Source of the DNA: Chloroflexia bacterium
GTDB lineage: Bacteria > Chloroflexota > Chloroflexia > QHBQ01 > JADMIH01
Reading direction: 5' to 3'
Assembly (NCBI GenBank): GCA_036386675.1
Contig: DASVVE010000016.1
Span: 122,561 to 186,560 of the forward strand
DNA: 64,000 bases
Positions 1 through 64,000 of the stretch are shown piece by piece. Every line of letters starts with the position of its first letter. The first letter of the stretch is position 1. Both the position numbers and the translations under genes were made by a program. The notes under the pieces were generated by a model, which was given only the letters and a program-made list of their open reading frames with translations, ran no database searches and was not told the origin of the DNA.

Positions 1-305
1 GTGTTCTGGCAGGAGGCGTTCCTCAACGTGCTAAACCCCAGGACGGCCCTTTTCTTCTTCGCCTTCCTGCCCAGTTTGTAGACCCCTCCCGCGGCTCGGT
101 GGCTTTGCAAGTCCTGGTATTCGGCCTGGTCCTCGCCGTCATGCGAACCGTCAGCGCTAGTCTCTACGCGCTCCTGGCCGGGGCGCTGGGCACGTGGCTC
201 CGGGGCAATACGCGCTTCCTACAAGTTCAGCGTTATACCACCGGGGGAGTGTACATCGCACTCGGTCAGACCGCCGCAATCGCCAGCCAGGGTAAAGGCA
301 AGTAG
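1..305 (+). pseudogene. LysE/RhtB-family amino-acid exporter, 3' part, with an apparent -1 frameshift in a C-run. Frame 1 reads ...NPRTALFFFAFLPSL* and frame 3 continues ...QFVDPSRGSVALQVLVFGL... to the stop at 305.
   Basis: The LysE family motif NPKxxLFFxAFLPQFVDP is split between frame 1 (1-81, stop tag at 79-81) and frame 3 (ORF 99-305). Inserting one C at ~70-75 (ccc->cccc) restores AFLPQFVDPS. Confidence 0.6.
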
Positions 306-312
306 CCTGGTA

Positions 313-801
313 TCAGGTGCCGGCGCGGTCATTCCGCCTGTGAGTCTCTATTTCAGCCAGCAAGCCAGTATTACGCTCTATGAGGTCGTTAGCGATCCGG
401 CGGAACATTTCTCGGCGGTTGGCTTCGTCCTTGATGCTGGATGGGTCCGGGTAGCTCCAGTGGAGGTGCGCCGGTTTGCCTGGAAAGACGGGGCACGCCT
501 CCCGCGCCTGGTCGCAGACCGTCACAATGTAGTCGAAGTCTTGCCCGAGGAACTCCTTCAGGTGCTTTGACGTGAGTCCCTCCGTGCTGATGCCCAGGCT
601 CTCTAGCGTGCGTACAGCTTCAGGGTGCACGCGTCCCGGCTCGCTGCCCGCGCTGTAAGCCCTCACTCTGTCACCAGCCATGTGCCGCAGGGTCGCCTCG
701 GCCAATTGCGACCGCGCGCTGTTGTGGGTGCAAAGGAAGAGCACTGTGGCGGGGGCCTCTCCGTCCGCTGATTGCTTGTTCTGGTCCGCGTTCCTGTTCA
801 T
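313..801 (-). CDS. arsC: Arsenate reductase, LMW-PTP family, thioredoxin-coupled type
   Basis: P-loop CTHNSARS (C-x5-R) and the Cys pair CDQAREAC typical of Trx-dependent ArsC. 162 aa. Confidence 0.8.
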   Translation of the reverse strand: MNRNADQNKQSADGEAPATVLFLCTHNSARSQLAEATLRHMAGDRVRAYSAGSEPGRVHPEAVRTLESLGISTEGLTSKHLKEFLGQDFDYIVTVCDQAREACPVFPGKPAHLHWSYPDPSSIKDEANRREMFRRIANDLIERNTGLLAEIETHRRNDRAGT

Positions 802-1010
802 GTTGTAGGTCCTCTATGTGCTTTCTCTGCTTATCATCTTGGTCTAAGCCAAATTATCGTGCCTTTCCCGCGCCATTATAGGGTCGGCTCTTGCGAGGGT
901 CAAGGTAGCCTTTCCGGCCTCTTTGTACCTGGTCTCACTTTGCCTAAGACCTATTGACGAGCTAAATAAATTGTGTTACTATTTAGCCAGCTAAGTATAT
1001 TGGGTGGAAG

Positions 1011-1439
1011 ATGAAACAGTTCGAGGACAAAGTAGGGTACCTGCTCGTGCAGGTGTGCAAGGCCCACAGGCAATGCGCCGGTGTGGCCCTCAACGAGCAT
1101 GGCGTGCATGTAGGGCAGGAAATGATCCTCATGCAGCTTTATTGCCAGGAGGGCGTGCCGCAGTCCCAGCTTGTGGAGGCGCTTGGGGTGGGGCCTCCAA
1201 CGGTGACCAAGATGCTGCAACGAATGGAGGCAGCAGGGTTGGTCGAACGCAGGGTGGACCCCTACGACGCTCGCGTGTCGCTGGTCTACCTGACGGAACA
1301 GGGCAGGCAGACGGAGCCTCCCGTGATGCGCTCCTGGGAGCAACTGGAAGAGCGATTCGTCGCTGGCCTCACCGACATGGAGAAGGCCTTGCTGCGCCGT
1401 CTGCTGATGCAGGTCCTGAACAACCTCAACTCACAATAA
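1011..1439 (+). CDS. MarR-family transcriptional regulator
   Basis: 142 aa with a winged-helix MarR-like pattern (QSQLVEALGVGPPTVTKMLQRMEAAGLVERRVDP.DAR). Divergent from arsC. Confidence 0.8.
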   Translation: MKQFEDKVGYLLVQVCKAHRQCAGVALNEHGVHVGQEMILMQLYCQEGVPQSQLVEALGVGPPTVTKMLQRMEAAGLVERRVDPYDARVSLVYLTEQGRQTEPPVMRSWEQLEERFVAGLTDMEKALLRRLLMQVLNNLNSQ

Positions 1440-1534
1440 CATACCGACACTCCCTCGCGGAAGGCAAACCCGCGGGGGCTTCTTATTACTTTATAGTTTG
1501 CCGACTAAGCAATCTACAGCAAGGAGAACGCGAA

Positions 1535-1978
1535 ATGGCAACTCAAAATATGACCCTGGACAGGCAGACATACTCAATAGCGGATATATTCAAGGCGGCT
1601 CTGGTGGCGGTGGCGGCCGGTTCGGTGGCAAACATAGTGTTGTGGCTGCTGGCGGTTGGGGTGGGGCTGGTGCCCGGCGACTTCTGGGTGTTGCAGCCGG
1701 TCTCAATCATCACCTCGACGCTGGCATTCACTTTGGTTGGTGCGGTCGTGCTAGCGGTGCTGACACGGGTCAGCCGCAACCCGATGCGCACCTGGCGGGT
1801 AGTAGCGGTAGTGGGGCTGGTCCTATCCTTCTCCAAACCCTTCATGCTTCTCACAGGCAGCATGAAGGGCTTCCCGGTGCCTACCGCCTCGACTGTGGCG
1901 GTCATGCTCCTCATGCACACGATAGCGGGGATTTCGGCTATCTACTTCATGACCACCATGCCGAAGCCACGAAGCTAG
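1535..1978 (+). CDS. Small integral membrane protein (~147 aa, 4 predicted TM), unknown function
   Basis: ATG at 1535 preceded by aaggagaac. Hydrophobic segments ALVAVAAGSVANIVLWLLAVGVGLV and AFTLVGAVVLAVL. Shares the reading frame with the spurious longer ORF 1004-1978. Confidence 0.5.
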   Translation: MATQNMTLDRQTYSIADIFKAALVAVAAGSVANIVLWLLAVGVGLVPGDFWVLQPVSIITSTLAFTLVGAVVLAVLTRVSRNPMRTWRVVAVVGLVLSFSKPFMLLTGSMKGFPVPTASTVAVMLLMHTIAGISAIYFMTTMPKPRS

Positions 1979-2313
1979 GTCTTGGGGTCGTAACACCACA
2001 CAGATACGAAGCTGGCGAATTGCACCGCAGAGACGCAGAGAGCCTGCCCTGAGCGTAGCCGAAGCGCCGCGGAGATTACGCAGAGGAGAATTGTGGGGGT
2101 TCTTTGTAAGGGCAGCATCGTGCAGTACGATGCTGCCCTCGTTCACATCCAAACAACCCCCATCTCAGCGTACCCTTTGCGCTCTCTGCGTCTCTGCGGT
2201 GAATAATCTATTCCAGTGTGTCCATGCCAACCTATTAGATTTGCTGACACGTGTTGGCCCAGCATGTATAATAGGGCGGCATGCAGGGTACGTACTAATG
2301 GAGGCTTGAACCC

Positions 2314-2829
2314 TTGGACGTCGCTTCAGTTGTGATACGTGAAGCCCGCATCTCAGACGCCGCCGGGTGCATCACTTTCTTGCGCGAGATTACTTCCGAG
2401 CCTGACATCATGATCCCCGGCTACCCTGACGATTGGGACTTTCCGGTGCAGGATGAAGAGGCTTTTATCCAGGACATGGTGGCTACGCCCAATTGCCTGA
2501 TGCTGGTCGTGGAAGCCGAGGGGAGGATAATGGGCATCCTGACCTGTCACGGCGGCAAGCGGCGCGCTATGCAACATGCAGTGATGCTGGGTGTCTCGCT
2601 ACACAAGGACTACCGCGACCGTGGACTGGGCCACCAATTGATGCAACGAGCCATAGATTGGGCCAGGGCTACCGGCATCACACGTATCGAGCTATTTGTC
2701 TATGTAGAAAACGCAAAGGGCATCCACCTGTATGAGAAGTTCGGCTTCAAGATCGAGGGCCGCCGCACCCGCGCCTACTACCACCATGGCAGGTATATAG
2801 ACGACCTAATTATGGCGCTGTTGCTTTAG
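2314..2829 (+). CDS. GNAT-family N-acetyltransferase
   Basis: 171 aa with acetyl-CoA binding-like motifs (HQLMQRAIDWARATGITRIELFV...NAKGIHLYEKFGF). TTG start; an alternative GTG lies ~18 nt downstream. Confidence 0.75.
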   Translation: MDVASVVIREARISDAAGCITFLREITSEPDIMIPGYPDDWDFPVQDEEAFIQDMVATPNCLMLVVEAEGRIMGILTCHGGKRRAMQHAVMLGVSLHKDYRDRGLGHQLMQRAIDWARATGITRIELFVYVENAKGIHLYEKFGFKIEGRRTRAYYHHGRYIDDLIMALLL

Positions 2830-2978
2830 ACGATGGACGATAGACGATGGACTATGGCAGACGAAAACGCAAAGACGCAAAGAACTCAAAGGACGCGCAA
2901 AGTAGATTACTGTTGGGAAGGGTGCTGACCTCTACTCAGTCCTCAGTCCTGTCGTCCATCGTCCATCGTCCATCGTCC
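2829..2978. repeat. Modular palindromic tandem-repeat element (copy E1): [GACGATrGAC]n-[ACGCAAAG]n-conserved core-[CAGTCCT]n-[GTCCATCGTC]n
   Basis: gacgatggacgatagacgatggac...cgcaaagacgcaaag...tagattactgttgggaagggtgctgacctctactcagtcctcagtcct...gtcgtccatcgtccatcgtccatcgtcc. Lies between the GNAT stop and the plsX RBS. Confidence 0.85.
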
Positions 2979-2996
2979 CCAAAGGAGACTTACTAG

Positions 2997-3998
2997 ATGA
3001 GAATTGCCCTGGATGCAATGGGGGGCGACCACGCCCCGCTTGAGACAGTGAAGGGAGCCATCGAGGCGGCGCGGGAGTACGGCATCGAGGTGGTGCTGGT
3101 GGGGCAGGAGGCTGCTATCCAGGCTGAGCTTGCTAAGGGCGGTACGTCGGGTCTCAAGCTCACGATTGAGCCTGCCGCCTCCGTCATCCCGATGGACGAG
3201 CACCAGCCCTCTACGGCGTGGCGGCGGCAGCGCGATTCGTCCCTCACCGTCGGCTTGCAGTTGCTGGCCGACCGCAAGGTGGACGCGTTCGTGTCGGCGG
3301 GCAACACCGGCGCTGTGGTGTCAGGTGGGACGTTCGTGCTGCGGCGCATCGAGGGCATAGACCGCCCTGCATTGGGGGTGCCGTTCCCCGCGATGGGTAA
3401 CATAGGCAAAATATTCCTCGTAGACGTGGGGGCCACACCTGACGCCAAGGCTCACTACCTGCTACAGTGGGCGCGTCTCGCTTCAATCTACATGGAGCGC
3501 GTGTACGACGTGAAGAACCCGCGCGTGGGCCTTGTATCTAACGGTGAGGAGGAGATCAAAGGCTCGGAGCTGGTGCGCGAGACGTTTCCGCTGTTGCAGA
3601 ATAGCGGCCTCAACTTCGTGGGCAATGTGGAGGGCAAGGACGTGCCCAACGGCGTGGCCGACGTGGTGGTGACCGATGGCTTCACCGGCAACGTGCTCCT
3701 TAAGACCACTGAGGGTGTCGCCAAGATGATCTTCGACCTGCTCCGCGCCGAACTGACTTCCAGCATGGTGAGCAAGCTGTTCGCCGCCGCCCTGCGCCCC
3801 AACTTCCGCCGTATAGCCGCCCGCCTGGACTACGCTGAATATGGCGGCTCAATAGTGATGGGTGTGGACGGTCTGCTCATCAAGCCGCACGGCCGCTCCA
3901 ACGCCAAGGCGATCAAGAACGCCATCCGGGTAGCCAAGAGCGGGGTCGAGCAGGATGTGATGAGCATCTTCCGCCAGGTGGGGGCGGCTGGACAATAG
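2997..3998 (+). CDS. plsX: Phosphate acyltransferase PlsX
   Basis: MRIALDAMGGDHAP... N-terminus and PlsX-typical GNTGA and FTGNV regions. RBS aaaggagac upstream. Confidence 0.9.
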   Translation: MRIALDAMGGDHAPLETVKGAIEAAREYGIEVVLVGQEAAIQAELAKGGTSGLKLTIEPAASVIPMDEHQPSTAWRRQRDSSLTVGLQLLADRKVDAFVSAGNTGAVVSGGTFVLRRIEGIDRPALGVPFPAMGNIGKIFLVDVGATPDAKAHYLLQWARLASIYMERVYDVKNPRVGLVSNGEEEIKGSELVRETFPLLQNSGLNFVGNVEGKDVPNGVADVVVTDGFTGNVLLKTTEGVAKMIFDLLRAELTSSMVSKLFAAALRPNFRRIAARLDYAEYGGSIVMGVDGLLIKPHGRSNAKAIKNAIRVAKSGVEQDVMSIFRQVGAAGQ

Positions 3999-4194
3999 AC
4001 GATGGACGATGGACGATAGTAGGAGAGACGGAACCGCCAAGACGCCAAGGACGCCAAGGACGCCAAGAACCCGCCAAGGTTTAGAATTGTTGTTGCGAAG
4101 AGTGCTAACAGCTACTCAGTCCTCCTCACTCCTCACTCCTCACTCCTCACTCCTATCGTCCATCGTCCATCGTCCATCGTCCATCGTCCATCGT
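3999..4194. repeat. Modular palindromic tandem-repeat element (copy E2), same family as E1
   Basis: (gacgatggac)x3 - (gacgccaagg)x4 - tttagaattgttgttgcgaagagtgctaacagctactcagtcctc - (ctcactcct)x4 - (atcgtccatc)x4. Sits between convergent plsX and the methyltransferase gene. Confidence 0.85.
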
Positions 4195-4201
4195 CTGCCC
4201 T

Positions 4202-5044
4202 CTATCGTTCTCGCCGCACAACGGCGATGATGTGCGTGCCTCCGTCTAGCGCGCCCGGCTCCTTGCAGTAGTCTAGCTCCCATGCGAGGAGAGTCTGCCA
4301 TAGTTGGGGATCGGACCTGGCCTGTTGCGCGGTCTCTTTGTTGTGGAGTGACAGGTAGTTGGAGGCCGAGGCGGCTACTATCTCACAGTGGTGCGCCCGC
4401 AGCAAGGCTTCTAGCTCGGACCACCTGAACATGTGGCAATAGTGCCCACCCGCGATCTCGCCGTAGAGGTCCCCGGTGCTATTTACGCGATTCGCAGCCT
4501 CTAGCCCGAATTCCTCGGTTGCTTTGAACACGCCTGCTAAGAAGGCGTTTGTAGAGCCTATCATCGACATCACGCTGAGCAGCACGTAACCGCCTGGTTT
4601 GGTGACCCGCAACAGTTCCTCCAACGCCTGTCCCGCCCTATCGAACACGTAGCTGAGCGCGCCGCCATAGCAGACCGCCGCGTCAAATGTGCCGTCGGCT
4701 ATGGCTGACAGGTCGGTGACGTCCATCACCTGCCGGGCGACCACGGAGCCTTCAAGCCCTGCTTCCTCCAGCCTCCGGCGGTTCATCTCAAGCTGCACGG
4801 GCGATATATCCCCGACCGTTACGCGAGCACCTATCCCGGCCATCTCGATTGTGAAACGTCCGGGTCCTGCACCAACGTCGAGGACATGGTCGCCGGGCTG
4901 TATGAAGCGGCGCAGGTAGTGCGTGTGCAGGTGCAGGTTGACGAGGTTGGCAGCACCCGCCTCCTGCTCGAAGCGCTGCCACTCACGCTCGCCGTAGTTG
5001 TCGTAGAAGCGGCTGATGTAGTTGGGGTCGTACTTCTTGGTCAT
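4202..5044 (-). CDS. Class I SAM-dependent methyltransferase
   Basis: Motif I VLDVGAGPGRFT and a Rossmann-fold MTase pattern. 280 aa. Confidence 0.75.
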   Translation of the reverse strand: MTKKYDPNYISRFYDNYGEREWQRFEQEAGAANLVNLHLHTHYLRRFIQPGDHVLDVGAGPGRFTIEMAGIGARVTVGDISPVQLEMNRRRLEEAGLEGSVVARQVMDVTDLSAIADGTFDAAVCYGGALSYVFDRAGQALEELLRVTKPGGYVLLSVMSMIGSTNAFLAGVFKATEEFGLEAANRVNSTGDLYGEIAGGHYCHMFRWSELEALLRAHHCEIVAASASNYLSLHNKETAQQARSDPQLWQTLLAWELDYCKEPGALDGGTHIIAVVRRER

Positions 5045-5054
5045 GTGGTTTGAG

Positions 5055-5453
5055 TTATTGGGCTTGCGCCCTGGAGGGCATGCGGTGGGTGGAGGCGGCT
5101 TCTAGCAGGTGGCGCACGGCTGGGCGGGTGAGGTCTTCAGGCGTCGTTATCTTCAGGTGTCGGAACAGCTTGCCGGTGCCTTGCAAAAGTCCGTCGGGGT
5201 CGGGTAGCTCGCTCCCGTAGTTGAAGCCGAGGTCTATGTGGTTCTTGTGCACGCTGATGTAGCAGAAGTGCTCGGTCATCTTCTTCGGCCCCACGCCGTA
5301 GCCCGCGATCCGCTGGCGGGGCCAGGGCACCTCAACGATGTCCGGCATTACGTCTCTGATCAACTCCCTCGCTTGCAACGCAAGGTCTCGCACCTTCGGG
5401 GTGGCAGAGGCCAGGATTTCGTTGAAGCCCTCATCGGGTGATGCGTAGCTCAT
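5055..5453 (-). CDS. DUF1801 (YdhG-like) domain protein
   Basis: 132 aa with overall similarity to DUF1801 proteins. This is a family-level guess. Confidence 0.45.
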   Translation of the reverse strand: MSYASPDEGFNEILASATPKVRDLALQARELIRDVMPDIVEVPWPRQRIAGYGVGPKKMTEHFCYISVHKNHIDLGFNYGSELPDPDGLLQGTGKLFRHLKITTPEDLTRPAVRHLLEAASTHRMPSRAQAQ

Positions 5454-5576
5454 GTTTGTTTCCTCCTTAGCCCACGTTTGGCATGAACTTGTGTCCCATT
5501 ATAGGGGCTACTTGCCACTAACGACTACGAAATGCTACCTGCACCCAGTAAAGTAGGGAGCCTGAACTACAGGCAC

Positions 5577-5742
5577 CACACTCCCCCGTGTCATCCTGAG
5601 CGCAGCGAAGGATCTCAAATGCTCCTCTTGTCGTTGCGGTGAACCCACAGCACCCTACCTTTTTTGCTCAAAGTTCAACAGCCTCCCTACTCAGCTTCTT
5701 GAGATCCTTCGCTGCGCTCAGGATGACACGGGGGAGTGTGGT
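5577..5742. repeat. MITE-like palindrome: 43-bp perfect terminal inverted repeats (ccacactcccccgtgtcatcctgagcgcagcgaaggatctcaa) around an ~80-bp spacer
   Basis: The left arm 5577-5619 is the exact reverse complement of the right arm 5700-5742. Located immediately upstream of the wecB-like gene. Confidence 0.85.
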
Positions 5743-5850
5743 CCCACTGGTCCCGCTTTGACACAGCCGTGGCTATCACCTGTGCTGCTTTGCCTGCATC
5801 GCTTCCGGGGTGTTATAATAGCCGTTGGCTCTCGAGGAGCCTGCTCAACC

Positions 5851-6912
5851 ATGAAGATACTCTCTGTTGTAGGCGCACGGCCGCAATTTATCAAGGCTGC
5901 TCCCGTGAGCCGGGCTATGTCGAGGGCAGGCGTCGAAGAAGTGCTCTTGCATACGGGGCAACACTACGACCCCGCGATGTCCGAGGTCTTTTTCGCGGAG
6001 CTGGACATTCCCGCGCCACGGCACAACCTGGGGGTAGGTTCTGGCTCGCACGCGGGCCAGACCGCTGCTATGCTTGTGGGCATCGAGCAGGTGCTGCTGG
6101 AAGAACGGCCCGATTACCTGCTGATATACGGCGACACCAACTCCACGCTGGCCGGGGCGCTGTCGGCAGCCAAGCTGGGCGTGCCGGTGGCCCACATCGA
6201 GGCGGGGTTGCGCTCCTACAACCGCGCTATGCCGGAGGAGATCAACCGCGTGGTGGCCGACAGCCTATCCAGCCTGCTCTTCTGCCCGACGGCTGCAGCT
6301 TCGGCCAATCTGCAACGCGAAGGCATCACGGGCGGTGTGTTCGTGATCGGTGACGTGATGTACGACGCCATACTCGACTCTCTGCCACGTGCCGAGGACA
6401 TGGCGTCCTCGCTCCTGTCGCGGATTGGAGTGGAGAGCGGTGGGTACTTGCTGGCGACGGTGCACCGGGCGTCCAACACCGACGACCCACGCAACCTGGC
6501 TAACATAGTAGGGGCGCTGAGCGACTCCGGCATGCCTGTGGTCTTCCCGGTACACCCACGCACCCGGAGGGCGCTGGAACAGGCGGGCGTCGTCCCCGGC
6601 GAAAACGTGCGGCAGGTGGAGCCGGTGTCCTACCTTGAGATGGTGGCGCTGGAAAAGCACGCCCGCAAGATACTCACCGACTCGGGAGGCGTGCAAAAGG
6701 AGGCGATGTGGCTGGCGGTGCCCTGCATCACCATGCGCGACGAGACCGAATGGGTGGAAACGGTGGAGCTGGGTTGGAATACCCTCACCGGCACCGACCC
6801 CGCCCGCATACGAGCCGCCATACAAGCCCCGCGTATCCATTCCACCCCACCCGACGTGTATGGTGATGGACACGCGGCAGAGAATATCGTGAATGTGATA
6901 TGTAACACGTAA
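5851..6912 (+). CDS. UDP-N-acetylglucosamine 2-epimerase (non-hydrolysing), WecB/MnaA family
   Basis: MKILSVVGARPQFIKAAPV...HTGQHYD...GDTNSTLAGALSAAKLGVPVAHIEAGLRS. The ORF-track start at 5758 is upstream of the true ATG at 5851. Confidence 0.85.
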   Translation: MKILSVVGARPQFIKAAPVSRAMSRAGVEEVLLHTGQHYDPAMSEVFFAELDIPAPRHNLGVGSGSHAGQTAAMLVGIEQVLLEERPDYLLIYGDTNSTLAGALSAAKLGVPVAHIEAGLRSYNRAMPEEINRVVADSLSSLLFCPTAAASANLQREGITGGVFVIGDVMYDAILDSLPRAEDMASSLLSRIGVESGGYLLATVHRASNTDDPRNLANIVGALSDSGMPVVFPVHPRTRRALEQAGVVPGENVRQVEPVSYLEMVALEKHARKILTDSGGVQKEAMWLAVPCITMRDETEWVETVELGWNTLTGTDPARIRAAIQAPRIHSTPPDVYGDGHAAENIVNVICNT

Positions 6913-6965
6913 CGCGTAACAGACGGGTGCCATTTACGACTTACGAGTTACGTGTTACGAGTCAC
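6901..6965. repeat. Short palindromic element built of CGTAAC/GTTACG repeats, overlapping the last codons of wecB
   Basis: tgtaacacgtaacgcgtaac...ttacgagttacgtgttacgagtcac. The wecB stop taa (6910-6912) lies inside the left arm. Confidence 0.7.
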
Positions 6966-6983
6966 CAAGGAAGGAAACAAGCC

Positions 6984-8063
6984 ATGATTAACATAGCCCG
7001 GCCCATGATAGGGGAGGAGGAGAAGGCGGCGGTGCTTGCCGTGCTCGAGTCGGGGCAACTCGCCCAGGGGGGCGTAGTGGCCGAGTTCGAGCGGGCCTTT
7101 GCCGACTATTGCGGCGTCAAGCACGCGATTGCCACGAGCAACGGCACTACCGCCCTGCACGTGGCCCTTCTCGCCCATGACATAGGGCCGGGAGATGAAG
7201 TAATTACGGTGCCGTTCACCTTCATCGCCTCGGCTAACTCCGTGCTCTACACCGGGGCGAAGCCTGTGTTCGTAGACATTGAGCCGGACAGCTTCAACAT
7301 CGACGTGGACCAGGTTGAGGCGGCGATTACCCCTCGCACGAAGGCCATCATGCCGGTGCATTTGTACGGTAATATAGCCGAGATGTCGCGCCTTATGGAG
7401 ATAGCAGAGCGGCACGGCCTTGTCGTGATCGAAGATGCCGCCCAGGCGCATGGGGCCGAAGATGGTGGAAAGCGGGCCGGTAGCTGGGGCACGGGCTGCT
7501 TTTCTTTCTACCCGACTAAGAACATCACCACCGGCGAGGGTGGGATGATTACCACCGACGACGACTGCGTAGCCGACAAGGCCCGGCTGGTGCGCGGACA
7601 TGGCATGCGCGTGCGCTACTACCACGAGATGCTGGGCTTCAACTTCCGCATGACCAACATCCACGCCGCGATAGGCATGGCACAACTCCCCAAGCTCGAA
7701 GGCTTCAACGCTCGCCGCATCGAGAACGCCGCGTATTTGAGCGAGCACCTGCCTTCCGACAAGGTGCGCGTGCCCACGGTCCGGCCCGGCACGCGCCACG
7801 TCTTCCACCAGTACACGGTGCGCATACTTCCACCGCTGGACAGGGACGACGCCCGCAAGCAGCTTGCCGAGTCGGGAGTGGGCAGCGAAATCTACTACCC
7901 CGTGCCCGTCCACCGGCAGCAGTTCTACACGGAGCAGGGCGACTGGGGGAGTTTCCCTGTGTCGGAGCAGGCCTCTCAGGAGGTGCTGTCGCTCCCGATC
8001 CACCCAGGCCTCAGCCGCCAGGACCTTGAGACTATTGTAGATGCCGTGCGGGGCCTGGGCTAA
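6984..8063 (+). CDS. DegT/DnrJ/EryC1/StrS-family PLP-dependent sugar aminotransferase (WbpE/PglE-like)
   Basis: MINIARPMIGEEEKAAVLAVLESGQLAQGG...ATSNGTTALH. RBS aaggaagg. The ORF-track start at 6927 is not the real start. Confidence 0.85.
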   Translation: MINIARPMIGEEEKAAVLAVLESGQLAQGGVVAEFERAFADYCGVKHAIATSNGTTALHVALLAHDIGPGDEVITVPFTFIASANSVLYTGAKPVFVDIEPDSFNIDVDQVEAAITPRTKAIMPVHLYGNIAEMSRLMEIAERHGLVVIEDAAQAHGAEDGGKRAGSWGTGCFSFYPTKNITTGEGGMITTDDDCVADKARLVRGHGMRVRYYHEMLGFNFRMTNIHAAIGMAQLPKLEGFNARRIENAAYLSEHLPSDKVRVPTVRPGTRHVFHQYTVRILPPLDRDDARKQLAESGVGSEIYYPVPVHRQQFYTEQGDWGSFPVSEQASQEVLSLPIHPGLSRQDLETIVDAVRGLG

Positions 8064-8065
8064 CG

Positions 8066-9100
8066 ATGAGCAACCCGCCCGGCATGGACTCCCGCCCTCC
8101 GAAGCTAGCCGTCATAGGCGCAGGCTCGATGGGCCGCAACCACCTGCGCGTGCTGAACGACCTGGAGTCGGTGGATCTGGTGGGCGTGGCCGATGCAGAC
8201 CTTGCCACCGCCGAGCGGGTCGCCCGCCGCTTCCACATCTCGGCTTATGGTAGCTACGCCGATCTGCTGGACAGGGAACGGCCTGATGGGGTGGTAGTGG
8301 CGGTGCCCACGGTGCTGCACCGGGAGGTGACGCTGGCGGCCATAGAACGCGGGGTGCATGTGCTGGTGGAGAAGCCGATAGCATTCACGGTAGCCGAGGG
8401 CCAGGAGATGATCGAGGCGGCCCGGCAGGCAGGGGTGATCCTCACGGTGGGGCATATCGAGCGCTACAACCCGGCGATACTGGAGTTGCACAAGCGGCTC
8501 AGGGAGCAGCAGCTTGGCCGGGTCTTCCAGATGAACGCACGCAGGCTCGGCCCCTTCCCGCCCCGCGTGCGTGACGTTGGTGTGGTCATCGATCTGGCGA
8601 CGCACGATGTCGACATAATGCGCTTCTTGAGCGGCTCGGAAGTGGTGCGGGTGCAGGCCGAGACCGCCCGCCGCATCCACACCGAGCACGAGGACCTGCT
8701 GTCCGGGCTGCTCCGTTTCGAGAACGACTCGATTGGTGTGCTAGATATTAACTGGCTGACGCCCACCAAGATACGCGAGCTGATGATTACCGGGGAGCGG
8801 GGCGCGTTCCAGGTGAACTACCTGACCCAGGACCTATACTTCTACGAGAATAATTACGCCAAGACCGACTGGGACACCATCTCGAACATCGAGGGGGTGA
8901 GCGAGGGCGACATGGTCCGCCTACGCATCGAGAAGACCGAACCGCTACGCGTGGAACTTGACCGATTCGCCCGCGCCATCAGGGGCGAAGAAGTGTCCAT
9001 AGTATCGGGCGAGGACGGGCTGCACGCCCTGCACGTAGCTACAAAAATTGTGGAGTCGGGGCTAGAGGGTAGGGCCATCTATTTGAGCGAGGAAGGTTAG
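8066..9100 (+). CDS. Gfo/Idh/MocA-family NAD-dependent oxidoreductase (WbpB-like UDP-sugar 3-dehydrogenase)
   Basis: N-terminal Rossmann fold KLAVIGAGSMGRNHL and the EKP motif of the Gfo/Idh/MocA family. Adjacent to the aminotransferase. Confidence 0.8.
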   Translation: MSNPPGMDSRPPKLAVIGAGSMGRNHLRVLNDLESVDLVGVADADLATAERVARRFHISAYGSYADLLDRERPDGVVVAVPTVLHREVTLAAIERGVHVLVEKPIAFTVAEGQEMIEAARQAGVILTVGHIERYNPAILELHKRLREQQLGRVFQMNARRLGPFPPRVRDVGVVIDLATHDVDIMRFLSGSEVVRVQAETARRIHTEHEDLLSGLLRFENDSIGVLDINWLTPTKIRELMITGERGAFQVNYLTQDLYFYENNYAKTDWDTISNIEGVSEGDMVRLRIEKTEPLRVELDRFARAIRGEEVSIVSGEDGLHALHVATKIVESGLEGRAIYLSEEG

Positions 9101-9103
9101 GTC

Positions 9104-10408
9104 TTGGAGAAAGCAGCGCGGAGTGAGTACAGAGTAGCGGTCGTGGGCCTGGGCAAGATCGGCCTGCCCCTGGCGGCGCAGTTCGCGCACAACGGCCTGG
9201 AGGTCATGGGCTGCGACATATCCCAAGAGGTAGTAGATACCATCAACTCCGGGCACTCCCACGTCAAAGAGGAGCCGGGGCTTGAAGAGATGGTAGCCGA
9301 GGGAGTGAGCGCGGGCCGCCTTACCGCCACCATCGACACGTCCGCCGCCGTAAGCCGCTGCAACGTGGTAGTTGTGATTGTACCGCTGATGGTGGACGAG
9401 GGGCGCAACATCGATTATCGAGCTATTGATTCCGCCACTCGCTCGGTCGCTGAGGGGTTGCAGCGCGAAACGCTGGTCATATACGAAACGACGCTGCCCG
9501 TGGGCACCACGCGCACCCGGCTGGGTTCGATGTTGGAGCAGGGTTCAGGGCTGGCTGCCGGCCGCGATTTCTGCCTGGCGTTCAGCCCTGAGCGCGTCTA
9601 CAGCGGTCGTATATTCAGCGACTTGCACAAGTACCCCAAGGTGGTCGGCGGGGTGACGCCGGAGTGCACAGCTTCTGCCGAGCGTTTCTACGCCGTGGCC
9701 CTGGAAGGCGCGCCCGTATTGCCCATGCGCGATGCCGATACCGCCGAGTTCGTCAAGCTGGTCGAGACCACCTATCGCGACGTGAACATCGCCCTCGCCA
9801 ACGCCTTCGCCCGCTTCGCCGCCGAGCGCGACATACCTGTGCTAGAGGCGATTGCGGCGGCCAACACGCAGCCTTTCTCCCACGTCCACCGGCCCGGCAT
9901 AGCGGTGGGCGGGCACTGCATCCCTGTCTACCCCTACTTCCTGATGAACAGTACCGAGGACGACGGTATGTCGCTGGTACGGCGCGCCCGCGAGCTTAAC
10001 GACAGCATGGTAGCGTGGGCGCTCGACCGGCTTGAGGAGTCGCTGGGCGGGTTGAGCGGCAAGAGGGTGCTGGTGCTGGGGCTAGCATACCGGGAGAACG
10101 TCAAGGAAACGGCTTTTTCCGGGGCCGTCCGCCTGCTGAGCGAGTTGAAGGCGCGGGGCGCGGTGCCTCTCATCAACGACCCGCTCTACAGCACCGAGGA
10201 ACTCGCCCGCTACGCCGAGCCTAGCCAACTGGACGACCTGCCTGCCTTCGATGCGCTGGTGCTCCAGGCGTACCACGAGGAATACCGCAACCTCGATTGG
10301 ATCCGCATGTCAGAGCATGGTTGCAAGGTGGTGCTCGACGGACGCAACGCGCTCGCTCGCGCCGAAATAGAGGGCTCCGGTATGCGCTACACCGGCATAG
10401 GGCAATAG
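9104..10408 (+). CDS. UDP-sugar 6-dehydrogenase (UDP-GlcNAc/ManNAc dehydrogenase, WbpA/WecC family)
   Basis: RVAVVGLGKIGLPLAAQF with nucleotide-sugar dehydrogenase central and C-terminal domains. TTG start. Confidence 0.85.
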   Translation: MEKAARSEYRVAVVGLGKIGLPLAAQFAHNGLEVMGCDISQEVVDTINSGHSHVKEEPGLEEMVAEGVSAGRLTATIDTSAAVSRCNVVVVIVPLMVDEGRNIDYRAIDSATRSVAEGLQRETLVIYETTLPVGTTRTRLGSMLEQGSGLAAGRDFCLAFSPERVYSGRIFSDLHKYPKVVGGVTPECTASAERFYAVALEGAPVLPMRDADTAEFVKLVETTYRDVNIALANAFARFAAERDIPVLEAIAAANTQPFSHVHRPGIAVGGHCIPVYPYFLMNSTEDDGMSLVRRARELNDSMVAWALDRLEESLGGLSGKRVLVLGLAYRENVKETAFSGAVRLLSELKARGAVPLINDPLYSTEELARYAEPSQLDDLPAFDALVLQAYHEEYRNLDWIRMSEHGCKVVLDGRNALARAEIEGSGMRYTGIGQ

Positions 10409-10456
10409 CCCGTGAGTTCCGATGCCTGACGCTGTCAAGAAGGTGGGTGTTCGCGC

Positions 10457-11647
10457 ATGAAGGTCCTCTGTATATTCGGCACGCGGCCGGAGGCGATCAA
10501 GATGGCCCCTGTGCTCCACCACTTGCGCCAATACCCGGGCACCATCAGCGCCAAGGCTTGCGTGACCGGGCAGCACAGGCAGATGCTCGACCAGGTGCTA
10601 CAGGTCTTCGACATCCAACCCGATTACGACCTGTCTATCATGACTGAGGACCAGACCCTTGCTACACTGACGGCCAGGGCACTTACCGCCCTCGACCCGG
10701 TCATCGCGCAGGAACGGCCGGACTGGATATTGGTGCAGGGCGATACCACCACCGCTATGGTGGGTGCGCTGGCGGCCTTCTACCATCGCCTGCAAGTGGG
10801 GCACGTCGAAGCCGGGTTGAGGACCTGGAACAAATACCATCCCTATCCCGAAGAGATCAACCGGAGAATAGTGGATTGCATCGCCGATCTGCATTTTGCC
10901 CCGACACAATGGGCGGCTGATAATTTGTTGCGGGAGGGGGTGCCGGAGAGTGGCGTGCTCGTCAGTGGGAACACCGTTGTAGACGCTCTCATCTCCGTCA
11001 CCGAAAAGCCGCTGTCCGAGCAGACCGAGCGTATACTTAGGGAGTTGGGAGTTTCCCCGGAAAGAGGTCACTCGGACCCGACAAGTGGCCTGTCGCTCGC
11101 GGCACGGGGTCACGGTCCGCCATTGCTCCTGGTAACTGCCCACCGCCGCGAGAACTTCGGCGGCCCCCTGGAGAACATATGTGACGCCCTGGGTGAAATC
11201 GCCAGGCGGCGGAGTGACGTACGCATCGTGTTCCTGGTGCATCTGAACCCCAACGTCCAGAAGGTAGTGCGTTCTCGCCTGGGGGAAGCAAAGAACATAA
11301 GCCTGATACCGCCCGTTGACTATCAGACGATGGCCCACCTGATGAAGCATTCCTACCTGATACTTACCGATTCGGGCGGGCTACAGGAGGAAGCGCCGAC
11401 GTTCCACGTGCCTGTACTGGTGATGCGCGAAACCACCGAGCGGCCGGAGGCCCTTGAGGCTGGTACGGCCCGGCTGGTAGGCACTCAGGCTGAGGATATA
11501 GTAGATCACGTGTCGCGCCTTCTCGACCGTTCGGATGAATATCGCGCCATGTCGGGGGCGCCGAACCCTTTTGGTGACGGGCATGCCGCCCCACGTATAG
11601 TGAAGGCCCTGATGGAGCGCAGCTCCAGGTTAGCGTACAGAGGCTGA
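10457..11647 (+). CDS. Second UDP-N-acetylglucosamine 2-epimerase paralog (WecB/WbpI-like)
   Basis: MKVLCIFGTRPEAIKMAPV...TGQHRQMLDQVL...GDTTTAMVGALAAFY...VEAGLRT. Confidence 0.85.
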   Translation: MKVLCIFGTRPEAIKMAPVLHHLRQYPGTISAKACVTGQHRQMLDQVLQVFDIQPDYDLSIMTEDQTLATLTARALTALDPVIAQERPDWILVQGDTTTAMVGALAAFYHRLQVGHVEAGLRTWNKYHPYPEEINRRIVDCIADLHFAPTQWAADNLLREGVPESGVLVSGNTVVDALISVTEKPLSEQTERILRELGVSPERGHSDPTSGLSLAARGHGPPLLLVTAHRRENFGGPLENICDALGEIARRRSDVRIVFLVHLNPNVQKVVRSRLGEAKNISLIPPVDYQTMAHLMKHSYLILTDSGGLQEEAPTFHVPVLVMRETTERPEALEAGTARLVGTQAEDIVDHVSRLLDRSDEYRAMSGAPNPFGDGHAAPRIVKALMERSSRLAYRG

Positions 11648-11677
11648 TGTATAGTCCTTCTCCTGTAACAGCATAGA

Positions 11678-13018
11678 TTGAACAAGTTTTTACCACCCTG
11701 GGCCAGAAATAAGCGTGCGGCGATGCTGCCGATAGGGTCGGTACGAGCGCGCCTGGCCTCCGGCACCTTCTGGGCGGTAATCGGGGCGGTACTATCGCAG
11801 GTGCTGGCATTGGTGGCTGCCGTCATTGTGGCGAGGTTGTTGGGCCGCACGGGCTTCGGGGAGCTAGGCATCCTCATCAGCACGGTCGGCACGTTCGGGA
11901 TAGTCGCGGGACTGGGGCTGGGTACCACCGCCACCAAGTACGTGGCCGAGCTACGTACAAGCGACCCGGCGCGTGCGGGGCAAATCCTCGGCTTATCAAT
12001 CTGGACTGCCGTGGTGACGGGCAGCCTTGCATCGGTGCTGCTCTTTGTGCTCGCGCCGGTGCTTGCGGCGGACGTCATCAACGCCCCTCACCTGGTGAAC
12101 GAGCTACGCCTGAGTTGCGGAGTGCTATTCTTCAGCGCCCTCAACGGCGCGCAACTGGGCGTGCTCTCGGGTCTTGAGGCGTTCAAACCCCTTGCCTACT
12201 TGAACGTGGTACGAGGGTTGCTTCAATTCCTCCTGACCGTAGCGGGGGTGGTGCTGTTCGGCTTTGTGGGAGCCGTGCTTGCGCTCGTAGCGGGCAATGC
12301 TCTGGCCTGCGCGCTCTATGAAGTGGCGGTTCGACGTGAGTGCCGCCGCGCCAACATCAAGTTTGAGTACCGGGGTACTCGTTCCGAGTGGCGCATTTTG
12401 TGGACGTTCGCCTTTCCCGCTTTCATGTCCGGAGCGATGTATACGCCTGTTGTCTGGGCGGGGAACGCGGCGCTGGCTAATCAGCCGAACGGGCTGGATG
12501 AACTCGGCTTGTTCAACGCCGCCAACCAGTGGCGCATGGCGATGATGTTCCTCCCCGGCGTGCTGGGTCAGGTTGTGATGCCTATCTTATCCAACTTATA
12601 CGGCGAGGGACGTGGCAGTAGCTATCGCAAGGTGTTGTTCGGCAACCTGGCGATTACGTTTGTCCTGAGCTTTGGCGCGGCGCTCGTACTTATCCTGGCC
12701 GCGCCCCTCATCATGTCGGCCTACGGCAGCGACTTCACTCAGGGCACGCAGGTACTCATACTCATGCTCCTTTCAACGGTACTCACATCAACCTCGGGCG
12801 TGGTCGGATACAGCATAGCGAGCCAGGACCGCATGTGGCACGCCTTCTGGCTCAATCTCATATGGGCGGCGGCTTTCGGCCTCTTCGTCTACCTCTTCAT
12901 CGGTCTGAAAGCTTATGGGCTGGCGCTGGCGTACCTGCTCTCCTACGCTATACACGCCGTCACGAGCACGTTGTATATGGTCTGGTCCCTTAAAAACAAG
13001 CGAGTGGCCGATGCCTAG
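11678..13018 (+). CDS. MOP-superfamily oligosaccharide flippase (Wzx-like)
   Basis: 446 aa with ~12 TM and a Polysacc_synt-like profile. TTG start at 11678; an alternative ATG is at 11723. Confidence 0.7.
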   Translation: MNKFLPPWARNKRAAMLPIGSVRARLASGTFWAVIGAVLSQVLALVAAVIVARLLGRTGFGELGILISTVGTFGIVAGLGLGTTATKYVAELRTSDPARAGQILGLSIWTAVVTGSLASVLLFVLAPVLAADVINAPHLVNELRLSCGVLFFSALNGAQLGVLSGLEAFKPLAYLNVVRGLLQFLLTVAGVVLFGFVGAVLALVAGNALACALYEVAVRRECRRANIKFEYRGTRSEWRILWTFAFPAFMSGAMYTPVVWAGNAALANQPNGLDELGLFNAANQWRMAMMFLPGVLGQVVMPILSNLYGEGRGSSYRKVLFGNLAITFVLSFGAALVLILAAPLIMSAYGSDFTQGTQVLILMLLSTVLTSTSGVVGYSIASQDRMWHAFWLNLIWAAAFGLFVYLFIGLKAYGLALAYLLSYAIHAVTSTLYMVWSLKNKRVADA

Positions 13019-14282
13019 AGTGCTGGTAATAAGATACGAGGGCCAACCTTTCCTGGTGAGGATGTCGAAGCTGCTGAGGACGATGCTCGACTCCGGCTGG
13101 CAGGTGGACGTGCTGATTCCCAGGGGCGGGTTGGGTGCGACAAACGTCTCTAAGGAAATGGGGCGCGACCTCACCGGGGAAGTAACATTGCTGGAGTTTC
13201 CCCATGAACTTCCCCGCACGATACCAGAGAGGTTGCTATATCGTCTCTCCGGGACGGGCTTCTTCGGCAGCAGCGAGTTCCGGCGCTACCTGACCGGTCT
13301 CCTTTCGAGGCAGAAGTACGACCTTATCTGGGCCAAGGATACGCCTATACTCCCGGCTGTCTTTCATGCGATAAAGAGGTCCGGCCACCCTCCGGTGCGG
13401 GTCGTGTGCGACATGTACGAGAATATCACCGAGCAGGTCTATGATACGTTCGTACGATACGGCAAGCTGTACGAACGGCTGTTGACGCAGGCTTCGCTGC
13501 TGATTAGCCGCCTGCGCCGGGCTGAGAGGCTATACCTTGCACGCTGCGACCATATATTCGTTGTGGTGGATACGGCCAAGACTTTTCTTGTGAAGCGCTA
13601 CGGTCTCGAGCCGTCCCGCATAACGGTAGTGCACAACGTCGAGATTCTGTCGGACTTCGACCGGATCGAGCCTGGACAGCCACTGCTTGATACGGACGTG
13701 CCGCTCATTTCCTTCGTCGGCGGTTTCGGCCCCCATCGTGGCATAGACACGCTGCTGGAGGCTGTGGCGCTGCTGGTTTCAAGGGGTGAGACGCGCTTCC
13801 GGCTGGCCCTGGTTGGTGCTTCCGGCTCGGAGCTTGCTCGCCTGGAAAGCGTCTGCCGGGAGCGCGGCCTGCAAGAGGTAGTTGTGCTGCGGGGGTATCT
13901 CTCACACCGCGAGGCGATGCGCTGGATGAAGCAGTCGAATATCGGTGTCATTCCGCACGTGAACACGCCGCAGATCAGAACTACCATACCAAATAAGTTG
14001 TTCCAGTATATGGCTGCCGGGGTACCTTGTATCGTGTCCGATGTGGGGCCGCTCGGCAGGATCGTGCGTCAGACAGGCTGTGGTCTTACCTTCCCGGCGG
14101 GGAACGCGCCGGAGCTAGCGGCTAGAATCGCCGATTTGCTGGCACACCCGGAGCAGATGCTGGAGCTTGGCAGGAACGGCAGAGCCAGTGTCGAGCGCCA
14201 ATACAGGTGGGAGATAGAAGGGCAAGAGTATGCTCGTTACCTCCTGGGCGTCATGAGTGCTATCCAGGACGTAAGCAAATAG
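13011..14282 (+). CDS. Glycosyltransferase family 4 (GT-B)
   Basis: C-terminal EX7E-type region (FVGGFGPHRGIDTLLEAV...IPNKLFQYMAAGVPCIVSD). The ATG at 13011 overlaps the flippase stop, so the ORF-track start at 12915 is too early. Confidence 0.8.
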   Translation: MPRVLVIRYEGQPFLVRMSKLLRTMLDSGWQVDVLIPRGGLGATNVSKEMGRDLTGEVTLLEFPHELPRTIPERLLYRLSGTGFFGSSEFRRYLTGLLSRQKYDLIWAKDTPILPAVFHAIKRSGHPPVRVVCDMYENITEQVYDTFVRYGKLYERLLTQASLLISRLRRAERLYLARCDHIFVVVDTAKTFLVKRYGLEPSRITVVHNVEILSDFDRIEPGQPLLDTDVPLISFVGGFGPHRGIDTLLEAVALLVSRGETRFRLALVGASGSELARLESVCRERGLQEVVVLRGYLSHREAMRWMKQSNIGVIPHVNTPQIRTTIPNKLFQYMAAGVPCIVSDVGPLGRIVRQTGCGLTFPAGNAPELAARIADLLAHPEQMLELGRNGRASVERQYRWEIEGQEYARYLLGVMSAIQDVSK

Positions 14283-14291
14283 AGGCTCCTG

Positions 14292-14300
14292 TGCTATACT
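14292..14300 (+). promoter_or_regulatory. Extended -10 promoter (TGcTATAcT) positioned for a leaderless transcript of the downstream GT-like gene
   Basis: tgctatact ends 7 nt before the ATG at 14308, and no RBS is present. Confidence 0.4.
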
Positions 14301-14307
14301 TTTAGTT

Positions 14308-15399
14308 ATGGGACGCACACGGGAGCCGGTTTCTCACTTATCCAGGCCGCGAATCCTCCACGCCCCCGCGAACATAGCGGGCATAGCGGGACTCCTCGCA
14401 CAGGCGCAACGGGACCTGGGCATCGACTCTACATCCGTCGAGTACTTTCAACGACCCTTCAGCTTTGGCGTTGACAGGACGCTAGCTTTGCAAGCCACGG
14501 ACGGGCGTGTCAAGAAAGCGGCCGCGATGGGCAGGTTCGCACTGGGTGCCCTTGCGCGTTACGACGTGTTTCACCTCTATTTCGGTAACACTTTGCTGCC
14601 GCGTCCATACCCTGATTTGCGGCTGCTTCGCGCGCTCGGCAAGCGTATTGTCTTCCACTTTTGCGGCTGTGAGTTGCGGCGACGGGAACCAAACGTCACC
14701 AAGTATTCGCTCAGCGCCTGCACCGATTGCGTGTCACACAGGTGTTCGTACCTGAAACACCCAGACCTCTCTTCGGCTGACGTGCTGATAGTGTCCACAC
14801 CCGACCTGCTCGAATTCGCTCCAGGGGCGCACGTATTGCCGGGGCCGGTGGACCTCGACCGCTGGACGCCAAAGGTCTCGCGTGGGGTACCGGTATCCAG
14901 GTCCGAGCCGGTACGGATCGTTCACGCGCCGACGAACCGGGAAGTAAAAGGTACCAAACATCTGCTTGCCGCGGTTGAGCGCCTCAACAGTGCCGGGTAC
15001 CCGGTTGAACTCGACCTGCTGGAGGGATTGCGGCACGAGCAAGTGCAGGTGCTCTCCGGGCGGGCGGATATCGCGGTGGACCAGCTGATGATTGGCTCAC
15101 ATGGCACCTTCTCGGTTGAGATGATGGCAATGGGCCTGCCGGTGGTCTGCCGCATACGTGAAGACTTGCGGAAGTTCTATCCACCCGACTTGCCTGTGAT
15201 AACCGCAGAGCCGGGCAGCATCTACGAGGTGCTGGAGTCGCTAATAACGCGGCCGGACACCTGGGCGGAACATGGCAGGCGTGGTATCCGGTACGTGCAA
15301 CGCGAGCACGAGATGCACCGTGTGGCCGCACGCGCCCTGTCGCTCTACAAAGTGGGCCTCAGTACGGCTGTCGCTGAGTACGTGGCAGCCGAGGCGTAA
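14308..15399 (+). CDS. GT-B-fold glycosyltransferase-like protein with a conserved Cys cluster (paralog A)
   Basis: C-terminal half is GT4-like (KGTKHLLAAVERL...SVEMMAMGLPVVC). Unusual insertion HFCGCELRRREPNVTKYSLSACTDCVSHRC. Confidence 0.6.
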   Translation: MGRTREPVSHLSRPRILHAPANIAGIAGLLAQAQRDLGIDSTSVEYFQRPFSFGVDRTLALQATDGRVKKAAAMGRFALGALARYDVFHLYFGNTLLPRPYPDLRLLRALGKRIVFHFCGCELRRREPNVTKYSLSACTDCVSHRCSYLKHPDLSSADVLIVSTPDLLEFAPGAHVLPGPVDLDRWTPKVSRGVPVSRSEPVRIVHAPTNREVKGTKHLLAAVERLNSAGYPVELDLLEGLRHEQVQVLSGRADIAVDQLMIGSHGTFSVEMMAMGLPVVCRIREDLRKFYPPDLPVITAEPGSIYEVLESLITRPDTWAEHGRRGIRYVQREHEMHRVAARALSLYKVGLSTAVAEYVAAEA

Positions 15400-15464
15400 G
15401 CAACCTGCTTCTTCCAGCATTTCGGCTCGCCTGTACGTGTACTGGCGGCAAGTCACGGTAGCTG

Positions 15465-15473
15465 TGCTATAAT
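15465..15473 (+). promoter_or_regulatory. Extended -10 promoter (TGcTATAAT), leaderless arrangement for paralog B
   Basis: tgctataat ends 8 nt before the ATG at 15482. The same ctgtgctataNtttt context is duplicated upstream of paralog A. Confidence 0.45.
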
Positions 15474-15481
15474 TTTCTCGT

Positions 15482-16612
15482 ATGAAACGTACATGGGAGC
15501 CGGTGCATCTCAAACATAGACCCAGGATACTCCATGCTCCGGCCAATGTCGCGGGCAGAGCCGGACTACTCGCCAGGGCGCAGCGTGACCTTGGTTTTGA
15601 CGCAACATCCGTCGAATACTTCCAACGTCCCTTCGACTTTGGTGTGGACCGGTCGTTAGGTCTGCGGCCGGCGGATGGCCGGGTGAAAAAAACGGCCAGG
15701 ATGGGCATGTTTGCCCTCGGTGCCTTCAGGCGGTACGATGTGTTCCATCTCTATTTCGGTAACACTTTGCTGCCGCACCCTTACCCGGACTTGCCGGTCC
15801 TTCGCTCCCTGGGTAAACGCATTGTCTTTCATTTTTGCGGCTGTGACATACGCCAGCGGGAATATACCCTCGATAAGTATTCACTCAGTGCGTGCACAGA
15901 CTGTATCTTGCAACCGTGCAAGCACGCGAGACACCCGGACCTCTCCGCGTGTGACATCGTCTCTGTGTCGTCGCCGGACTTACTGGAGTTCGCTCCGGGG
16001 GCGCAGCTGCTGCCGGGACCGATTGACCTGGAAAAATGGAGGCCGAAGGTATTGCGCCGGGAGCCGCCATCCCACTCTGACCCCGTACGTATCATTCACG
16101 CACCGACCGACCGCGACATAAAGGGTACTAAATACCTGCTTGCCGCAGCCGAGCGGCTCAAGAGTGCCGGGTACCCTGTGGAAGTTACCCTCCTGGAGGG
16201 CCTATCCCACGACCAGATACACGTGCTCTCCGAGCAGGCCGATATCGTGGTGGACCAACTGATGCTCGGCGTACATGGCATGTTTGCCGTCGAGATGATG
16301 GCAAGGGGCCTGCCCGTAATATGCCGGATACGCGAGGACCTGAGACGGTTCTATCCTCCCGACCTACCCCTAATCACGGCAGAGCCGGGCAGCATTTACG
16401 ACGTCCTCGAATCGCTGCTTACTCAGCCGGAGCGTTGGGCTGACCTCGGCCGCCGGGGCATCGAGTACGTACGGCGCGAGCATGAGATGCACCGTGTGGG
16501 GGCTCTTTCCCTGTCGCTGTATAACGTGCACGTGGATACGAGCATCAAGTCTACGCTACACGACGCTGTTCCTGGTTCTAATGGCTTCGAGAGCGAGCTA
16601 AGGCAAAATTGA
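15482..16612 (+). CDS. GT-B-fold glycosyltransferase-like protein with a conserved Cys cluster (paralog B)
   Basis: Roughly two-thirds identical to paralog A by eye; same HFCGCDIRQREYTLDKYSLSACTDCILQPC motif. Confidence 0.6.
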   Translation: MKRTWEPVHLKHRPRILHAPANVAGRAGLLARAQRDLGFDATSVEYFQRPFDFGVDRSLGLRPADGRVKKTARMGMFALGAFRRYDVFHLYFGNTLLPHPYPDLPVLRSLGKRIVFHFCGCDIRQREYTLDKYSLSACTDCILQPCKHARHPDLSACDIVSVSSPDLLEFAPGAQLLPGPIDLEKWRPKVLRREPPSHSDPVRIIHAPTDRDIKGTKYLLAAAERLKSAGYPVEVTLLEGLSHDQIHVLSEQADIVVDQLMLGVHGMFAVEMMARGLPVICRIREDLRRFYPPDLPLITAEPGSIYDVLESLLTQPERWADLGRRGIEYVRREHEMHRVGALSLSLYNVHVDTSIKSTLHDAVPGSNGFESELRQN

Positions 16613-16654
16613 CATACCATCTTCACTTACCAAATATTCCTACGAGCCACGTAC

Positions 16655-18178
16655 GTGCTGTCCAGGCTCTCTAGTCTCTCCAAAGATGCCGTCGTCTACG
16701 GGCTGGCCGGGGCCGTCGCGCGCGTCTCCGGGCTGGTGCTCCTGCCTGTGTACACCCGCGTCTTCGAGGACACAGAGAGCTACGGCGTATGGCAGATAGT
16801 GAGCATCTTCGGCGCTTTGCTGGTGGCGGTGGCCGCGCTGGGTCTTGACGGCGCGACCTCAATCCTCTACTTCGCGACCGACTCCCCTGACGAGCGGAAG
16901 CGCATCACTACGCTGTGGGCCTCTATGTCGCTGGTGGTGGCGGTGCCGCTTACCCTGCTGCTCGTTCTGCTCTCCGGCCCGATTTCCAGCCTGACCACCG
17001 GCTCGGAGCGGTATACGGACCTCTTTATTGTAGGCATAGCCCTGCTGCCGTTCAACATACTGCAACTGGTGGTGGCGGGCATCTTGCGCTTGCACTTCCG
17101 ACGCCTAGCTTACGCCGCGCTCAACCTGGGGCTGACGGTCTTGGTGCTCTCCACAAGCATCTACCTGGTGGTTGGCCTCCGCATGGAGGTGATGGGCGCG
17201 CTGCTGGGCACGCTGCTGGGCACGGCGGTGGCCGCAATCGCCGGCCTATGGACGGTGCGCTCCGCCGTCGATTGGCGGCTGCTGACTTCGGAGGCCTGGC
17301 CTCTGGCTGCCAGGCTGCTCCAACTGGGCGCGCCCCTGGTGCCGGCGGCTGCCGCCCTGTGGGTACTCGGCTTCTCCAATGCCTTCTTCGTGGCTCGCCT
17401 CCTCAGTACCAGCGATACCGGCGTTTTCCGCGTCGGCGCGCAGATCGCCTCGGTGCTGGGGATAGCGGTGTACGCTTTCCAGTTCGCGTGGTCGCCGTTC
17501 AGCCTCTCCATAGCGCGGGAGCCTGATGCCGGGAAGGTCTATTCCAGGGTAGGGATACTCTATACCGCGGTTTCGGTGGGAGCCGCCGTCCTGCTGGGTG
17601 GGGCCGCTCCCATAGTGCTGCTGCTGGCAAGGGGTGACTACGCCCCGGCCGCTACGGTAATTGGGCTGCTTGCCCTGTCCATGGCCTCGGTCGGCTCGTA
17701 CTATATCTTTGCGGTAGGCGGGGGTATCGCCCAGCGGACCGGGCCGGTGGGTTGGACCAACGTGGTCGCGGCCATCGCCAACGTCGCCCTCAACGCCGCA
17801 CTCATCCCGCTCTGGGGCATCGTGGGCGCGAGTATTGCTTCGCTGGCCGCGAATCTATTATCTATAATACTCCTCTATACCGTGTCGCAACGCATCTACC
17901 CGGTACCCTTCGACGGGTTGAGGATGGCGGGCGTCTGGCTGGTGGGTACGGCGGCGGTAGCAATTGCGGCCCTGTTCAACATCTCGGTACAACCGTCACC
18001 GCTGATGTCGATGGGGTTTACGCTCCTGCTCATGCTAGGTTACGTAGTGGCGCTCTTCCTCATGGGCGCGGTCACGCCTCGACAGCTATCGTTGGGGCTG
18101 GCGGGGGTCAGGTCGGCGCTGGGGAGAGGTCCGGCCGCCCCGGTATCGGGGGGCACGGCGGGCGAGGGCAGGAGGTAG
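16655..18178 (+). CDS. Second MOP-family polysaccharide biosynthesis/flippase protein (507 aa, ~14 TM)
   Basis: GTG start; hydrophobic throughout with a Polysacc_synt-like N-terminus (VVYGLAGAVARVSGLVLLPVYTRVF). Confidence 0.7.
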   Translation: MLSRLSSLSKDAVVYGLAGAVARVSGLVLLPVYTRVFEDTESYGVWQIVSIFGALLVAVAALGLDGATSILYFATDSPDERKRITTLWASMSLVVAVPLTLLLVLLSGPISSLTTGSERYTDLFIVGIALLPFNILQLVVAGILRLHFRRLAYAALNLGLTVLVLSTSIYLVVGLRMEVMGALLGTLLGTAVAAIAGLWTVRSAVDWRLLTSEAWPLAARLLQLGAPLVPAAAALWVLGFSNAFFVARLLSTSDTGVFRVGAQIASVLGIAVYAFQFAWSPFSLSIAREPDAGKVYSRVGILYTAVSVGAAVLLGGAAPIVLLLARGDYAPAATVIGLLALSMASVGSYYIFAVGGGIAQRTGPVGWTNVVAAIANVALNAALIPLWGIVGASIASLAANLLSIILLYTVSQRIYPVPFDGLRMAGVWLVGTAAVAIAALFNISVQPSPLMSMGFTLLLMLGYVVALFLMGAVTPRQLSLGLAGVRSALGRGPAAPVSGGTAGEGRR

Positions 18179-18180
18179 CG

Positions 18181-18600
18181 GCGAGTGCCGAGTGCGAACG
18201 ACCGGCTAATGGTACTTATCCTACCATCCTGGTACCCTACTGGGAGGTACCCGATGGGTGGGGTCCTCATGGAGGAGCAGGCGCGGCCTCTATACTGAAG
18301 AAGCGTGGGGTTGAAGTGATGTTGGACCTTATGGGAGATGGCCGCAACGGACGCGAATACGCGGCGACCGGCGTGGCCGACCTATGCCGTTTCCATGATA
18401 CGCTGCGACATGAGGAAGTAGTCAAAATGATACGTGGTTATGATGTGCTGGTGGTGTGCTCCCTTGCCGAGACCTTTGGGGTGGTGGCGGTGGCGGCGAT
18501 TGCCCCGGAGTGCCGGTGGTGGCGACACGCTCTGGCGGGCCGGAGGGGATAGTGACGGCCACCAGGGCGGCACTTTACAGGGAAGTCCTAGGGGGTTGCG
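18181..18600 (+). pseudogene. Remnant of a GT4 glycosyltransferase (C-terminal domain only, frameshifted)
   Basis: Frame 1 encodes ...ILKKRGVEVMLDLMGDGRNGREY...EEVVKMIRGYDVLVVCSLAETFGVVAVAAIA, then the +1 frame encodes PVVATRSGGPEGIV. No N-terminal GT domain is present because the fragment directly abuts the flippase stop. Confidence 0.6.
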
Positions 18601-18606
18601 GTTAAT

Positions 18607-19809
18607 ATGAAAGTGCTGATGATCGTGCAGGAGCCGGTAATCACCCGGCGCATCCTCCAGGAAGCCCGCAGCCTCATAGAAGCAGGGCACAGCGTCAGCA
18701 TCCTTTCGCGCGCCGGGGGCACGGAAGATACGGTTGAGGAAGTGGACGGCATAACTGTGGAATGGGTGGCCGTGAGGGGCCGCGATCCTCGCTTTGGTTG
18801 GCTTTACCGCCTGGTGGGCGACAACCTCGGCAGCAACGTGGCCGCCCTGTGGAGCGTGCTGACGATGCGTCACACCTTTACCTTGAGGGCCTTCGCCAGG
18901 GCTGTAGCGGCTAAAGCGGACGTGTATCACGCGCACGACCTGAACAACCTTGAGCTTGCCTGCCGCGCCGCTCGGTCGAACGAGGCTCGCGTAGTATTCG
19001 ATTCCCACGAGCTATTCACCGAGCTAGGCAACCGCTGGATACAGTTGAGGCGCAGGGCCTGGACGAGGCTGGAGAGCAAGCTCATCAAGCGGGCGGAATT
19101 CGTGGTGACGGTCAACGAGTTCATCGGTGAAGAACTAGCCACGCGGTATGGCGTGCCTGCCCCGCTCGTAGTGATGAACTGCCCCGATCCACCATCTGAC
19201 TTCGACCCCTCCAAGGGCTACAACATCCTCCGCGAGCGCCTCGGAATGTCTTCCGATCGCAAGATTGTGCTTTACCAGGGCTGGATGTCGGAGGGGCGGG
19301 GCCTCGAAAGCCTGGTGAGGTGCGCGCCCCTGCTGGCGGATGACGCGGCGGTGGTCTTCATAGGCTACGGCGACTACCAGGAGGTGCTGGCGCGTATCGC
19401 GCTGGAGGAAGCGCCGGGGCGGGTGTACTTTCTCCCGGCTGTGTCCCACCGTGAGCTGCTGCCATACTGCGCCTCGGCTGACGTGGGCCTCATCCCCTAC
19501 CAGGCCGTGGACCTGAACAACTACTATTCCTCGCCCAACAAGCTCTTCGACTACATCCAGGCTGGTCTGCCGATAGTCGCCAGCGACTTCCCGTTCCTGC
19601 GCAAGGTAATAGCCACCGACAACCTGGGCGTGGTGGCCGAGTTGAGCACGCCGGAGAGCTACGCCAGGGCCATCAACCAGGTGCTGACCCTGCCCGATGG
19701 CGGTGAGCAAATACGGTCCAACATGCGCCGCGTCGCCCCAGGTTACACGTGGCAGAGCCAGGCACGCGGGCTGGTCTCGGCATATGAAAAGCTGTCAGCG
19801 GGCGGCTGA
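18607..19809 (+). CDS. Glycosyltransferase family 4
   Basis: 400 aa; YHAHDLNNL...FIGYGDYQEV...SPNKLFDYIQAGLPIVASD. Confidence 0.85.
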   Translation: MKVLMIVQEPVITRRILQEARSLIEAGHSVSILSRAGGTEDTVEEVDGITVEWVAVRGRDPRFGWLYRLVGDNLGSNVAALWSVLTMRHTFTLRAFARAVAAKADVYHAHDLNNLELACRAARSNEARVVFDSHELFTELGNRWIQLRRRAWTRLESKLIKRAEFVVTVNEFIGEELATRYGVPAPLVVMNCPDPPSDFDPSKGYNILRERLGMSSDRKIVLYQGWMSEGRGLESLVRCAPLLADDAAVVFIGYGDYQEVLARIALEEAPGRVYFLPAVSHRELLPYCASADVGLIPYQAVDLNNYYSSPNKLFDYIQAGLPIVASDFPFLRKVIATDNLGVVAELSTPESYARAINQVLTLPDGGEQIRSNMRRVAPGYTWQSQARGLVSAYEKLSAGG

Positions 19810-19891
19810 GAAATTGGTGCCGCTCGCGTGCTCCCCGGTGGTCTGTGGGCGTGCCGGCGCGTTTGGAGCCTTGAGGGTTGCGTCCAACGCG

Positions 19892-19924
19892 AACGGGCGG
19901 CAGAATAAGGCTCTGCCGCCCGTT
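19892..19924. terminator. 13-bp perfect stem-loop between the convergent GT4 and oppF genes (no U-tract)
   Basis: aacgggcggcaga-ataaggc-tctgccgcccgtt. Confidence 0.45.
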
Positions 19925-19946
19925 GCGAATGGAGATATGCCGTGTT

Positions 19947-21164
19947 CTAGTGGTGCACTACCGTCGTCTCGTCCTTGCCGAGGAGCGAGCTTGTTTCGCC
20001 CGGCAGAGGCATCTTGGTGAAGGGTGCGAAGTGGCAGGCGACGAAGTGCTCCAACTGGCCGGGAGGGGCCACGTTGCGCCATTCGGGTACCTGCTGCTTG
20101 CATATGTCCTGCGCCAGCCAACAGCGGGTGTGGAAGCGGCAGCCGGTCGGCGGGTTGAGCGGCGAAGGCACGTCACCCTTGAGGATGATGCGTTCGCGCC
20201 TGATCCGGGGATCGGGCACCGGGATGGCTGACAGCAGCGCGTGAGTGTAGGGGTGCTGGGGGCTGGCGAAAAGCGCGGTGCGTTCCGCAAGCTCCGCCAT
20301 CTTGCCCAGGTACATCACGCCCACGCGGTCGGAGATATGCTCCACCACGCTCAGGTTGTGCGCGATGAAGAGATAGGTGAGGCCCATCTCCCCCTGCAAG
20401 TCCTTCAAGATGTTGAGCACCTGCGACTGAATGGACACGTCGAGGGCCGACACCGGCTCGTCGCACACGATGAACCTGGGCCGTAGCACCAGCGCACGAG
20501 CGATACCGATACGCTGCCTCTGGCCGCCGGAGAACTCGTGCGGGTAGCGCTTGGCGTGCTCCGGGAGCAGACCCACATGGGCCAGTGCGTCGTATACGCG
20601 GTCCTGGCGCTCCGTCTTGGGAACGCCGTGAATGATCAGGCCCTCACCGATGCTCTCACCTATAGGAACGCGTGGGTCGAGCGAGGAGAAGGGGTCCTGG
20701 AAGATGATCTGCATGTCCCTGCGGGCCTTCTTCAGTTCGTCGGCCTTTAGCTCGAACAGGTTCCTCCCCTGGAAGCGCACCTCGCCCCCGGTGGCCGGGG
20801 TGAGGCGGAGCAACGTGCGGCCAACCGTGGTCTTGCCACAGCCGGACTCTCCCACCAGGCCGAGCGTTTCGCCCTCCCGGATGAAGAAGCTTACGTCATC
20901 GACCGCTTTCGTCCAGGCCACCGTGCGCTGGAGGAGGCCGCCGCGTACCGGGAAATACTTCACCAGCCGGTCCACTTCGAGCAGCACGTCCGACTTCTTG
21001 CCGTTGGTCGATTTGACCCTTTCAGTCGAGGCCGTAGCGACGGACACTCTGCCACTACTCGACCCGTTGCTGCCCTCTAACGAACCATCAGCCCCCGGCT
21101 CCGTGGGAGTGGGTGAGCCGAGGTCTTCCGGCGAGTGCAGTGATGTGCTTTGCTGGTCGCTCAT
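19947..21164 (-). CDS. ABC transporter ATP-binding protein, OppF/DppF type
   Basis: Walker [10 protein letters not shown], signature FSGGQRQR, and a C-terminal oligopeptide/nickel TOBE extension. N-terminal S/T/G-rich low-complexity region. Confidence 0.85.
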
Positions 21165-21178
21165 AAGCAGTTGCTCCT

Positions 21179-21250
21179 TGGACGGACGATAGACGATAGA
21201 CGATAGACGATGGCTTGTTTCCTATCGTCCGCCGTCCATCGTCTATCGTC
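21179..21250. repeat. Minimal GACGATAGAC/GTCTATCGTC hairpin element inside the oppD-oppF intergenic gap
   Basis: ggacggacgatagacgatagacgatagacgatgg-cttgttt-cctatcgtccgccgtccatcgtctatcgtcc. Confidence 0.75.
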
Positions 21251-21251
21251 C

Positions 21252-22439
21252 TCATACTACTGGTTCCGCTCCTTCTGGTTGGCCCACACCGTCAGTCACC
21301 CGTGTGGGGGGCTTGTCTTTCTGACCCTGTTCGGCAATCTCGTCCGCGTAGAGCCAGCATCGCGCGCTGCGGAACTCGCTCAACCGGATGAGGCCGGGTT
21401 CTTCTGTCCGGCAAATATCCATCACGTAGGGACAGCGGTTGGCGAAGCGGCAGCCCGGCGGCAGGTTACGCAACGAAGGCACCGAGCCAGGTATGACCGC
21501 CAGCTTGTCTTTGATCTCGCCAAGCACCGGGATAGAAGCCAGCAGGCCCTGTGTGTAAGGGTGCTTAGGCTCGTCAAATAGCTCCTGTACCGGCGATTCC
21601 TCCACCACCTTGCCCGCGTACATCACCACCACGTTGTCGGCCATCTCGGCTATAACGCCCAGGTCGTGCGTGATCAGCATGATACCCGTGTTGTAGCGGG
21701 ACTTGAGGTCGCGCATCAACTCCAAGATCTGCGCCTGGATCGTCACGTCGAGCGCGGTGGTCGGCTCGTCGGCGATCAATAGTTCCGGCTCGCAGGCGAG
21801 GGCCATAGCGATCATCACGCGCTGGCACATACCACCCGACATTTCGTGCGGGTAGGAGTCGACGCGGGTCTTGGCGGAAGGAATACCGACCATCGTCAAC
21901 AGTTCAATTGCGCGCTGGCGGGCCTGCTGCTTGGTGAAGCTGCGGTGGATCATCAGCGATTCCGAGATCTGGTCGCCCACGCGGAACACGGGGTTGAGGC
22001 AGGAGGTCGGCTGCTGGAAAATCATCGAGATGCGGTTGCCCCGGATGTGGCGCATCTCTTCTTCGGAGAGGTGGGCGATTTCGAGACCTCGCAGCCTGAT
22101 TTCCCCCTCTATGATCTTGCCCGGAGAGGAGATGAGGCGCATGATCGACATGGATGTAACGCTCTTGCCGCACCCCGACTCGCCCACCACGCCGAGCGTC
22201 TCGCCCTGGCGCACCTTCAGGCTGACCCCATCTACTGCCCTGACGACGCCGTCTTCGGTGAAGAAGTGGGTCTTGAGGCCCTCCACACGCAGAAGCTCCG
22301 TAGGCTCATTCATGTTCTCGGGGTAGTCCTTCATCAGGGCATCGTGTTCCGTCCCCGTGTTTGCCCCGGTCCTACGCGCCGAGCCCTGGGTCCTCTCCCT
22401 ATTTTTCGTCTGAGTGTCCAGAGTGCTACCTCCTTTCAA
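21252..22439 (-). CDS. ABC transporter ATP-binding protein, OppD/DppD type
   Basis: Walker [11 protein letters not shown], signature MSGGMCQRV, and a C-terminal oligopeptide ABC extension. Confidence 0.85.
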
Positions 22440-22853
22440 AATCCGCCCGGTGCTGTGACGTGTCGCGCGCCTACTGTCGTGTTACGCGACCCATGCCCCG
22501 CGGTTCCAGTCCCTTACATGATATGTTGCTCAACTATTACTATGCTTGCGCTATGTTTCCGGCTCCAGCAGACTCACATGCGAAAATCTGAAGCCATGCC
22601 GAAGTAAAGGGGATTTACATGGCAGTAAAGTCAATCAACCGGACAGGGTATCGCTGCTCTCTAGTTCGCTTTCCTGGTTCCTTGGTTGGCTTGCTAAGGG
22701 GATCCGCTTCTCGTGTGTTGACCGCGCACACTACGGCAAAAAGCGTGCCCCCAGTGTAGCAAATGTGCGCACAGGTGTCAACTGCGACATCAAATGTGAC
22801 AGTCACCTGCGTTCCTAATGCAATACACAACGGCGTGCCTGGAAAGGTTCAAA

Positions 22854-23018
22854 GGGACGAGGGACGATAGGAGACGGAAACGCCAAGACGCTAAGACGCC
22901 AAGTACCACGCCAAGGTTAAAGATTGTTTTTAGTTGGGTGCTGACCTGTACCCAGTCCTCAGTCCTCAGTCCTCAGTCCTCAGTCCTCAGTCCTCATCAC
23001 TCCTATCGTCCATCGTCC
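22854..23018. repeat. Modular palindromic tandem-repeat element (copy E4) with a conserved core
   Basis: gggacgagggacgatagg...(acgccaaga-like)x4...ttaaagattgtttttagttgggtgctgacctgtacccagtcctc(agtcctc)x5...atcgtccatcgtcc. Confidence 0.8.
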
Positions 23019-23020
23019 AC

Positions 23021-24277
23021 TCAAGCCAGTTCCAACAGTGACCCTGTGAAGAGACCCGCGCCTGCTTGTACGGGGGGTACGTGCATGACTTTGCCCCTGG
23101 CGAAATAGGGGAAATCAGGCCACTCGGCTGGCTCTCCGGCGTTCTTGCCGGGTACTGGGAAGAGGCGGGCGGTGAGGGGCTTGTCCAGCTTGACGGCCAG
23201 CGCGGCCATGTCGGTGATGATGCGTTCGAGTTGCGGCAGGGTCACGTCGCCGGGTAGGGGCACCGTGTCGAGGCCGAGGCCGCACACGGCGGACATGAGG
23301 AGCAGGGTGTCTATGGTCACCAGCCCTTCGGCGGCGCGGTCGGCCAGCGTCTGGTCTTCGAGGGCGGGCAGCATGAGGCCGGAGTAGCCGACGGTGGGTA
23401 GCTGCTCGCGGGCCTGCTTGAGGACGCTTGTGAAGAAGGCAGCGGCGGTCAGGGTGCCGGGGCTACCCAGCGGTGCGCCACTCAGCAGCTCCAGCGCGTA
23501 GCCTATGCTCCTACTCTGCTCCGGGAAGGGGGCCATCGAAATGTCGAGGCCGGTGAAAGTGTAGCCATGCTCGGCAGCCAGGCCCACGCACACGTCGGCG
23601 GCCTTCCCGGCTTCCTCTTCCAGCAGGCCGAGCAGCCTTAGTCTCGCCTCTTCCAGCGAGCCTGCTCCCTCGAATGCCCGCACGGCCAGGTCCGCCGCTT
23701 CAAGGGCCAGGCCGAACTCGGGTCGCCCGCCGTTGCGGTCGTCCTCCTTGTAGTAGGCGGCGGGGAAGAAAGGGACGTGGGGAGGGCAGTTGCAGGCCGC
23801 CGCGAAGCGCAGGTTGCCGAAACCCTCAGGGGTGCGCTCGGCCAGCGCCTGTGTGATGTGGGCGGAGGCCCTCACGGCCTCAAGGTTGACTACGCCGCCG
23901 CTCCCGGTGCGCGTCCCCACCTGTATGCTGGCGAAGGCGTTACCCGCCGCGAGCAGTAGCTCCGGGACCAACTCGAAGAACGGCTCTGACCCATTCTGGG
24001 GCGTGGTCGCCTGGAGCGTACCCATCGAGAAGTAGTCTATACCGGCCTCAGCGCACGCACTCCCCAGGTCCGCGACTTTGTCCGGCGCTGCATCGTCAGG
24101 CAGGAGCCACTCTTCCAGGGGCTGCGCTGCCAGGCGGGTGGTCTGCACGGTGAAGCCCTGGGCCTCCAGCGCCTGCCTGCCCGCCGTAGCGAACGACCCC
24201 AACCTCGTGGCAAGCTCAAGCCGCTCTGCGTCCTCGGTGGAAAGCGCCGCCCCGGTCGTAAGCGAGCGGATGTTCAC
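23021..24277 (-). CDS. Conserved hypothetical protein (possibly DUF711/UPF0210-like)
   Basis: 418 aa, soluble, no confident motif. The family assignment is from memory only. Confidence 0.35.
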   Translation of the reverse strand: MNIRSLTTGAALSTEDAERLELATRLGSFATAGRQALEAQGFTVQTTRLAAQPLEEWLLPDDAAPDKVADLGSACAEAGIDYFSMGTLQATTPQNGSEPFFELVPELLLAAGNAFASIQVGTRTGSGGVVNLEAVRASAHITQALAERTPEGFGNLRFAAACNCPPHVPFFPAAYYKEDDRNGGRPEFGLALEAADLAVRAFEGAGSLEEARLRLLGLLEEEAGKAADVCVGLAAEHGYTFTGLDISMAPFPEQSRSIGYALELLSGAPLGSPGTLTAAAFFTSVLKQAREQLPTVGYSGLMLPALEDQTLADRAAEGLVTIDTLLLMSAVCGLGLDTVPLPGDVTLPQLERIITDMAALAVKLDKPLTARLFPVPGKNAGEPAEWPDFPYFARGKVMHVPPVQAGAGLFTGSLLELA

Positions 24278-24912
24278 TACGGAGCCGAGCCTTCGACCGG
24301 GTAGCCCGCCTGCTCCCAGAGGGTGCGCGCGTACGGCCCCTGCATTACTTTCAGGTTCGTGTACCCAAGGCTTCGCATCAGGCTCTTGGTCGAGCCTAGG
24401 CTCTCTTCATCGTTGGGGCACTCGCAGTAGATGGCTACATTCCCGGTCTTGGGTATCTCAGCCGCGCGCGTGATGATGTCGGCCTGGGGGATGTTTATTG
24501 CCCCGGCCACGTGGCTCTGCGCGTAAATCTCTGGCCGCATCACGTCTATGATCGTGACGTCGTTCGCCTCTTGCAAGGCCCGCACCTCCTGTATCGAGAG
24601 GCGCGGCACGTCAGCCACTAAGCCGAGGAAGGAGACTATGGTTGCCGTCGCCGCCGCGCTCGGATCGAGGTTCTGCGGGGCGGTGTTGCCTGATGGGTCC
24701 TGGCCGGTACTGGCGGTGTTGGTCGCTGTGCTGCCACTGTTCTGCAATACAACAAAGAGTATCACCAGCACCACAAAGGCGGCGCTGACCCCAAGTAGTA
24801 CCATGCCGAAGGTATCGGGGCCGGACTTCACGGGCTTGTAGCCGGGTGCGTTGCGGGGGTCTATCGGCCTGCTCGGCCCCCGTAGCTTGGTGGGTTTTCG
24901 CTTGGTGCTCAT
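24277..24912 (-). CDS. Membrane-anchored rhodanese-domain protein
   Basis: Internal start MSTKRKPTKL, one TM (MVLLGVSAAFVVLVILFVVL), and a C-terminal rhodanese fold with active-site CECPND. The stop overlaps the downstream start (ATGA). Confidence 0.7.
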   Translation of the reverse strand: MSTKRKPTKLRGPSRPIDPRNAPGYKPVKSGPDTFGMVLLGVSAAFVVLVILFVVLQNSGSTATNTASTGQDPSGNTAPQNLDPSAAATATIVSFLGLVADVPRLSIQEVRALQEANDVTIIDVMRPEIYAQSHVAGAINIPQADIITRAAEIPKTGNVAIYCECPNDEESLGSTKSLMRSLGYTNLKVMQGPYARTLWEQAGYPVEGSAP

Positions 24913-25036
24913 GTTGCCCTTTCTGAGGGAGAATTGCGAAACTATAACATAGCGAACGTGGGAGCAACAAGCCAGTTCCTGAGCCAGGGAAGGTAGGAGC
25001 CAATGCGGTGACACACCAATTGTGACGCTAATATCC

Positions 25037-27979
25037 CTAACTCGGACCCAGAGTGGGTATAGTTGCGGGAAGAGTCTTGATTAGCTCAACAATGGCTTCC
25101 TGGGCCTGCCCTGAAAGCAGTTGTTGACCTACGGTGATTAACACGATAGCCAGCGGAGACAGATAGCCTAAGATGAAGCGTGCATCTCGTAGCGGGTAGA
25201 AATCAAAAATGTGTCGCCAGTAGTAGCCCTTCTCCCGGACGGTTGTAACGTCCATGAGCACTCCCAGTGCTACCAAAAATACCACTAATTCTAAAGTGCG
25301 GAAGAACCAACTGGTGCTCAGTGCTTGCCCGGTCCATGCATGGATTAAGGCATCGAAGCCCAAGGATAACCCATAAACACCTGCCAGGGCCACACCCTTA
25401 AGTGCACCATTGTTCCACGGCAGGTAAGTCGGCAAGTACGCATACAGACACCCCATGATGAATGCGGCAACTAGCCAGAAAGCTATCTCGTCGAGCACCC
25501 CCCTGGCAATCTGGAACACTGCCATAGTGGATGATGAGAATGCTTCTACTCCGCCCTGAGTGAGAAGTACATAGATGTAAAAGACAATAGGGAACAGGGC
25601 AAGCTTCCAACCGATAGTTACTGCTAGTTGTCCATTCTCCCACCAAGTGTTCCTAGGCCCCAATGCTAAACCGAGCCTATGTGGTGACAAACGCGACGGT
25701 GCCATGTGCGGTAAACGCAGCCATCTCGTCCTTCTGGTCGTGCCCCGTCGCAATGCCTCAATTTCCTGTTCTATAGCTTGATACTCCCGGCTGCTCTCAC
25801 CTGCATCCTTCTTGCCTTCCGAGAATTCCTTGTATTGAGTCGCCTCCTTGTTTTCCAGCCCTCTAATTGCTTTTGCCCGTTCGAGAAATTCGCTAACGAG
25901 GGCGGCACGTCTCGCGAACAGGTCTTCCTGCGTCAAACCAGGATTATGCGCAAGAATGCTGGAAATAACCCTTTCGACAGCCCTGAAGCGCCTCGTAAAA
26001 AGCTTGTTCATCAAGAAGAGAGCTGCGATGAAAGCAAGTGGGACCCCAAAGCCAAATAGTTGGCCGTCGGTGCCCACCACGAACGTGGCAAATAGGAGTG
26101 CCATTGAAGCCAAAGCCCAGCGGTCAGCGCTAAAAAGTAGGACGTTTGGAGACTGCGAAGCCTGGATATACAGCACGCGTAACAAGCCGAACAATGCTAT
26201 GTATGGTAAGAAGGCTATTAATTGAGCAAAAAGACTGAAGGGGTAACTTCCAAGTGAGGCAATTACCGACTCGAACCACTCTGAAGATCCAAAAGTGGAG
26301 GTATTGAATACAGTTTCCGGTGCGCTCCAGATCTTACTTCTTCTATATTCAAGTCTCACCCACTGTGCGAACGTGAGGAGCGCAAGCAAGGCAGGAATGG
26401 CGTTGAGCCACCACTGGTACCTGGCTCCGCGCGCCGGGTCGATCTTGATTACCTTCGCTGCGACTGGGTGCGGAGCGAGTGCGATGGCAAAGCGCACCAG
26501 TCCAGCCAACACGAAATACACCAGGCACAAGAATACCAGGCCGACGAGTAGCAACCACCACGGCTGATCGAACCATTCCCACAACTTATTGTCATTCGGT
26601 GCAGAGCTTGACATAAAATAGGCTATGGAACTGAACGCCGAGGGTAGGTTCAGCACTGTTAAGCTCGCCAAAGTAGTAAGTCCAATCAACAAGCGGTAGA
26701 CAAGTGGTAGCTTTCGGTTAATTTTCCGCCAGAATAGGACAGAGGCTAATGAGAAGAAAAAAGCAGAGGTAAGCAACAAAATTGAGTTCTTGAAGCCGAG
26801 GAGGAGGACCGAATTTCTGACTGTCTCATCGTAAAACCCGGAACCAGGAGCGCTGCTAGAGATGATAAGCGGATAAGCGAATATCCATAATCCATAATAT
26901 AGGAGTCCTTCCGCCGGTAGCAGCATTAGGACCAAAAGCATCCAACGTAGTGATTTTCTTGCAGGTGTCACTACATCTCTTGTGTTCTTTTTCTTCTCGG
27001 CTCCCTTTGCCGCCAGGATTCTAAACGTAGAAAAGAGAATGACGGTAGGTATAGCATAGCTTACGAGTAGGTGCAGAAAGGACCACATCGATTGATCAAC
27101 AAGAGAGCGTAGCACTGTCAGGGACAAATCAGAGGTAAGATGGCCCCGCACAGTCACATCCTGGTCAATGGCATTTTCTGACAGGTTCCAACTCACACTA
27201 CCTTGTTCGTTCAATATTGATGGTGACGGGCTTGCAGAGATGACTCTCATCCCTATCAGTTGCATGTCAATGATCCAGGTTGTCGGCGTCAGCCACTCGG
27301 CGGTTGTGAGTGCATCCCTGCCGCTTATCTCGAAAAATACCTCTGATTCAGAGGAGCTAATGTACCATGGCATTATTGTGCGAGGGTAGGAATAGAGCGC
27401 ATTAGTATTGGTGATAGTCACAGTAGCGACGTTCTGGTCTACTGATATGACAGGCGGCGCAATGCGGCTGAAGCTCTCGTGCCAGGACCCAGGCAATATG
27501 TCTTTCAAAGCCGCAAGGTAGTTCTCATCGTTCCGAGTGTGCCGTAGTAAGGTAGCTACTTCGGGACGGCTCGCGGGGAGGCTGATTGAAAAAGTACTGG
27601 TGACGATAGGGTAGGTAGCGGTGGTTGCGTCAACATCGAGTCGTGTTGTCACAGTTATTGGAGCGGGTGGGGAAGGCGGCGTAGCTACCGTATCGCTCGC
27701 ACCCTCGGGAAGTATAGTGATAGTGAGGGGTGACTGTAGAGTAAGAGTTAATACGGCAGAGACGGCTTCCGCCGGCAGGAGAGATGTTCCTGGCATGCGT
27801 CCAACACCGGGCTCACTATGTAGAGCAGCATTACCAAGCTTTACGTAACTTGACTGCGAAGCCAAATAAGCTGTTGCTCTGGCGGATGTGGTAGTTACAG
27901 TTGAGGCAGCCAAACCAAGGAGTAACAACAATCCGCCGAGTAGCCATATGCTGCGTGGTTGAATTGAGAAGTGTGACAT
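25037..27979 (-). CDS. Large polytopic membrane protein (~980 aa) with a ~330-aa N-terminal extracytoplasmic domain, unknown function
   Basis: Start MSHFSIQPRSIWLLGG... at 27979, preceded by GGAGG. Signal/anchor, then ~18 hydrophobic segments. Visibly lower GC than the flanks. Confidence 0.6.
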   Translation of the reverse strand: MSHFSIQPRSIWLLGGLLLLLGLAASTVTTTSARATAYLASQSSYVKLGNAALHSEPGVGRMPGTSLLPAEAVSAVLTLTLQSPLTITILPEGASDTVATPPSPPAPITVTTRLDVDATTATYPIVTSTFSISLPASRPEVATLLRHTRNDENYLAALKDILPGSWHESFSRIAPPVISVDQNVATVTITNTNALYSYPRTIMPWYISSSESEVFFEISGRDALTTAEWLTPTTWIIDMQLIGMRVISASPSPSILNEQGSVSWNLSENAIDQDVTVRGHLTSDLSLTVLRSLVDQSMWSFLHLLVSYAIPTVILFSTFRILAAKGAEKKKNTRDVVTPARKSLRWMLLVLMLLPAEGLLYYGLWIFAYPLIISSSAPGSGFYDETVRNSVLLLGFKNSILLLTSAFFFSLASVLFWRKINRKLPLVYRLLIGLTTLASLTVLNLPSAFSSIAYFMSSSAPNDNKLWEWFDQPWWLLLVGLVFLCLVYFVLAGLVRFAIALAPHPVAAKVIKIDPARGARYQWWLNAIPALLALLTFAQWVRLEYRRSKIWSAPETVFNTSTFGSSEWFESVIASLGSYPFSLFAQLIAFLPYIALFGLLRVLYIQASQSPNVLLFSADRWALASMALLFATFVVGTDGQLFGFGVPLAFIAALFLMNKLFTRRFRAVERVISSILAHNPGLTQEDLFARRAALVSEFLERAKAIRGLENKEATQYKEFSEGKKDAGESSREYQAIEQEIEALRRGTTRRTRWLRLPHMAPSRLSPHRLGLALGPRNTWWENGQLAVTIGWKLALFPIVFYIYVLLTQGGVEAFSSSTMAVFQIARGVLDEIAFWLVAAFIMGCLYAYLPTYLPWNNGALKGVALAGVYGLSLGFDALIHAWTGQALSTSWFFRTLELVVFLVALGVLMDVTTVREKGYYWRHIFDFYPLRDARFILGYLSPLAIVLITVGQQLLSGQAQEAIVELIKTLPATIPTLGPS

Positions 27980-28180
27980 AACTCGACTACCTCCACTATG
28001 GGAAAGTTCGCTACCATCAGGTGCCCGACATCCCTGCATGTGTCTCACAACGTCCTATATTGTACACAGAACTCATCAAATTTCCATGCAGGGTGAGAGG
28101 TATCCGTAGATGCTGCTAAGGACACGTATCGTGGCGGCATGTGTCCTTAGCAGCATCGCACATGTCGGATGTAATTAAGG

Positions 28181-28343
28181 ATGCAACTACAGGTCAAAAC
28201 TTGCCCATGTTTGCAGTGAAACTTTGCAACTGCCTGTGGAGAAAGTCTGCAACTACCCTCAATTTAGCAAACAAAGTATGCAACTGGCCTCGTACTCCTG
28301 TGCTGCGACGTCGGCCACAGAGTCGCAAATCTCTGCAACTAGC
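28181..28343. promoter_or_regulatory. Array of five direct repeats TGCAACT(A/G)(C/G)C in the upstream region of the large membrane-protein gene
   Basis: Copies at 28181, 28224, 28247, 28278 and 28333. A further copy plus its inverted partner at 28381/28431 form a hairpin. Confidence 0.35.
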
Positions 28344-28380
28344 CTAACCCTCTCTCCTCACAAACTGGTGTAGCTAAACA

Positions 28381-28441
28381 TTGCAACCAGCCTACAGGAC
28401 TCTGAGTTGTTTCTCAAGTCAGAGTCCTGTAGGCTGGTTGC
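28381..28441. terminator. 24-bp perfect inverted repeat hairpin downstream of the lipoprotein gene
   Basis: tgcaaccagcctacaggactctga-gttgtttctcaag-tcagagtcctgtaggctggttgca. Confidence 0.45.
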
Positions 28442-28526
28442 ACTGGGTGTCCGTCCCGAATTGTGGAGCAAAGCTAGACCGATACCACGTGGGGAGCGAG
28501 TAGGCTGTTACGTGCTAGAGATCCAA

Positions 28527-29651
28527 TTATTTATCTGCGCAACTCGCAGTTCCCCAGGATTCGAGTGATAGACTGGTTGGCGGGAACGACTCGTATGCAG
28601 CAACCCTCGTCCAAGCAAAGCCTGAGATATGATACCTTAGACCTTTACCCTGACCTGTCGCTCTGTCCCAGAGGGGTACAGGGACTATGAAACCACTCGT
28701 CTGTAAGAAGTCAAGGGTGCTCCTGGTCTCCGGACTTGTGCCGATGTTCTCGATTGTCTGTAGCCAGTCTCCTACAGATGCCCTATGGTCGTTGGCATCC
28801 TCTGAGTTGGCGTAATTTACGTTCTCGCCGGGCGTTGGTAAGGCAGAAGCTCTACCCGGACTGCCTGTGCCGGAACTGAATGCTAACCATCTGAAGCCCC
28901 GGGCACCCGCAGTATCTAGACTCACCTTGTTCTTGTCGTGGCGACTTTTCGATCCTTTGAAGCTGTCGGCGTGAACTGCCAGAGGATACACCTTACAGGG
29001 GGTGTTGGTCTCCCACTGTCTTGTTTGTAGGTTGTAAGCAATCATAGAGGTGGAACCGTCTTTCTGGGGAGCGATCAGAATAACGCGAGGCAAGTCTATG
29101 TATGCGATGTCCAGGGCGCCTTGCTTCTGTGGCGAGGTATACAGGATAACGTCACTTAGGTCCCGGCCTTCGAGTGTGGTCGTAAAAACCTGAACCGCAC
29201 CCTGTAGCGGATCATCACTTAGCACTCCGGCGTTCAGATACGCATATTCGTTACCCAACTTACCTCCCCAACAGGAAGTCACATGAAAAGTCCTGCTACC
29301 CCCTCCGCACGTTCCCAAACCGGGTTCAGGCGTGTCTTGCGGCTCAGGAGTGGCCGGAGGAGGTAGTGTCGGCATGGGTGCCTTGTTCTCAGCGACCCTG
29401 GTCTTCGCTGCGTCTCGCTTCGCTTGATCCATATCCAGGAAGGCTTGTTTTGTAGCCTCTACTTCCGCACGCGTCGGCGTATGAGTCTGGGAGGCGGCGA
29501 CTGTCTGATTCGGCACGCTGAGGGCATTGCCGGAGTCGTTCTGCGTGTCGTCGTTGTTACCGTTACATCCTGCGATGAGCAACAGGCTCACTAGTAGAGC
29601 AGGTCCCAGTACCCTTATGGCTGTGGTCCGTCTCTTGGTACTCACTTTCAC
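28527..29651 (-). CDS. Lipoprotein (lipobox LIAGC), unknown function
   Basis: N-terminus MKVSTKRRTTAIRVLGPALLVSLLLIAGCNG with a Pro/Thr-rich linker. 374 aa. Confidence 0.65.
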   Translation of the reverse strand: MKVSTKRRTTAIRVLGPALLVSLLLIAGCNGNNDDTQNDSGNALSVPNQTVAASQTHTPTRAEVEATKQAFLDMDQAKRDAAKTRVAENKAPMPTLPPPATPEPQDTPEPGLGTCGGGSRTFHVTSCWGGKLGNEYAYLNAGVLSDDPLQGAVQVFTTTLEGRDLSDVILYTSPQKQGALDIAYIDLPRVILIAPQKDGSTSMIAYNLQTRQWETNTPCKVYPLAVHADSFKGSKSRHDKNKVSLDTAGARGFRWLAFSSGTGSPGRASALPTPGENVNYANSEDANDHRASVGDWLQTIENIGTSPETRSTLDFLQTSGFIVPVPLWDRATGQGKGLRYHISGFAWTRVAAYESFPPTSLSLESWGTASCADK

Positions 29652-29740
29652 TTTGTTCCTCCTGACCCTGGCTTGCTACAAAAGTATGCCCAACCGTACA
29701 CAGTTGATCGCTGGAGTGGTACAAACCTGAGCATACAGGC

Positions 29741-32700
29741 TTATGGATAAATAATGTCGGTTACTCCATATTGCAAAATTGACTGAGGTTCAAGTAAAGG
29801 GTTAGGCACCTTCTGGGGTGCAGTAGGAGATCCAGTTAGGGGAGCATGAGGCGAGCTAAGCATATCTGTCAATGCTTGCCATGCTCGATGAGGTGGTAAG
29901 TAGGGACAGCCAGCACCTCCTGCCGCGCCGCTAGTGCAGGAGTAGGGTTGCCAATTACCCGTGCAGTCGGCCCCGTCCTGGGTCGTACATTTGTCATTAA
30001 ACCGCTCGTTGAAGCGTGCCGGTGTACTTGTCATACGTGCGGCACATGTGCTGTTTACGGCACAGCCTGACATGGCTCCTAAGAAACGCATATTGCTGCC
30101 CTGGTGAACCTTGGCATACCATTTGACGTTGTACCATTCCCACATGTAGGGTGTGAGGTATATTTGTGGCAGCGGCCAGGCATTAACCAAACCATATGAC
30201 ACATAGTACACACGATTCAGTGCCTCGCTTACTAGAGGACTTTGCGCCCATGTTGTCGGGCTCCCGCCTCGGGGGCAGCCCTCACAACTACCAAAGTTGA
30301 ACGCCGCCACATCTGGAATTGAGGTAAAGCCTTCTGCCCAGTACTTGGTCCCAGACTTCGCCGAGTCGTTGATCCTGTATCTACTCCATCGATCTGGATC
30401 GGCTGTCACGTTGTCAGCATTCACATTGGGGCAGGGACCTCGTTCACCTAGCACGGTATCCCTACAGTCCAGGTCAGTGGATGCATAGTACTCAAAGTCA
30501 TAACCACCTGCAAAGCTGACAGCACCACTCAAATATGGGTCTGACGCAGCTTCCTGACGCAGAGCACTTACCATTCCGGCCCACGCCGCTCCATGGCTGT
30601 AATTCAGATCCATATTATCCTGCCAGATATGTGGGCCATCAGCCAGGTACGCGGTATTGCTAACGCCTAGAACGATCGTCAGGTCAGCCACCGTGTTAGG
30701 AGCCTGGCAGCCCTGTCCAAGCGTATAGCCTAGGGCGAACTCTCGCGCTATAGCCTGGACTTCAGCCAACGAAACTAACGTACGAACAACTATGAGTCGT
30801 GCTCCATATTCGACACCTGGTGGGGAACTTACGCTTTGGATATATGGCCCTCCAAAATCCAGCACTACCAGACCTGTCTCGCCTCTTTGCCGCGCTTCAC
30901 ACCCCAAGAGCCGTGCATCGGCAGGATCGGCACTCTGTATGTAATAACTTGTGGTATGTTTTGGAGGTGTCGGTAAGGCAAAGCCCTGGGCTGAAGATAC
31001 CGCCCACTGACCTGTACCTGACTGTGCAGTAGCTACAATTTGATACATCCGGTATGCTGAATCTCCCGGCAGCGTAACTGTGTTCCATCCGCCTGTCAGC
31101 GTAACGGCAGATGTAATCGTTTGGGCGTCAGACATACCGCAGATACCCCATTGGTCGCAACTAACCTGATTTCCAGCTCTAATGTCAATTGTAGTAGCGT
31201 AGTTGCCTTCCTGGTATAGCCTGATAGTACCAACATTCGTAGGTGTTGTCAGGTCAACACGCCAGTTGTCACTTCGTGCCCCCCATATTGTAGCTTCGTT
31301 GCCATCCGTGGCGTTACCGGCCATGTATGCACAGCCACCGAAACATTCGGCACCATCCCAGGCGCGCTTGCCCAGGAACACGTCATCGGGAGGTGGAGGA
31401 GGCGGAGGAGTACCCATGATCCCTTGTATGGTGTGTACTCTCCAGCCGTCCTGTATCCCAATATGTGCTGTTGCTACAATGCTATACATACGGTACGCTG
31501 CATCTCCGGGCAGAGCAATCTCGTTCCACCCATTTACCACAGCCACATTGGCCTTTATTGTTCGCGGATCGCTCGTATCACAAATGCCCCAGCCGTCGCA
31601 CCCTACGACAGTGCCTGCGACTATGTCAACAGCCGTAGCATAGTTTCCGTCCTGGAAGAACGTTATCTTTACGATCGGCACTTGCTGCCCAACATCTACA
31701 CGCCAACTGTTGCTTCTGGCTCCCCAGTACGTGGTGCTGTTGTTGTCTACGGCATTTCCTGCCATGTTGGCACAGCCGCCAAAGCACTCGTTTCCGTCCC
31801 ACGCCGGCTTGCCTAGGAAGACGTCCTCCCCGGCCGCCGGGGTGGCCGGAGTGCTGGAAGGAGTAGCCGTGTTTGTTGATGTGGGTGTCGAGGTAGGTGT
31901 CGAAGTGGATGTAGATGTTGCTGTGAATGTTGGCGTGGGAGTAGCTCCAGGAACACCGTTACAGATGTAGGCATCCTGCACCTTGCTGCCCGTGTTATAG
32001 AGCGAACTGTCCATGTATAGAGGAGCGGACGGCGCGGTTACGGTGCTCGTGTACACAGCTACACCGTTGCGGTAGTAGCGCACTAGCCCCGAGCTACCCA
32101 CTCCAATAGCCAGCTCGTCACCTACGTCGTACAAGCTCACCGCTCCTTTAGTGGTACCGCTCTCTGCAACCGTCAAGCCACTGGTGCCCGGGTCTATATA
32201 GAAGGCGTAGTCCAGGTTCTGCCAGGTAACGTTGTTGGAGGGGTCATCGGAGAGGCCAAACATCAATATGTCCTGCGTCGAGGCCACCGTGGCGCGCACG
32301 TATCCTGTGCTGCCGGGCTGCAGGGCCGCACTAGATATGGCACCCGCGTTCCAGCCCGTACCTCCCGCCGTCTTCGCCAGGGTATTGCCTGTGGGGGTGG
32401 CATTCTGCCCGCCGGTCCACGTTACCGGCTGGCAGTTGCTCGTAGATATAGGTTCAGTGAGGCTGGCACCGCAAAGAGATGCATCCTGCACCTTGCTGCC
32501 CGAAGTGTAAAGGGAGCTATCTAGGAACAGTGGGTACTTGGGCGCTACCGTGCTGGTGTAGAGTAGCTCACCGTTCTTGTAGTAGCGGACGATCTGTGTA
32601 TCGTCCACGGCCACTCGCAACGTGTCCCCGGCATCGTACAGCCCATATCCTCCCCTGTTGGTCCCCTTCTCCACGATCTGTAATTTGCCCGCGTACGGGT

Positions 32701-34150
32701 CTATGTAGAAAGCATAATCGATGCTCTGCCACTGCACGTCAATATCGGAATTGGACAGGCCAAACATGAGGATGTCGCCGGACGAAGCCACTGTCATCTG
32801 AACATAGCCACGCCCTGACAGGATGCCCTTCCTGGAGGCACCTCCTGCGTTCCAGGCGCTGCCCCCGCTTACCTTTGTGATCGTATTCCCTGCGGCCGAG
32901 ACGTTGCGCTTACCCGTCCACGCCCCGTCCAGGCTGTCGCATGGCGACTGAGGCAAAGCCGGGTGCGCGCTCGCCCCACAAATCTGAGCATTCTGTACCT
33001 TACCACCCACATTCCAGATGGAGCTATCCATATAAAGGGGGTAAGTGGGTGCCGCTGTGCTGGTGTAGACGAGCTGGTTATTGAGATAGTATCGCACTAC
33101 CCCCGCTTGGTCTACCGCGATAGTTAGTTCATCTCCCGCATCATACATGCTCCACAAGGCTTTGGTGTTGCCCTTCTCCTGGACTGATAGCACGCCTACG
33201 CCCGGGTCTATATAGAAGGCGTAGTCCAGACTGGTCCAGTTTACGTCGCTGTCCTGGTGGGAGAGGCCAAACATGAGGGTATCGATGCCTGAAGCTATGG
33301 TGGCTCGCACGTACCCGCTGTTGCCGGACTGTATAGCCTGGCTGGAAGCAGCCCCGGCGTTCCAGCCGCTGCCCCCGGCCGTCTTCTGAACAGTGTTGCC
33401 GGTGGACATAGCGTTGCGGGTGTGGACCCACGTCACCGCCTCACAGGTGGAGGTAGGCAGCGGCGCGGGCGCACTGCCCCCGCAAATCTGCGCGTTCTGC
33501 ACCTTGCCGCCCGAGTTCCAGATGGAGCTATCCATGTACAAAGGAAAGGTCGGGGCTACCAGGCTGGTGTAAAGGAGGTTGCCATTGCGATAGTAGCGTA
33601 CTGAAGTACCCTCTACAGCTACTCGCAGTACATCTCCGGCCGCGTATGCGCCGTAGCTGGCGAGGCCAGCTCCACGCTCTATTATCGTGAGACCCCCCGA
33701 GACTGCCGGGTCTATGTAGAACGCGTAGTCAAGAGACTGCCAATGTGCATCTTTATCAATGCGAGACAGCCCGAACATGAGCGTATGGCTGGTTGAAGCC
33801 ACCGTCGCTTCAACATGCCCGCTGCTTCCCGATTGGATGCCTACACTGGAAGCGGCACCTGCATTCCAGGCGCTACCGCCCGCTGTTTTCTCAATCGTGT
33901 TGCCGGTAGCAACCACGTTCCGCTTGTGGACCCATGTTACTGCCTGGCAGTCTTCCGGTCCGCTCATGAGGGCTGCCGCCGACGCAACGTCAACACCTGG
34001 GAAGGGGGTGAGGGTGACCGACTGTAGTGAGAGGGATGAAAGGGTGAGAAACAGGATCACCATGAAGACGATGCGAAGATACCAATGGGAAGAGCGTGGG
34101 CGGAACATGATGTGGGGGCATCCCTTCGCGTGTGAACGCATGTAGAACAC
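29741..34150 (-). CDS. Giant secreted multidomain protein (1469 aa): 5x LamG/ConA-like repeats, 2x discoidin (F5/8 type C)-like domains, and a ~500-aa Cys-containing C-terminal domain
   Basis: Five ~150-aa repeats with TGNTxxKTAGGxxWNAGAxS...MFGLS...DYAFYIDP...GDxLxVAV...RYYxNGxLxYTS. PT/S-rich and poly-Pro linkers. AWDGxECFGGCAxMAGNAxDxNxxTxWGARS discoidin-like modules. The start is uncertain among three Met codons (34150, 34141, 34108). Confidence 0.7.
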   Translation of the reverse strand: MFYMRSHAKGCPHIMFRPRSSHWYLRIVFMVILFLTLSSLSLQSVTLTPFPGVDVASAAALMSGPEDCQAVTWVHKRNVVATGNTIEKTAGGSAWNAGAASSVGIQSGSSGHVEATVASTSHTLMFGLSRIDKDAHWQSLDYAFYIDPAVSGGLTIIERGAGLASYGAYAAGDVLRVAVEGTSVRYYRNGNLLYTSLVAPTFPLYMDSSIWNSGGKVQNAQICGGSAPAPLPTSTCEAVTWVHTRNAMSTGNTVQKTAGGSGWNAGAASSQAIQSGNSGYVRATIASGIDTLMFGLSHQDSDVNWTSLDYAFYIDPGVGVLSVQEKGNTKALWSMYDAGDELTIAVDQAGVVRYYLNNQLVYTSTAAPTYPLYMDSSIWNVGGKVQNAQICGASAHPALPQSPCDSLDGAWTGKRNVSAAGNTITKVSGGSAWNAGGASRKGILSGRGYVQMTVASSGDILMFGLSNSDIDVQWQSIDYAFYIDPYAGKLQIVEKGTNRGGYGLYDAGDTLRVAVDDTQIVRYYKNGELLYTSTVAPKYPLFLDSSLYTSGSKVQDASLCGASLTEPISTSNCQPVTWTGGQNATPTGNTLAKTAGGTGWNAGAISSAALQPGSTGYVRATVASTQDILMFGLSDDPSNNVTWQNLDYAFYIDPGTSGLTVAESGTTKGAVSLYDVGDELAIGVGSSGLVRYYRNGVAVYTSTVTAPSAPLYMDSSLYNTGSKVQDAYICNGVPGATPTPTFTATSTSTSTPTSTPTSTNTATPSSTPATPAAGEDVFLGKPAWDGNECFGGCANMAGNAVDNNSTTYWGARSNSWRVDVGQQVPIVKITFFQDGNYATAVDIVAGTVVGCDGWGICDTSDPRTIKANVAVVNGWNEIALPGDAAYRMYSIVATAHIGIQDGWRVHTIQGIMGTPPPPPPPDDVFLGKRAWDGAECFGGCAYMAGNATDGNEATIWGARSDNWRVDLTTPTNVGTIRLYQEGNYATTIDIRAGNQVSCDQWGICGMSDAQTITSAVTLTGGWNTVTLPGDSAYRMYQIVATAQSGTGQWAVSSAQGFALPTPPKHTTSYYIQSADPADARLLGCEARQRGETGLVVLDFGGPYIQSVSSPPGVEYGARLIVVRTLVSLAEVQAIAREFALGYTLGQGCQAPNTVADLTIVLGVSNTAYLADGPHIWQDNMDLNYSHGAAWAGMVSALRQEAASDPYLSGAVSFAGGYDFEYYASTDLDCRDTVLGERGPCPNVNADNVTADPDRWSRYRINDSAKSGTKYWAEGFTSIPDVAAFNFGSCEGCPRGGSPTTWAQSPLVSEALNRVYYVSYGLVNAWPLPQIYLTPYMWEWYNVKWYAKVHQGSNMRFLGAMSGCAVNSTCAARMTSTPARFNERFNDKCTTQDGADCTGNWQPYSCTSGAAGGAGCPYLPPHRAWQALTDMLSSPHAPLTGSPTAPQKVPNPLLEPQSILQYGVTDIIYP

Positions 34151-34865
34151 CTGTCTATAGAGGATACTGCCTCAAGACCAGGTGCTCGCCTTTATTAGGT
34201 TGTAACAGCTTGCAGTAGGAATAGAGTTCCTACCGGAGTCCAACAGAACAGCAAACGTAGGGCGTGACAACGACGATAAATCTCCTGACTATAGAGGTCA
34301 AGAGACTGAACGGCCTTGGTAAACACGTAAGGTCGCTGCACACGCTACACGGCGATACAGAGCGCGCCCGTGTGCAATCAACGCGAAGTGACGGTTTGCG
34401 GTTTTTGGTGAGCTTAGTTTACGAAAGTCGACCTTTACAAACAAGCTAATTGACTACGTAGTTTAGCGTAACTATGGTCTTAAGCACGTGGCGATGGAAA
34501 TGGAGAGCGACCAATTACGGAATGTAGTGAGAAATGGCGGATTGGCAGACATAGTAACATGAATTACAAGCCACAACCCCACTCCCTGGTAGGTCAGCCC
34601 ACTCTATCGGAGATAGGGTGCGCGCAACGTTATTGGTGTTAATCATGATTGCTAAGATACGGGCGTCACACCTAAATCCTCCATCCATATGTGTTGCACT
34701 TGACTGGTTACCAACCTGTGACTACACACATCATGACGCGGCTGCATGTTAGGCCCGACACAAAGAACATGTAGCGGTGAAGATCAGCATTGTTGTAATG
34801 GACCACCCGCCACGGGTATAGATGGAAAAGAAAGGACATATGCGATATGACTAAAGTCGATACTA

Positions 34866-35766
34866 AGAGCGCCTTTCAAAACCTGGCCCGTGACTTGCGG
34901 TGGTAGTGGGCACTATGAGCAAGCCACTAGTACCAGACGAACTATGGGAGATTGTAGAGCCACTGTTGCCAGCTGAGCCACCTAAGCCAAAGGGAGGTCG
35001 TCCTCGCGGGCCGGGCCGAGCAGCCCTTGCAGGGCTCATCTTCGTGCTGCGAAGGGGCCTACCCTGGGAGATGCTACCCCAAGAGATGGGCTGTGGGAGT
35101 GGAGTAACCTGCTGGCGCAGATTGCGTGAGTGGCAGAAGAAGGGAGTGTGGCGCAAGCTGCACAGGGCGTTGCTCAACCGCCTGGGAGAAGCAGACAAGA
35201 TAGATTGGTCACGCGCCAGCCTGGACTCAGATACTGTTCCAGCTAAGGGTGTAAAAAGGGGGACCCGAAAGCTACGGCTGTTGGGCCGAACCCCACAGAT
35301 AAGGGCAACACCCAGAGGGTGCCCGGCACGAAGCGCCATGTTGTGGTCGAGCGGCAAGGCATACCGCTGGCCGTGAAACTCACCGGTGCCAACACCCACG
35401 ACTCGAAGGTGTTCGAGGAGATGGTGGACAGCATAGAACCTATCAAACGTCCACTCGGCAAGCCTGGCCGACCTCGCAAGCGCCCGGACAAGTTGCACGC
35501 TGACAAGGCGTATGACATATCCAGGTGCCGCAAGGCTCTTGCGAAGAGGGGCATCAAGTGTCGCATAGCGCGTAAAGGAGTAGAGAGCAGCCAGAAGCTG
35601 GACAGGCACAGGTGGGTGGTTGAGCGCACCCTCTCCTGGCTCGACCGTAAACGTCGGCTCACCATCCGCTACGAGCGTCGTGACGATATTCACCTGGCGT
35701 TCCTGCATCTTGGTTGTGTCCTCATCTGCCTCAATCACCTGTTATGATGGTTTTGAAGGGCGCTCT
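34866..35766 (+). mobile_element. IS5-family (IS427-group-like) insertion sequence, ~900 bp, with 18-bp imperfect terminal IRs
   Basis: IRL agagcgcctttcaaaacc (34866-34883) matches IRR ggttttgaagggcgctct (35749-35766) with one mismatch. Encloses orfA/orfB. Confidence 0.85.
34900..35747 (+). CDS. IS5/IS427-type transposase orfAB, produced by a -1 programmed frameshift at A AAA AGG (35253-35259)
   Basis: orfA 34900-35376 (frame 1) and orfB 35319-35747 (frame 3). The -1 fusion reads ...GVKKGDPKATAVGPNPTDKGNTQRVPGTKRHVVVERQGIPLAVKLTGANTHDS, the typical IS5 DDE transposase context. Confidence 0.8.
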
Positions 35767-35892
35767 AAGCACATCGCACTTGGCCAGTTGCAGACTTTTG
35801 CTTCACCTCAGTTGCAAGGCTTGTCACACTATAGTTGCAAACTTTATGGGATCCGACAGTGCAGTAGGAGATCCTCGCCTATCGTCCATTGT

Positions 35893-36831
35893 CTACTTCA
35901 GTAGCGGGCTTTTGCCTCCCCAGTGCTTGGAGAAGTGGTCGTAGAATAGGAAGTTCTGGGCGTAGCCTGCATACTTGCCGAAGCGGTCGCGGAAGGCCCC
36001 GACCACGGCGTTGTAGGCGGAGGTGGTAATCGTCTTGCGGTCGGCCCAGTCGGGGAAGTAGAGGTCCTTGGCAAGCTGCCACACGTGGGTGTCTACCGGC
36101 ACCGCCTCGGGCTTGTCCAGCGAGAAGAGGCACACGCAGTCGGCTATCTTGGCCCCGATGCCGTTTAGAGCCACCAGTTCGCGGTGAGCTTGCTCGTATG
36201 GCATGTCGCGCAACGAGTAGGCCCAGCCCGGCCCCCGCTCTACTATTTGCCTGGCGACCTTAACGATGTTGGTTGCTCTGAAGCCCAGCGAAGATATGCG
36301 CGTCAGGTGGTTCACGTCGCAGTGGGCCAGGGTCTCCGCGTTGGGGAAGGAAAAGTAGCGCGTGCCGTCCAGTTCTGCTACCAGGTCTCCATACTCGCGG
36401 CTGAACACGCTGATGGAGTAGGCGATCCGGGGTACGCTGTTCGCGGTGGAGCAGACGAACGATAGGATACACTCCTCCGGCTCTTGCCGCGCCACCCGCA
36501 GGCCCGACCAACGCCGCGCCGCCTCACCCGCAGCCGGGTCTGCCGCCTCGATAAGCCGGACGATTTCTCCCATGTTTACACCAAGTTGGAAATAGTCGCG
36601 GATCAGCGCATCGTCGGAGGCCTGCGGATAAGTCCACCATGTGAAGCGCTCACCGTCCTGCCTTATGCCTACGACGGTGGCCCGCACCACGCCCGTCCAC
36701 CAGCCGTCCGCGTTGCGCTTCCAGCGGAAAGCTTGCCCGGAGGCCAGCGTGTCGTCAAGGGAGAACTGTAGAGGGTCGTAAGTGAACGAGTTAAGTTGCA
36801 ACTGGGGAGGGGTGTATGTGGTCATACGCAA
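35893..36831 (-). CDS. ogg: 8-oxoguanine DNA glycosylase / AP lyase (OGG1 family, HhH-GPD)
   Basis: OGG_N region followed by an HhH-GPD motif LVALNGIGAKIADCVCLF...PVDTHV. Confidence 0.75.
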   Translation of the reverse strand: MRMTTYTPPQLQLNSFTYDPLQFSLDDTLASGQAFRWKRNADGWWTGVVRATVVGIRQDGERFTWWTYPQASDDALIRDYFQLGVNMGEIVRLIEAADPAAGEAARRWSGLRVARQEPEECILSFVCSTANSVPRIAYSISVFSREYGDLVAELDGTRYFSFPNAETLAHCDVNHLTRISSLGFRATNIVKVARQIVERGPGWAYSLRDMPYEQAHRELVALNGIGAKIADCVCLFSLDKPEAVPVDTHVWQLAKDLYFPDWADRKTITTSAYNAVVGAFRDRFGKYAGYAQNFLFYDHFSKHWGGKSPLLK

Positions 36832-36884
36832 TTATAGTCCAATATCGTGGCGGAAGGGGAATAGGAGCAGTGTTGTACAGCGAT

Positions 36885-37022
36885 CCGCAAAGGCTCAAAG
36901 AGCGCAAAGATAACACGGAGAACAATAGAGTGTTCCAACGAGAGGAGCAGGGTACGTGCTGTCGTACCCTGCTCCTCATTGAACTCTCCGAACCTTAATT
37001 TACCCGGCCTGGTCCTTTGCGG
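36885..37022. repeat. Palindromic element with CGCAAAG repeats and a central hairpin gagcagggtacgtgctgtcgtaccctgctc
   Basis: ccgcaaaggctcaaagagcgcaaag ... gaggagcagggtacgtgctgtcgtaccctgctcctc ... cctttgcgg. Lies between ogg and tdk. Confidence 0.7.
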
Positions 37023-37039
37023 CTTAACGTTTCAGTTCC

Positions 37040-37780
37040 TTATGCGCTGGCGAGGTCCGAGGGTTTGCCACCGGAGACCACGCGGAGGTGGGAGGGCGGT
37101 TCTTCTGGGTTATTAGCAGCGTCTTCCAGGGGCACTTCTATGACGCCCTGGTCCGGGCGTGGTACCTCGTGGCAATGGCGGCAGCGCGCTTCGTAGTTTT
37201 CTTTGGCCCCGACCATGATTATTGGGTCGTCGTAGTTGGCTGGTCGTCCGTCGATGAGGCGCTGGGTGCGGCTGGCGGGTGCCCCACACGCCACGCAAAT
37301 CGCCTGCAGCTTGTCCACCATCTCGGCCTCGGCCATGAGCAGGGGCATAGGGCCGAACGGCTCTCCCCTGAAGTCGAGGTCAAGCCCCGCCGCGATTACC
37401 CTCACGCCGTTGTGGGTCAGCCGCTTGCACAGGTCAACCACACCCTCATCGAAGAACTGCGCCTCGTCAATGGCGACCACGGTGGTGTCAGGCTCTACCA
37501 GGCCCTCTAGCTCGGTGGAGCCACCTACGGGGACGGCTGTGTGCAGCACGCCGTTATGCGAGGCGACCTGCACGGCTGAATAGCGCGTGTCGATGCGAGG
37601 CTTGAAGACCTGCACCTTCTGCCGGGCAATCTGCGCCCTTTTGACTCGGCGGATCAACTCCTCCGTCTTACCGGAGAACATACTGCCGCAGACCACTTCC
37701 AGCCACCCGCCCGCGTAATGCTTGGGGTGTGGGCCGAGCGGCCCCTGGTCCTGCATGTAGCGTTGCACGTAATCTCCCAT
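37040..37780 (-). CDS. tdk: Thymidine kinase
   Basis: [15 protein letters not shown]-loop and a C-terminal Zn ribbon (CVACG...CRHCH). Start MGDYV, preceded by aaggtggg. Confidence 0.9.
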
Positions 37781-37891
37781 CTTCCCACCTTTCAACCGGG
37801 ATAACCGCAATCATACGGTGGAAAAGGTGGCACGCTCTCTGTTTGCGCATCGATGCGAGGTATTGTTTTGCACAAGCTGAGCCAGGTTAGG

Positions 37892-38013
37892 AAGGACGAT
37901 AGAGGAGTGGTTAGTGGTTAGTGGTTAGTGGTTAGTTATTATCCGACCATCCTAATCTTTGCGCGTCCTTTGCGCTCTTTGCCTCTTTGCGTTTTCGTCT
38001 CCTACCATCGTCC
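37892..38013. repeat. Modular tandem-repeat element (copy E5), inverted orientation of the E1 family
   Basis: The reverse complement contains gacgatgg...acgaaaacgcaaagaggcaaagagcgcaaaggacgcgcaaag (near-identical to the E1 segment) followed by (actaacc)x4. Confidence 0.8.
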
Positions 38014-38072
38014 ATTAAAGCAAAAGAGACCAGAGCGCGAGGCCCGGTCTCTTCTCTGCTAACCCAATCGAG

Positions 38073-38408
38073 TTAGGCTTCGGTCGCGACCTCTTCAGTC
38101 TCGGTGGCCTCAGCCTGTGGGGCGGGGCGGCGCTCCTGGGGAGGAGGCGGCACGTTGGCCCTGTTGCCGGAGCCGCGGCGGGCGACCCGGACCTCATTGC
38201 TGGTCACGGTGCGGTTGCCCATGCGGCGCATGAAGCGCTCTACCTGGCCCGCCGTGTCAACGATGCGCTGCTCGCCGGTATAGAATGGGTGACAATTGCT
38301 GCAAAGGTCCGTCTTGAGGACTTCCTTGGTAGACATCGTCTGCCAGGTGTTGCCGCAAGCGCAGTGAACCGTTGCAAGTACGTACTTGGGGTGGATTCCT
38401 GCCTTCAT
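38073..38408 (-). CDS. rpmE: 50S ribosomal protein L31 with a ~40-aa Pro/Glu-rich C-terminal extension
   Basis: MKAGIHPKY...CxC...CSNCHPFYTG core, then ...NVPPPPQERRPAPQAEATETEEVATEA. Confidence 0.9.
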   Translation of the reverse strand: MKAGIHPKYVLATVHCACGNTWQTMSTKEVLKTDLCSNCHPFYTGEQRIVDTAGQVERFMRRMGNRTVTSNEVRVARRGSGNRANVPPPPQERRPAPQAEATETEEVATEA

Positions 38409-38428
38409 TGTTGTTTTACCTCGCTTGT

Positions 38429-38529
38429 TTAATTACGAATTACTAATTACGAATTACCAATTGTTTGTTACGAACCACGAATTACCACTTCCGAAATACC
38501 TGAGTAATTCGTAATTAGTAATTCGTAAC
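38429..38529. repeat. Palindromic element of TAATTACGAAT tandem repeats between rpmA and rpmE
   Basis: aattacgaattactaattacgaattaccaatt ... gagtaattcgtaattagtaattcgtaa. Confidence 0.75.
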
Positions 38530-38533
38530 TCGG

Positions 38534-38830
38534 CTACGCAGTAGCCGTAGCGGTCTCGGCAACCTGTCCGTTGGCGCGCTCGGCGTACACGCTGACCCGC
38601 TTCCTGTCCTTGGTGGCGTTCTCAAACTTGACGTAGCCATCCACGAGCGAGAAGAGGGTGTGGTCGCGGCCGAGGCCCACGTTGTTGCCGGGGTGGATCT
38701 TGGTGCCGCGCTGGCGCACGATGATGCTGCCGGAGCGGACGGCCTGTCCATCGCCGCACTTCACGCCGAGCATCTTCGGGTTGCTGTCTCGACCGTTGCG
38801 GGACGAACCTACACCTTTTTTATGAGCCAT
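38534..38830 (-). CDS. rpmA: 50S ribosomal protein L27
   Basis: [19 protein letters not shown]...[19 protein letters not shown]. Confidence 0.95.
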
Positions 38831-38847
38831 TGCTTTCTCCCTTCGGG

Positions 38848-38934
38848 AGAGTGGATAGTGGATAGTGGATAGTGGTTAGAAGCTCTTTGCTAACCACTAT
38901 CCACTATCCACTATCCACTATCCACTATCCACTC
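38848..38934. repeat. Palindromic element of GTGGATA tandem repeats between rplU and rpmA
   Basis: gagagtggatagtggatagtggatagtggttag-aagctctttg-ctaaccactatccactatccactatccactatccactcc. Confidence 0.75.
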
Positions 38935-38937
38935 CAG

Positions 38938-39252
38938 TTACAGAGCGATTTCCTTGATCGAGAGCCTGGTGAGGCCCTGGCGGTGACCCGTCTTGCGGCG
39001 GATGCGCTTCTTCGGCTTGTACTTGAACACAACGAGCTTGGGGCCTTTGGCCTGCCCGATGACGGTGGCGATCACACGAGCGCCCGCGACTGTGGGTGTG
39101 CCAACTTGCACGCCGTTGTCGCCCCCGCCCACCATGAGCACCTCGCCCAGCTCTACCTGGCTGCCCTTCTCGGCATCAAGCAGTTCTACCTCTATCGTAT
39201 CACCGGGAGCTACCCTGAACTGGTGGCCTCCGGCCTTTATGATTGCGTACAC
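38938..39252 (-). CDS. rplU: 50S ribosomal protein L21
   Basis: MYAIIKAGGHQFRVAPGDTIEVE...KYKPKKRIRRKTGHRQ. Confidence 0.95.
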   Translation of the reverse strand: MYAIIKAGGHQFRVAPGDTIEVELLDAEKGSQVELGEVLMVGGGDNGVQVGTPTVAGARVIATVIGQAKGPKLVVFKYKPKKRIRRKTGHRQGLTRLSIKEIAL

Positions 39253-39488
39253 CTAATTTCCTCCGCTACTATTTGGGTCACAGCCTCTAATTATATCCGC
39301 GTTTGGGCGTGCTGTCAAGCGTGAAACTCGAGGCGAGAGCGCAGCTTAGGGGTCGCGGATTCTCTGCATGTGCAGTACGTACGGTATGCAGCCGGAAGCA
39401 GCGGAAGCGCAAGTAGTACAAATACGAGGAGGACTTGCACCGGCTCATGCTCTGCATGTTCAGGAAGCTGGCTGAAGGGGCAAGACAG

Positions 39489-40088
39489 CTAAGGACTAGC
39501 GTGGAGAGTGTTGAGGATCAGAGAAGCATTGCGCGCCCAAGTCTCACGATAGAAGGCGAGGATTAAGAGGTCCATGTAATGGCCGTTCCAAAAGACGTGC
39601 TCCCGCAATCGCCCTTCTTCAACGAAGAACCGCCCAATGCCGCTCTTGAAGCCCTGGTAGCTCTCTTCAGTGCTCTCCATATAGATCTTTCTGAAGGGCC
39701 AGGCGTTGAACGCATAGTTGAAGCCCAGCGCTATGCCCTCGGCAATCAGCCCGGCCCCCTGCACTTCGGGCACGCCAATCGCTGAAAGGTAGGCGAAGCC
39801 ATCCCGAAAGTTGGGCGAAGTAATTGCGATTAGTCCCAAAGGTTGCCCGGAATCGACGCCTTCGACAATAAACTGGGCAAGGACGCTCTCCCATAGTGAC
39901 CCGGCGATCTTGTCTGGGCTAGGCGTGGCCCCGGCGAAACGGACACGCCCGCCGGACAACGGCGAGGTCATAAGGTCATAAAGAAAGAAGCTGTCCTGGT
40001 CTGAAATGACCCGCAGGCGGATGTGCCGCGTGCGCATCAGCGGGAAGGGACGTAGTGGCTGTTGTCCGGTAGCGGAGTCGTCAGACAA
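39489..40088 (-). CDS. GNAT-family acetyltransferase (Acetyltransf_3/RimL-like)
   Basis: TRHIRLRVISDQD...LYDLM N-terminus typical of PF13302. Last gene of the MauE-like operon. Confidence 0.7.
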   Translation of the reverse strand: MSDDSATGQQPLRPFPLMRTRHIRLRVISDQDSFFLYDLMTSPLSGGRVRFAGATPSPDKIAGSLWESVLAQFIVEGVDSGQPLGLIAITSPNFRDGFAYLSAIGVPEVQGAGLIAEGIALGFNYAFNAWPFRKIYMESTEESYQGFKSGIGRFFVEEGRLREHVFWNGHYMDLLILAFYRETWARNASLILNTLHASP

Positions 40089-40812
40089 GACTTATGGCCC
40101 CGGCCAGAATGAACAGGCTGGCAGCTACCGAGACGAAGCTGTCAGAGCCGCGAATGAAGAGGCTGGCGGACTGCAAGCGGTTGGAGGCGACCAGTTGCAT
40201 CATAAGCGGCACGGCTCGCCCGAGTCCAAACCCCAGGGCCACAAGCAGAGCATTTGCAAGGGTGAATTGTGCAAGGAGTAGTGCGAGCAGCAGAATATAG
40301 GGTGCGGCTGAGGGCACGTAGGTGCGCAGTCCCGTTCCTAGTTCCACTCCGAACCGGTAGGCACCGCGAACGAGGCTCCCACCGAACACCTCGGCAGGGA
40401 TCAGGCGCCGCGACTCAGGTAAAGAGATGATGCTCGACAGCGGGCCATCCTTGGACAACAAGACAAAGACCGCTGCTATGCCAAGCATGGCAGCCCGCAC
40501 CTCAGCACTGAGCGGTTCGGCAAAACCGCTCAGTACCCACGCGCAAAATCCTGTGAGCAAGGCTCCATGCGAAGTCCCCACCAGGTATGCGGCGACGATC
40601 TTATAGTCGAACAGGGACCGATGTCTCTTGGGCGGCAGCAACACGGCTGCGCTGTTAAGACTTCAAATCGACCCCGCGAGCGACAACCCCGCAGCGAAGC
40701 CTATGCTCAGTGTAATGAGTGTTTCGGTCCGCACGAGCGCGGTCGCACCGATAAGCCCGGCGAGGATCACCCAGATCCACGAAACTGGTCTTGTCAAGGC
40801 ACTTATGGACAT
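40081..40812 (-). CDS. Integral membrane protein interrupted by a single in-frame TGA (plus 40663-40665). Possibly a CcdA/DsbD-like thiol-disulfide transporter; either a pseudogene or recoded.
   Basis: ORFs 40663-40851 and 40081-40644 are in the same frame, separated only by tga: ...FAAGLSLAGSI*SLNSAAVLLPPKRH.... ~8 TM in total. The resemblance to the CcdA motif AGLxSFxSPCVLPLLP is loose. Confidence 0.35.
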
Positions 40813-41447
40813 AGCGTTAGCTGGTCGTCGCAGGACACGAGGCCCTGGCATATAGTAGGCTCCCAGTAATCGTTACCGTCAAACTTCTTGTAGCCATCGT
40901 GGCACCGGAATACCGCCGACTGCTGGCAGTTCCCACAAGCGCCCACCTTCCACTTCCAGGCATCTTTGCCGTTGCAAACGTCAGGCTCTCTGTCTTTGTA
41001 CTGAATACTACCTCGCAGGCCGGTGAAATGCCAGTTGTACGATGGATTGTTGACTGGATCGGCAGCCTGCTCGGCGCACGTAGCACAAAACCAGGGGTCC
41101 ATATGGTCTGGAGCGAAGCCAAAGCAAGCTTCGTTGCAGGTACCGCCATATGGAGGATAGCCTGCACAATCGTAGTAGGTGGTGTAACTTGCACTGGCTG
41201 CCCGTTCGAGCGTCCCGATATTCGCTAATTCGCCGAGCGCTCCGAGAGCGCCTCCTCTTGCGGCCGTTGCCGTCTGCAAGCGCTGCACAAGTTGCATTCC
41301 GAGAGGTACCCCAATCAAGCTCAAGATGTTGCCCTTGCGCATTGGATGGTCCGGGTATGCTTCCACAACGTCCGAGTCGGTGCTGGGCCGCCGCCCCAAC
41401 CTTTCCGCTCCTTCGATAGTAGGAATGTCCTGTATGTCAAAGTTCAT
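40803..41447 (-). CDS. 12-Cys protein with an N-terminal ~90-aa non-hydrophobic region and a ~125-aa C-terminal Cys/Trp-rich domain
   Basis: Strong RBS aggagg 6 nt upstream of ATG 41447. C-terminal domain YYDCAGYPPYGGTCNEACFG...DPWFCATCAEQ...VCNGKDAWKWKVGACGNCQQ...RCHDGY...YWEPTICQGLVSCDDQLTLCP. No N-terminal signal peptide. Confidence 0.55.
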   Translation of the reverse strand: MNFDIQDIPTIEGAERLGRRPSTDSDVVEAYPDHPMRKGNILSLIGVPLGMQLVQRLQTATAARGGALGALGELANIGTLERAASASYTTYYDCAGYPPYGGTCNEACFGFAPDHMDPWFCATCAEQAADPVNNPSYNWHFTGLRGSIQYKDREPDVCNGKDAWKWKVGACGNCQQSAVFRCHDGYKKFDGNDYWEPTICQGLVSCDDQLTLCP

Positions 41448-41494
41448 GGTGGTCCTCCTGTCATTTGATCCCCACTAGCTAGATGGAATATCGA

Positions 41495-42013
41495 CTATGC
41501 AACCGCCAGCAGTTTATTAAGCGAATCCAACGAATTGATTGGCGTTGCTTTGAGGACTCTGCCATCTGCGCCTGCTACGAGTGCAAAAGGGGTGACCCGG
41601 ATCCCAAGCTCGGTACTGATTTGCGGCCCGGCGTGCAGGACGGTGGCATTTGAGGGAATGTCCGGGGCAGGCGAGGGCAACTGATCGACCCAGGCAACGG
41701 CCAGGGGGGCGTTCGACGGCAGATGCAGATGCTGTAGCTCGTTCAATACGCGCGCGCATGAAGTGCAATTCGAGGAGAGGAATACAAGCACCCGTGGTAC
41801 TACAGGCGACTCCCCGAGGAGGTCCTGTAATCGTCTACCGAGCAAGTTAGCATAGGGTGTGTTTTCCTTGGAAACGGACGCGGCCCGTTCGAGTCGCTGT
41901 AGCCGCGAGTGCAGGTTCCCGATTACCAGCATGAGCAAGAGCACCGCAACCCAGGTGACAAAGAGAGCGGCGAAAGCGAAGCTTGACCGGGAGTCCAGCA
42001 AAGTATCAAACAT
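41495..42013 (-). CDS. Membrane-anchored thioredoxin-like protein (TlpA/ResA/MauD-like), CxxC = CTSC
   Basis: N-terminal TM FAFAALFVTWVAVLLLMLVIG, then a redoxin-fold region VLVFLSSNCTSCARVL. Confidence 0.7.
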   Translation of the reverse strand: MFDTLLDSRSSFAFAALFVTWVAVLLLMLVIGNLHSRLQRLERAASVSKENTPYANLLGRRLQDLLGESPVVPRVLVFLSSNCTSCARVLNELQHLHLPSNAPLAVAWVDQLPSPAPDIPSNATVLHAGPQISTELGIRVTPFALVAGADGRVLKATPINSLDSLNKLLAVA

Positions 42014-42581
42014 TGTTGCTACCTTCTGTTTGGCGTAGCCCCGCCGAGAAGGCGGGGAGCATGAAGACGGCTGTGGTTAGTGTCATACCCCAGGCGAGGG
42101 GCAATGCGGCAGCGAAACCTAATAGCTCATATCCGGCATCCAGCGAGCGGCCAAATCCGAGTCCGGTAACTACCAGACCCAGCACCGACATCAACAGAAG
42201 CGCGGAAGCTGGAACGATGGAGGCCGGTGTTAGGGGGCCTGCGAAGGGCGAGCAGCCACAGGAGGTAATACCCGCCGGCCTTCTGAGCAGCAGACGGATA
42301 TATAACACGAACGCAGCCCCGGCTACAGTGGAGAGCGCGAAGAGAGGTAATGCCACTGGCGCAAACTCTGAATTTAGCAGCACCAACACGAACGCACCGC
42401 CTGCTACAGTTTCCAGGACTGTAACCAGGATTGAAGCCGGGGTCGCAAGCCGGGTTGGAACGATGCCATGAGAGCGCACAAGGCTTCTAAAGTGAGCGAA
42501 GCCCAGCAGATGGCCCATGCCGCCGATCAAAAGTGTCGTAGCAACATATCCGAGACTAAGGTAGTAGGCGAAAGTCATCAA
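42006..42581 (-). CDS. MauE-like (methylamine-utilisation protein MauE / DoxX-like) membrane protein with a CGC motif
   Basis: 191 aa, 4-5 TM, with ...LETVAGGAFVLVLL... and GITSCGCSPFAGP resembling the MauE xDCGCFG signature. Confidence 0.55.
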   Translation of the reverse strand: MMTFAYYLSLGYVATTLLIGGMGHLLGFAHFRSLVRSHGIVPTRLATPASILVTVLETVAGGAFVLVLLNSEFAPVALPLFALSTVAGAAFVLYIRLLLRRPAGITSCGCSPFAGPLTPASIVPASALLLMSVLGLVVTGLGFGRSLDAGYELLGFAAALPLAWGMTLTTAVFMLPAFSAGLRQTEGSNNV

Positions 42582-43285
42582 CGGTTACTTCTCGGCGACC
42601 ATTCCACCCGCAAGCTCTGCGTCATAGCCAGCATCTCTCGTGAGTCGGCTTCAGTGAGCGGATCAATCCTCACGACAGATGTTGGACTCACGAATATCAA
42701 CGCATTGCTGCCCTCTCGAATACGAAAGAGCTCTCCAGTGTTGGTCGCGAGTCCTCTCATCCTGGGGATGCCTTGAAGTGTACTGTGGATTGCAGGCTGG
42801 ATGTTGAGCACGCCCAATCCGGGGATTTCTTTGATCACTTGAGGCTCTCGCGGCTGCGGTGTAATAGGGGAGTCGATAGCGACCCCTGCCGAGCGTTCGC
42901 TAAACTGGAGGGTATCGAAGACCTCAATGAGGCGCTCTCGCTCCGTGCCGACCATCGAGGTAGTGAGGCAGCCGCTCTTGCCTTCCCAGGCACCAACGGT
43001 CAAGTCCCTGAAGCCGCCTGTCGCCGTTGCCATCCTCACCTCGGCGACCCGGAGCTTCCCGCCTTTGAGGTCGTAGTCCTCTACCGCCTTACGTGTAATT
43101 GCGTTATTTCGGCGTACTGCCTTCTCGACGGAGGCGGTATAACCAGCAGGATATACCGCGAATGGGTGCGCACGCATAAGCGAGGGAACGATTGCCCAGC
43201 CGGTCGTGCTGATTCGCGTGGACAGATCAGCGTCCGCTTCAACCGTAATTATGGACCCGTCGATTGCTAGATGTTCCACCCTCAT
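42578..43285 (-). CDS. Hypothetical soluble protein (235 aa), first gene of the MauE-like operon
   Basis: No recognisable motif. Overlaps the MauE-like start by 4 nt; a ~490-bp AT-rich region lies upstream. Confidence 0.5.
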   Translation of the reverse strand: MRVEHLAIDGSIITVEADADLSTRISTTGWAIVPSLMRAHPFAVYPAGYTASVEKAVRRNNAITRKAVEDYDLKGGKLRVAEVRMATATGGFRDLTVGAWEGKSGCLTTSMVGTERERLIEVFDTLQFSERSAGVAIDSPITPQPREPQVIKEIPGLGVLNIQPAIHSTLQGIPRMRGLATNTGELFRIREGSNALIFVSPTSVVRIDPLTEADSREMLAMTQSLRVEWSPRSNR

Positions 43286-43779
43286 AAGACACCTCCTCGC
43301 TCAATAGTTCAGCTTTAAGGAACATATTGCGGTCTATTCGAGGCTGAATAGACCTTGTTGTCAGGGGACTCCCAGGCCGCCGGGCCGGCTAAGAAGGATA
43401 CGCTAGAGGTATGGCGGGTGCGGAAGCTATGATTCGAGTATGGACCAGTCGAATGGAGAGCTTTACCGGTTGTTAGATTTGCAAGTTGCCTGGGGACGTT
43501 ATAGCAGTCTAGCTTTGAAGCATAGATTCTCGTGCAAAGTAGTTAGATCTTGTTAGACCAGTAGATTGTACGACAATCAGATAGCTAACATTCTACATCC
43601 AGTCAACTCCTATGTCAATAGGTTTCACAAGAAACGACGAAGCAGTAGAGTGAGCTAGGCCTTGACGTTTGGACCAGGGAAGCAAATTTCACCGTTCCCT
43701 CTATTACCGGGTGCTCATAAGTGGGGCTGTGCCGTGGCTGGTTTGTTGCTCATGGACACTAGTTTTCACCGAACGTGCT

Positions 43780-44955
43780 CTAACACGACTTGTCCGTGAC
43801 GGGCAGTGCTGCCTCAATCCTGACTGAGTGGCTGGACAGCCAGCTACGCCCCTTCAGGAGGAGCGCGCCGCACAACAACGCCACCAGCGCTGACATGGCA
43901 AGGTATGTTGTGTGGACCCCGAACCCGTCGGCCAGCAGCCCCAGTCCAGGCTCGGTTACCGTCAGGAAGACTGTAGCAAATAGGGACTGTATCGAGAGGA
44001 CCGTAGCCCGCGCATCATCCGGTACGCGGCCCTGGATGACGGCAAGCAGCACCGGCTGGGTAAGCGCGAACAGAAAGGCGGCCATAGCGGCCATGATGAG
44101 GATTGGTATGACCGGGGCTACACCGAGCAGCAGCAGGCAGAATACCAGGAATAGAGGCACGCCAAGGAGGAGTCTGTCTGTGCCGATGCTCCTCTGTGCC
44201 CCTGGCACGGCAAGCGACCCGGCGATGCTCATCCCTTGCACGCCCACCATGACCACCCCCAACGCTACTACCGGCAGACCCACAGCGAGCGTATAGGGCT
44301 GCAGGAAGACCTCCACATAGAAGCCGACGCAACCCAACACGACCAGGTACGCGATCGCCCAACGCAGAGTAGCGTGTTCGCGTAACGCTGATACGGCCTG
44401 TATGACGATCTGTGTGTACGGCGGGTCCTTGCCTGCGTGCTCCTTTCCTTCAGCGACCTGAGATGCCCCACGCGTTTCTCTGAAGGAGAGGATGGGGATT
44501 AGCGTTGCGCCGATAAGGGCGCTCGTGATGAAGGCGGGTAGCACCAGGTCTACGGAGGCGATGGCCCCCACCGCCAGGCCCGCGATCATGGCGCTGACCA
44601 TTCTGATTGCCCTGGCATGCCCGGCGATCTTCGCGTACTCACCTTCTCTGCCCAGGATTTTCATCGTCTCGAAGAGCAGGGCTTCGTCCGCGCCCGAGCT
44701 AAAGGTCACAGCCAACCCGCCGATGAACTGCGCGGAGGCCATCACCAGGAAGTCACCGGAGAGGGCGAACACCAGCCAAATTACGCAGCCAATGACGGCG
44801 CTGAGTGACAGCGAGAGCTTACGGCCGTACTTGTCGGCTACGATGCCAGTAGGTATCTCAAACAGGAAGATGCCGAGCCAGAAGGGGAGGTCGAGGAGGG
44901 TGACTTCCGTAAGACTGTACCCATAGTGCTGCTGTAGAAAGACCACCCACAGCAC
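43780..44955 (-). CDS. MFS transporter
   Basis: 12-TM pattern with a DKYGRK loop motif. The annotated GTG start likely truncates the N-terminus: the upstream in-frame sequence ...RLRLLTTEQKYRPNIRSYFLLSGLRGAATGTPIV looks like MFS TM1, but the only candidate start there is CTG. Confidence 0.75.
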   Translation of the reverse strand: MLWVVFLQQHYGYSLTEVTLLDLPFWLGIFLFEIPTGIVADKYGRKLSLSLSAVIGCVIWLVFALSGDFLVMASAQFIGGLAVTFSSGADEALLFETMKILGREGEYAKIAGHARAIRMVSAMIAGLAVGAIASVDLVLPAFITSALIGATLIPILSFRETRGASQVAEGKEHAGKDPPYTQIVIQAVSALREHATLRWAIAYLVVLGCVGFYVEVFLQPYTLAVGLPVVALGVVMVGVQGMSIAGSLAVPGAQRSIGTDRLLLGVPLFLVFCLLLLGVAPVIPILIMAAMAAFLFALTQPVLLAVIQGRVPDDARATVLSIQSLFATVFLTVTEPGLGLLADGFGVHTTYLAMSALVALLCGALLLKGRSWLSSHSVRIEAALPVTDKSC

Positions 44956-45116
44956 AATGGGTGTGCCGGTTGCCGCGCCCCTCAGCCCCGACAGGAGGAA
45001 GTAGCTCCTGATGTTGGGGCGGTACTTTTGCTCTGTCGTTAGAAGACGCAGCCTATTGGACCTCCAGGGTGGCTTTCTTACTGGTGTGGGAGTTTACCAG
45101 ACCTGTGGCGCTCACG

Positions 45117-46640
45117 CTAGTTGCCTGTAAAGGTGTCTTCGAACAGCAGCCAGCGGTCGGCGTGGTAGAAATTGGGCGACTGCCTTACCATGCCCCGCAA
45201 TTCAACGCTGCCTGAGGAGGCGTACAGGACGTATATCTGCCGCGCTGCCAGGTTGGGGTAGACCATCAAGCCGCCGTCGAAGTAGGCCACCACGCCGCCC
45301 GCCTGCGTGCCTGGGGTGTGAGTCTGCACGTCGGCGGGTCCGGTGGCCCAGCCCAGCCTCTCCCGCAGGTTGCGTTCCTTCCATACCTTGAGCATCGTGC
45401 CGGATGGCGCATGGAGGCCTGGGGGTACGTCGGTGGGCGCGGCGGGTATGTTCGCCTCGTACTGCTCGACCCAGTTGAACGTTTGCACGCGCCCATCCTC
45501 GAACAGTGCGTATATGTCATGCACCTCAAGTTGCCGGTAAGCGTCCCGGACCGTGACACTGAGCATTTGCCCATGCTCGAAAAACTGCCGGGCAACTGTC
45601 GTAAACTTCTCCGGCTGGGTCAGGCAGTTCAGGCGTACTTTCACTACCTCGTTCTCGCTGTAGACCTTGCCGAAGCCCCGTGTCGGCCCGTTGGGTGGGC
45701 ATGCGTTCAGCAGCACGCCTGGCTTGCCCGCGCCCTTGTAGCGCCAGTCGTAGTAGTGCTGGCCCACGTTGCCCATCTGCACCTTGAAGCCTTCGGGCGC
45801 GTCGGGCACGTAGGTGAGCACCCGCCGCTCGTACGCCTGCAACAGGGCCAGCGTCTGCTTGCCCGCGATTCCTATACGGGTCCAGTAGGCTTCGCTAACC
45901 GGGTAGCCTGTTACGTAAAAGTACGGCTCGCTCAACCGGGCGGACTTCTGCCGGCCGTTCTCTATCACCGGCCCTTCGGCGTTGAGGAACTGCCAGAACA
46001 CGTCGGGGATGTTGTGTTTGGTGGCAGGCTCGTAGTACGCATACTTGACCCCGAACTGCTCCGGCTGCCCTACCTCTATCGAGGCGGTCACGGAGTTCGG
46101 GTAGCCATCGCCCGCTAGCACCTGGGTGACTGTCGCCCCCACTGCCGCCTGTGCTTCCAACTCTAGCACGTACCCGAGGCTGGCGTAAGTGATCGCTCCC
46201 GTATCACCCGCCACCGGGATCTTCGCGGGGTAGCGGAAGGAGAACTTGCTGTTCCCGGTTTGCATGTTGCCGCTGACAAGCTCTCTTGTCAGCAAGCCGT
46301 TGGTGACGTAGAAGGGGCTGCCTGGGTCCGCGTTGGGGTCGTTGATCTCCATGCGGCTCTTGTCAAAGTACTGCACCTTGCGCTGCCCGCCCGGCCCTTC
46401 GGCGTAGTCTTCCAGCAGCTGGCCGGTGTTGGGCTGCGGCCCCCAGTACCAGCTTCGCTTTACAGCGCCGGTGGCTACCAGGGAATCGGTGCGGTTCCAC
46501 ACTCTCTCGAAAGCAGGGTCGGCAAAGGCGCGTGCCTGTCCCTGGCCAGCTTGTGCAGTCGAGTCAGCGGGCGTGGCGTTCAACAAGATGGGTGCAAGCA
46601 GGGACAGAGTGGTCAGGGCTAGAGGCTGCTGGGTCTTCAC
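45117..46640 (-). CDS. Secreted protein of unknown function (paralog 1)
   Basis: Signal peptide MKTQQPLALTTLSLLAPILLNA. Shares the FADPAFERVW...RSWYWGPQPNTGQ...YFDKSRMEINxP...FYVTNGLLTRELVSGNMQTGNSKF core with the next gene. Confidence 0.6.
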   Translation of the reverse strand: MKTQQPLALTTLSLLAPILLNATPADSTAQAGQGQARAFADPAFERVWNRTDSLVATGAVKRSWYWGPQPNTGQLLEDYAEGPGGQRKVQYFDKSRMEINDPNADPGSPFYVTNGLLTRELVSGNMQTGNSKFSFRYPAKIPVAGDTGAITYASLGYVLELEAQAAVGATVTQVLAGDGYPNSVTASIEVGQPEQFGVKYAYYEPATKHNIPDVFWQFLNAEGPVIENGRQKSARLSEPYFYVTGYPVSEAYWTRIGIAGKQTLALLQAYERRVLTYVPDAPEGFKVQMGNVGQHYYDWRYKGAGKPGVLLNACPPNGPTRGFGKVYSENEVVKVRLNCLTQPEKFTTVARQFFEHGQMLSVTVRDAYRQLEVHDIYALFEDGRVQTFNWVEQYEANIPAAPTDVPPGLHAPSGTMLKVWKERNLRERLGWATGPADVQTHTPGTQAGGVVAYFDGGLMVYPNLAARQIYVLYASSGSVELRGMVRQSPNFYHADRWLLFEDTFTGN

Positions 46641-47017
46641 TGAATGCTCCTCTCTACACTCACTTGTGTTACTACCGTGCTACTGTAATGTTACTACAAA
46701 ATAACTGCCTTGTAACTCCTATGTCTTAAATGTGGACGGACGCCTATTTCAAGCGGTTGCGAGGTATCGTGAGGTATCGCATTGTCTTCCCTACCTGAAC
46801 GTCCGCCAATCCGAACACTCTACCGGCTACACGCTGGCCTGCCTCAGACCGTACAGGAATGAGCTTTCATGCTGTTGTCCCAGACCCCTCACTCTAACCC
46901 TACGGCTAACAACCGGCCCACTTATATTCGCCTGCCCGCGGTCCACGAACCGCGCGCTTAAGTCCTAACCGGGTGGCCTTTCTCGGGTAGCAGCATAGGG
47001 CCTGTAGAGGTATTGAG

Positions 47018-49075
47018 TTACCAATCGCGAGCGTCGTTGCGGTACTTCCACTCATGTGGAAACGGTCCTGACCGGGAAGGGGCAACCGGACCTGCTGGGG
47101 CCGCTGAGGTCTGGAATAATGGTTGGGTTACAGGTCCAGGTATCACCGGGGAGATAGAAGAACCTGTAGTGAGGCTAACGGGTAACGTAGCAGTAGGGCT
47201 GGGGACCAGTACGGGAGTGAAGGTAGGGGGCGGAGTAGGGGGTAGAGTCGGGGGTAAAGTAGGAGGTAGCGTAGCAGTAGGGCTGAGAACCAGCACAGGA
47301 GTGAAGGTAGGAGGCACAATAGGAACTGGAGTATCAGTGTAAGTAGCAGTAGCAACGGGAACCGAAGTAGGATCAAGGTCTGGAGTTGGAGCAATAATGT
47401 AAGTAGTTGCGGTGGCGGTGGAGCCAAGAACCAGGGTAGCACTAGGCTTGGGAATCGACGTAGGATCAAGGTCTGGAGGTGGGCCCGTGGTGGAGGTAGA
47501 CGTGGGAGTATTCTGGGGCGTGTCCGCGTCGGTGAGTGTATCGGGAAAGACCAGCCAGTGGTCGGCGTGGAACCATCTGGCCGAGGGATTTTCAGCGGGG
47601 TTTAGCTCGGCGCTACCCGACGAGGCGTACAGCACGTATATCCGCCGCACCGCCAGGTTCGGGTAGATCATCAGCCCTCCCTCGAAGTAAGCTACCAGAC
47701 CGCCGGTCTCCGTGCCTGGGGTATTCGTCTGTACGTCCGCGGGTGCGGTAGCCCAGCCTAGGCTTTCGCGCAGGTTCTGTTCGATCCAGACTTTGAGGAA
47801 AGTGCCGGTGGGTGGATAGAGGCCAGGCGGCACGTCCTTGGGCGACTCGGGTATATTGGTGGGGTCTACGTCGTTGAATGTCAGGACGCGCCCGTTATCG
47901 AACAACACATAGATGTCCTCGCGATCAGACATCCCGAATGTGTGAATACCTGCTTCATCGACGGTACCGCCCGCAGCACGTGCCGTTACGCTCACCATCT
48001 CACCACGCTGGTAGATCTGGCGCGTCACGGTGGCAGCCTTCTCCCGCTCGCGCATACACTTCAGGCGGACCCTTACGAACTCGTGATCCTGATATATGGG
48101 AGAGAATTTTCGCCCTGGGGTGCCGGACTGGCATGGCTTTAGAAGCACTTCGGGCTTGCCCGCGCCCTTGTAACGCCAATCGAGATAGTGCAGGCCCACG
48201 TTGCCCATCTGCACCTTGAAACCCTCTGGGGCGTCGGGTACGTAGGTGAGCACCCGCCGCTCGTATGCCTGCACCATGACGGGCGTCTGCTTACCCTCTA
48301 TCATCACCTTGGTCCAGTAGGCTTCACTTACCGGATAGCCCGTTACGTAGAAGTACGGCACGCTGAGTTGCGCGGTCGTCTTCTGGTCGTTCTCCATAAC
48401 GGGTCCCTGGGCGTTGAGGAAGTCAAAGAACACAGTGGGGATGTTGTGTTTGGTGGCAGGCTCGTAGTACGCATATGTAACACCAAACTCCCTGGCACGC
48501 TGTACATAAAACTGGGCTCTCGCGGAGTCGGGGTAGCCGTCGTCGGCAAGCCTTTGGACGACTTGCTTGCCTACGGCCTGCTGCGCGTCCTGCTCTATCA
48601 CGTAACCCAGGCTTGCGTACTTAACCGTTCCTGAGGCACCTGGCGAGTCGCCCGCCACCGGGATTTCGGCTGGGTAGCGAAAAGTGAACTTGCTGTTCCC
48701 GGTCTGCATGTTGCCGCTAACAAGCTCCCTGGTGAGCAGGCCGTTGGTGACGTAGAAGGGGCTGTTCTTGTCACCCGCGGGGTTGTTGATCTCCATGCGG
48801 CTCTTATCGAAATACTGCACGAGATGCTTACCCTGCGGCCCCTCTGCATAGTCCTCAAGTACCTGCCCTGTGTTAGGTTGCGGACCCCAGTACCAGCTTC
48901 GCTTTACTGCCCCATTCGCGACAAACGAATCGGTGCGGGTCCACACTCGCTCGAAGGCGGGGTCCGCGAACCTGCCTTCCTGATTAGCATGCACGGCCGA
49001 GCTACCGGGCGTGACACTAAGCAGGGGCAGTACAAGCAACAAGCTGATACAGACGAGAAGCTGTCGAGTCTTCAT
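47018..49075 (-). CDS. Secreted protein of unknown function (paralog 2) with a ~180-aa Pro/Thr-rich C-terminal extension
   Basis: Roughly two-thirds identical to paralog 1 over ~500 aa by eye, then ...PTLPPTLPPTPPPTFTPVLV... low-complexity repeats. Confidence 0.6.
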   Translation of the reverse strand: MKTRQLLVCISLLLVLPLLSVTPGSSAVHANQEGRFADPAFERVWTRTDSFVANGAVKRSWYWGPQPNTGQVLEDYAEGPQGKHLVQYFDKSRMEINNPAGDKNSPFYVTNGLLTRELVSGNMQTGNSKFTFRYPAEIPVAGDSPGASGTVKYASLGYVIEQDAQQAVGKQVVQRLADDGYPDSARAQFYVQRAREFGVTYAYYEPATKHNIPTVFFDFLNAQGPVMENDQKTTAQLSVPYFYVTGYPVSEAYWTKVMIEGKQTPVMVQAYERRVLTYVPDAPEGFKVQMGNVGLHYLDWRYKGAGKPEVLLKPCQSGTPGRKFSPIYQDHEFVRVRLKCMREREKAATVTRQIYQRGEMVSVTARAAGGTVDEAGIHTFGMSDREDIYVLFDNGRVLTFNDVDPTNIPESPKDVPPGLYPPTGTFLKVWIEQNLRESLGWATAPADVQTNTPGTETGGLVAYFEGGLMIYPNLAVRRIYVLYASSGSAELNPAENPSARWFHADHWLVFPDTLTDADTPQNTPTSTSTTGPPPDLDPTSIPKPSATLVLGSTATATTYIIAPTPDLDPTSVPVATATYTDTPVPIVPPTFTPVLVLSPTATLPPTLPPTLPPTPPPTFTPVLVPSPTATLPVSLTTGSSISPVIPGPVTQPLFQTSAAPAGPVAPSRSGPFPHEWKYRNDARDW

Positions 49076-49360
49076 TGCCGACTCCTCTCAAGTCACACGT
49101 GCGTGACCGGCACGTAACTCCTATGTAACTACGGCGGCTACAATAGGCATGCGGTCGGCACTTGCCGGTTGCCTTGGTGGCCGTTGCACATCTTCGCCGA
49201 ACCCTGGCACGAAACTAGCTACACATCAGGCTGTCGCAGACCGTCCAGAATCGGCTCTTGCAAGATGTGGATGGGTTATACTGGCCGTACCAAACCGCTG
49301 TCCCTGCCTAGCGGCGATAGGGAAGTGGTGTACACCCATTCTATCTCAATGAGGAGAAGA

Positions 49361-50920
49361 ATGATAGACGAAAGAATAAATATCACCCCACTTGACTTCG
49401 ACGCAGAAGCACACCTGCCTTCGGGCTTCCTCGATTTCTTCCTGCCGCTGCACCGAGAGTTCACCCGCCGCCAGCAGGCGCTGGCTCGCAGGCGTGCTGA
49501 TGTGCTTGCCTACGCCCATATGGGCAACCTGCCCGACCATCTGCTACCCTCTGAGGCCACTACGGGCGACTGGCGTATAGACCTGCCGGAATGGTGCCGC
49601 GACCAGCGCAACCAGATGACCGGCCCCGCCGACGATGCCGAGCTAGTGGTAAAGATGCTCAACTCCGGCGCGCCCGGCGTGATGCTCGACCTCGAAGATT
49701 CGATGGCGAACTCCTGGCCTAACACGCTGAAGGGTATCAGCAACGTCCTCTCCGCGCTGGTGGGTGAGCTAACTTATGCGGACCAAAAACGGGGCAGCGA
49801 GGTGGGCATCAAAGACAGCCCCACCGTCATCTGGACCCGGCCGCGCGGCCTGCACATCTCGCAGGCAGGGGTGGTGCCCGGCGACGAACTGACTTCAGCC
49901 TCGCTGTTCGACGTAGCCATGATTGCGTACCAGGCGGACCCGGCGAGGCTTAAGCACCCGCTGTGCATCTACATCCCCAAGACCGAGTCGGCGGACGAAG
50001 CCTTGTGGTGGCGCGATCTCTTCCAGGCTATATCGGTGGCAAAAGGTTTGCCGCGCGACTACATCAAGTGCATGGCGCTGGTAGAGTCGCACCCGCTGGC
50101 GTTCCAGATGGAGGAGTTCGTCTACAACCTGCGCGAGCACATACTCGGTCTTAACCTGGGGCGGTGGGACTACATGGCGAGCCTCATCCACTTCAACTTC
50201 AACGATCCCCGTTGGGTGCTGCCCGACCGCAACACGATACCCCACAACGTGCCCTTCTTCCAGAACCTGCGCGAGTTAATACCGGAAATCTGTCATAAGC
50301 GTGGCATCCTCGCTATCGGCGGCATGACGGCCCTCTTTCCCAGCCGCGTCGACTCCGAATTGAACGAACGAGCGCTCAAAGTGCTTGCCGAGGACAAAAA
50401 GAACGAGGCGAACAGCCTGATGGACGGCGCGTGGACCGGCCACCCCGACCAGAACGAGATCGCGGTGAGCCAGTTCCCATATCCGAACCAGCTAGATGCC
50501 CGTCCGCAGGGTATAGACAGGTACCCCGACCTGCGCCCCTCGCCCGAAGGTGTGGGCAAGCGGACCCTGGCGGGCACGCGCGCCGCCGTGAGGACGGTCA
50601 TACGCTATCGCAACGGCGTGCTAAACGGTAAGGGCGCGAGCCTGCTCGATGGCTACATGGAGGACTTGGCGACCGACCGCATCTACCGGCTGATGATCGC
50701 CCAGCGCATCAAGCACCGCGGCTCCGTGACCATCACCGGCGAAGAAGGGGAGACGGTCGAGCACACGCCCGACCTCGTGAGCCGCCTGTTTGACGAGGAG
50801 CTTGACAGGCTGCTACGGGAGTTGCCTGAGAATGCTCCCCCGGACGCTGCGGGCAAGTTCAAGATGGCCCGCGAGATAAGCGAAAGGATGATTACCAGGG
50901 GCGAGTTCGACCCGGTTTAG
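49361..50920 (+). CDS. aceB: Malate synthase A
   Basis: MIDERINITPLDF...LPxFL...DWRI..xP.DLRDRRVEITGP-like N-terminus and the ...WTGHPDQ... pattern. ATG at 49361 after gaggag; the ORF-track start at 49169 is too early. Confidence 0.9.
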   Translation: MIDERINITPLDFDAEAHLPSGFLDFFLPLHREFTRRQQALARRRADVLAYAHMGNLPDHLLPSEATTGDWRIDLPEWCRDQRNQMTGPADDAELVVKMLNSGAPGVMLDLEDSMANSWPNTLKGISNVLSALVGELTYADQKRGSEVGIKDSPTVIWTRPRGLHISQAGVVPGDELTSASLFDVAMIAYQADPARLKHPLCIYIPKTESADEALWWRDLFQAISVAKGLPRDYIKCMALVESHPLAFQMEEFVYNLREHILGLNLGRWDYMASLIHFNFNDPRWVLPDRNTIPHNVPFFQNLRELIPEICHKRGILAIGGMTALFPSRVDSELNERALKVLAEDKKNEANSLMDGAWTGHPDQNEIAVSQFPYPNQLDARPQGIDRYPDLRPSPEGVGKRTLAGTRAAVRTVIRYRNGVLNGKGASLLDGYMEDLATDRIYRLMIAQRIKHRGSVTITGEEGETVEHTPDLVSRLFDEELDRLLRELPENAPPDAAGKFKMAREISERMITRGEFDPV

Positions 50921-51015
50921 GAAGAGGGAACAGAGACGTTCTTCATGCCTATGGTCGAACGCCCGGCCGGAATGTTGTTCAGAACGGATAGGTTAACAAG
51001 GAGGTTAACAGCGCT

Positions 51016-52233
51016 ATGGTACAAGAAGTAACTAAGAATGTGACACAGGACGGGCACAGCAACGGTCATGGTAACGGTCAGAATCCGACGTCTGAACAGC
51101 CCCAGCTAGAGCTTGCGCCCACGCCGCTCTTGCCTGAAGGGTACATGGTGCCTAAGTCACGTTGGACGCACCCCAGCACTCGGATGCGGCAGTTGCTGGA
51201 AACTGAGCCATACTTGTTCGGGCCGGGGGTGTACGATCCTTTCGGCGCGCAGCTTGCGATGTACTACGGCTTCAAGGCGGTCTACTTCAGCGGCTATTCC
51301 TTCGCGATAGGCCACCTCGGCACCACCGATATGGACCTCTACTCCAGCGTGGAGATAGCCGACGCCGCCCGCCGCACGGTGAGCGCCCTGCGCAAGTTCC
51401 AGCTAACGATGGCTGTTGGCGAGCCGGAGAAGGGCACACCTCCGAAGCACCTGGAGATGCCGCCCCTCATCGTGGACATGGACGGCGGCTATGGCAACAT
51501 CTTCAACGTCCAGCGGACGGCGGAGCTTTACGTTGGCGCGGGCGTGGCGGCCGCCCACATCGAGGACCAGGTGCTGCCTAAGCGCTGCGGCCACATCGGT
51601 GGCAAGGCCCTCATCGGGGTGAACGAGATGGTCGGCAAATTGCGCATGGCCCGCGCCGTGGCCGACGACCTGGGCAACAGCGATTTTGTAATCATCGCCC
51701 GCACCGACGGTCTGAGCGCGGTAGACGCGCCGGAATCGCAGCGCGGGATGGAGTTGGCAATCGAGCGTGGCTTGCGCTACCTCGACACCGGCATCCCCGA
51801 CCTGCTCTGGTGCGAGTTCCCCACCTCCGACCGCGAACCTGTTGAGACGTTCGCCAGCGAAATCAGGAAGCGCTTCCCTGAAGCACGCTTCGCCTTCAAC
51901 TGGTCCTCCTCGTTCAAGTGGTTCAACGACCCCAACCCGACTACCTTTGCCGAGCTAGGCGACATGGGCTTCAAGTTCCTGTTCATCACCCTGGGCGGGC
52001 AGCACGCCACCGGCTACGGCCTCAGCAACCTCCTGCAAGAGATGTCCCAGACGCAGGAGCAAGGCTACATCAATCTGCAACGCAAGGAGTTCGTAGAAGG
52101 CGGCGACTACCCCACCAAGAGCCACCACTTCTTCTCCGGTGTGCCCTACCACCACGCCGTAGGCAAGCTATACGACGCGGCCCGCCTCGGCACCGAGTAC
52201 ATGGAGGAGCTACCGGAGGGGAAGGTAGTCTAG
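51016..52233 (+). CDS. aceA: Isocitrate lyase (ICL/PEP-mutase superfamily)
   Basis: Signature KRCGHIGGK and adjacency to aceB. RBS aaggagg. N-terminal ~45-aa extension. Confidence 0.75.
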   Translation: MVQEVTKNVTQDGHSNGHGNGQNPTSEQPQLELAPTPLLPEGYMVPKSRWTHPSTRMRQLLETEPYLFGPGVYDPFGAQLAMYYGFKAVYFSGYSFAIGHLGTTDMDLYSSVEIADAARRTVSALRKFQLTMAVGEPEKGTPPKHLEMPPLIVDMDGGYGNIFNVQRTAELYVGAGVAAAHIEDQVLPKRCGHIGGKALIGVNEMVGKLRMARAVADDLGNSDFVIIARTDGLSAVDAPESQRGMELAIERGLRYLDTGIPDLLWCEFPTSDREPVETFASEIRKRFPEARFAFNWSSSFKWFNDPNPTTFAELGDMGFKFLFITLGGQHATGYGLSNLLQEMSQTQEQGYINLQRKEFVEGGDYPTKSHHFFSGVPYHHAVGKLYDAARLGTEYMEELPEGKVV

Positions 52234-52293
52234 GGACGATGGACGATGGACGATGGACGATGGGTAGAGGGAACAAACCCCTCTGCCCATCGT
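52234..52293. repeat. (GGACGATGGAC)x4 ... cccatcgtc hairpin element directly after the aceA stop
   Basis: gggacgatggacgatggacgatggacgatggg-tagagggaacaaacccctctg-cccatcgtc. Confidence 0.7.
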
Positions 52294-52344
52294 CTGTTGT
52301 AGTGGCTGGAGCAACATAGAGCACGGGAACCAGTCTTGCCCTTC

Positions 52345-52538
52345 TCATCTTGAGCGTAGCAAAGGATCAGTGGCTCGTGCTTGGTTGCGTAACAGTGGCG
52401 ACCAAAGCCTCGGCCTTGTCATTCTGAACGCAGTGAAGAATCTCGTCCTTCAGCACCCAAGTTTCACCTTTCCTACAGCAACAGAGTCCCATAAGAAAGC
52501 GGGAGCATACTGGTATGGGACGAGATTCTTCGCTACGC
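52345..52538. repeat. Diverged copies of the 5577-5742 palindrome family (arms gtcattctgaacgcagtgaagaatctcgtc / gacgagattcttcgctacgctcagaataac, plus a third partial arm tcatcttgagcgtagcaaaggatc)
   Basis: Arms at 52417-52446 and 52509-52538 are imperfect reverse complements and differ at ~5 positions from the gtcatcctgagcgcagcgaaggatctc arms at 5590. The partial arm is at 52345-52368. Confidence 0.6.
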
Positions 52539-52620
52539 TCAGAATAACAAAGGGGGTAAGGTTCCGCAGCTCGATAGTAGCGCAGCCGCGTTCTATCTTA
52601 GAGAGGGGCACCGCAGGGGA

Positions 52621-53445
52621 TTATCTCCGCGCTACGAACAGGCCGTTGTCCTTGCGGATGTGGAGCGGTCCGTTGGCGTCGAGTTCCGCCTGAACGAAGG
52701 CTGCTAGCGCCTGGGTCTGATCCGTGTCGAAGACGGAGCCTGAACTGGAGAGTATGTAGTCTATCAGCGGGCGGGCTTCGGTTACTTCCAGCGAATCCTC
52801 GTAGCGCAGTAGCTCAACATGGCTGAAGTGCCGCGCGATTTCCTCGCCGCCGGTTTCCAGCACGAAGCCCAGCCTGTGCTCTTGTGTGTCCGTCGTAGCC
52901 GGGCCGAATGGCAGCCTTGCCGCTGCTACCGGGTCGAAGCGGTCCAACATCTCGAAAATCTCGTACAGGTGCATGCGGCCAAGCGTTGACACGTACAGCT
53001 TGCCTTCCGCTTTGAGCACGCGCCGCATTTCGGCAAGCGCCTTGCTGCGGTCCGGCACGTGATAGAGCATGTACATTGCCAGCACGCCGTCGAAGCTCTC
53101 ATCAGGGAAAGGGAGCGACATGGCATCCGCCTGCTGGAAGCTGAAGCCCTCCGCACCTTCCAGGTTGGCTCGCGCCTCCTCGACCATGCCTGGGGAGAGA
53201 TCGGTGAGCACCACTTCCCAGTCCTGGGGCATCCGAGTCAGGTTCTCCTCCCAGAGGGTGCCTGGGCCGCAACCTACTTCCAGGACCCTGGCTCTTTCCG
53301 GCAGGTCAAGCTGGTGGAACAACCAGCGGAACCAGCCGTACTTGTTGGTGCTGTAAAGCTCGTGCAGGCGTATCCGCGCGTTGAGGTTGTCCGCCGTCTT
53401 GTACTGGCTGGAAAGTAGGTAGTTCTGGTCGGAGATGCTTGACAT
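52621..53445 (-). CDS. Class I SAM-dependent methyltransferase
   Basis: VLEVGCGPGTL motif I; 274 aa. Confidence 0.75.
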   Translation of the reverse strand: MSSISDQNYLLSSQYKTADNLNARIRLHELYSTNKYGWFRWLFHQLDLPERARVLEVGCGPGTLWEENLTRMPQDWEVVLTDLSPGMVEEARANLEGAEGFSFQQADAMSLPFPDESFDGVLAMYMLYHVPDRSKALAEMRRVLKAEGKLYVSTLGRMHLYEIFEMLDRFDPVAAARLPFGPATTDTQEHRLGFVLETGGEEIARHFSHVELLRYEDSLEVTEARPLIDYILSSSGSVFDTDQTQALAAFVQAELDANGPLHIRKDNGLFVARR

Positions 53446-53460
53446 AAATAGAAACGAAAC

Positions 53461-55374
53461 CTACAAGTAGAGCATACCGAAGGTGAGAGGTTGCTTGAAT
53501 TGTAGGCGATTGCCGGTGGAGGTCATTAGCTCCTGCTGGGCTGGGTTGGGGTTGTCGTTATCGCCCGCCGAAGCCACGAAGCCGATACCCATGCCGGGCT
53601 GCGGGCGAAAGCCCCCAAAGGCGGCCCAGGGCAGCATAGCCTCGATGACGTAGCCGTTATTGGTGAGCCTGCGTTGGGCGCGTACCATGACGAGCTTGTT
53701 GCGGTTGGGGTCCCTGTCCGGGTTCCAGAATACCGCTTCGGGGCCGTGGCTGGCGAAGTCGCCTGGGGAGAGACCTAGCTGGAAGTCGTCGCCGTTGCCG
53801 GCGGCCACATTGAAGTCACCTGCCAGGTCTAGGTCGAACCATATCTCAATATCGTCGCCGTTGTACAGGCTGTAGCTGCGGGTACCGGCAGTCTGCACGT
53901 GCACGTCGTCGGTGACTACCGCGCCTATGTAGAAGTTGACGTCGTCCCAGGCAAAATTGAAGGTGGCGCTCAGGTCCTGGGGGCCTTCCCAGCGCAGGTC
54001 GCGCACCTTTTCGTTGATGTAGGTAATATCCGGGGCGGGCACCGCCCACTGCTCCGCCCCGGCCCAATCGGACATATCACCGTCAATGGTAAGAGGCTGG
54101 AGCGCGCGCGGCACGTGGATGTCGGGTCCGTTGCCGGTGCGCACGGGGCCGCTGTAGGTGGTAGGGCCGGGGGCCTGGAAGCGGTCCGCGCCGCCGTAGC
54201 CGGCCTGGCCGTTCTGCCCGATCCTGAGCGGGAATACACCCGCCCCCGCCGCCATGACGACCACCCCCAGCGCCACCAGCAACAGCGCGAAGAAGAGCAG
54301 CACCGTCCGGCGACCGCGTCCCCGCTGCTGGGGCATACGCGTATAGGTGACGTGCGGGTCGAACTGCTCGTAAACTTCGTAGGGTGGGTCTACCTCGTTG
54401 ACGTAGGGATTTATCGTCTGCTGTCCGCCGTTCCACTGCTGCGCGTTGTTGTCGTAGCCCCCGGCAGGTTGCGGCACGTAGCGGGTAGCGTTCCCAGACC
54501 CGTTGGTGCCAGGCTTGGCTTTGAGCCAGGGTCCACCTTGGGGAAGCCAGCGGGCCACTTCTTCCAGGTCGCGGGCTAGGTCCAGAGCGTCGGAGTAGCG
54601 CAGGGTAGGGTTCTTGGCGAGGGCGCGGTCGATGATCGGTTGTAGCTCCTGGGGCAATCGCGGGTTCATCGAGCGAAGGGGCGGCGGCGCGTCGTGTACC
54701 TGCCGGTAGAGGACGCTGGCGGTGTTTTCCCCCGCGAACGGTGTCACTCCGGTGAGCATCTCGTACAGCACCACGCCGAGCGAATAAATATCTGAGCGCT
54801 GTTCCGCCGGGCGGCCGCTAATCTGCTCCGGCGCTAAATAGTCGGCAGTGCCCATTACCAGGCCCGTGGCCGTCAGCCCCGCCTGTGCCGCTCCCCCCGC
54901 CCGCGCGATGCCGAAGTCCGAGAGCACCACAGAGCCGTCCGGCTCTACAAGGATGTTGCCGGGCTTTACGTCGCGGTGGATGACGCCGTTCTTGTGTGCG
55001 TAATGTAACGCGTGGGCCACGGGCACGATGACATTGACGGCGGTTTCGAGGGGCAGAGGGCCGTTGTCTTGCAGGATGTCGCGCAGAGTAGTGCCCTGCA
55101 CGTAGCGCATGGAGATGTAGTGGAGGCTGCCGTCCTGCTGCACGTCGTACACGCGTACGATGTTGGGGTGCTCCAGGTTGGCCGCGGTGACCGCCTCGCG
55201 CTTGAAGCGCTCTACCGCCTTGGGGTCTATGGCGAGCGCAGGGTCGAGCACCTTGATAGCCACCGCGCGGTTGAGCACCGTATCATGCGCCCTGTAGACC
55301 GTAGCCATGCCGCCCCTGCCAAGGAGGGACTCCAGGTGGTACTTGCCTAATCTGCGGCCTAGGAGTGTATCCAA
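53461..55374 (-). CDS. Ser/Thr protein kinase with one TM and an extracellular CBM9-like C-terminal domain
   Basis: Hanks kinase motifs (GRGGMATVYRA, HRDVKPGNIL, DFGIAR), a Pro/Gln-rich linker, TM VLLFFALLLVALGVVVMAAGA, and a C-terminal beta-sandwich-like domain. Confidence 0.85.
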   Translation of the reverse strand: MDTLLGRRLGKYHLESLLGRGGMATVYRAHDTVLNRAVAIKVLDPALAIDPKAVERFKREAVTAANLEHPNIVRVYDVQQDGSLHYISMRYVQGTTLRDILQDNGPLPLETAVNVIVPVAHALHYAHKNGVIHRDVKPGNILVEPDGSVVLSDFGIARAGGAAQAGLTATGLVMGTADYLAPEQISGRPAEQRSDIYSLGVVLYEMLTGVTPFAGENTASVLYRQVHDAPPPLRSMNPRLPQELQPIIDRALAKNPTLRYSDALDLARDLEEVARWLPQGGPWLKAKPGTNGSGNATRYVPQPAGGYDNNAQQWNGGQQTINPYVNEVDPPYEVYEQFDPHVTYTRMPQQRGRGRRTVLLFFALLLVALGVVVMAAGAGVFPLRIGQNGQAGYGGADRFQAPGPTTYSGPVRTGNGPDIHVPRALQPLTIDGDMSDWAGAEQWAVPAPDITYINEKVRDLRWEGPQDLSATFNFAWDDVNFYIGAVVTDDVHVQTAGTRSYSLYNGDDIEIWFDLDLAGDFNVAAGNGDDFQLGLSPGDFASHGPEAVFWNPDRDPNRNKLVMVRAQRRLTNNGYVIEAMLPWAAFGGFRPQPGMGIGFVASAGDNDNPNPAQQELMTSTGNRLQFKQPLTFGMLYL

Positions 55375-55551
55375 TGTGAGTTGTTAGCTGCCGATGGTTG
55401 GTGCTCAGGGGATCGCAAGAGACGGAACGCGCGTGCGATACCAGCGACATTATACGGCCAATTGCCGCCTGCTTACCAGCGTTTGCACGTTGCACCGGGT
55501 TGGGCACTGCCGCCAGCAGTACTCCGGCCGACGCACGGTGACGTGCCGCTT

Positions 55552-56865
<1,314 letters not shown>

Positions 56866-56937
56866 TTAACATCAGGGTCGAATATCCGATGCATGATACC
56901 CCAGGCAGGGGGAGTTGGCAAGACGCGCTTGATGTTT

Positions 56938-57093
56938 AAACGCCAAGACGCGGAGACGCCAAGGACGCGCCAAGTAAACTAAGGTTTAGAGAGTACAAGA
57001 GGACCAGGGTACAGTATGTCGTACCCTGGTCCTTTATCTTGAGCCACAATCCTACTATTGGCGTGGTCCTTGGCGTCTCCGCGTCTTGGCGTT
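56938..57093. repeat. Palindromic element: ~37-bp near-perfect IR arms of ACGCCAAG-type repeats around the central hairpin ggaccagggtacagtatgtcgtaccctggtcc
   Basis: aaacgccaagacgcggagacgccaaggacgcgccaag ... ggaccagggtacagtatgtcgtaccctggtcc ... ttggcgtggtccttggcgtctccgcgtcttggcgttt. Confidence 0.8.
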
Positions 57094-57102
57094 TAGACGT
57101 GG

Positions 57103-59328
57103 CTACTGCTTGGGCAGCGGCATGCGCAGGAACGGCTCGGTCGGGGTGCGTTGGCCGGGGATGTAGCCTCTGGGCGTTTCTGGAGCCATTTCTACGCCCG
57201 CGCCGTTGGTGCTCGACGTGTCAGGCTCGTCGGTCTTCAGGGCTATAAGCTCGGACCGGGGCACCGGCACCTGGATGCCTTCGCGCTGAAACACCTCGTA
57301 GATGTCCATCATCAGGTCGTTGGTCACTTTGGATTGGCGCTCGAAGTTTTCCAGCTTGATGTCATCGATGTAGTAACTCATGTTGTAGAAGTAGAAGTAG
57401 TCACCGAAGCCCTTGAAGCTGGCACCTGGCACCTTCCAGTCCTCGAACGGCTCGTGGAACCTGTTGCTGTTGATCCACCGCTTGATGTTCGTCAGGTAGT
57501 TGTCGAGCAACTCCTCGTCGCCAGCGGGGAGCGACAGGAGCCTGGTGCTGAGCAGGCGCAGCTTGCGTTCCCACTGTTCGACCAATCGCTTGTATTCGCT
57601 GGGGGGAAGCACGTCTTCTTCCTTCCACTGCGTATAGCGCATGATGCGCGGGCGCAATTCGTTCAGCCGCCGCTCGCACATTGCCTGCATGCCGCCCCAC
57701 TGCGTGAACAAGCCCCTGATGCGCAATCGCTCCTGCCTGCTCAGGCCGCCCGCTTCCAGGGTGCGTAGCCAGTGGATAAGGCCGTCAAGCTCCGCGTTCA
57801 GCCCCTCAATCGAATCGAGCATCTCCATCTCGTTGTAGACGACCGCCACGTTCTGCACCCACAGCTTGATGCGCGACGATTCCTTGTAGAACCCCTTGAT
57901 GTGCAGCGCCTCGGCTACCACGTTGCCCGCCTCCACCAGCCGCGTCAGCAGGCCGTCCAACTCCTCAATTGCCCTCTTTTCGTGCGCGAGTAGCTCTTGC
58001 TCGATGGCTTCAGCTTTGACGTGCAACTCTTCAATCGAATTAAGAGCGGCGCGCAGAGGCTCCAATTCCACTTGGGACAGCGTGTTCGCGAGGCCATGCC
58101 AGGCCACATCTATCTCCGCTATCCTGTCGGTCTGCTGCCCGCCCATCGTCCGGCCGCTCGCGTCGACTCCGCCCAGGATGGTGCGCAACTGCTCCACGTC
58201 CCTCACCGCCTCGCCACGCGCCCGTAACTGGCTCAAGGCGATTTGCGCGTCTATCAAGCACTGGGTAAGCTGCGTGCGCACCTGGAGCAAGTTGCTGTAG
58301 AGGTCGTTGTTCGTGGCGGTATGCTCGCGCCACCATTCCTCGAGCGCGGTCTGGGCCATAGTGAGCACGGTGCTGCTGGCACCTGAGAGCATGGCTATCT
58401 TGTTGATCCGGTTGCGTAGCACCAACAGCTTCTTTTCGGGCACGTGGAGCACGTTACGGTGGCTCTGCACGATCTCCCTCAGCAGCGCCCTCACGCGTGC
58501 GGGGTCGGCGTCCATCGTGGTGCGTATCTGCGTGATCGTCCTCATGTCAACGGTCGGCTTGTTGATGTTAGCGATAGAGGACCGGGTGAGTACGTTGTTC
58601 GGCATGTAGATGAGGGCGTGGTTAGTCATGTCGTAAAGCTGGGTCATGCGCAGGCCCACCTTTTCCACACGGTAGATCTTGTTTTCGGGCAGGATGATAA
58701 GGTCGTCTTCCCGGAAGGGCGGGTCTATCATCAGGTAGACCCCGCTGAACAGGTTGCCTAACGTGTCCTGAAAGGCGAGACCGATGATGAGGCTGACCGC
58801 GCCGATGCTGGCGAGCAATACGCCGATGTTCACGTCAAGCGCCTGCAATATGAACGCGAGCGCCACCAGGAAGAAGACCAGCGGGCCGAGCGTCTTGACG
58901 ATGGGCACCATCAGGTCGTCCACGTTGCTCTCAGTCTCGGCCGCCCTGGATGCCAGCCACCGCAGCAAGAACTCGCGGACGACGCGCCAGGCCAGGTAGA
59001 ACACCACCGCTAACACGACCACGGTGTAGAGCCTGCGCAGCATGAGGGTGAAGTCCGGCCCCAGGGGCACTTCTTCGAGCGCCTGCACGACGCCGTACGC
59101 CACGATAGCGACGAAGATGGGCGCTCGTACTGTGCGCAACACCATATTGTCGAACTCGTTGCGTGTGGAACTCACCAGCATGCGCCCGACAGGGAACAGC
59201 AGCCAGTAAGCGAGCGCCCCTATAGCAGCCCAGACAACGAAGGTGAGCAAGACCTGTAACAGCCGGTCTTCAGGCCAGCCGTTTATCTGTATGAGAAGCG
59301 TGCCAAGAACCATGTTCAAACCTGCCAT
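57103..59328 (-). CDS. MscS-family mechanosensitive channel with a long (~450 aa) coiled-coil-rich cytoplasmic C-terminal extension
   Basis: MscS core ...SIGAVSLIIGLAFQDTLGNLFSGVYLMIDPPFREDDLI.... RBS GGAGG. Confidence 0.85.
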   Translation of the reverse strand: MAGLNMVLGTLLIQINGWPEDRLLQVLLTFVVWAAIGALAYWLLFPVGRMLVSSTRNEFDNMVLRTVRAPIFVAIVAYGVVQALEEVPLGPDFTLMLRRLYTVVVLAVVFYLAWRVVREFLLRWLASRAAETESNVDDLMVPIVKTLGPLVFFLVALAFILQALDVNIGVLLASIGAVSLIIGLAFQDTLGNLFSGVYLMIDPPFREDDLIILPENKIYRVEKVGLRMTQLYDMTNHALIYMPNNVLTRSSIANINKPTVDMRTITQIRTTMDADPARVRALLREIVQSHRNVLHVPEKKLLVLRNRINKIAMLSGASSTVLTMAQTALEEWWREHTATNNDLYSNLLQVRTQLTQCLIDAQIALSQLRARGEAVRDVEQLRTILGGVDASGRTMGGQQTDRIAEIDVAWHGLANTLSQVELEPLRAALNSIEELHVKAEAIEQELLAHEKRAIEELDGLLTRLVEAGNVVAEALHIKGFYKESSRIKLWVQNVAVVYNEMEMLDSIEGLNAELDGLIHWLRTLEAGGLSRQERLRIRGLFTQWGGMQAMCERRLNELRPRIMRYTQWKEEDVLPPSEYKRLVEQWERKLRLLSTRLLSLPAGDEELLDNYLTNIKRWINSNRFHEPFEDWKVPGASFKGFGDYFYFYNMSYYIDDIKLENFERQSKVTNDLMMDIYEVFQREGIQVPVPRSELIALKTDEPDTSSTNGAGVEMAPETPRGYIPGQRTPTEPFLRMPLPKQ

Positions 59329-59346
59329 AACTCCTCCATGTCATAA

Positions 59347-59443
59347 GTGCCGAGTGCCGAGTGCCGAGTACCGAGTGCCGAGTACCGGGTACCGAGTGAT
59401 TGTTGCGTACCTACTTGGCGCTCGGTACTCGGTACTCGGTACT
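59347..59443. repeat. Palindromic element of GTGCCGAGT/GTACCGAGT repeats; its right arm encodes the last ~10 residues of the histidine kinase
   Basis: gtgccgagtgccgagtgccgagtaccgagtgccgagtaccgggtaccgagtg-attgttgcgtacctacttggcg-ctcggtactcggtactcggtac. The HK C-terminus STEYRVPSAK* is read from this arm. Confidence 0.75.
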
Positions 59444-61294
59444 TCCTAGCGGTATTGTGAACCAGAAGATGCTGCCACCTTCGGGGTTGGGCGTCATGCC
59501 GATTTCGCCGCCGTGCGCCTGCACTATTTCCTTGCTGATATGCAGCCCCAGGCCCAAGCCGCGTTCCCGCCGAAGGGCCGCCGGTGCTCCACCGTTTGTA
59601 CTTGCGTCCTGTCCGGCGGGCCTGCGGTCCTGGTAGTAGCGGGAGAACAGGTGTGGGCGCATCTCCTCCGGCACGCCCGGCCCGTTGTCCGCCACCTCTA
59701 CGCGAGCCTGTCCGTCCTGCTGCTCCACGCGCACGAGCACGAGAGTACCGGGCGGGCTATAGCGTATGGCATTACCTACCAGATTGGTAAGCACCTGCTC
59801 GATCCTGGTCGCATCTACCACGCCTATTATACTGGCGGGAGCAACTAACTCAAGCCTGTGAGCACCCTGGTCAATCGACTCGGCTGCGGACATGGCAGAG
59901 CGTACAATCTCAGCCATATCACTCTCTCGCCTATCGAGCACCAACCTGCCTAACGAGATGCGGGAAGCATCCAGTAGTAGCTCTACGAGGGCGTTCAACC
60001 TCTTGGAGAGCTTGGTCATCTCCTCCAGGTACCGCACGAAACCGGGCGGCACATCGTCTTTGGCTGCCTGCCTGTTTTGAAGCTGGATGTAGCCGTGGAG
60101 CGCGGTGAGCGGGTTGCGTATCTCGTGAGCGGCGGTGGCGATGAACTCGTCCTTGCGGGCGTCCAACTCGCGCATGCGTGTGACGTCCTGCAACACCACA
60201 GCCGCGATGGTGATGTTGCCCCTGTCGTCGCGCAATGGGACGGCGCTCACGAGCAACGAGTGTCTGCCTTGTCCCGGTATTTCGGCCAGCATCTCTTCCT
60301 CGCGCACAACCTGGCCGTGGGTCAGCGCCCGCACGCTGGGGAACTCCTCGTGCGTGTAGGCCGTGCCGTCGGGTCGTGTGAAACCGTAGTGGGCGGCCCG
60401 GTCTTCAGGACGCAGGGCGTTCCACTCGTCGGTAGGGAAGAGGTGCTCGGCGGCATGGTTCTGGAGCACGGTGTTGCCGTCTGGAGGCACGATCAGCCTG
60501 ACGGGCACCGGTAGGCTTTCGATGATGGCCTGGAGGCGGGCGCTCTCGGCTTCAGCCGCCTCCGTGGCCTCCTTTTGCAACTTGGTCTCCCGCCTGGACA
60601 CCGCCGCCGCGAATATGGCGCTTGACAGGGCGAGCACTCCCACTCCAATCAGCAGGTAGAGTTCGTTGCGGCGGATGCGGAGCAGGTCGGCGTTGTACTG
60701 GCGCACCCGGTCGTTCAGCAGGTCGTTGAGCCTGGTGCTGCGCTCGCGGAAGCTGTTGAAGAGGTCGTTCCCCCTCCCGCTGACCACTATGTCCACGGCT
60801 TCCTGGGTGCGCCCTGAGCGGACCAGCTCGGTCGTCACCTGGGAGAAGTCCTCCCTCCATATGGTCGCCGCCGCCTGCATGTCGCGCACGAGGGTGGTGA
60901 TGGGCTGCGCATTCGGCTCGTCCACCGCGTCGAGGGCGGCGGCATCCTTCTCAAGTGTCTCCCACAGGCCCGGTAGTCGTTGCTCCGCCTGCCTGTAAGG
61001 TTCGAGGAACTGCTCGTCCTCGGTGATGATGTAGCCCCGGTTGGCGGCCTGCATGTCTACGTGCATGCCGTAGAGCGTGCGCTCCACCAGCAGGAGGTCG
61101 TTCGTTATGCGTATGTTCTCCTGCGCTCCCCGCCCCAGCAATTCGGTCACCACTCCCACGCCCGCCAGCACGAATACGAGCACAATCACCACGCCTATGA
61201 GTATAGGCGCTAACCGGTTGTTACTTCGATTCTGGACTGTGCGTAGGCGCGAGAGCATCGGGTCTTCCTGGGCAAGCGAAAAGAGGGCTTCCAC
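59411..61294 (-). CDS. Sensor histidine kinase (CHASE3-like extracytoplasmic domain, PAS, HisKA, HATPase_c)
   Basis: H-box ATAAHEIRNPLTAL, N-box LVGNAIRYS, and G-boxes DNGPGV / GLGLGL. The TM region flanks an N-terminal periplasmic domain. The start may be the internal MLSRL. Confidence 0.85.
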   Translation of the reverse strand: MEALFSLAQEDPMLSRLRTVQNRSNNRLAPILIGVVIVLVFVLAGVGVVTELLGRGAQENIRITNDLLLVERTLYGMHVDMQAANRGYIITEDEQFLEPYRQAEQRLPGLWETLEKDAAALDAVDEPNAQPITTLVRDMQAAATIWREDFSQVTTELVRSGRTQEAVDIVVSGRGNDLFNSFRERSTRLNDLLNDRVRQYNADLLRIRRNELYLLIGVGVLALSSAIFAAAVSRRETKLQKEATEAAEAESARLQAIIESLPVPVRLIVPPDGNTVLQNHAAEHLFPTDEWNALRPEDRAAHYGFTRPDGTAYTHEEFPSVRALTHGQVVREEEMLAEIPGQGRHSLLVSAVPLRDDRGNITIAAVVLQDVTRMRELDARKDEFIATAAHEIRNPLTALHGYIQLQNRQAAKDDVPPGFVRYLEEMTKLSKRLNALVELLLDASRISLGRLVLDRRESDMAEIVRSAMSAAESIDQGAHRLELVAPASIIGVVDATRIEQVLTNLVGNAIRYSPPGTLVLVRVEQQDGQARVEVADNGPGVPEEMRPHLFSRYYQDRRPAGQDASTNGGAPAALRRERGLGLGLHISKEIVQAHGGEIGMTPNPEGGSIFWFTIPLGSTEYRVPSAK

Positions 61295-61453
61295 TTATAT
61301 AGCGGCAGCCTATCCTTACTATAAAGCCGTATGCCTGCCCTGTCAATACGGCCAATGCCGCTAGAAAAAGCACAGCGGTGTGATCATTCTCCGGCAGGAG
61401 AGACACAGGAAAGTGTGGCATGTAACAAGTGGCATAGTAGCAGGCGGCATGGC

Positions 61454-61623
61454 GGCATGGTAGACGCCCGTCGATTGAAATCGAGGGCTACACATTGCGA
61501 AGTCTGCCCTGCGGCAGACTGGTTCACCTTGAGCATCTGTAAAGACCTAATGAAATGTTTCAGTCCCGCAGGGACTTTGCAAAGTGTAGCCCTCGATTTC
61601 AATCGACGGGCGTCTACCATGCC
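61454..61623. repeat. MITE-like palindrome: 39-bp perfect terminal inverted repeats (ggcatggtagacgcccgtcgattgaaatcgagggctaca) with an imperfectly palindromic interior, ~170 bp
   Basis: Left arm starts at 61454 and the right arm ends at 61623. Mirror-image ORFs 61331-61645(+) and 61384-61620(-) are artefacts of it. Confidence 0.85.
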
Positions 61624-61855
61624 GAGAATGACCTACGGAGAATGACCTCACCAAGGTATCGCAGCAAGGACGTTTGACGGTACCTGGCAGCCTACTGCGC
61701 TGCAACCCTTTGTGCAGGCTATAGCTAGCGTGTGGATTATCGTACGTTGAGGCCGTATTAGCTGCTATACTCGGCCCGAAACAGGAATGCCGCGATTGCG
61801 TGAGCGATCAACGTCTGCGGCATTTCCATGATTACCAGGAGCGAAGGGTAGGGTA

Positions 61856-62902
61856 ATGCAGATTCCCAGGGTGGGGTTTGACAAGCTACTGAATGCTACA
61901 GATGCCGCGAACAGGCTGTGGAGCCGCGTGGCCGTGGTGCGTTCGCGCCTCCAACGGAGGCAGTTGGCGGCTGTAGCCGTGTCGAGTGCGCCTATCACCA
62001 CCCAGCTAGTCGCGGCCGCGCTAGAGTCGCCCGACCGCTTCCAGATATCGGGCCTTCAGCCGGTGGACCGCTCGCGCACCTTCACTCTGCCCTGGGACCG
62101 GCAGCGCTTCGATGACGACGGCGGCCGGGACCAGGAACCCCGGAAGCCCCTCAACCTGCTCGACTGGCTCCTGCTCGGTTTGGAGGCGCTGGGTGCGCTG
62201 GTAGTGGCGTGGCTGGCCTTCCAGTACATCTACACGACCTATATCGACACCGCCCCTCGCAGGCTCACGCCGCCTCCCTCCAGGCCGGTCCCTTCAGGCG
62301 GTAGTGGGGCCATAGCGACCGCCACGCCGACCGTCCGGGTGACCGCCAGCCCTGAAGCCGAGGCCACCGCTACGTTTGTGTCTGAGGTGCTCCCACCCAT
62401 GATCGGGGGCGGGCCGGAGCCTACTGGGACTGCTACACCGGGTAGCGCCGGTACCCCCGCACCCACGGCTTCCCCCGAAGCCCTGCTCCCGAACCGGCTG
62501 CGCATTCCTGTCATGTTCCTGGACAGCGCCGTGCACGAGGTGACGGTGAACATGGGCGAGTGGGAGGTGTCCCCGATGGACGTGGGCCACCACGAGGGCA
62601 CGGCCAACCCCGGCGAAGTGGGCAACGTGGTGCTGGCGGGGCACCGGGACATCAATTCCGCGCTGTTCCGCGAGTTGGACCGGCTTCAGCCAGGCGACGA
62701 GGTATTCGTGGGCAACATGTTTGGCGAATACCGGTACCTGGTCGAAGAAAGCCTGGTGGTCAGCCCCGACTACGTGCAAGTCATGGACCCCACCGGCGAC
62801 AAACGCCTGACGCTGATTACGTGCACGCCCTTAGGCCTGGCTACCCAGAGGCTCGTAGTGATAGCCAAGCTGGATGAATCAAGCGTGGCGCAGGCACCCT
62901 AG
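61856..62902 (+). CDS. Sortase-family transpeptidase (class E/F-like) with an N-terminal cytoplasmic region, one TM and a Pro/Thr/Ala-rich linker
   Basis: Catalytic triad context: HEV...NVVLAGHRD...LTLITCTP. The start codon is uncertain. Confidence 0.7.
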   Translation: MQIPRVGFDKLLNATDAANRLWSRVAVVRSRLQRRQLAAVAVSSAPITTQLVAAALESPDRFQISGLQPVDRSRTFTLPWDRQRFDDDGGRDQEPRKPLNLLDWLLLGLEALGALVVAWLAFQYIYTTYIDTAPRRLTPPPSRPVPSGGSGAIATATPTVRVTASPEAEATATFVSEVLPPMIGGGPEPTGTATPGSAGTPAPTASPEALLPNRLRIPVMFLDSAVHEVTVNMGEWEVSPMDVGHHEGTANPGEVGNVVLAGHRDINSALFRELDRLQPGDEVFVGNMFGEYRYLVEESLVVSPDYVQVMDPTGDKRLTLITCTPLGLATQRLVVIAKLDESSVAQAP

Positions 62903-62970
62903 TAAAGAAAAAGCGCGCAACATTAGCCAATAAACCGATTTGCTAAGAGAGACAGGGAGATGAGATCGAG

Positions 62971-64000
62971 ATGAAGAACTACTTAGATGTGCAGAGTTCC
63001 GAGCGAAAGAACCTGAGGACTATTGTGTACTTGCTGCTGGCCGCATTGGTGTTGGGGTTGGGGCTGACCTTCGCTTCAACCGCCCAGGGCGCGCCACAAC
63101 AGCAGACCCAGGGCGCTATTACGGGCGCTGTGACGCTGGGCGAGGCGGGGGCTGAGGGTGTAACCGTGGAGTTGCGCCAGCACGCCAACAGCGGGGCAGA
63201 GAGCCTGCTCGCCACCACCACTACGGACGCCACCGGGCGCTACGTCTTCGTCAACCAGCCGAGCGCCCCCGGCGATGCCTTTTACTACATTCAGTTCCAG
63301 GGTGGCCCCGGCACGCTCGCTTCCTGGCGCACCTTCCCGATCATCTATCTCACCGGCACCGACTTCAACGTGCCCACCGTAGACATCTCCGACGTTACGC
63401 TGGTGGAGCCTGCGGCGGGAGGCACCGTCGCCCCCGGCAGCAAACTCAAGTGGAAGGCGCGACGTGCCGGGGAGACTTATCGCCTGTACATCTACGCGGC
63501 GGGGCAGGGAGACAAGCCGGTCGTGGACAGCGGCAGCCTCGGCGCAGGCACCGAGTACACGCTGGGTGAAGGCGGCCTGGCAGAGGGCCAGTATGAAGCT
63601 ATCGTGCAGGTGCGCGATGCGGTAATCGGTTTCGGACATAGCCGCGCCCGCTTCCAGTTCACAGTCACCAAAGCCCCGGTGAATACCCCGGTCGTAGGGG
63701 CCCAGCCGCAGGAGGGCAGCCCTGGCGCGCCCTCCGTGCAACTCACGCCCGAACAGCAGATAGCCCTTCCAACCACACAACCCCAGCAATCGGAAGGCGG
63801 CGAACCCGAAGCCGCTGAGAGTAACCCGGCGGCACAACCCACAGCCGAAACCCCCTCGCAGCCTGCGGGTAAGCCGGAACTGAAAGTACGCCTCTCCGCC
63901 GACAAGACCACCGTGGACCAGGGGCAATCGCTGGTGTACGTAATTGAGGTGCACAACGCCGGGGATGCCGCGGCCACCGATGTAGTGGTGACGGACAAGC
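62971..64000 (+). CDS. Secreted surface protein, 3'-partial: signal peptide, carboxypeptidase-regulatory-like domain, DUF11-type repeat. Likely a sortase substrate.
   Basis: ATG at 62971 after gggaga. MKNYLDVQSSERKNLRTIVYLLLAALVLGLGLTFASTAQG...ITGAVTLGEAGAEGVTVELRQ...TDATGRYVF...KVRLSADKTTVDQGQSLVYVIEVHNAGDAAATDVVVTDK. Continues past the window end. Absent from the ORF track, presumably because it has no stop. Confidence 0.6.
   Translation, partial: MKNYLDVQSSERKNLRTIVYLLLAALVLGLGLTFASTAQGAPQQQTQGAITGAVTLGEAGAEGVTVELRQHANSGAESLLATTTTDATGRYVFVNQPSAPGDAFYYIQFQGGPGTLASWRTFPIIYLTGTDFNVPTVDISDVTLVEPAAGGTVAPGSKLKWKARRAGETYRLYIYAAGQGDKPVVDSGSLGAGTEYTLGEGGLAEGQYEAIVQVRDAVIGFGHSRARFQFTVTKAPVNTPVVGAQPQEGSPGAPSVQLTPEQQIALPTTQPQQSEGGEPEAAESNPAAQPTAETPSQPAGKPELKVRLSADKTTVDQGQSLVYVIEVHNAGDAAATDVVVTDK

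Follow-up and report, generated by a model that had tools for sequence, protein, structure and literature searches.

The locus discussed here raises the question of what is made by a set of genes in which a MauE-like and a thioredoxin-like protein accompany a protein with 12 Cys and a membrane protein whose frame is interrupted by a TGA. It lies on the minus strand of a 64-kb window (the whole stretch of DNA analyzed), and a preliminary description had proposed that it encodes a MauE/MauD-dependent maturation system for a Cys-rich protein. Our analysis makes it moderately probable, taking the explanation as a whole, that the region is a single, horizontally spread operon making a 12-Cys extracytoplasmic domain of new fold (in g4), together with the machinery to handle and oxidatively fold it, including a membrane selenoprotein. 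The features are the following.

43590..43618, minus strand: candidate sigma-70-type promoter, TTGACA-17-TAGAAT, about 305 nt upstream of g1
39489-43285, minus strand: the g1-g6 cassette, six ORFs
42578-43285, minus strand: g1, 235-aa soluble cytoplasmic protein with a predicted Mog1/PsbP/DUF1795-like (Eag-chaperone-like) fold
42006-42578, minus strand: g2, MauE-family membrane protein with invariant C108-G-C110
41495-42013, minus strand: g3, N-terminally membrane-anchored thioredoxin-like protein with C83-T-S-C86 and cis-Pro P142
40803-41447, minus strand: g4, 214 aa, with an N-terminal motif, a linker and a 12-Cys C-terminal domain
40806-41186, minus strand: the 12-Cys domain of g4 (residues about 88-214), with 12 invariant Cys
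40081-40812, minus strand: g5, 243-codon polytopic membrane protein with a predicted selenocysteine at codon 50
40663-40665, minus strand: in-frame TGA, codon 50 of g5, read here as selenocysteine
40635..40650, minus strand: SECIS-like hairpin GCAGC-CGUGUU-GCUGC, starting 12 nt past the UGA
39489-40088, minus strand: g6, 199-aa GNAT-fold protein, a relative of SpeG and the RimJ/RimL type; last gene of the cassette

Extent and distribution of the cassette

All six ORFs were confirmed and neighbors overlap or abut: the likely start of g2, the ATG at 42578, overlaps the g1 stop as TGATG, the g3-g2 and g6-g5 overlaps read ATGTTTGA and TTGTCTGA, respectively, and the g5 ATG lies within ATGTCCATAA, overlapping the g4 stop. 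The candidate promoter agrees with the consensus at 11 of 12 positions in a consensus scan, which is a pattern match only, and the upstream region that holds it shows no conservation across the other loci. Mining of genomic context in other phyla, as the preliminary description had suggested, found the colinear order g1-g2-g3-g4-g5-g6 in about 20 genomes (L004-L023) of the Chloroflexia, Acidobacteriota, Planctomycetota and Actinomycetota, and diverged versions in Acidimicrobiia and cultured Actinomadura; most hosts are soil members of the Acidobacteriota, Chloroflexota and Actinomycetota. The recurrence of six families in the same order in about 20 genomes from four phyla goes far beyond chance, and the six-gene minus-strand operon first described is real, conserved and common to at least four phyla. 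Its invariant core consists of g1, g3, g4 and g5, while g2 was counted in 25 loci, g3 in 31 and g6 in 21; g1 heads nearly every version, the exception being Actinomadura (L027), where it comes after g5. Around the locus, no gene families other than those of the cassette are conserved. The cassette's patchy distribution resembles that of horizontally transferred genes, with 50-73% identity between phyla and unrelated flanks. The somewhat lower GC noted earlier proved to be within noise (0.575 for the cassette; mean of the window 0.594 with sd 0.030; 21% of equal-sized windows are lower).

The in-frame TGA of g5

The most informative feature of the locus is the TGA within g5. The two ORFs reported by gene callers (62 and 187 aa) form one frame parted by this codon alone, and TGA occupies the same position in 30/30 loci, confirming what had been noticed in the window. 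The best-conserved residues of the protein straddle it, and the invariant ones are S44, L45, S48, U50, N53, S54, LP-x-x-RRQIP, RFGxELGTGxRTY and GFGxGR. Upstream of the GTG used as start by gene callers, the three codons that follow the TGA vary at third positions only, bar one Ser-to-Thr change, and the next three, which form the hairpin, are nucleotide-invariant. The hairpin, AGCGCAGCCGTGYTGCTGC, belongs to the MFE fold; it is unchanged in 20 main-clade loci, although neighboring codons change synonymously, and is 100% paired, with one compensatory change, from C-G to U-A, in L010. In the distant clades a different hairpin is found, at +28 to +45 and with GGU-type loops; it too is 100% paired and has two compensatory changes. 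Covariation is thin (one and two changes) and the register unlike between the two clades, which counts against the proposed decoding, and Rfam returned no SECIS match.

Selenocysteine machinery was sought in the 64-kb window, which has none, and in the five loci (L026, L028-L031) where sel genes adjoin the cassette in the order tRNA-Sec, selD, selA, selB, cassette. There, tRNA-Sec was recognized by ARAGORN and Rfam RF01852 (69-72 bits), selD by TIGR00476 (378 bits), selA by TIGR00474 (423 bits) and selB by TIGR00475 (231 bits) and its SelB winged-helix domain. Database homologues of g5 are all called from just after the TGA, with the exception of P0404, from a 1.8-kb metagenome contig, which bears Cys at the Sec position (...HSLSDSV-C-SRNSAHALTP...) and is the sole Cys homologue among the 150 best representatives, a scarcity that counts against our explanation. 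TGA is also the ordinary stop of g1, g2 and g5. The protein matches no Pfam or NCBIfam model, and no Pfam family is common to 20 members, a few of which have one isolated sub-threshold DUF match each; DsbD_2, which the preliminary description had put forward for checking, was rejected, as none of these 20 members has a DsbD-like Pfam match. Taken together, the TGA in 30 loci, the conservation flanking it, the hairpin, the adjacency of sel genes and the Cys variant indicate that g5 is very probably a new polytopic membrane selenoprotein, whose UGA, we infer, is decoded as selenocysteine by means of a SECIS-type hairpin. It does not appear in a 2026 list of 119 selenoprotein families (PMC13188914).

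Were the TGA a true stop, g5 would be a pseudogene or would encode two separate small membrane proteins, one of 49-62 aa and one of 187 aa; the latter would start at the GTG 18 nt past the stop, perhaps by termination-reinitiation. This would agree with every gene caller, all of which annotate the 187-aa ORF, with or without the one of 62 aa, and with the window showing no Sec machinery, but we hold it to be very improbable: 30 loci from four phyla all keep one and the same frame relation and a spacing of 18 nt, the spacer has no Shine-Dalgarno sequence and varies first as coding sequence does and then, at the hairpin, not at all, and the upstream piece shrinks to just 18-23 codons in Pseudonocardiaceae and Solirubrobacteraceae. 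The peak of residue conservation spanning the TGA, the linkage of selC, selD, selA and selB to the cassette and the existence of P0404 also speak against a stop.

The 12-Cys protein and its partners

Translation of g4, which follows a strong ribosome-binding site as first described (AGGAGG, 7 nt ahead of the ATG), bears out exactly 12 Cys and 5 Trp, all within the last 125 residues, the first Cys being residue 94. The domain is preceded by a conserved N-terminal motif (M-x-x-D-I-x-D-I-P-T-I-E-x-A-x-R-L-G-R-R) and a variable, disordered linker, and includes the invariant residues W139, H140, W164, W166, H183 and D184. Two CxxC pairs (C121/C124 and C171/C174) are among the 12 invariant Cys, which could bind metal instead of forming disulfides. 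The first 95 residues are free of hydrophobic segments (hydropathy over 19 aa peaks at 1.04) and have no recognizable signal peptide, which counts against the explanation we favor; this earlier observation stands for the g4 of the window and does not extend to distant homologues, in which Tat-type signals (TRRGFLAG..., TRREVLG..., ERRSLLK..., GRRGVLR...), each with an h-region and an AxA site behind it, lie ahead of the same Cys-rich domain. Judging from these signals, therefore, the domain is extracytoplasmic. By sequence and predicted fold g4 matches no known family and no solved protein; the searches gave no match to ferredoxin, metallothionein or Zn-ribbon families.

g2 is, as proposed, a MauE protein on the strength of its profile match (PF07291, 43.9 bits; Pfam cut-off 27), and it bears the CXC active-site motif; across 16 sequences CXC, H24, H38, P42 and E57 never vary. 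MauE can substitute for DsbB, and its CXC, identified as the active site of this quinone-linked, DsbB-like generator of disulfides, is needed for the complementation (bioRxiv 10.64898/2026.03.05.709764). That g2 is missing from all five sel-linked loci counts against our explanation. For g3, the earlier MauD/TlpA-like assignment holds insofar as the protein is, by its motifs, a CxxC/cis-Pro thioredoxin-like protein with a single TM anchor (residues 8-36), with CxxC, P142 and G151 invariant in 20 sequences; a PDB profile search gave weak thioredoxin-like matches (E 0.012-0.02), and 7/20 members match Thioredoxin_2 or Thioredoxin_8 below the Pfam threshold. The window's own g3, g5 and g6 have nothing at that threshold, so the thioredoxin-like and GNAT assignments need family profiles. 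The GNAT call for g6, the most conserved protein of the cassette (56-78% identity across main-clade phyla), is upheld in this way by the family profile against SpeG structures (E 8.6e-13), whereas the window sequence alone has no Pfam match and reaches 24.6 bits to NCBIfam SpeG (cut-off 218). The best structural matches of g1 are the T6SS effector chaperones PA0094 and SciW and the immunity proteins TplEi and Tsi3.

Comparison with known systems

The closest parallel is the mau cluster, in which MauE and MauD are thought to introduce the disulfides of MauA, the light chain of methylamine dehydrogenase, which has a Tat-type leader like those of the distant g4 homologues. Common to both are a CXC MauE, a CxxC thioredoxin-like protein and a co-encoded small protein with exactly 12 Cys. 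However, g4 shows no relation to MauA, whether in sequence, in predicted fold or, as the preliminary description had said, in the spacing of its Cys. The cassette has g1, a predicted Sec membrane protein and a GNAT in addition, and it lacks MauB (the heavy chain already reported missing), MauG, amicyanin and any other mau gene; to our knowledge, its phyla are not known for methylamine dehydrogenase. Compared with the generalist housekeeping MauE (bioRxiv 10.64898/2026.03.05.709764), g2 has kept the Pfam MauE domain and the essential CGC motif but belongs to a dedicated cassette of six genes that also encodes its presumed substrate, and is dispensable in the five sel-linked loci. The decRiPPter families of Streptomyces, candidate RiPPs that combine mauE/mauD with precursors of at least 8 Cys (PMC7794033), likewise place MauE, with or without MauD, beside a Cys-rich product outside a mau context; compared by description only, they differ from g4 in being short predicted precursors, and selenoprotein, g1 and g6 partners are not described for them. 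Eag (DUF1795) T6SS effector chaperones, EagT6 (PA0094) and SciW, are also among the closest known systems, with a fold like that predicted for g1.

Known prokaryotic membrane or thiol-relay selenoproteins include MerT-like proteins, YedE/YeeE, the SO_0444 transporter and the rhodanese/DsbD-like TsoB (PMC13188914), and g5 is like them in that a conserved motif contains an in-frame UGA, a hairpin follows it, sel genes are linked and a redox role is probable. Unlike them, it has a predicted lone Sec with no nearby Cys, in the motif GS-[IVM]-U-[ST]-x-N-[SG] within a TM segment, Cys forms of it are almost absent, and it matches no NCBIfam or Pfam model of the 119 listed families. With CcdA/DsbD it would share a polytopic architecture, a redox-active residue in a small-residue-rich TM segment followed by prolines, and a membrane-anchored thioredoxin-like partner encoded alongside; having one Sec instead of two Cys and no DsbD or DsbD_2 match, it may be a functional analogue only.

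Alternative interpretations

The same mau-like logic (MauE and a MauD-like protein beside a small protein of 12 Cys, and Tat-type leaders in distant homologues) would also suit a g4 that carries a MauA/QhpC-like cofactor or RiPP-like cross-links, its invariant Trp, His, Asp and Cys being converted to a quinone or thioether. The cassette would in that case serve cofactor biogenesis, with the g5 Sec and the g6 GNAT acting as modifying enzymes and not as aids to folding. The long conserved N-terminal "leader" ahead of a disordered linker and the decRiPPter candidates (PMC7794033) fit this idea, which we nevertheless consider unlikely: g4 resembles neither MauA nor any solved protein, a well-folded domain of 125 residues is big for a RiPP core, and neither a MauG-like haem enzyme nor a radical-SAM enzyme, a flavoprotein or a protease is part of the conserved set. 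Tat substrates often receive their cofactors prior to export, and g4 might instead be a cytoplasmic or membrane-associated protein that binds Zn or Fe-S or handles selenium or another chalcogen, in a cassette for metal/selenium trafficking or detoxification and not for making disulfides. The window g4 without signal peptide, the two CxxC pairs with invariant His and the predicted selenoprotein with adjoining sel genes are compatible with such a role; it appears quite improbable given that Tat signals with AxA cleavage sites precede the domain in distant homologues, that no ferredoxin, metallothionein or Zn-ribbon family was matched and that g4 is always linked to an outward-facing anchored thioredoxin-like protein and usually also to the MauE disulfide generator.

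Bacteriocin operons may include dedicated DsbA/DsbB-like genes, as in sunA-sunT-bdbA-sunS-bdbB, where sublancin has its own BdbA/BdbB. The cassette could by analogy be an accessory "weapon" module, with g4 a secreted disulfide-rich toxin or bacteriocin-like protein served by its own oxidative-folding pair; g1 would be its Eag-type effector chaperone or confer immunity, and g6 would protect by acetylation. The patchy spread over unrelated flanks and the structural matches of g1 would agree, but the conserved set includes no secretion-system or transporter gene, no plasmid match was found and in the window the cassette sits among housekeeping genes, adjoining rplU-rpmA; we regard this too as quite improbable.

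Proposed role

A real operon with a MauE, a thioredoxin-like g3 and a g4 that matches nothing known makes a dedicated disulfide-maturation role a reasonable reading, in keeping with the core of the preliminary description, which had listed the in-frame TGA as no more than a curiosity and offered the rejected DsbD_2. Under this disulfide-maturation reading, g1 would act as a cytoplasmic chaperone that keeps the conserved N-terminal targeting region of g4 until export, and g6 would acylate some substrate, as fold resemblance, motifs and gene linkage suggest for both. Outside the membrane, g2 and g3 would insert six disulfides into g4. g5, a predicted protein of about 7 TM segments with its lone Sec in the second, within the small polar motif SLSGS-I-U-SLNS, may on the same kinds of evidence be the redox relay partner of g3, forming transient Se-S bonds and either supplying electrons for disulfide reshuffling or re-oxidizing g3 where MauE is absent; it would thus resemble CcdA/DsbD or DsbB in function, not ancestry. 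If its in-frame TGA does encode selenocysteine, as is very probable, g5 would represent a selenoprotein family that annotation pipelines now truncate.

Organization and surroundings of the cassette

The preliminary description of an operon on the minus strand was borne out by the ORF coordinates and overlaps, which define six tightly packed genes, g1 to g6, the fifth of them interrupted by an in-frame TGA.

Features of the cassette in the window
42578-43285, minus strand: g1, soluble protein, from ORF call
42006-42578, minus strand: g2, MauE, ATG overlapping the g1 stop
41495-42013, minus strand: g3, thioredoxin-like protein, 8-nt overlap with g2
40803-41447, minus strand: g4, 12-Cys protein, AGGAGG 7 nt before the ATG
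40081-40812, minus strand: g5, membrane protein, ATG within ATGTCCATAA at the g4 stop
40663-40665, minus strand: in-frame TGA interrupting g5
39489-40088, minus strand: g6, GNAT, overlapping the g5 stop

The lower GC content also ascribed to these genes is within noise (0.575 vs. 0.594, standard deviation 0.030), and the idea of an island based on it was therefore rejected. A promoter-like near-consensus site (43590-43618) is found about 305 nt upstream of g1, and downstream of it, within the leader of about 300 nt and some 50 nt before the g1 start, lies a perfect 10-bp inverted repeat, GGTCTATTCG-AGGC-TGAATAGACC on the plus strand (43331-43354). This repeat is not conserved in the other loci carrying the cassette, and comparison across loci found no upstream regulatory element common to them. 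The cassette is bordered by an MFS transporter gene and by rplU/rpmA/rpmE/tdk; a perfect σ-70 consensus (TTGACA-17-TATAAT, minus strand, 39290-39318) immediately 5' of rplU (38938-39252) makes it probable that the ribosomal-protein genes following the cassette are transcribed from a promoter of their own.

Elsewhere in the window, a possible acquired island at 25000-35000, lower in GC content (0.49-0.55 vs. approximately 0.60), encodes a 1003-aa DUF6185 protein (25037-28048), a 374-aa protein without family, and a protein of 1469 aa (29741-34150) in which an F5/8 type C (NedA-like) domain is found. Two large proteins encoded near the cassette also lack a Pfam family: one of 507 aa with a signal-like hydrophobic N-terminus (window, 45117-46640) and one of 685 aa in cassette locus L001 (2373-4430).

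Distribution and conservation

A Chloroflexia MAG with the exact g4 protein is represented by three independent assemblies. In only one of these, represented by locus L002, a DDE transposase (DDE_Tnp_1, 13271-13699) is inserted downstream of ogg, which is thus strain-level IS variation near the locus. Beyond this organism, 182 full-length g4 homologues (50-73% identity) were retrieved, and a genome scan yielded 32 loci, about 20 of which carry g1-g2-g3-g4-g5-g6 in identical order, so that the same gene set does occur in other phyla, where the preliminary description had suggested looking for it. The hosts of same-order cassettes are Chloroflexia, several Acidobacteriota families, Planctomycetota, Pseudonocardiaceae, and Solirubrobacteraceae, and more diverged cassettes are present in Acidimicrobiales, Microthrixaceae, Iamiaceae, and the cultured Actinomadura fulvescens. 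Among the complete genomes with a cassette are OY969623.1 (Gemmataceae), OZ244202.1 (Acidimicrobiales), and those of Actinomadura graeca and A. fulvescens. Genes g1, g3, g4, and g5 form the invariant core across loci; a family HMM finds MauE (g2) in 25 loci, five loci lack it, and g6 is present in 21. All-against-all comparison of the flanking ORFs found no gene family conserved across loci beyond the cassette's six, and no g4 was found on plasmids. The cassette is a conserved, mobile six-gene module.

A conserved in-frame TGA in the membrane protein gene

The TGA of g5 is at the same codon in 30/30 loci, inside the best-conserved stretch of the protein (...G-L-S-L-S-G-S-[IVM]-TGA-[ST]-[LRF]-N-S-A...), with invariant residues on either side. 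Directly after the TGA, the 20 loci of the main clade have three codons (Ser-Leu-Asn) that vary in every third position but in no first position. As they precede the GTG that gene callers use as a start, they are translated in frame. The codons that follow (AGC GCA GCC GTG YTG CTG C) are nucleotide-invariant in the main clade and contain a hairpin, GCAGC-CGUGYU-GCUGC, which is 100% paired, whose loop begins 17 nt after the UGA, and which has one compensatory change, with both bases of a pair replaced (C-G to U-A) in locus L010. The distant clades have another hairpin 28-45 nt after the UGA, also 100% paired, with GGU-type loops beginning about 32 nt after the UGA and two compensatory changes. 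In bSECIS models, some 16-37 nt separate the UGA from the apical loop of the stem-loop that follows it. An Rfam scan of the operon found no SECIS or other RNA. TGA is the normal stop of g1, g2, and g5 itself, so that the code is not reassigned.

When 5.8 billion proteins were searched with a g5 profile, 249 matched. The best 120 of them are all unnamed or "hypothetical", several Actinomadura and Spirillospora genomes being among their sources, and their lengths (154-196 aa) indicate that the called start lies immediately behind the TGA. An exhaustive HMMER search returned 1314 cluster representatives, and among the best 150 only one, P0404, has the upstream extension; in this single case, the Sec position is occupied by Cys (HSLSDSV-C-SRNSAHALTP). 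A few truncated homologues (P0130, P0157, and P0232) bear the JGI names "vacuolar-type H+-ATPase subunit I/STV1" or "ATP synthase subunit c", which look spurious, as low-complexity TM matches without Pfam support.

No NCBIfam (June 2026 release) or Pfam model matched g5, and replacing the stop with Trp or Cys revealed no family either. The PDB sequence-profile search matched nothing. A DsbD_2 domain, considered in the preliminary description, was not found in the Cys-for-Sec version at E up to 10, DsbD families matched 0/20 members, and membership of DsbD_2/CcdA was ruled out by the lack of both an HMM match and paired TM cysteines; the family alignment contains no second conserved Cys. A relationship to MauE was likewise dismissed (hhalign against the MauE alignment, probability 0.2). 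By the positive-inside rule, the KRHR loop after TM2 would be cytoplasmic, which would place Sec50, the residue predicted for the TGA codon, in the inner half of TM2.

Linkage to the selenocysteine machinery

In five species of Acidimicrobiales/Microthrixaceae (loci L026 and L028-L031), the full Sec-insertion apparatus lies directly 5' of the cassette on the same strand.

Sec-insertion genes of the five loci
selC: tRNA-Sec, ARAGORN and Rfam RF01852, 69-72 bits (cut-off 47)
selD: TIGR00476, 378 bits
selA: TIGR00474, 423 bits
selB: TIGR00475, 231 bits, with SelB winged-helix domain

The compact selC-selD-selA-selB block is followed by a trypsin-like peptidase gene directly upstream of the cassette (1357-5689 in L026, and likewise in L028-L031), and a second, divergent trypsin-like peptidase gene lies upstream of selC. 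These five loci have neither MauE nor GNAT. The 64-kb window contains neither tRNA genes nor selA, selB, or selD. A 2016 survey listed "orphan SelD", with no known selenium-utilization trait, in Actinomadura atramentaria and other actinomycetes (Amycolatopsis, Saccharomonospora, and Streptomyces ghanaensis; Table 1 in PMC5029168).

The obvious alternative, that the TGA is a true stop and that g5 is two genes or a pseudogene, was rejected. It is opposed by the fixation of the TGA at one codon in every locus, by the translated codons and the hairpin that follow it, by the selC-selD-selA-selB linkage in five species, and by the Cys that replaces Sec in P0404; moreover, the pre-TGA part is only 18-23 codons long in Pseudonocardiaceae and Solirubrobacteraceae, where its existence as an independent gene is implausible. 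The comparison of loci thus shows g5 as a single gene with a putatively recoded UGA. As it has no NCBIfam or Pfam model, as its motif is absent from the table of 119 selenoprotein families in a review of May 2026 (PMC13188914), and as literature searches on selenocysteine or selenoproteins with MauE, methylamine utilization, Actinomadura, or membrane proteins found no description of the system, we consider it very probable that g5 represents a new selenoprotein family in which the UGA is decoded as Sec.

The 12-Cys protein

As described beforehand, the Cys and Trp residues of g4, exactly 12 and 5 in number, are confined to its last 125 residues, and its first 95 residues are non-hydrophobic (maximum hydropathy 1.04). 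In 118 sequences, every one of the 12 Cys is invariant but C108, found in at least 90% of them; W139, H140, D162-A-W-K-W166, R181-C-H-D-G185, and K187 are invariant as well. The AlphaFold model is confident for residues ~100-214 (pLDDT 81-97) and predicts the first 90 residues to be disordered; the N-terminal ~30 residues are conserved (D-I-P-T-I-E-x-A-G-R-L-G-R-R). The PDB sequence-profile search matched nothing, and neither sequence nor fold resembles the solved MauA structures; one new fold is predicted. Around the cassette, no MauB heavy chain, MauG, or amicyanin gene was encountered, so that the stated absence of a MauB-like heavy chain holds for the neighbouring genes and in the comparison across loci, where conservation is limited to the six cassette families.

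The claim that g4 has no signal peptide stands for the window protein, which contains the invariant GRR, lacks an h-region, and does not fit the Tat pattern. It does not extend to the diverged homologues (L024-L027), in which, by inspection, the N-terminal motif is followed by a Tat signal (TRRGFLAG..., TRREVLG..., ERRSLLK..., GRRGVLR...) with h-region and AxA site and then by the same Cys-rich domain. In those lineages, the domain is therefore probably extracytoplasmic, which favors disulfides over cytoplasmic metal binding, and the main-clade proteins, the window's included, have lost the hydrophobic h-region. The Microthrixaceae-type g4 (L026, 7780-8687) continues beyond the Cys-rich domain with a further C-terminal domain of some 130 aa, preceded by "...ECDGRDPDAPIYHDPVGALV..." and seemingly beta-rich, which the window g4 lacks.

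The accompanying proteins

Among the six window proteins, g2 alone matched a Pfam or NCBIfam model at threshold, with g1, g3, g4, and g5 having none. Its identification as MauE was upheld by PF07291 (43.9 bits, cut-off 27, residues 4-137) and by the active-site CXC motif, C108-G-C110, which lies in the loop that follows the third TM helix and is invariant in 16 sequences including those of the distant loci L024 and L027. MauE was recently found to replace DsbB in E. coli and to need the CXC motif (2026 preprint, bioRxiv 10.64898/2026.03.05.709764). The description of g3 as a MauD/TlpA-like thioredoxin agrees with its N-terminal TM anchor and with C83xxC86 and the cis-Pro-type P142 (VTPF loop), both invariant in 20 sequences; the curated Redoxin, AhpC-TSA, and Thioredoxin HMMs gave nothing for the window protein, 7/20 family members match Thioredoxin_2 or Thioredoxin_8 at E ~1e-3, and the family profile weakly matches thioredoxin-like chains in the PDB (E 0.012-0.02). 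Protein g3 is an outward-facing CxxC thioredoxin-like protein.

The AlphaFold model of g1 is very confident (pLDDT 93.6), and the structures nearest to it are those of T6SS immunity proteins and Mog1/PsbP-fold proteins; the PDB sequence-profile search matched nothing. Eag proteins act in the cytoplasm as chaperones of exported effectors, whose hydrophobic N-terminal regions they serve; together with these fold neighbours, this suggests by analogy that g1 may hold the N-terminal targeting region of g4. The assignment of g6 as a GNAT also proved sound, its family profile matching SpeG structures at E 8.6e-13 (residues 21-183) and RimJ/RimL-type enzymes as well; by family alignment it is clearly a GNAT, with only G113 of the acyl-CoA loop invariant. 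Orthology with SpeG was rejected, the window protein scoring 24.6 bits against an NCBIfam cut-off of 218.

Discussion

The interpretation of the operon in the preliminary description is partly supported: the MauE/thioredoxin-like pair and the conserved module hold, and the membrane protein, in which the TGA is the key feature, is not DsbD-like. We read the operon as a dedicated MauE/thioredoxin maturation operon containing what is probably a new selenoprotein family. In the mechanism that we propose, g2 and g3 would oxidize the 12 Cys of g4 to six disulfides, while g1 would chaperone its leader; the membrane-embedded Sec of g5 would be the relay partner of g3, either giving electrons for reshuffling or re-oxidizing g3 where MauE is absent, and g6 would acylate a substrate. 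The relay role proposed for g5 is analogous to that of CcdA/DsbD or DsbB, with which it shares no homology.

Other roles can be envisaged for g4. A MauA/QhpC-like cofactor-bearing or RiPP-like product is unlikely, no modifying enzyme being present. That g4 handles a metal or selenium is rather improbable, the extracytoplasmic position of its domain in the Tat-signal lineages speaking against metal binding in the cytoplasm, and that it is a secreted toxin accompanied by a chaperone or immunity protein seems just as improbable. Returning to g5 as a selenoprotein, a broader reading, which we put forward tentatively, is that it founds a group of near-obligate membrane selenoproteins, in which a lone membrane-embedded Sec would catalyze thiol/disulfide (Se-S) exchange within the membrane or across it, serving a dedicated route for the maturation and export of the new-fold 12-Cys protein, and that in some lineages selC-selD-selA-selB is kept adjoining the cassette, perhaps mainly for it. 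As a speculative extension, g4 might carry a Sec-dependent or Trp/Cys-derived cross-link or cofactor.

The cassette thus brings together g1, g4, and g5, three protein families without Pfam or NCBIfam model that travel together across phyla. The candidate selenoprotein family is membrane-embedded and almost never Cys-replaced, and gene callers and PGAP systematically shorten it to a "hypothetical protein" of ~170-190 aa, even in cultured Actinomadura. It would link selenocysteine to extracytoplasmic disulfide biochemistry, represented by MauE and a thioredoxin-like protein, a link absent from the 2026 compilation of 119 families. Actinomadura fulvescens JCM 6833 and A. graeca are cultivable hosts for direct tests of Sec insertion, and suit tests of MauE/MauD-type factors outside methylamine metabolism. 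If the broader reading is true, this would be the first case in nature of oxidative folding or translocation that depends on selenium, and it would give a reason why aerobic soil members of the Acidobacteriota, Chloroflexota, Actinomycetota, and Planctomycetota retain the Sec trait.

What the first reader, a model, noticed from the sequence alone, without database searches (positions are those of the whole stretch)
40645..40680. Single in-frame TGA inside a multi-TM gene of the MauE-like operon: nonsense pseudogene or selenocysteine/readthrough site?
ORFs 40663-40851 and 40081-40644 are in the same frame and separated only by tga (plus 40663-40665): ...GFAAGLSLAGSI-TGA-SLNSAAVLLPPKRHRSL.... 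The flanking sequence loosely resembles the CcdA/DsbD TM1 motif, where a redox-active Cys sits. A Sec or Cys at this position would make biochemical sense for a thiol-disulfide transporter feeding the TlpA-like protein. It may equally be a simple nonsense mutation.
Basis: inference. Interest (0 to 1): 0.6.

Follow-up and report, generated by a model that had tools for sequence, protein, structure and literature searches.

The report
Unannotated membrane selenoprotein gene, not pseudogene
The in-frame TGA is almost certainly a selenocysteine codon in one 243-codon gene for a membrane protein of an undescribed, widespread family that genome annotation splits into two "hypothetical" ORFs.

Summary
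On the minus strand, one frame runs from ATG 40812 to the stop at 40081 and is interrupted only by TGA 40665-40663.

It is not a nonsense mutation.
- **Conservation:** 48 of 49 distinct homologous sequences, from Chloroflexota, Acidobacteriota, Planctomycetota and Actinomycetota, have TGA at this codon. It is never TAA or TAG, and it sits in an invariant S-x-U-x-x-N-S motif. The remaining sequence, from a small clade, has TGC (Cys).
- **Coding signal:** both sides of the TGA evolve as coding sequence.
- **RNA element:** a hairpin lies 12 nt downstream (40650-40635). Its synonymous sites are frozen. An equivalent hairpin occurs at all 48 TGA sites, built from 15 different arm pairs, against a 21% background. 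The Cys form lacks it.
- **Sec machinery:** two complete Streptomyces genomes carry selD, tRNA-Sec, selA and selB 4-5 kb from the gene. Another actinobacterial genome has tRNA-Sec and selD directly next to it. Micromonospora has selD next to it.

The protein matches no Pfam, NCBIfam or PDB entry and is absent from a 2026 list of 119 selenoprotein families.

Two things remain open: Sec machinery was not found in the window's 64 kb, and the protein's function is only inferred.

The parts
40081..40812 (-). Single gene for a 243-residue polytopic membrane selenoprotein: 49 codons, UGA(Sec), 193 codons, then the stop at 40083-40081
   Evidence: Translation. Homologues in 56 loci share the same architecture. 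The codon-position entropy pattern is the same upstream and downstream of the TGA. A natural Cys-form homologue reads straight through the site.
40663..40665 (-). In-frame TGA, proposed selenocysteine codon (residue 50), inside the invariant S-x-U-x-x-N-S motif
   Evidence: 48 TGA and 1 TGC among 49 distinct contexts, never TAA or TAG. Invariant flanking residues S48, N53 and S54.
40635..40650 (-). SECIS-like hairpin 12 nt after the UGA: 5' arm GCAGC 40650-40646, loop CGUGUU 40645-40640, 3' arm GCUGC 40639-40635
   Evidence: It is the only consensus structure RNAalifold returns. All cells are paired, with one compensatory pair (C-G to U-A) and two G-U variants. Synonymous sites +12 to +27 are frozen while flanking ones vary freely. 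An equivalent hairpin occurs at 48 of 48 TGA sites against a 21% background.
40810..40812 (-). Probable start codon ATG, overlapping the TAA stop (40805-40803) of the upstream Cys-rich gene, which suggests translational coupling
   Evidence: Sequence. Homologues begin at the equivalent position.
40803..41447 (-). Cys-rich protein (214 aa), probably exported. Homologues carry Tat-type signals, and the Streptomyces versions have peptidoglycan-binding domains
   Evidence: No Pfam or PDB match for the window copy.
41495..42013 (-). Membrane-anchored CxxC protein (NCTSC), a divergent thioredoxin-fold or MauD-like protein
   Evidence: Sequence. Homologues give sub-threshold Thioredoxin_2/Thioredoxin hits and a faint MauD hit. 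Syntenic in all main-group loci.
42006..42581 (-). MauE-family membrane protein
   Evidence: PF07291, 43.9 bits against a cutoff of 27. Syntenic.
42578..43285 (-). First cassette gene, a 235-aa protein of unknown function
   Evidence: No family hit. Conserved at 49-75% identity in every locus with enough flank.
39489..40088 (-). GNAT-type acetyltransferase-like gene whose start overlaps the stop of the selenoprotein gene. It is generally the best-conserved cassette member
   Evidence: 36% identity, E 1e-32, to the L052 homologue, which hits Acetyltransf_3 above threshold. It stays paired with the Sec gene in L015, where the rest of the cassette is absent.

Best explanation
Window 40812-40081 (minus strand) is one intact gene. 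Its UGA at 40665-40663 is decoded as selenocysteine. Sec-tRNASec is delivered by SelB, which is recruited by a small hairpin beginning 12 nt after the UGA (40650-40635). The product is a 243-residue integral membrane protein with about 6-7 predicted helices. Its selenol sits in a polar S-G-S-x-U-S-x-N-S stretch of the second hydrophobic segment. This protein founds a large, previously unrecognised selenoprotein family that is almost always Sec and very rarely Cys.

Shown: conservation of the UGA, coding signal on both sides, a Cys homologue, a conserved and covarying hairpin, and sel genes plus tRNA-Sec beside homologues.

Inferred: that SelB binds this hairpin, and that the window's own organism has Sec machinery.

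Inferred more weakly: that the protein is the membrane redox component of the conserved cassette (MauE-like protein, CxxC thioredoxin-like protein, exported Cys-rich protein, GNAT), forming selenenyl-sulfide intermediates with partner thiols.
For: 1. TGA is at the aligned codon in 48 of 49 distinct contexts from four phyla, at down to about 30% protein identity. True stops of the cassette genes are only 72% TGA.
2. Codon-position entropy is 0.89/0.58/1.48 upstream of the TGA and 0.91/0.70/1.47 downstream, so both sides are translated in this frame.
3. There is no in-frame start codon for 24 or more codons after the TGA in L018 and L054, although conserved residues follow the TGA at once. Annotated N-termini are ragged across 150 representatives.
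4. A natural homologue has TGC (Cys) at the site, seen in several non-identical sequences.
5. Hairpin: RNAalifold consensus, 100% paired, one compensatory pair. Third-position entropy is 0.15 inside it against about 1.4 outside. It is present at 48 of 48 TGA sites with 15 different arm pairs, against a 21% background, and absent from the Cys form.
6. Sec machinery: selD, tRNA-Sec, selA and selB lie 4-5 kb from the gene in Streptomyces CP109013 and CP108674. tRNA-Sec (Rfam, 74.6 bits) and selD lie directly upstream in L015. selD lies directly downstream in Micromonospora.
Against: No selA, selB, selD or tRNA-Sec lies in the window's 64 kb, so Sec capacity of this particular genome is unverified. 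The hairpin is short (5 bp, consensus about -7 kcal/mol), and single-sequence folds are not better than shuffles. An alternative register pairs equally well, and only one independent compensatory event occurs within the main group. Cys forms are very rare, which is atypical for selenoprotein families (review PMC13188914). Thermomonospora and Actinoallomurus loci show no sel genes within 10 kb. There is no protein-level evidence.
Confidence: 0.85

Rival explanations
1. Nonsense pseudogene: a recent TGA mutation has inactivated a multi-TM gene in this genome.
For: A single in-frame stop inside an otherwise open frame. No Sec machinery seen in the window.
Against: The same TGA is present in 48 of 49 distinct homologous contexts across four phyla, with conserved residues and a coding-type substitution pattern on both sides. 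A pseudogene would not be conserved like this.
Confidence: 0.01
2. Genuine stop, two polypeptides: a conserved 49-residue membrane peptide ends at the UGA, and a separate ~187-residue protein is started just downstream (GTG 40644). The hairpin would act in termination-reinitiation coupling rather than as a SECIS.
For: In the main group a GTG sits in the hairpin loop 18 nt after the UGA and is invariant. Gene callers and NCBI annotate two ORFs. High-GC genomes favour TGA stops (72%).
Against: Distant members have no ATG, GTG or TTG for 24 or more codons after the TGA, yet conserved residues start right after it. The Cys form fuses both parts into one protein. The residues flanking the stop are the most conserved in the family. 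No Shine-Dalgarno-like sequence precedes the GTG. The stop is never TAA or TAG. tRNA-Sec, selD, selA and selB cluster with the gene.
Confidence: 0.06
3. Sec-independent read-through: in the window's organism the UGA is read by a near-cognate tRNA (Trp, Cys or Arg), stimulated by the hairpin, without selenocysteine.
For: Sec machinery is unverified for this genome. The hairpin is small and thermodynamically unremarkable.
Against: The only sense codon ever seen at the site is Cys, the expected Sec counterpart. The window's motif and hairpin are identical to those of main-group homologues, including L015, which sits beside tRNA-Sec and selD. A dedicated Sec machinery cluster accompanies the cassette in Streptomyces.
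Confidence: 0.08

Closest known systems
Bacterial SelB/SECIS-dependent selenoprotein genes (prototype: E. coli fdhF)
   Same: An in-frame UGA is followed at a short fixed distance by a small stem-loop with G/U in the loop. A Cys-containing homologue exists. selA, selB, selC and selD are present in host genomes. From memory of the E. coli literature, the minimal SECIS is a ~17-nt upper stem-loop placed 11 nt after the UGA. Here a 16-nt hairpin sits 12 nt after it. L052 has a GGUC loop, and three actinomycete members (L017-L019) have a second hairpin with a GGUCU loop, like classical SECIS loops.
   Different: The stem is only 5-7 bp, without an obvious bulged U. Its sequence differs between branches. 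It is not detected by Rfam. The protein family is unrelated to any listed selenoprotein family.
CcdA/DsbD membrane thiol-disulfide transporters
   Different: No DsbD/DsbD_2 Pfam hit at E<=10 in 23 members. Only one conserved Sec/Cys rather than the two Cys of the CcdA relay, and the second 'P-S-x-A-P' region has no Cys. The RnfA/NqrE fold hits are as good or better and equally weak.
Sec-containing membrane or transport selenoproteins: YeeE/YedE (GUxSG), MerT-like, SO_0444 efflux transporter, SaoP, TsoB (Table 1 of PMC13188914)
   Same: Integral membrane proteins with Sec in or near a membrane segment. YedE-type genes are also often found near selD (from memory).
   Different: No hit to PF04143, PF02411 or any of the NCBIfam models that define those families. 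The motif and the gene neighbourhood are different.
mau cluster accessory genes MauE/MauD of methylamine dehydrogenase
   Same: A MauE-family protein (PF07291 above threshold) is followed by a membrane-anchored CxxC protein and a Cys-rich exported protein with a Tat-like signal. This echoes MauE, MauD and the disulfide-rich MauA (role of MauE/MauD from memory).
   Different: No MauA, MauB or MauG homologues. The MauD match is far below its cutoff. The selenoprotein, the GNAT and the first gene have no counterpart that I know of in mau clusters.
Glycine reductase selenoprotein A (GrdA)
   Same: A selenoprotein family in which Sec is essentially obligatory and Cys homologues are absent or rare (from memory).
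   Different: GrdA is a small soluble CxxU protein of anaerobes. This is a membrane protein of aerobic soil phyla with a single Sec and no partner Cys.

Membership tests
Bacterial selenoprotein (UGA decoded as Sec) | In-frame UGA conserved among orthologues, with conserved coding sequence on both sides | tested here: met
   48 of 49 distinct contexts have TGA. Coding entropy pattern on both sides. Invariant S-x-U-x-x-N-S motif.
Bacterial selenoprotein (UGA decoded as Sec) | Homologues with Cys aligned to the UGA | tested here: met
   P0152, P0267 and P0288-P0291 form one small clade. TGC was verified in the DNA of L050. Such forms are rare, roughly 6 clusters against more than 1,000.
Bacterial selenoprotein (UGA decoded as Sec) | SECIS-type stem-loop immediately downstream of the UGA | tested here: met
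   Consensus hairpin at +13 to +28. Frozen synonymous sites. Present at 48 of 48 sites against 21% background, and absent in the Cys form. Caveat: it is short and not thermodynamically exceptional, and SelB binding is untested.
Bacterial selenoprotein (UGA decoded as Sec) | selA, selB, selC (tRNA-Sec) and selD present in the same genome | tested here: inconclusive
   Met for homologues: the full set in Streptomyces L054 and L055, tRNA-Sec plus selD in L015, and selD in L018. For the window's own genome, none was found in the 64 kb and the rest of the genome is not available.
Bacterial selenoprotein (UGA decoded as Sec) | Selenium demonstrated in the polypeptide (75Se labelling or mass spectrometry) | not testable with these tools
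   Requires experiment.
CcdA/DsbD family (PF02683 / PF13386) | Match to the family profile | tested here: not met
   No DsbD or DsbD_2 hit at E<=10 for 23 members. No hit for the window protein at E<=1. No PDB sequence relative by profile search.
CcdA/DsbD family (PF02683 / PF13386) | Two conserved redox Cys, one in each of two pseudo-symmetric repeats | tested here: not met
   The only conserved Sec/Cys is residue 50. No other Cys column is conserved in alignment A4.
CcdA/DsbD family (PF02683 / PF13386) | Shared fold | tested here: inconclusive
YeeE/YedE and other listed membrane selenoprotein families | Match to PF04143, PF02411 or the NCBIfam models given in Table 1 of PMC13188914 | tested here: not met
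   No Pfam or NCBIfam hit for the window, Streptomyces, Micromonospora or Cys-form sequences. Table read.
mau (methylamine utilisation) gene cluster | MauE and MauD together with the MauA/MauB dehydrogenase subunits | tested here: not met
   MauE is met (PF07291). MauD gives only a faint hit (E 0.009, 15.5 bits against a cutoff of 188.6). No MauA/MauB-like hit for the other cassette proteins.

The most novel reading that the evidence does not exclude
This is a major, overlooked, Sec-obligate membrane selenoprotein family. In Streptomyces and other aerobic soil bacteria the selD, selC, selA and selB genes would be maintained, and co-transferred as an island, mainly to make this one protein. The protein would be the catalytic core of an unrecognised envelope system that matures or services an exported Cys-rich, peptidoglycan-associated protein. 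It would use chemistry that Cys cannot substitute for.
Probability: 0.3. Interest if true: 0.8.

Novelty: new member of a known kind. Interest (0 to 1): 0.68.

Why it matters
If correct, more than 1,000 protein clusters (at 50% identity) in soil and sediment bacteria are mis-annotated as two hypothetical ORFs. These include many cultured Streptomyces, Micromonospora, Nonomuraea, Actinomadura and Thermomonospora strains. They in fact encode one selenoprotein.

The family adds an integral-membrane, almost Cys-free member to the selenoproteome. That kind of family is missed by Cys/Sec-pair searches. It also gives a reason for Sec machinery in actinomycetes, which are genetically tractable, so Sec function and a minimal SECIS could be tested directly. 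Finally, it flags a conserved six-gene cassette (MauE-like, thioredoxin-like, Cys-rich exported protein, selenoprotein, GNAT) whose biochemical role is unknown.

Tried and rejected
- **Family and sequence searches:** Pfam and NCBIfam scans of the joined protein and of 23 family members gave nothing. A profile search of PDB sequences gave nothing.
- **N-terminal search:** a homology search with an N-terminal query spanning the site found only the short upstream 'ORFs', not further read-through forms.
- **Single-sequence RNA folds:** z-scores were not significant, so thermodynamics alone does not support a SECIS. Rfam found nothing in the window.
- **SelD motif:** my first regex for SelD was too strict and missed it. 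It was found later by reading ORFs and by tblastn.
- **Literature:** the search for 'selenoprotein' plus 'MauE' returned only author-name noise. Searches for Streptomyces or Micromonospora selenoproteins found no description of this family.
- **CcdA/DsbD membership:** considered and rejected. There is no profile hit and only one conserved redox residue.
- **Pseudogene:** rejected on conservation.
- **Termination-reinitiation:** rejected because distant members lack a start codon after the TGA and the Cys form is a single fused protein.

Full report
**Observation.** On the minus strand the frame that opens at ATG 40812 reads MSISALTRPVSWIWVILAGLIGATALVRTETLITLSIGFAAGLSLAGSI, then TGA (40665-40663), then SLNSAAVLLPPKRHRSL... 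for 193 more codons to the stop at 40083-40081. The ATG overlaps the stop of the upstream Cys-rich gene.

**Not a pseudogene.** A homology search with the joined protein returned 120 relatives. All were called at about 187 aa and all covered only the part after the TGA. I fetched the DNA of relatives from reference genomes, metagenomes and single look-ups. In every locus that reaches far enough upstream, the same frame continues upstream through a stop codon embedded in (S/A)GS(I/V/M/T)-stop-(S/T)xNS. The final tally is 56 loci and 49 distinct sequence contexts, with 48 TGA, 1 TGC, and no TAA or TAG. True stops of the six cassette genes are TGA in only 128 of 177 cases. Hosts named in the records are Chloroflexia, several Acidobacteriota families, a Gemmataceae planctomycete and many Actinomycetota. 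Protein identity to the window falls to about 30%.

**Both sides are translated as one protein.**
- Codon-position entropies for the 23 codons before the TGA are 0.89/0.58/1.48. For codons +10 to +50 after it they are 0.91/0.70/1.47, which is the same coding pattern.
- The residues flanking the stop are the most conserved in the family: S48, U/C50, N53 and S54 are invariant.
- In Micromonospora (L018) and Streptomyces (L054) there is no in-frame ATG, GTG or TTG for 24 or more codons after the TGA, although conserved residues follow it at once.
- An exhaustive profile search found 1,014 clusters at 50% identity. Among the 150 listed, called products start raggedly at profile positions 1-38, as expected when gene callers take the first available start after a stop.

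**A Cys homologue.** P0152 and P0267 read ...GHSLSDSV-C-SRNSA..., and the DNA of L050 shows TGC at the aligned codon. Together with P0288-P0291 they form one small, closely related clade. Cys exists at the site but is rare.

**An RNA element.**
- In 36 distinct main-group sequences, third-codon positions vary freely at +3, +6 and +9 and again from +30 onward. Positions +12 to +27 are essentially frozen. Third-position entropy is 0.15 there against about 1.4 elsewhere.
- RNAalifold returns a single consensus structure, GCAGC-CGUGUU-GCUGC at +13 to +28, which is window 40650-40635.
- All cells pair. One pair changes on both sides (C-G to U-A in L012 and L026) and two pairs show G-U variants.
- Divergent branches build a hairpin at the same offset from different sequences, for example UCAGC/GCUGA, CAGCAC-GGUC-GUGCUG, GUGGGCU/AGCUCAC, GGACC/GGUCC and CAGCGC/GCGCUG.
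- A hairpin of at least 5 bp starting at +8 to +16 occurs at 48 of 48 TGA sites, with 15 different arm pairs. The rate at other in-frame positions of the same genes is 21%, and the Cys form has none.
- Most of the divergent actinomycete-type members I read (L017-L019, L049, L052, L054-L057) have a second hairpin, though L051 and L053 show no clear one. In L017-L019 pairing is kept through synonymous Arg-codon changes (by inspection).
- Caveats: the helix is short, single-sequence folds are not better than shuffles, and a slid register pairs equally well.

**Sec machinery beside the gene.**
- In Micromonospora sp. PLK6-60, selD (TIGR00476, 382 bits) lies a few hundred bases downstream.
- In the actinobacterial MAG L015, selD is divergent and a tRNA-Sec gene lies between it and the TGA gene. 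ARAGORN calls it and Rfam RF01852 scores it 74.6 bits against a gathering score of 47. The layout was read.
- In two complete Streptomyces genomes (CP109013.1, CP108674.1) the cassette is followed 4-5 kb away by selD, tRNA-Sec, selA (PF03841) and selB (PF25461/PF09107).
- Thermomonospora and Actinoallomurus have the cassette but no sel genes within 10 kb.
- The window's 64 kb contains none.

**What the protein is.**
- It matches no Pfam or NCBIfam model, whether I use the window, Streptomyces, Micromonospora or Cys-form sequence. A profile search of PDB sequences also finds nothing.
- An AlphaFold model of the Cys form has mean pLDDT 83.7 and a confident all-helical core, but a weak N-terminus.
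- From hydrophobicity and the strongly basic PPKRHRS loop after the Sec-bearing segment, I infer that Sec lies in the cytoplasmic half of the second membrane segment. That placement is an inference, not a tool result.
- Other invariant polar residues, in FG-x-E-x-G-T-G-x-R-T-Y and in G-F-G-x-G-R, suggest an active or binding site.

**Context.** The gene is the fifth of a strictly syntenic cassette: an unknown 235-aa protein, MauE (PF07291), a membrane-anchored CxxC protein, a Cys-rich protein, the selenoprotein, and a GNAT. The CxxC protein gives sub-threshold thioredoxin and MauD hits. Homologues of the Cys-rich protein carry Tat-type signals.

**Mechanism and rivals.** The best explanation is SelB/SECIS-dependent insertion of Sec (confidence 0.85).
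- The pseudogene reading is excluded by conservation.
- A genuine stop with reinitiation is contradicted by the missing start codons, the fused Cys form, the exclusive use of TGA and the sel linkage.
- Sec-independent read-through cannot be excluded for the window's own organism.
- A redox role, with selenenyl-sulfide exchange with the MauE-like and CxxC partners to service the exported Cys-rich protein, is my preferred function. It is only inferred from context. A role in selenium handling is an alternative suggested by the selD and selC adjacency in L015.

**Known or new.** Table 1 of a May 2026 review lists 119 prokaryotic selenoprotein families, each with a domain identifier. None corresponds to this family, and our protein hits none of those models. 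BSepDB is built from the same catalogue. NCBI records annotate the two halves as separate hypothetical proteins. The review notes that Cys/Sec-pair searches rely on abundant Cys homologues, which explains how a nearly Cys-free family was missed. The recoding mechanism is ordinary, but the protein family, its membrane location and its cassette are new.

Noticed in passing
window 39489-43285 (minus strand); L001-L047 equivalents: A strictly syntenic six-gene cassette is shared by Chloroflexota, Acidobacteriota, a Gemmataceae planctomycete and Actinomycetota: unknown 235-aa protein, MauE, CxxC thioredoxin-like protein, Cys-rich exported protein, selenoprotein, GNAT. This suggests a horizontally mobile functional module of unknown role. 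The GNAT is generally the best-conserved member (58-78% identity).
   Followed up: partly
L054 8819-14378 and L055 8834-14390 (Streptomyces): In Streptomyces the Cys-rich cassette protein carries C-terminal peptidoglycan-binding domains. Three further peptidoglycan-binding or peptidase genes (M15, Rv2525c-like, M74) lie between the cassette and the selD, tRNA-Sec, selA, selB cluster. This hints at a cell-wall-related function.
   Followed up: partly
L015 4485-7183: Here only the selenoprotein and the GNAT are present, without the MauE, Trx-like and Cys-rich genes. They sit directly beside tRNA-Sec and selD, and the selenoprotein lacks the first N-terminal helix. The selenoprotein and GNAT may therefore form a functional unit on their own, possibly connected with selenium handling.
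   Followed up: partly
L018 6341-6685 and 9016-11817 (Micromonospora sp. PLK6-60): A small ORF with a YDSACGDC motif lies between the selenoprotein gene and selD. It looks DCC1-like, but that is by eye only. An FxsB-family radical SAM/SPASM peptide maturase with an HExxH hydroxylase extension lies about 2.7 kb downstream.
   Followed up: no
L052 10585-13496; L053 2192-4523: In two distant members the cassette neighbours an AMP-binding enzyme, and in L053 also a PP-binding carrier protein, beside the GNAT. This could indicate an acyl-activation and transfer step linked to the system.
   Followed up: no
L051 9989-10000: One divergent member reads ...SGSV-U-A-C-N..., which places a Cys two residues after the Sec (a UxC arrangement). 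The other TGA-form members I examined lack this.
   Followed up: no
window 40635-40650 (alignment A3 columns 16-31): The hairpin can also pair in a register slid by 3 nt, giving a 5-bp stem with a 3-nt loop, with 100% of cells paired. An invariant GUG sits in the loop. The true register and the role of that GUG are open.
   Followed up: partly
window 37040-39252 (minus strand): Immediately downstream of the cassette are ORFs that by eye look like thymidine kinase (37040-37810) and ribosomal proteins L31 (38073-38408), L27 (38534-38830) and L21 (38938-39252). An MFS-like transporter lies upstream at 43780-44955. None was checked with family searches.
   Followed up: no
L050 267-2202: The Cys-form locus keeps the CxxC protein and a longer (293-aa) Cys-rich protein with a clear twin-arginine signal (RRRFLG). 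It is flanked by a TetR regulator and an ArsC-family gene instead of the GNAT.
   Followed up: no
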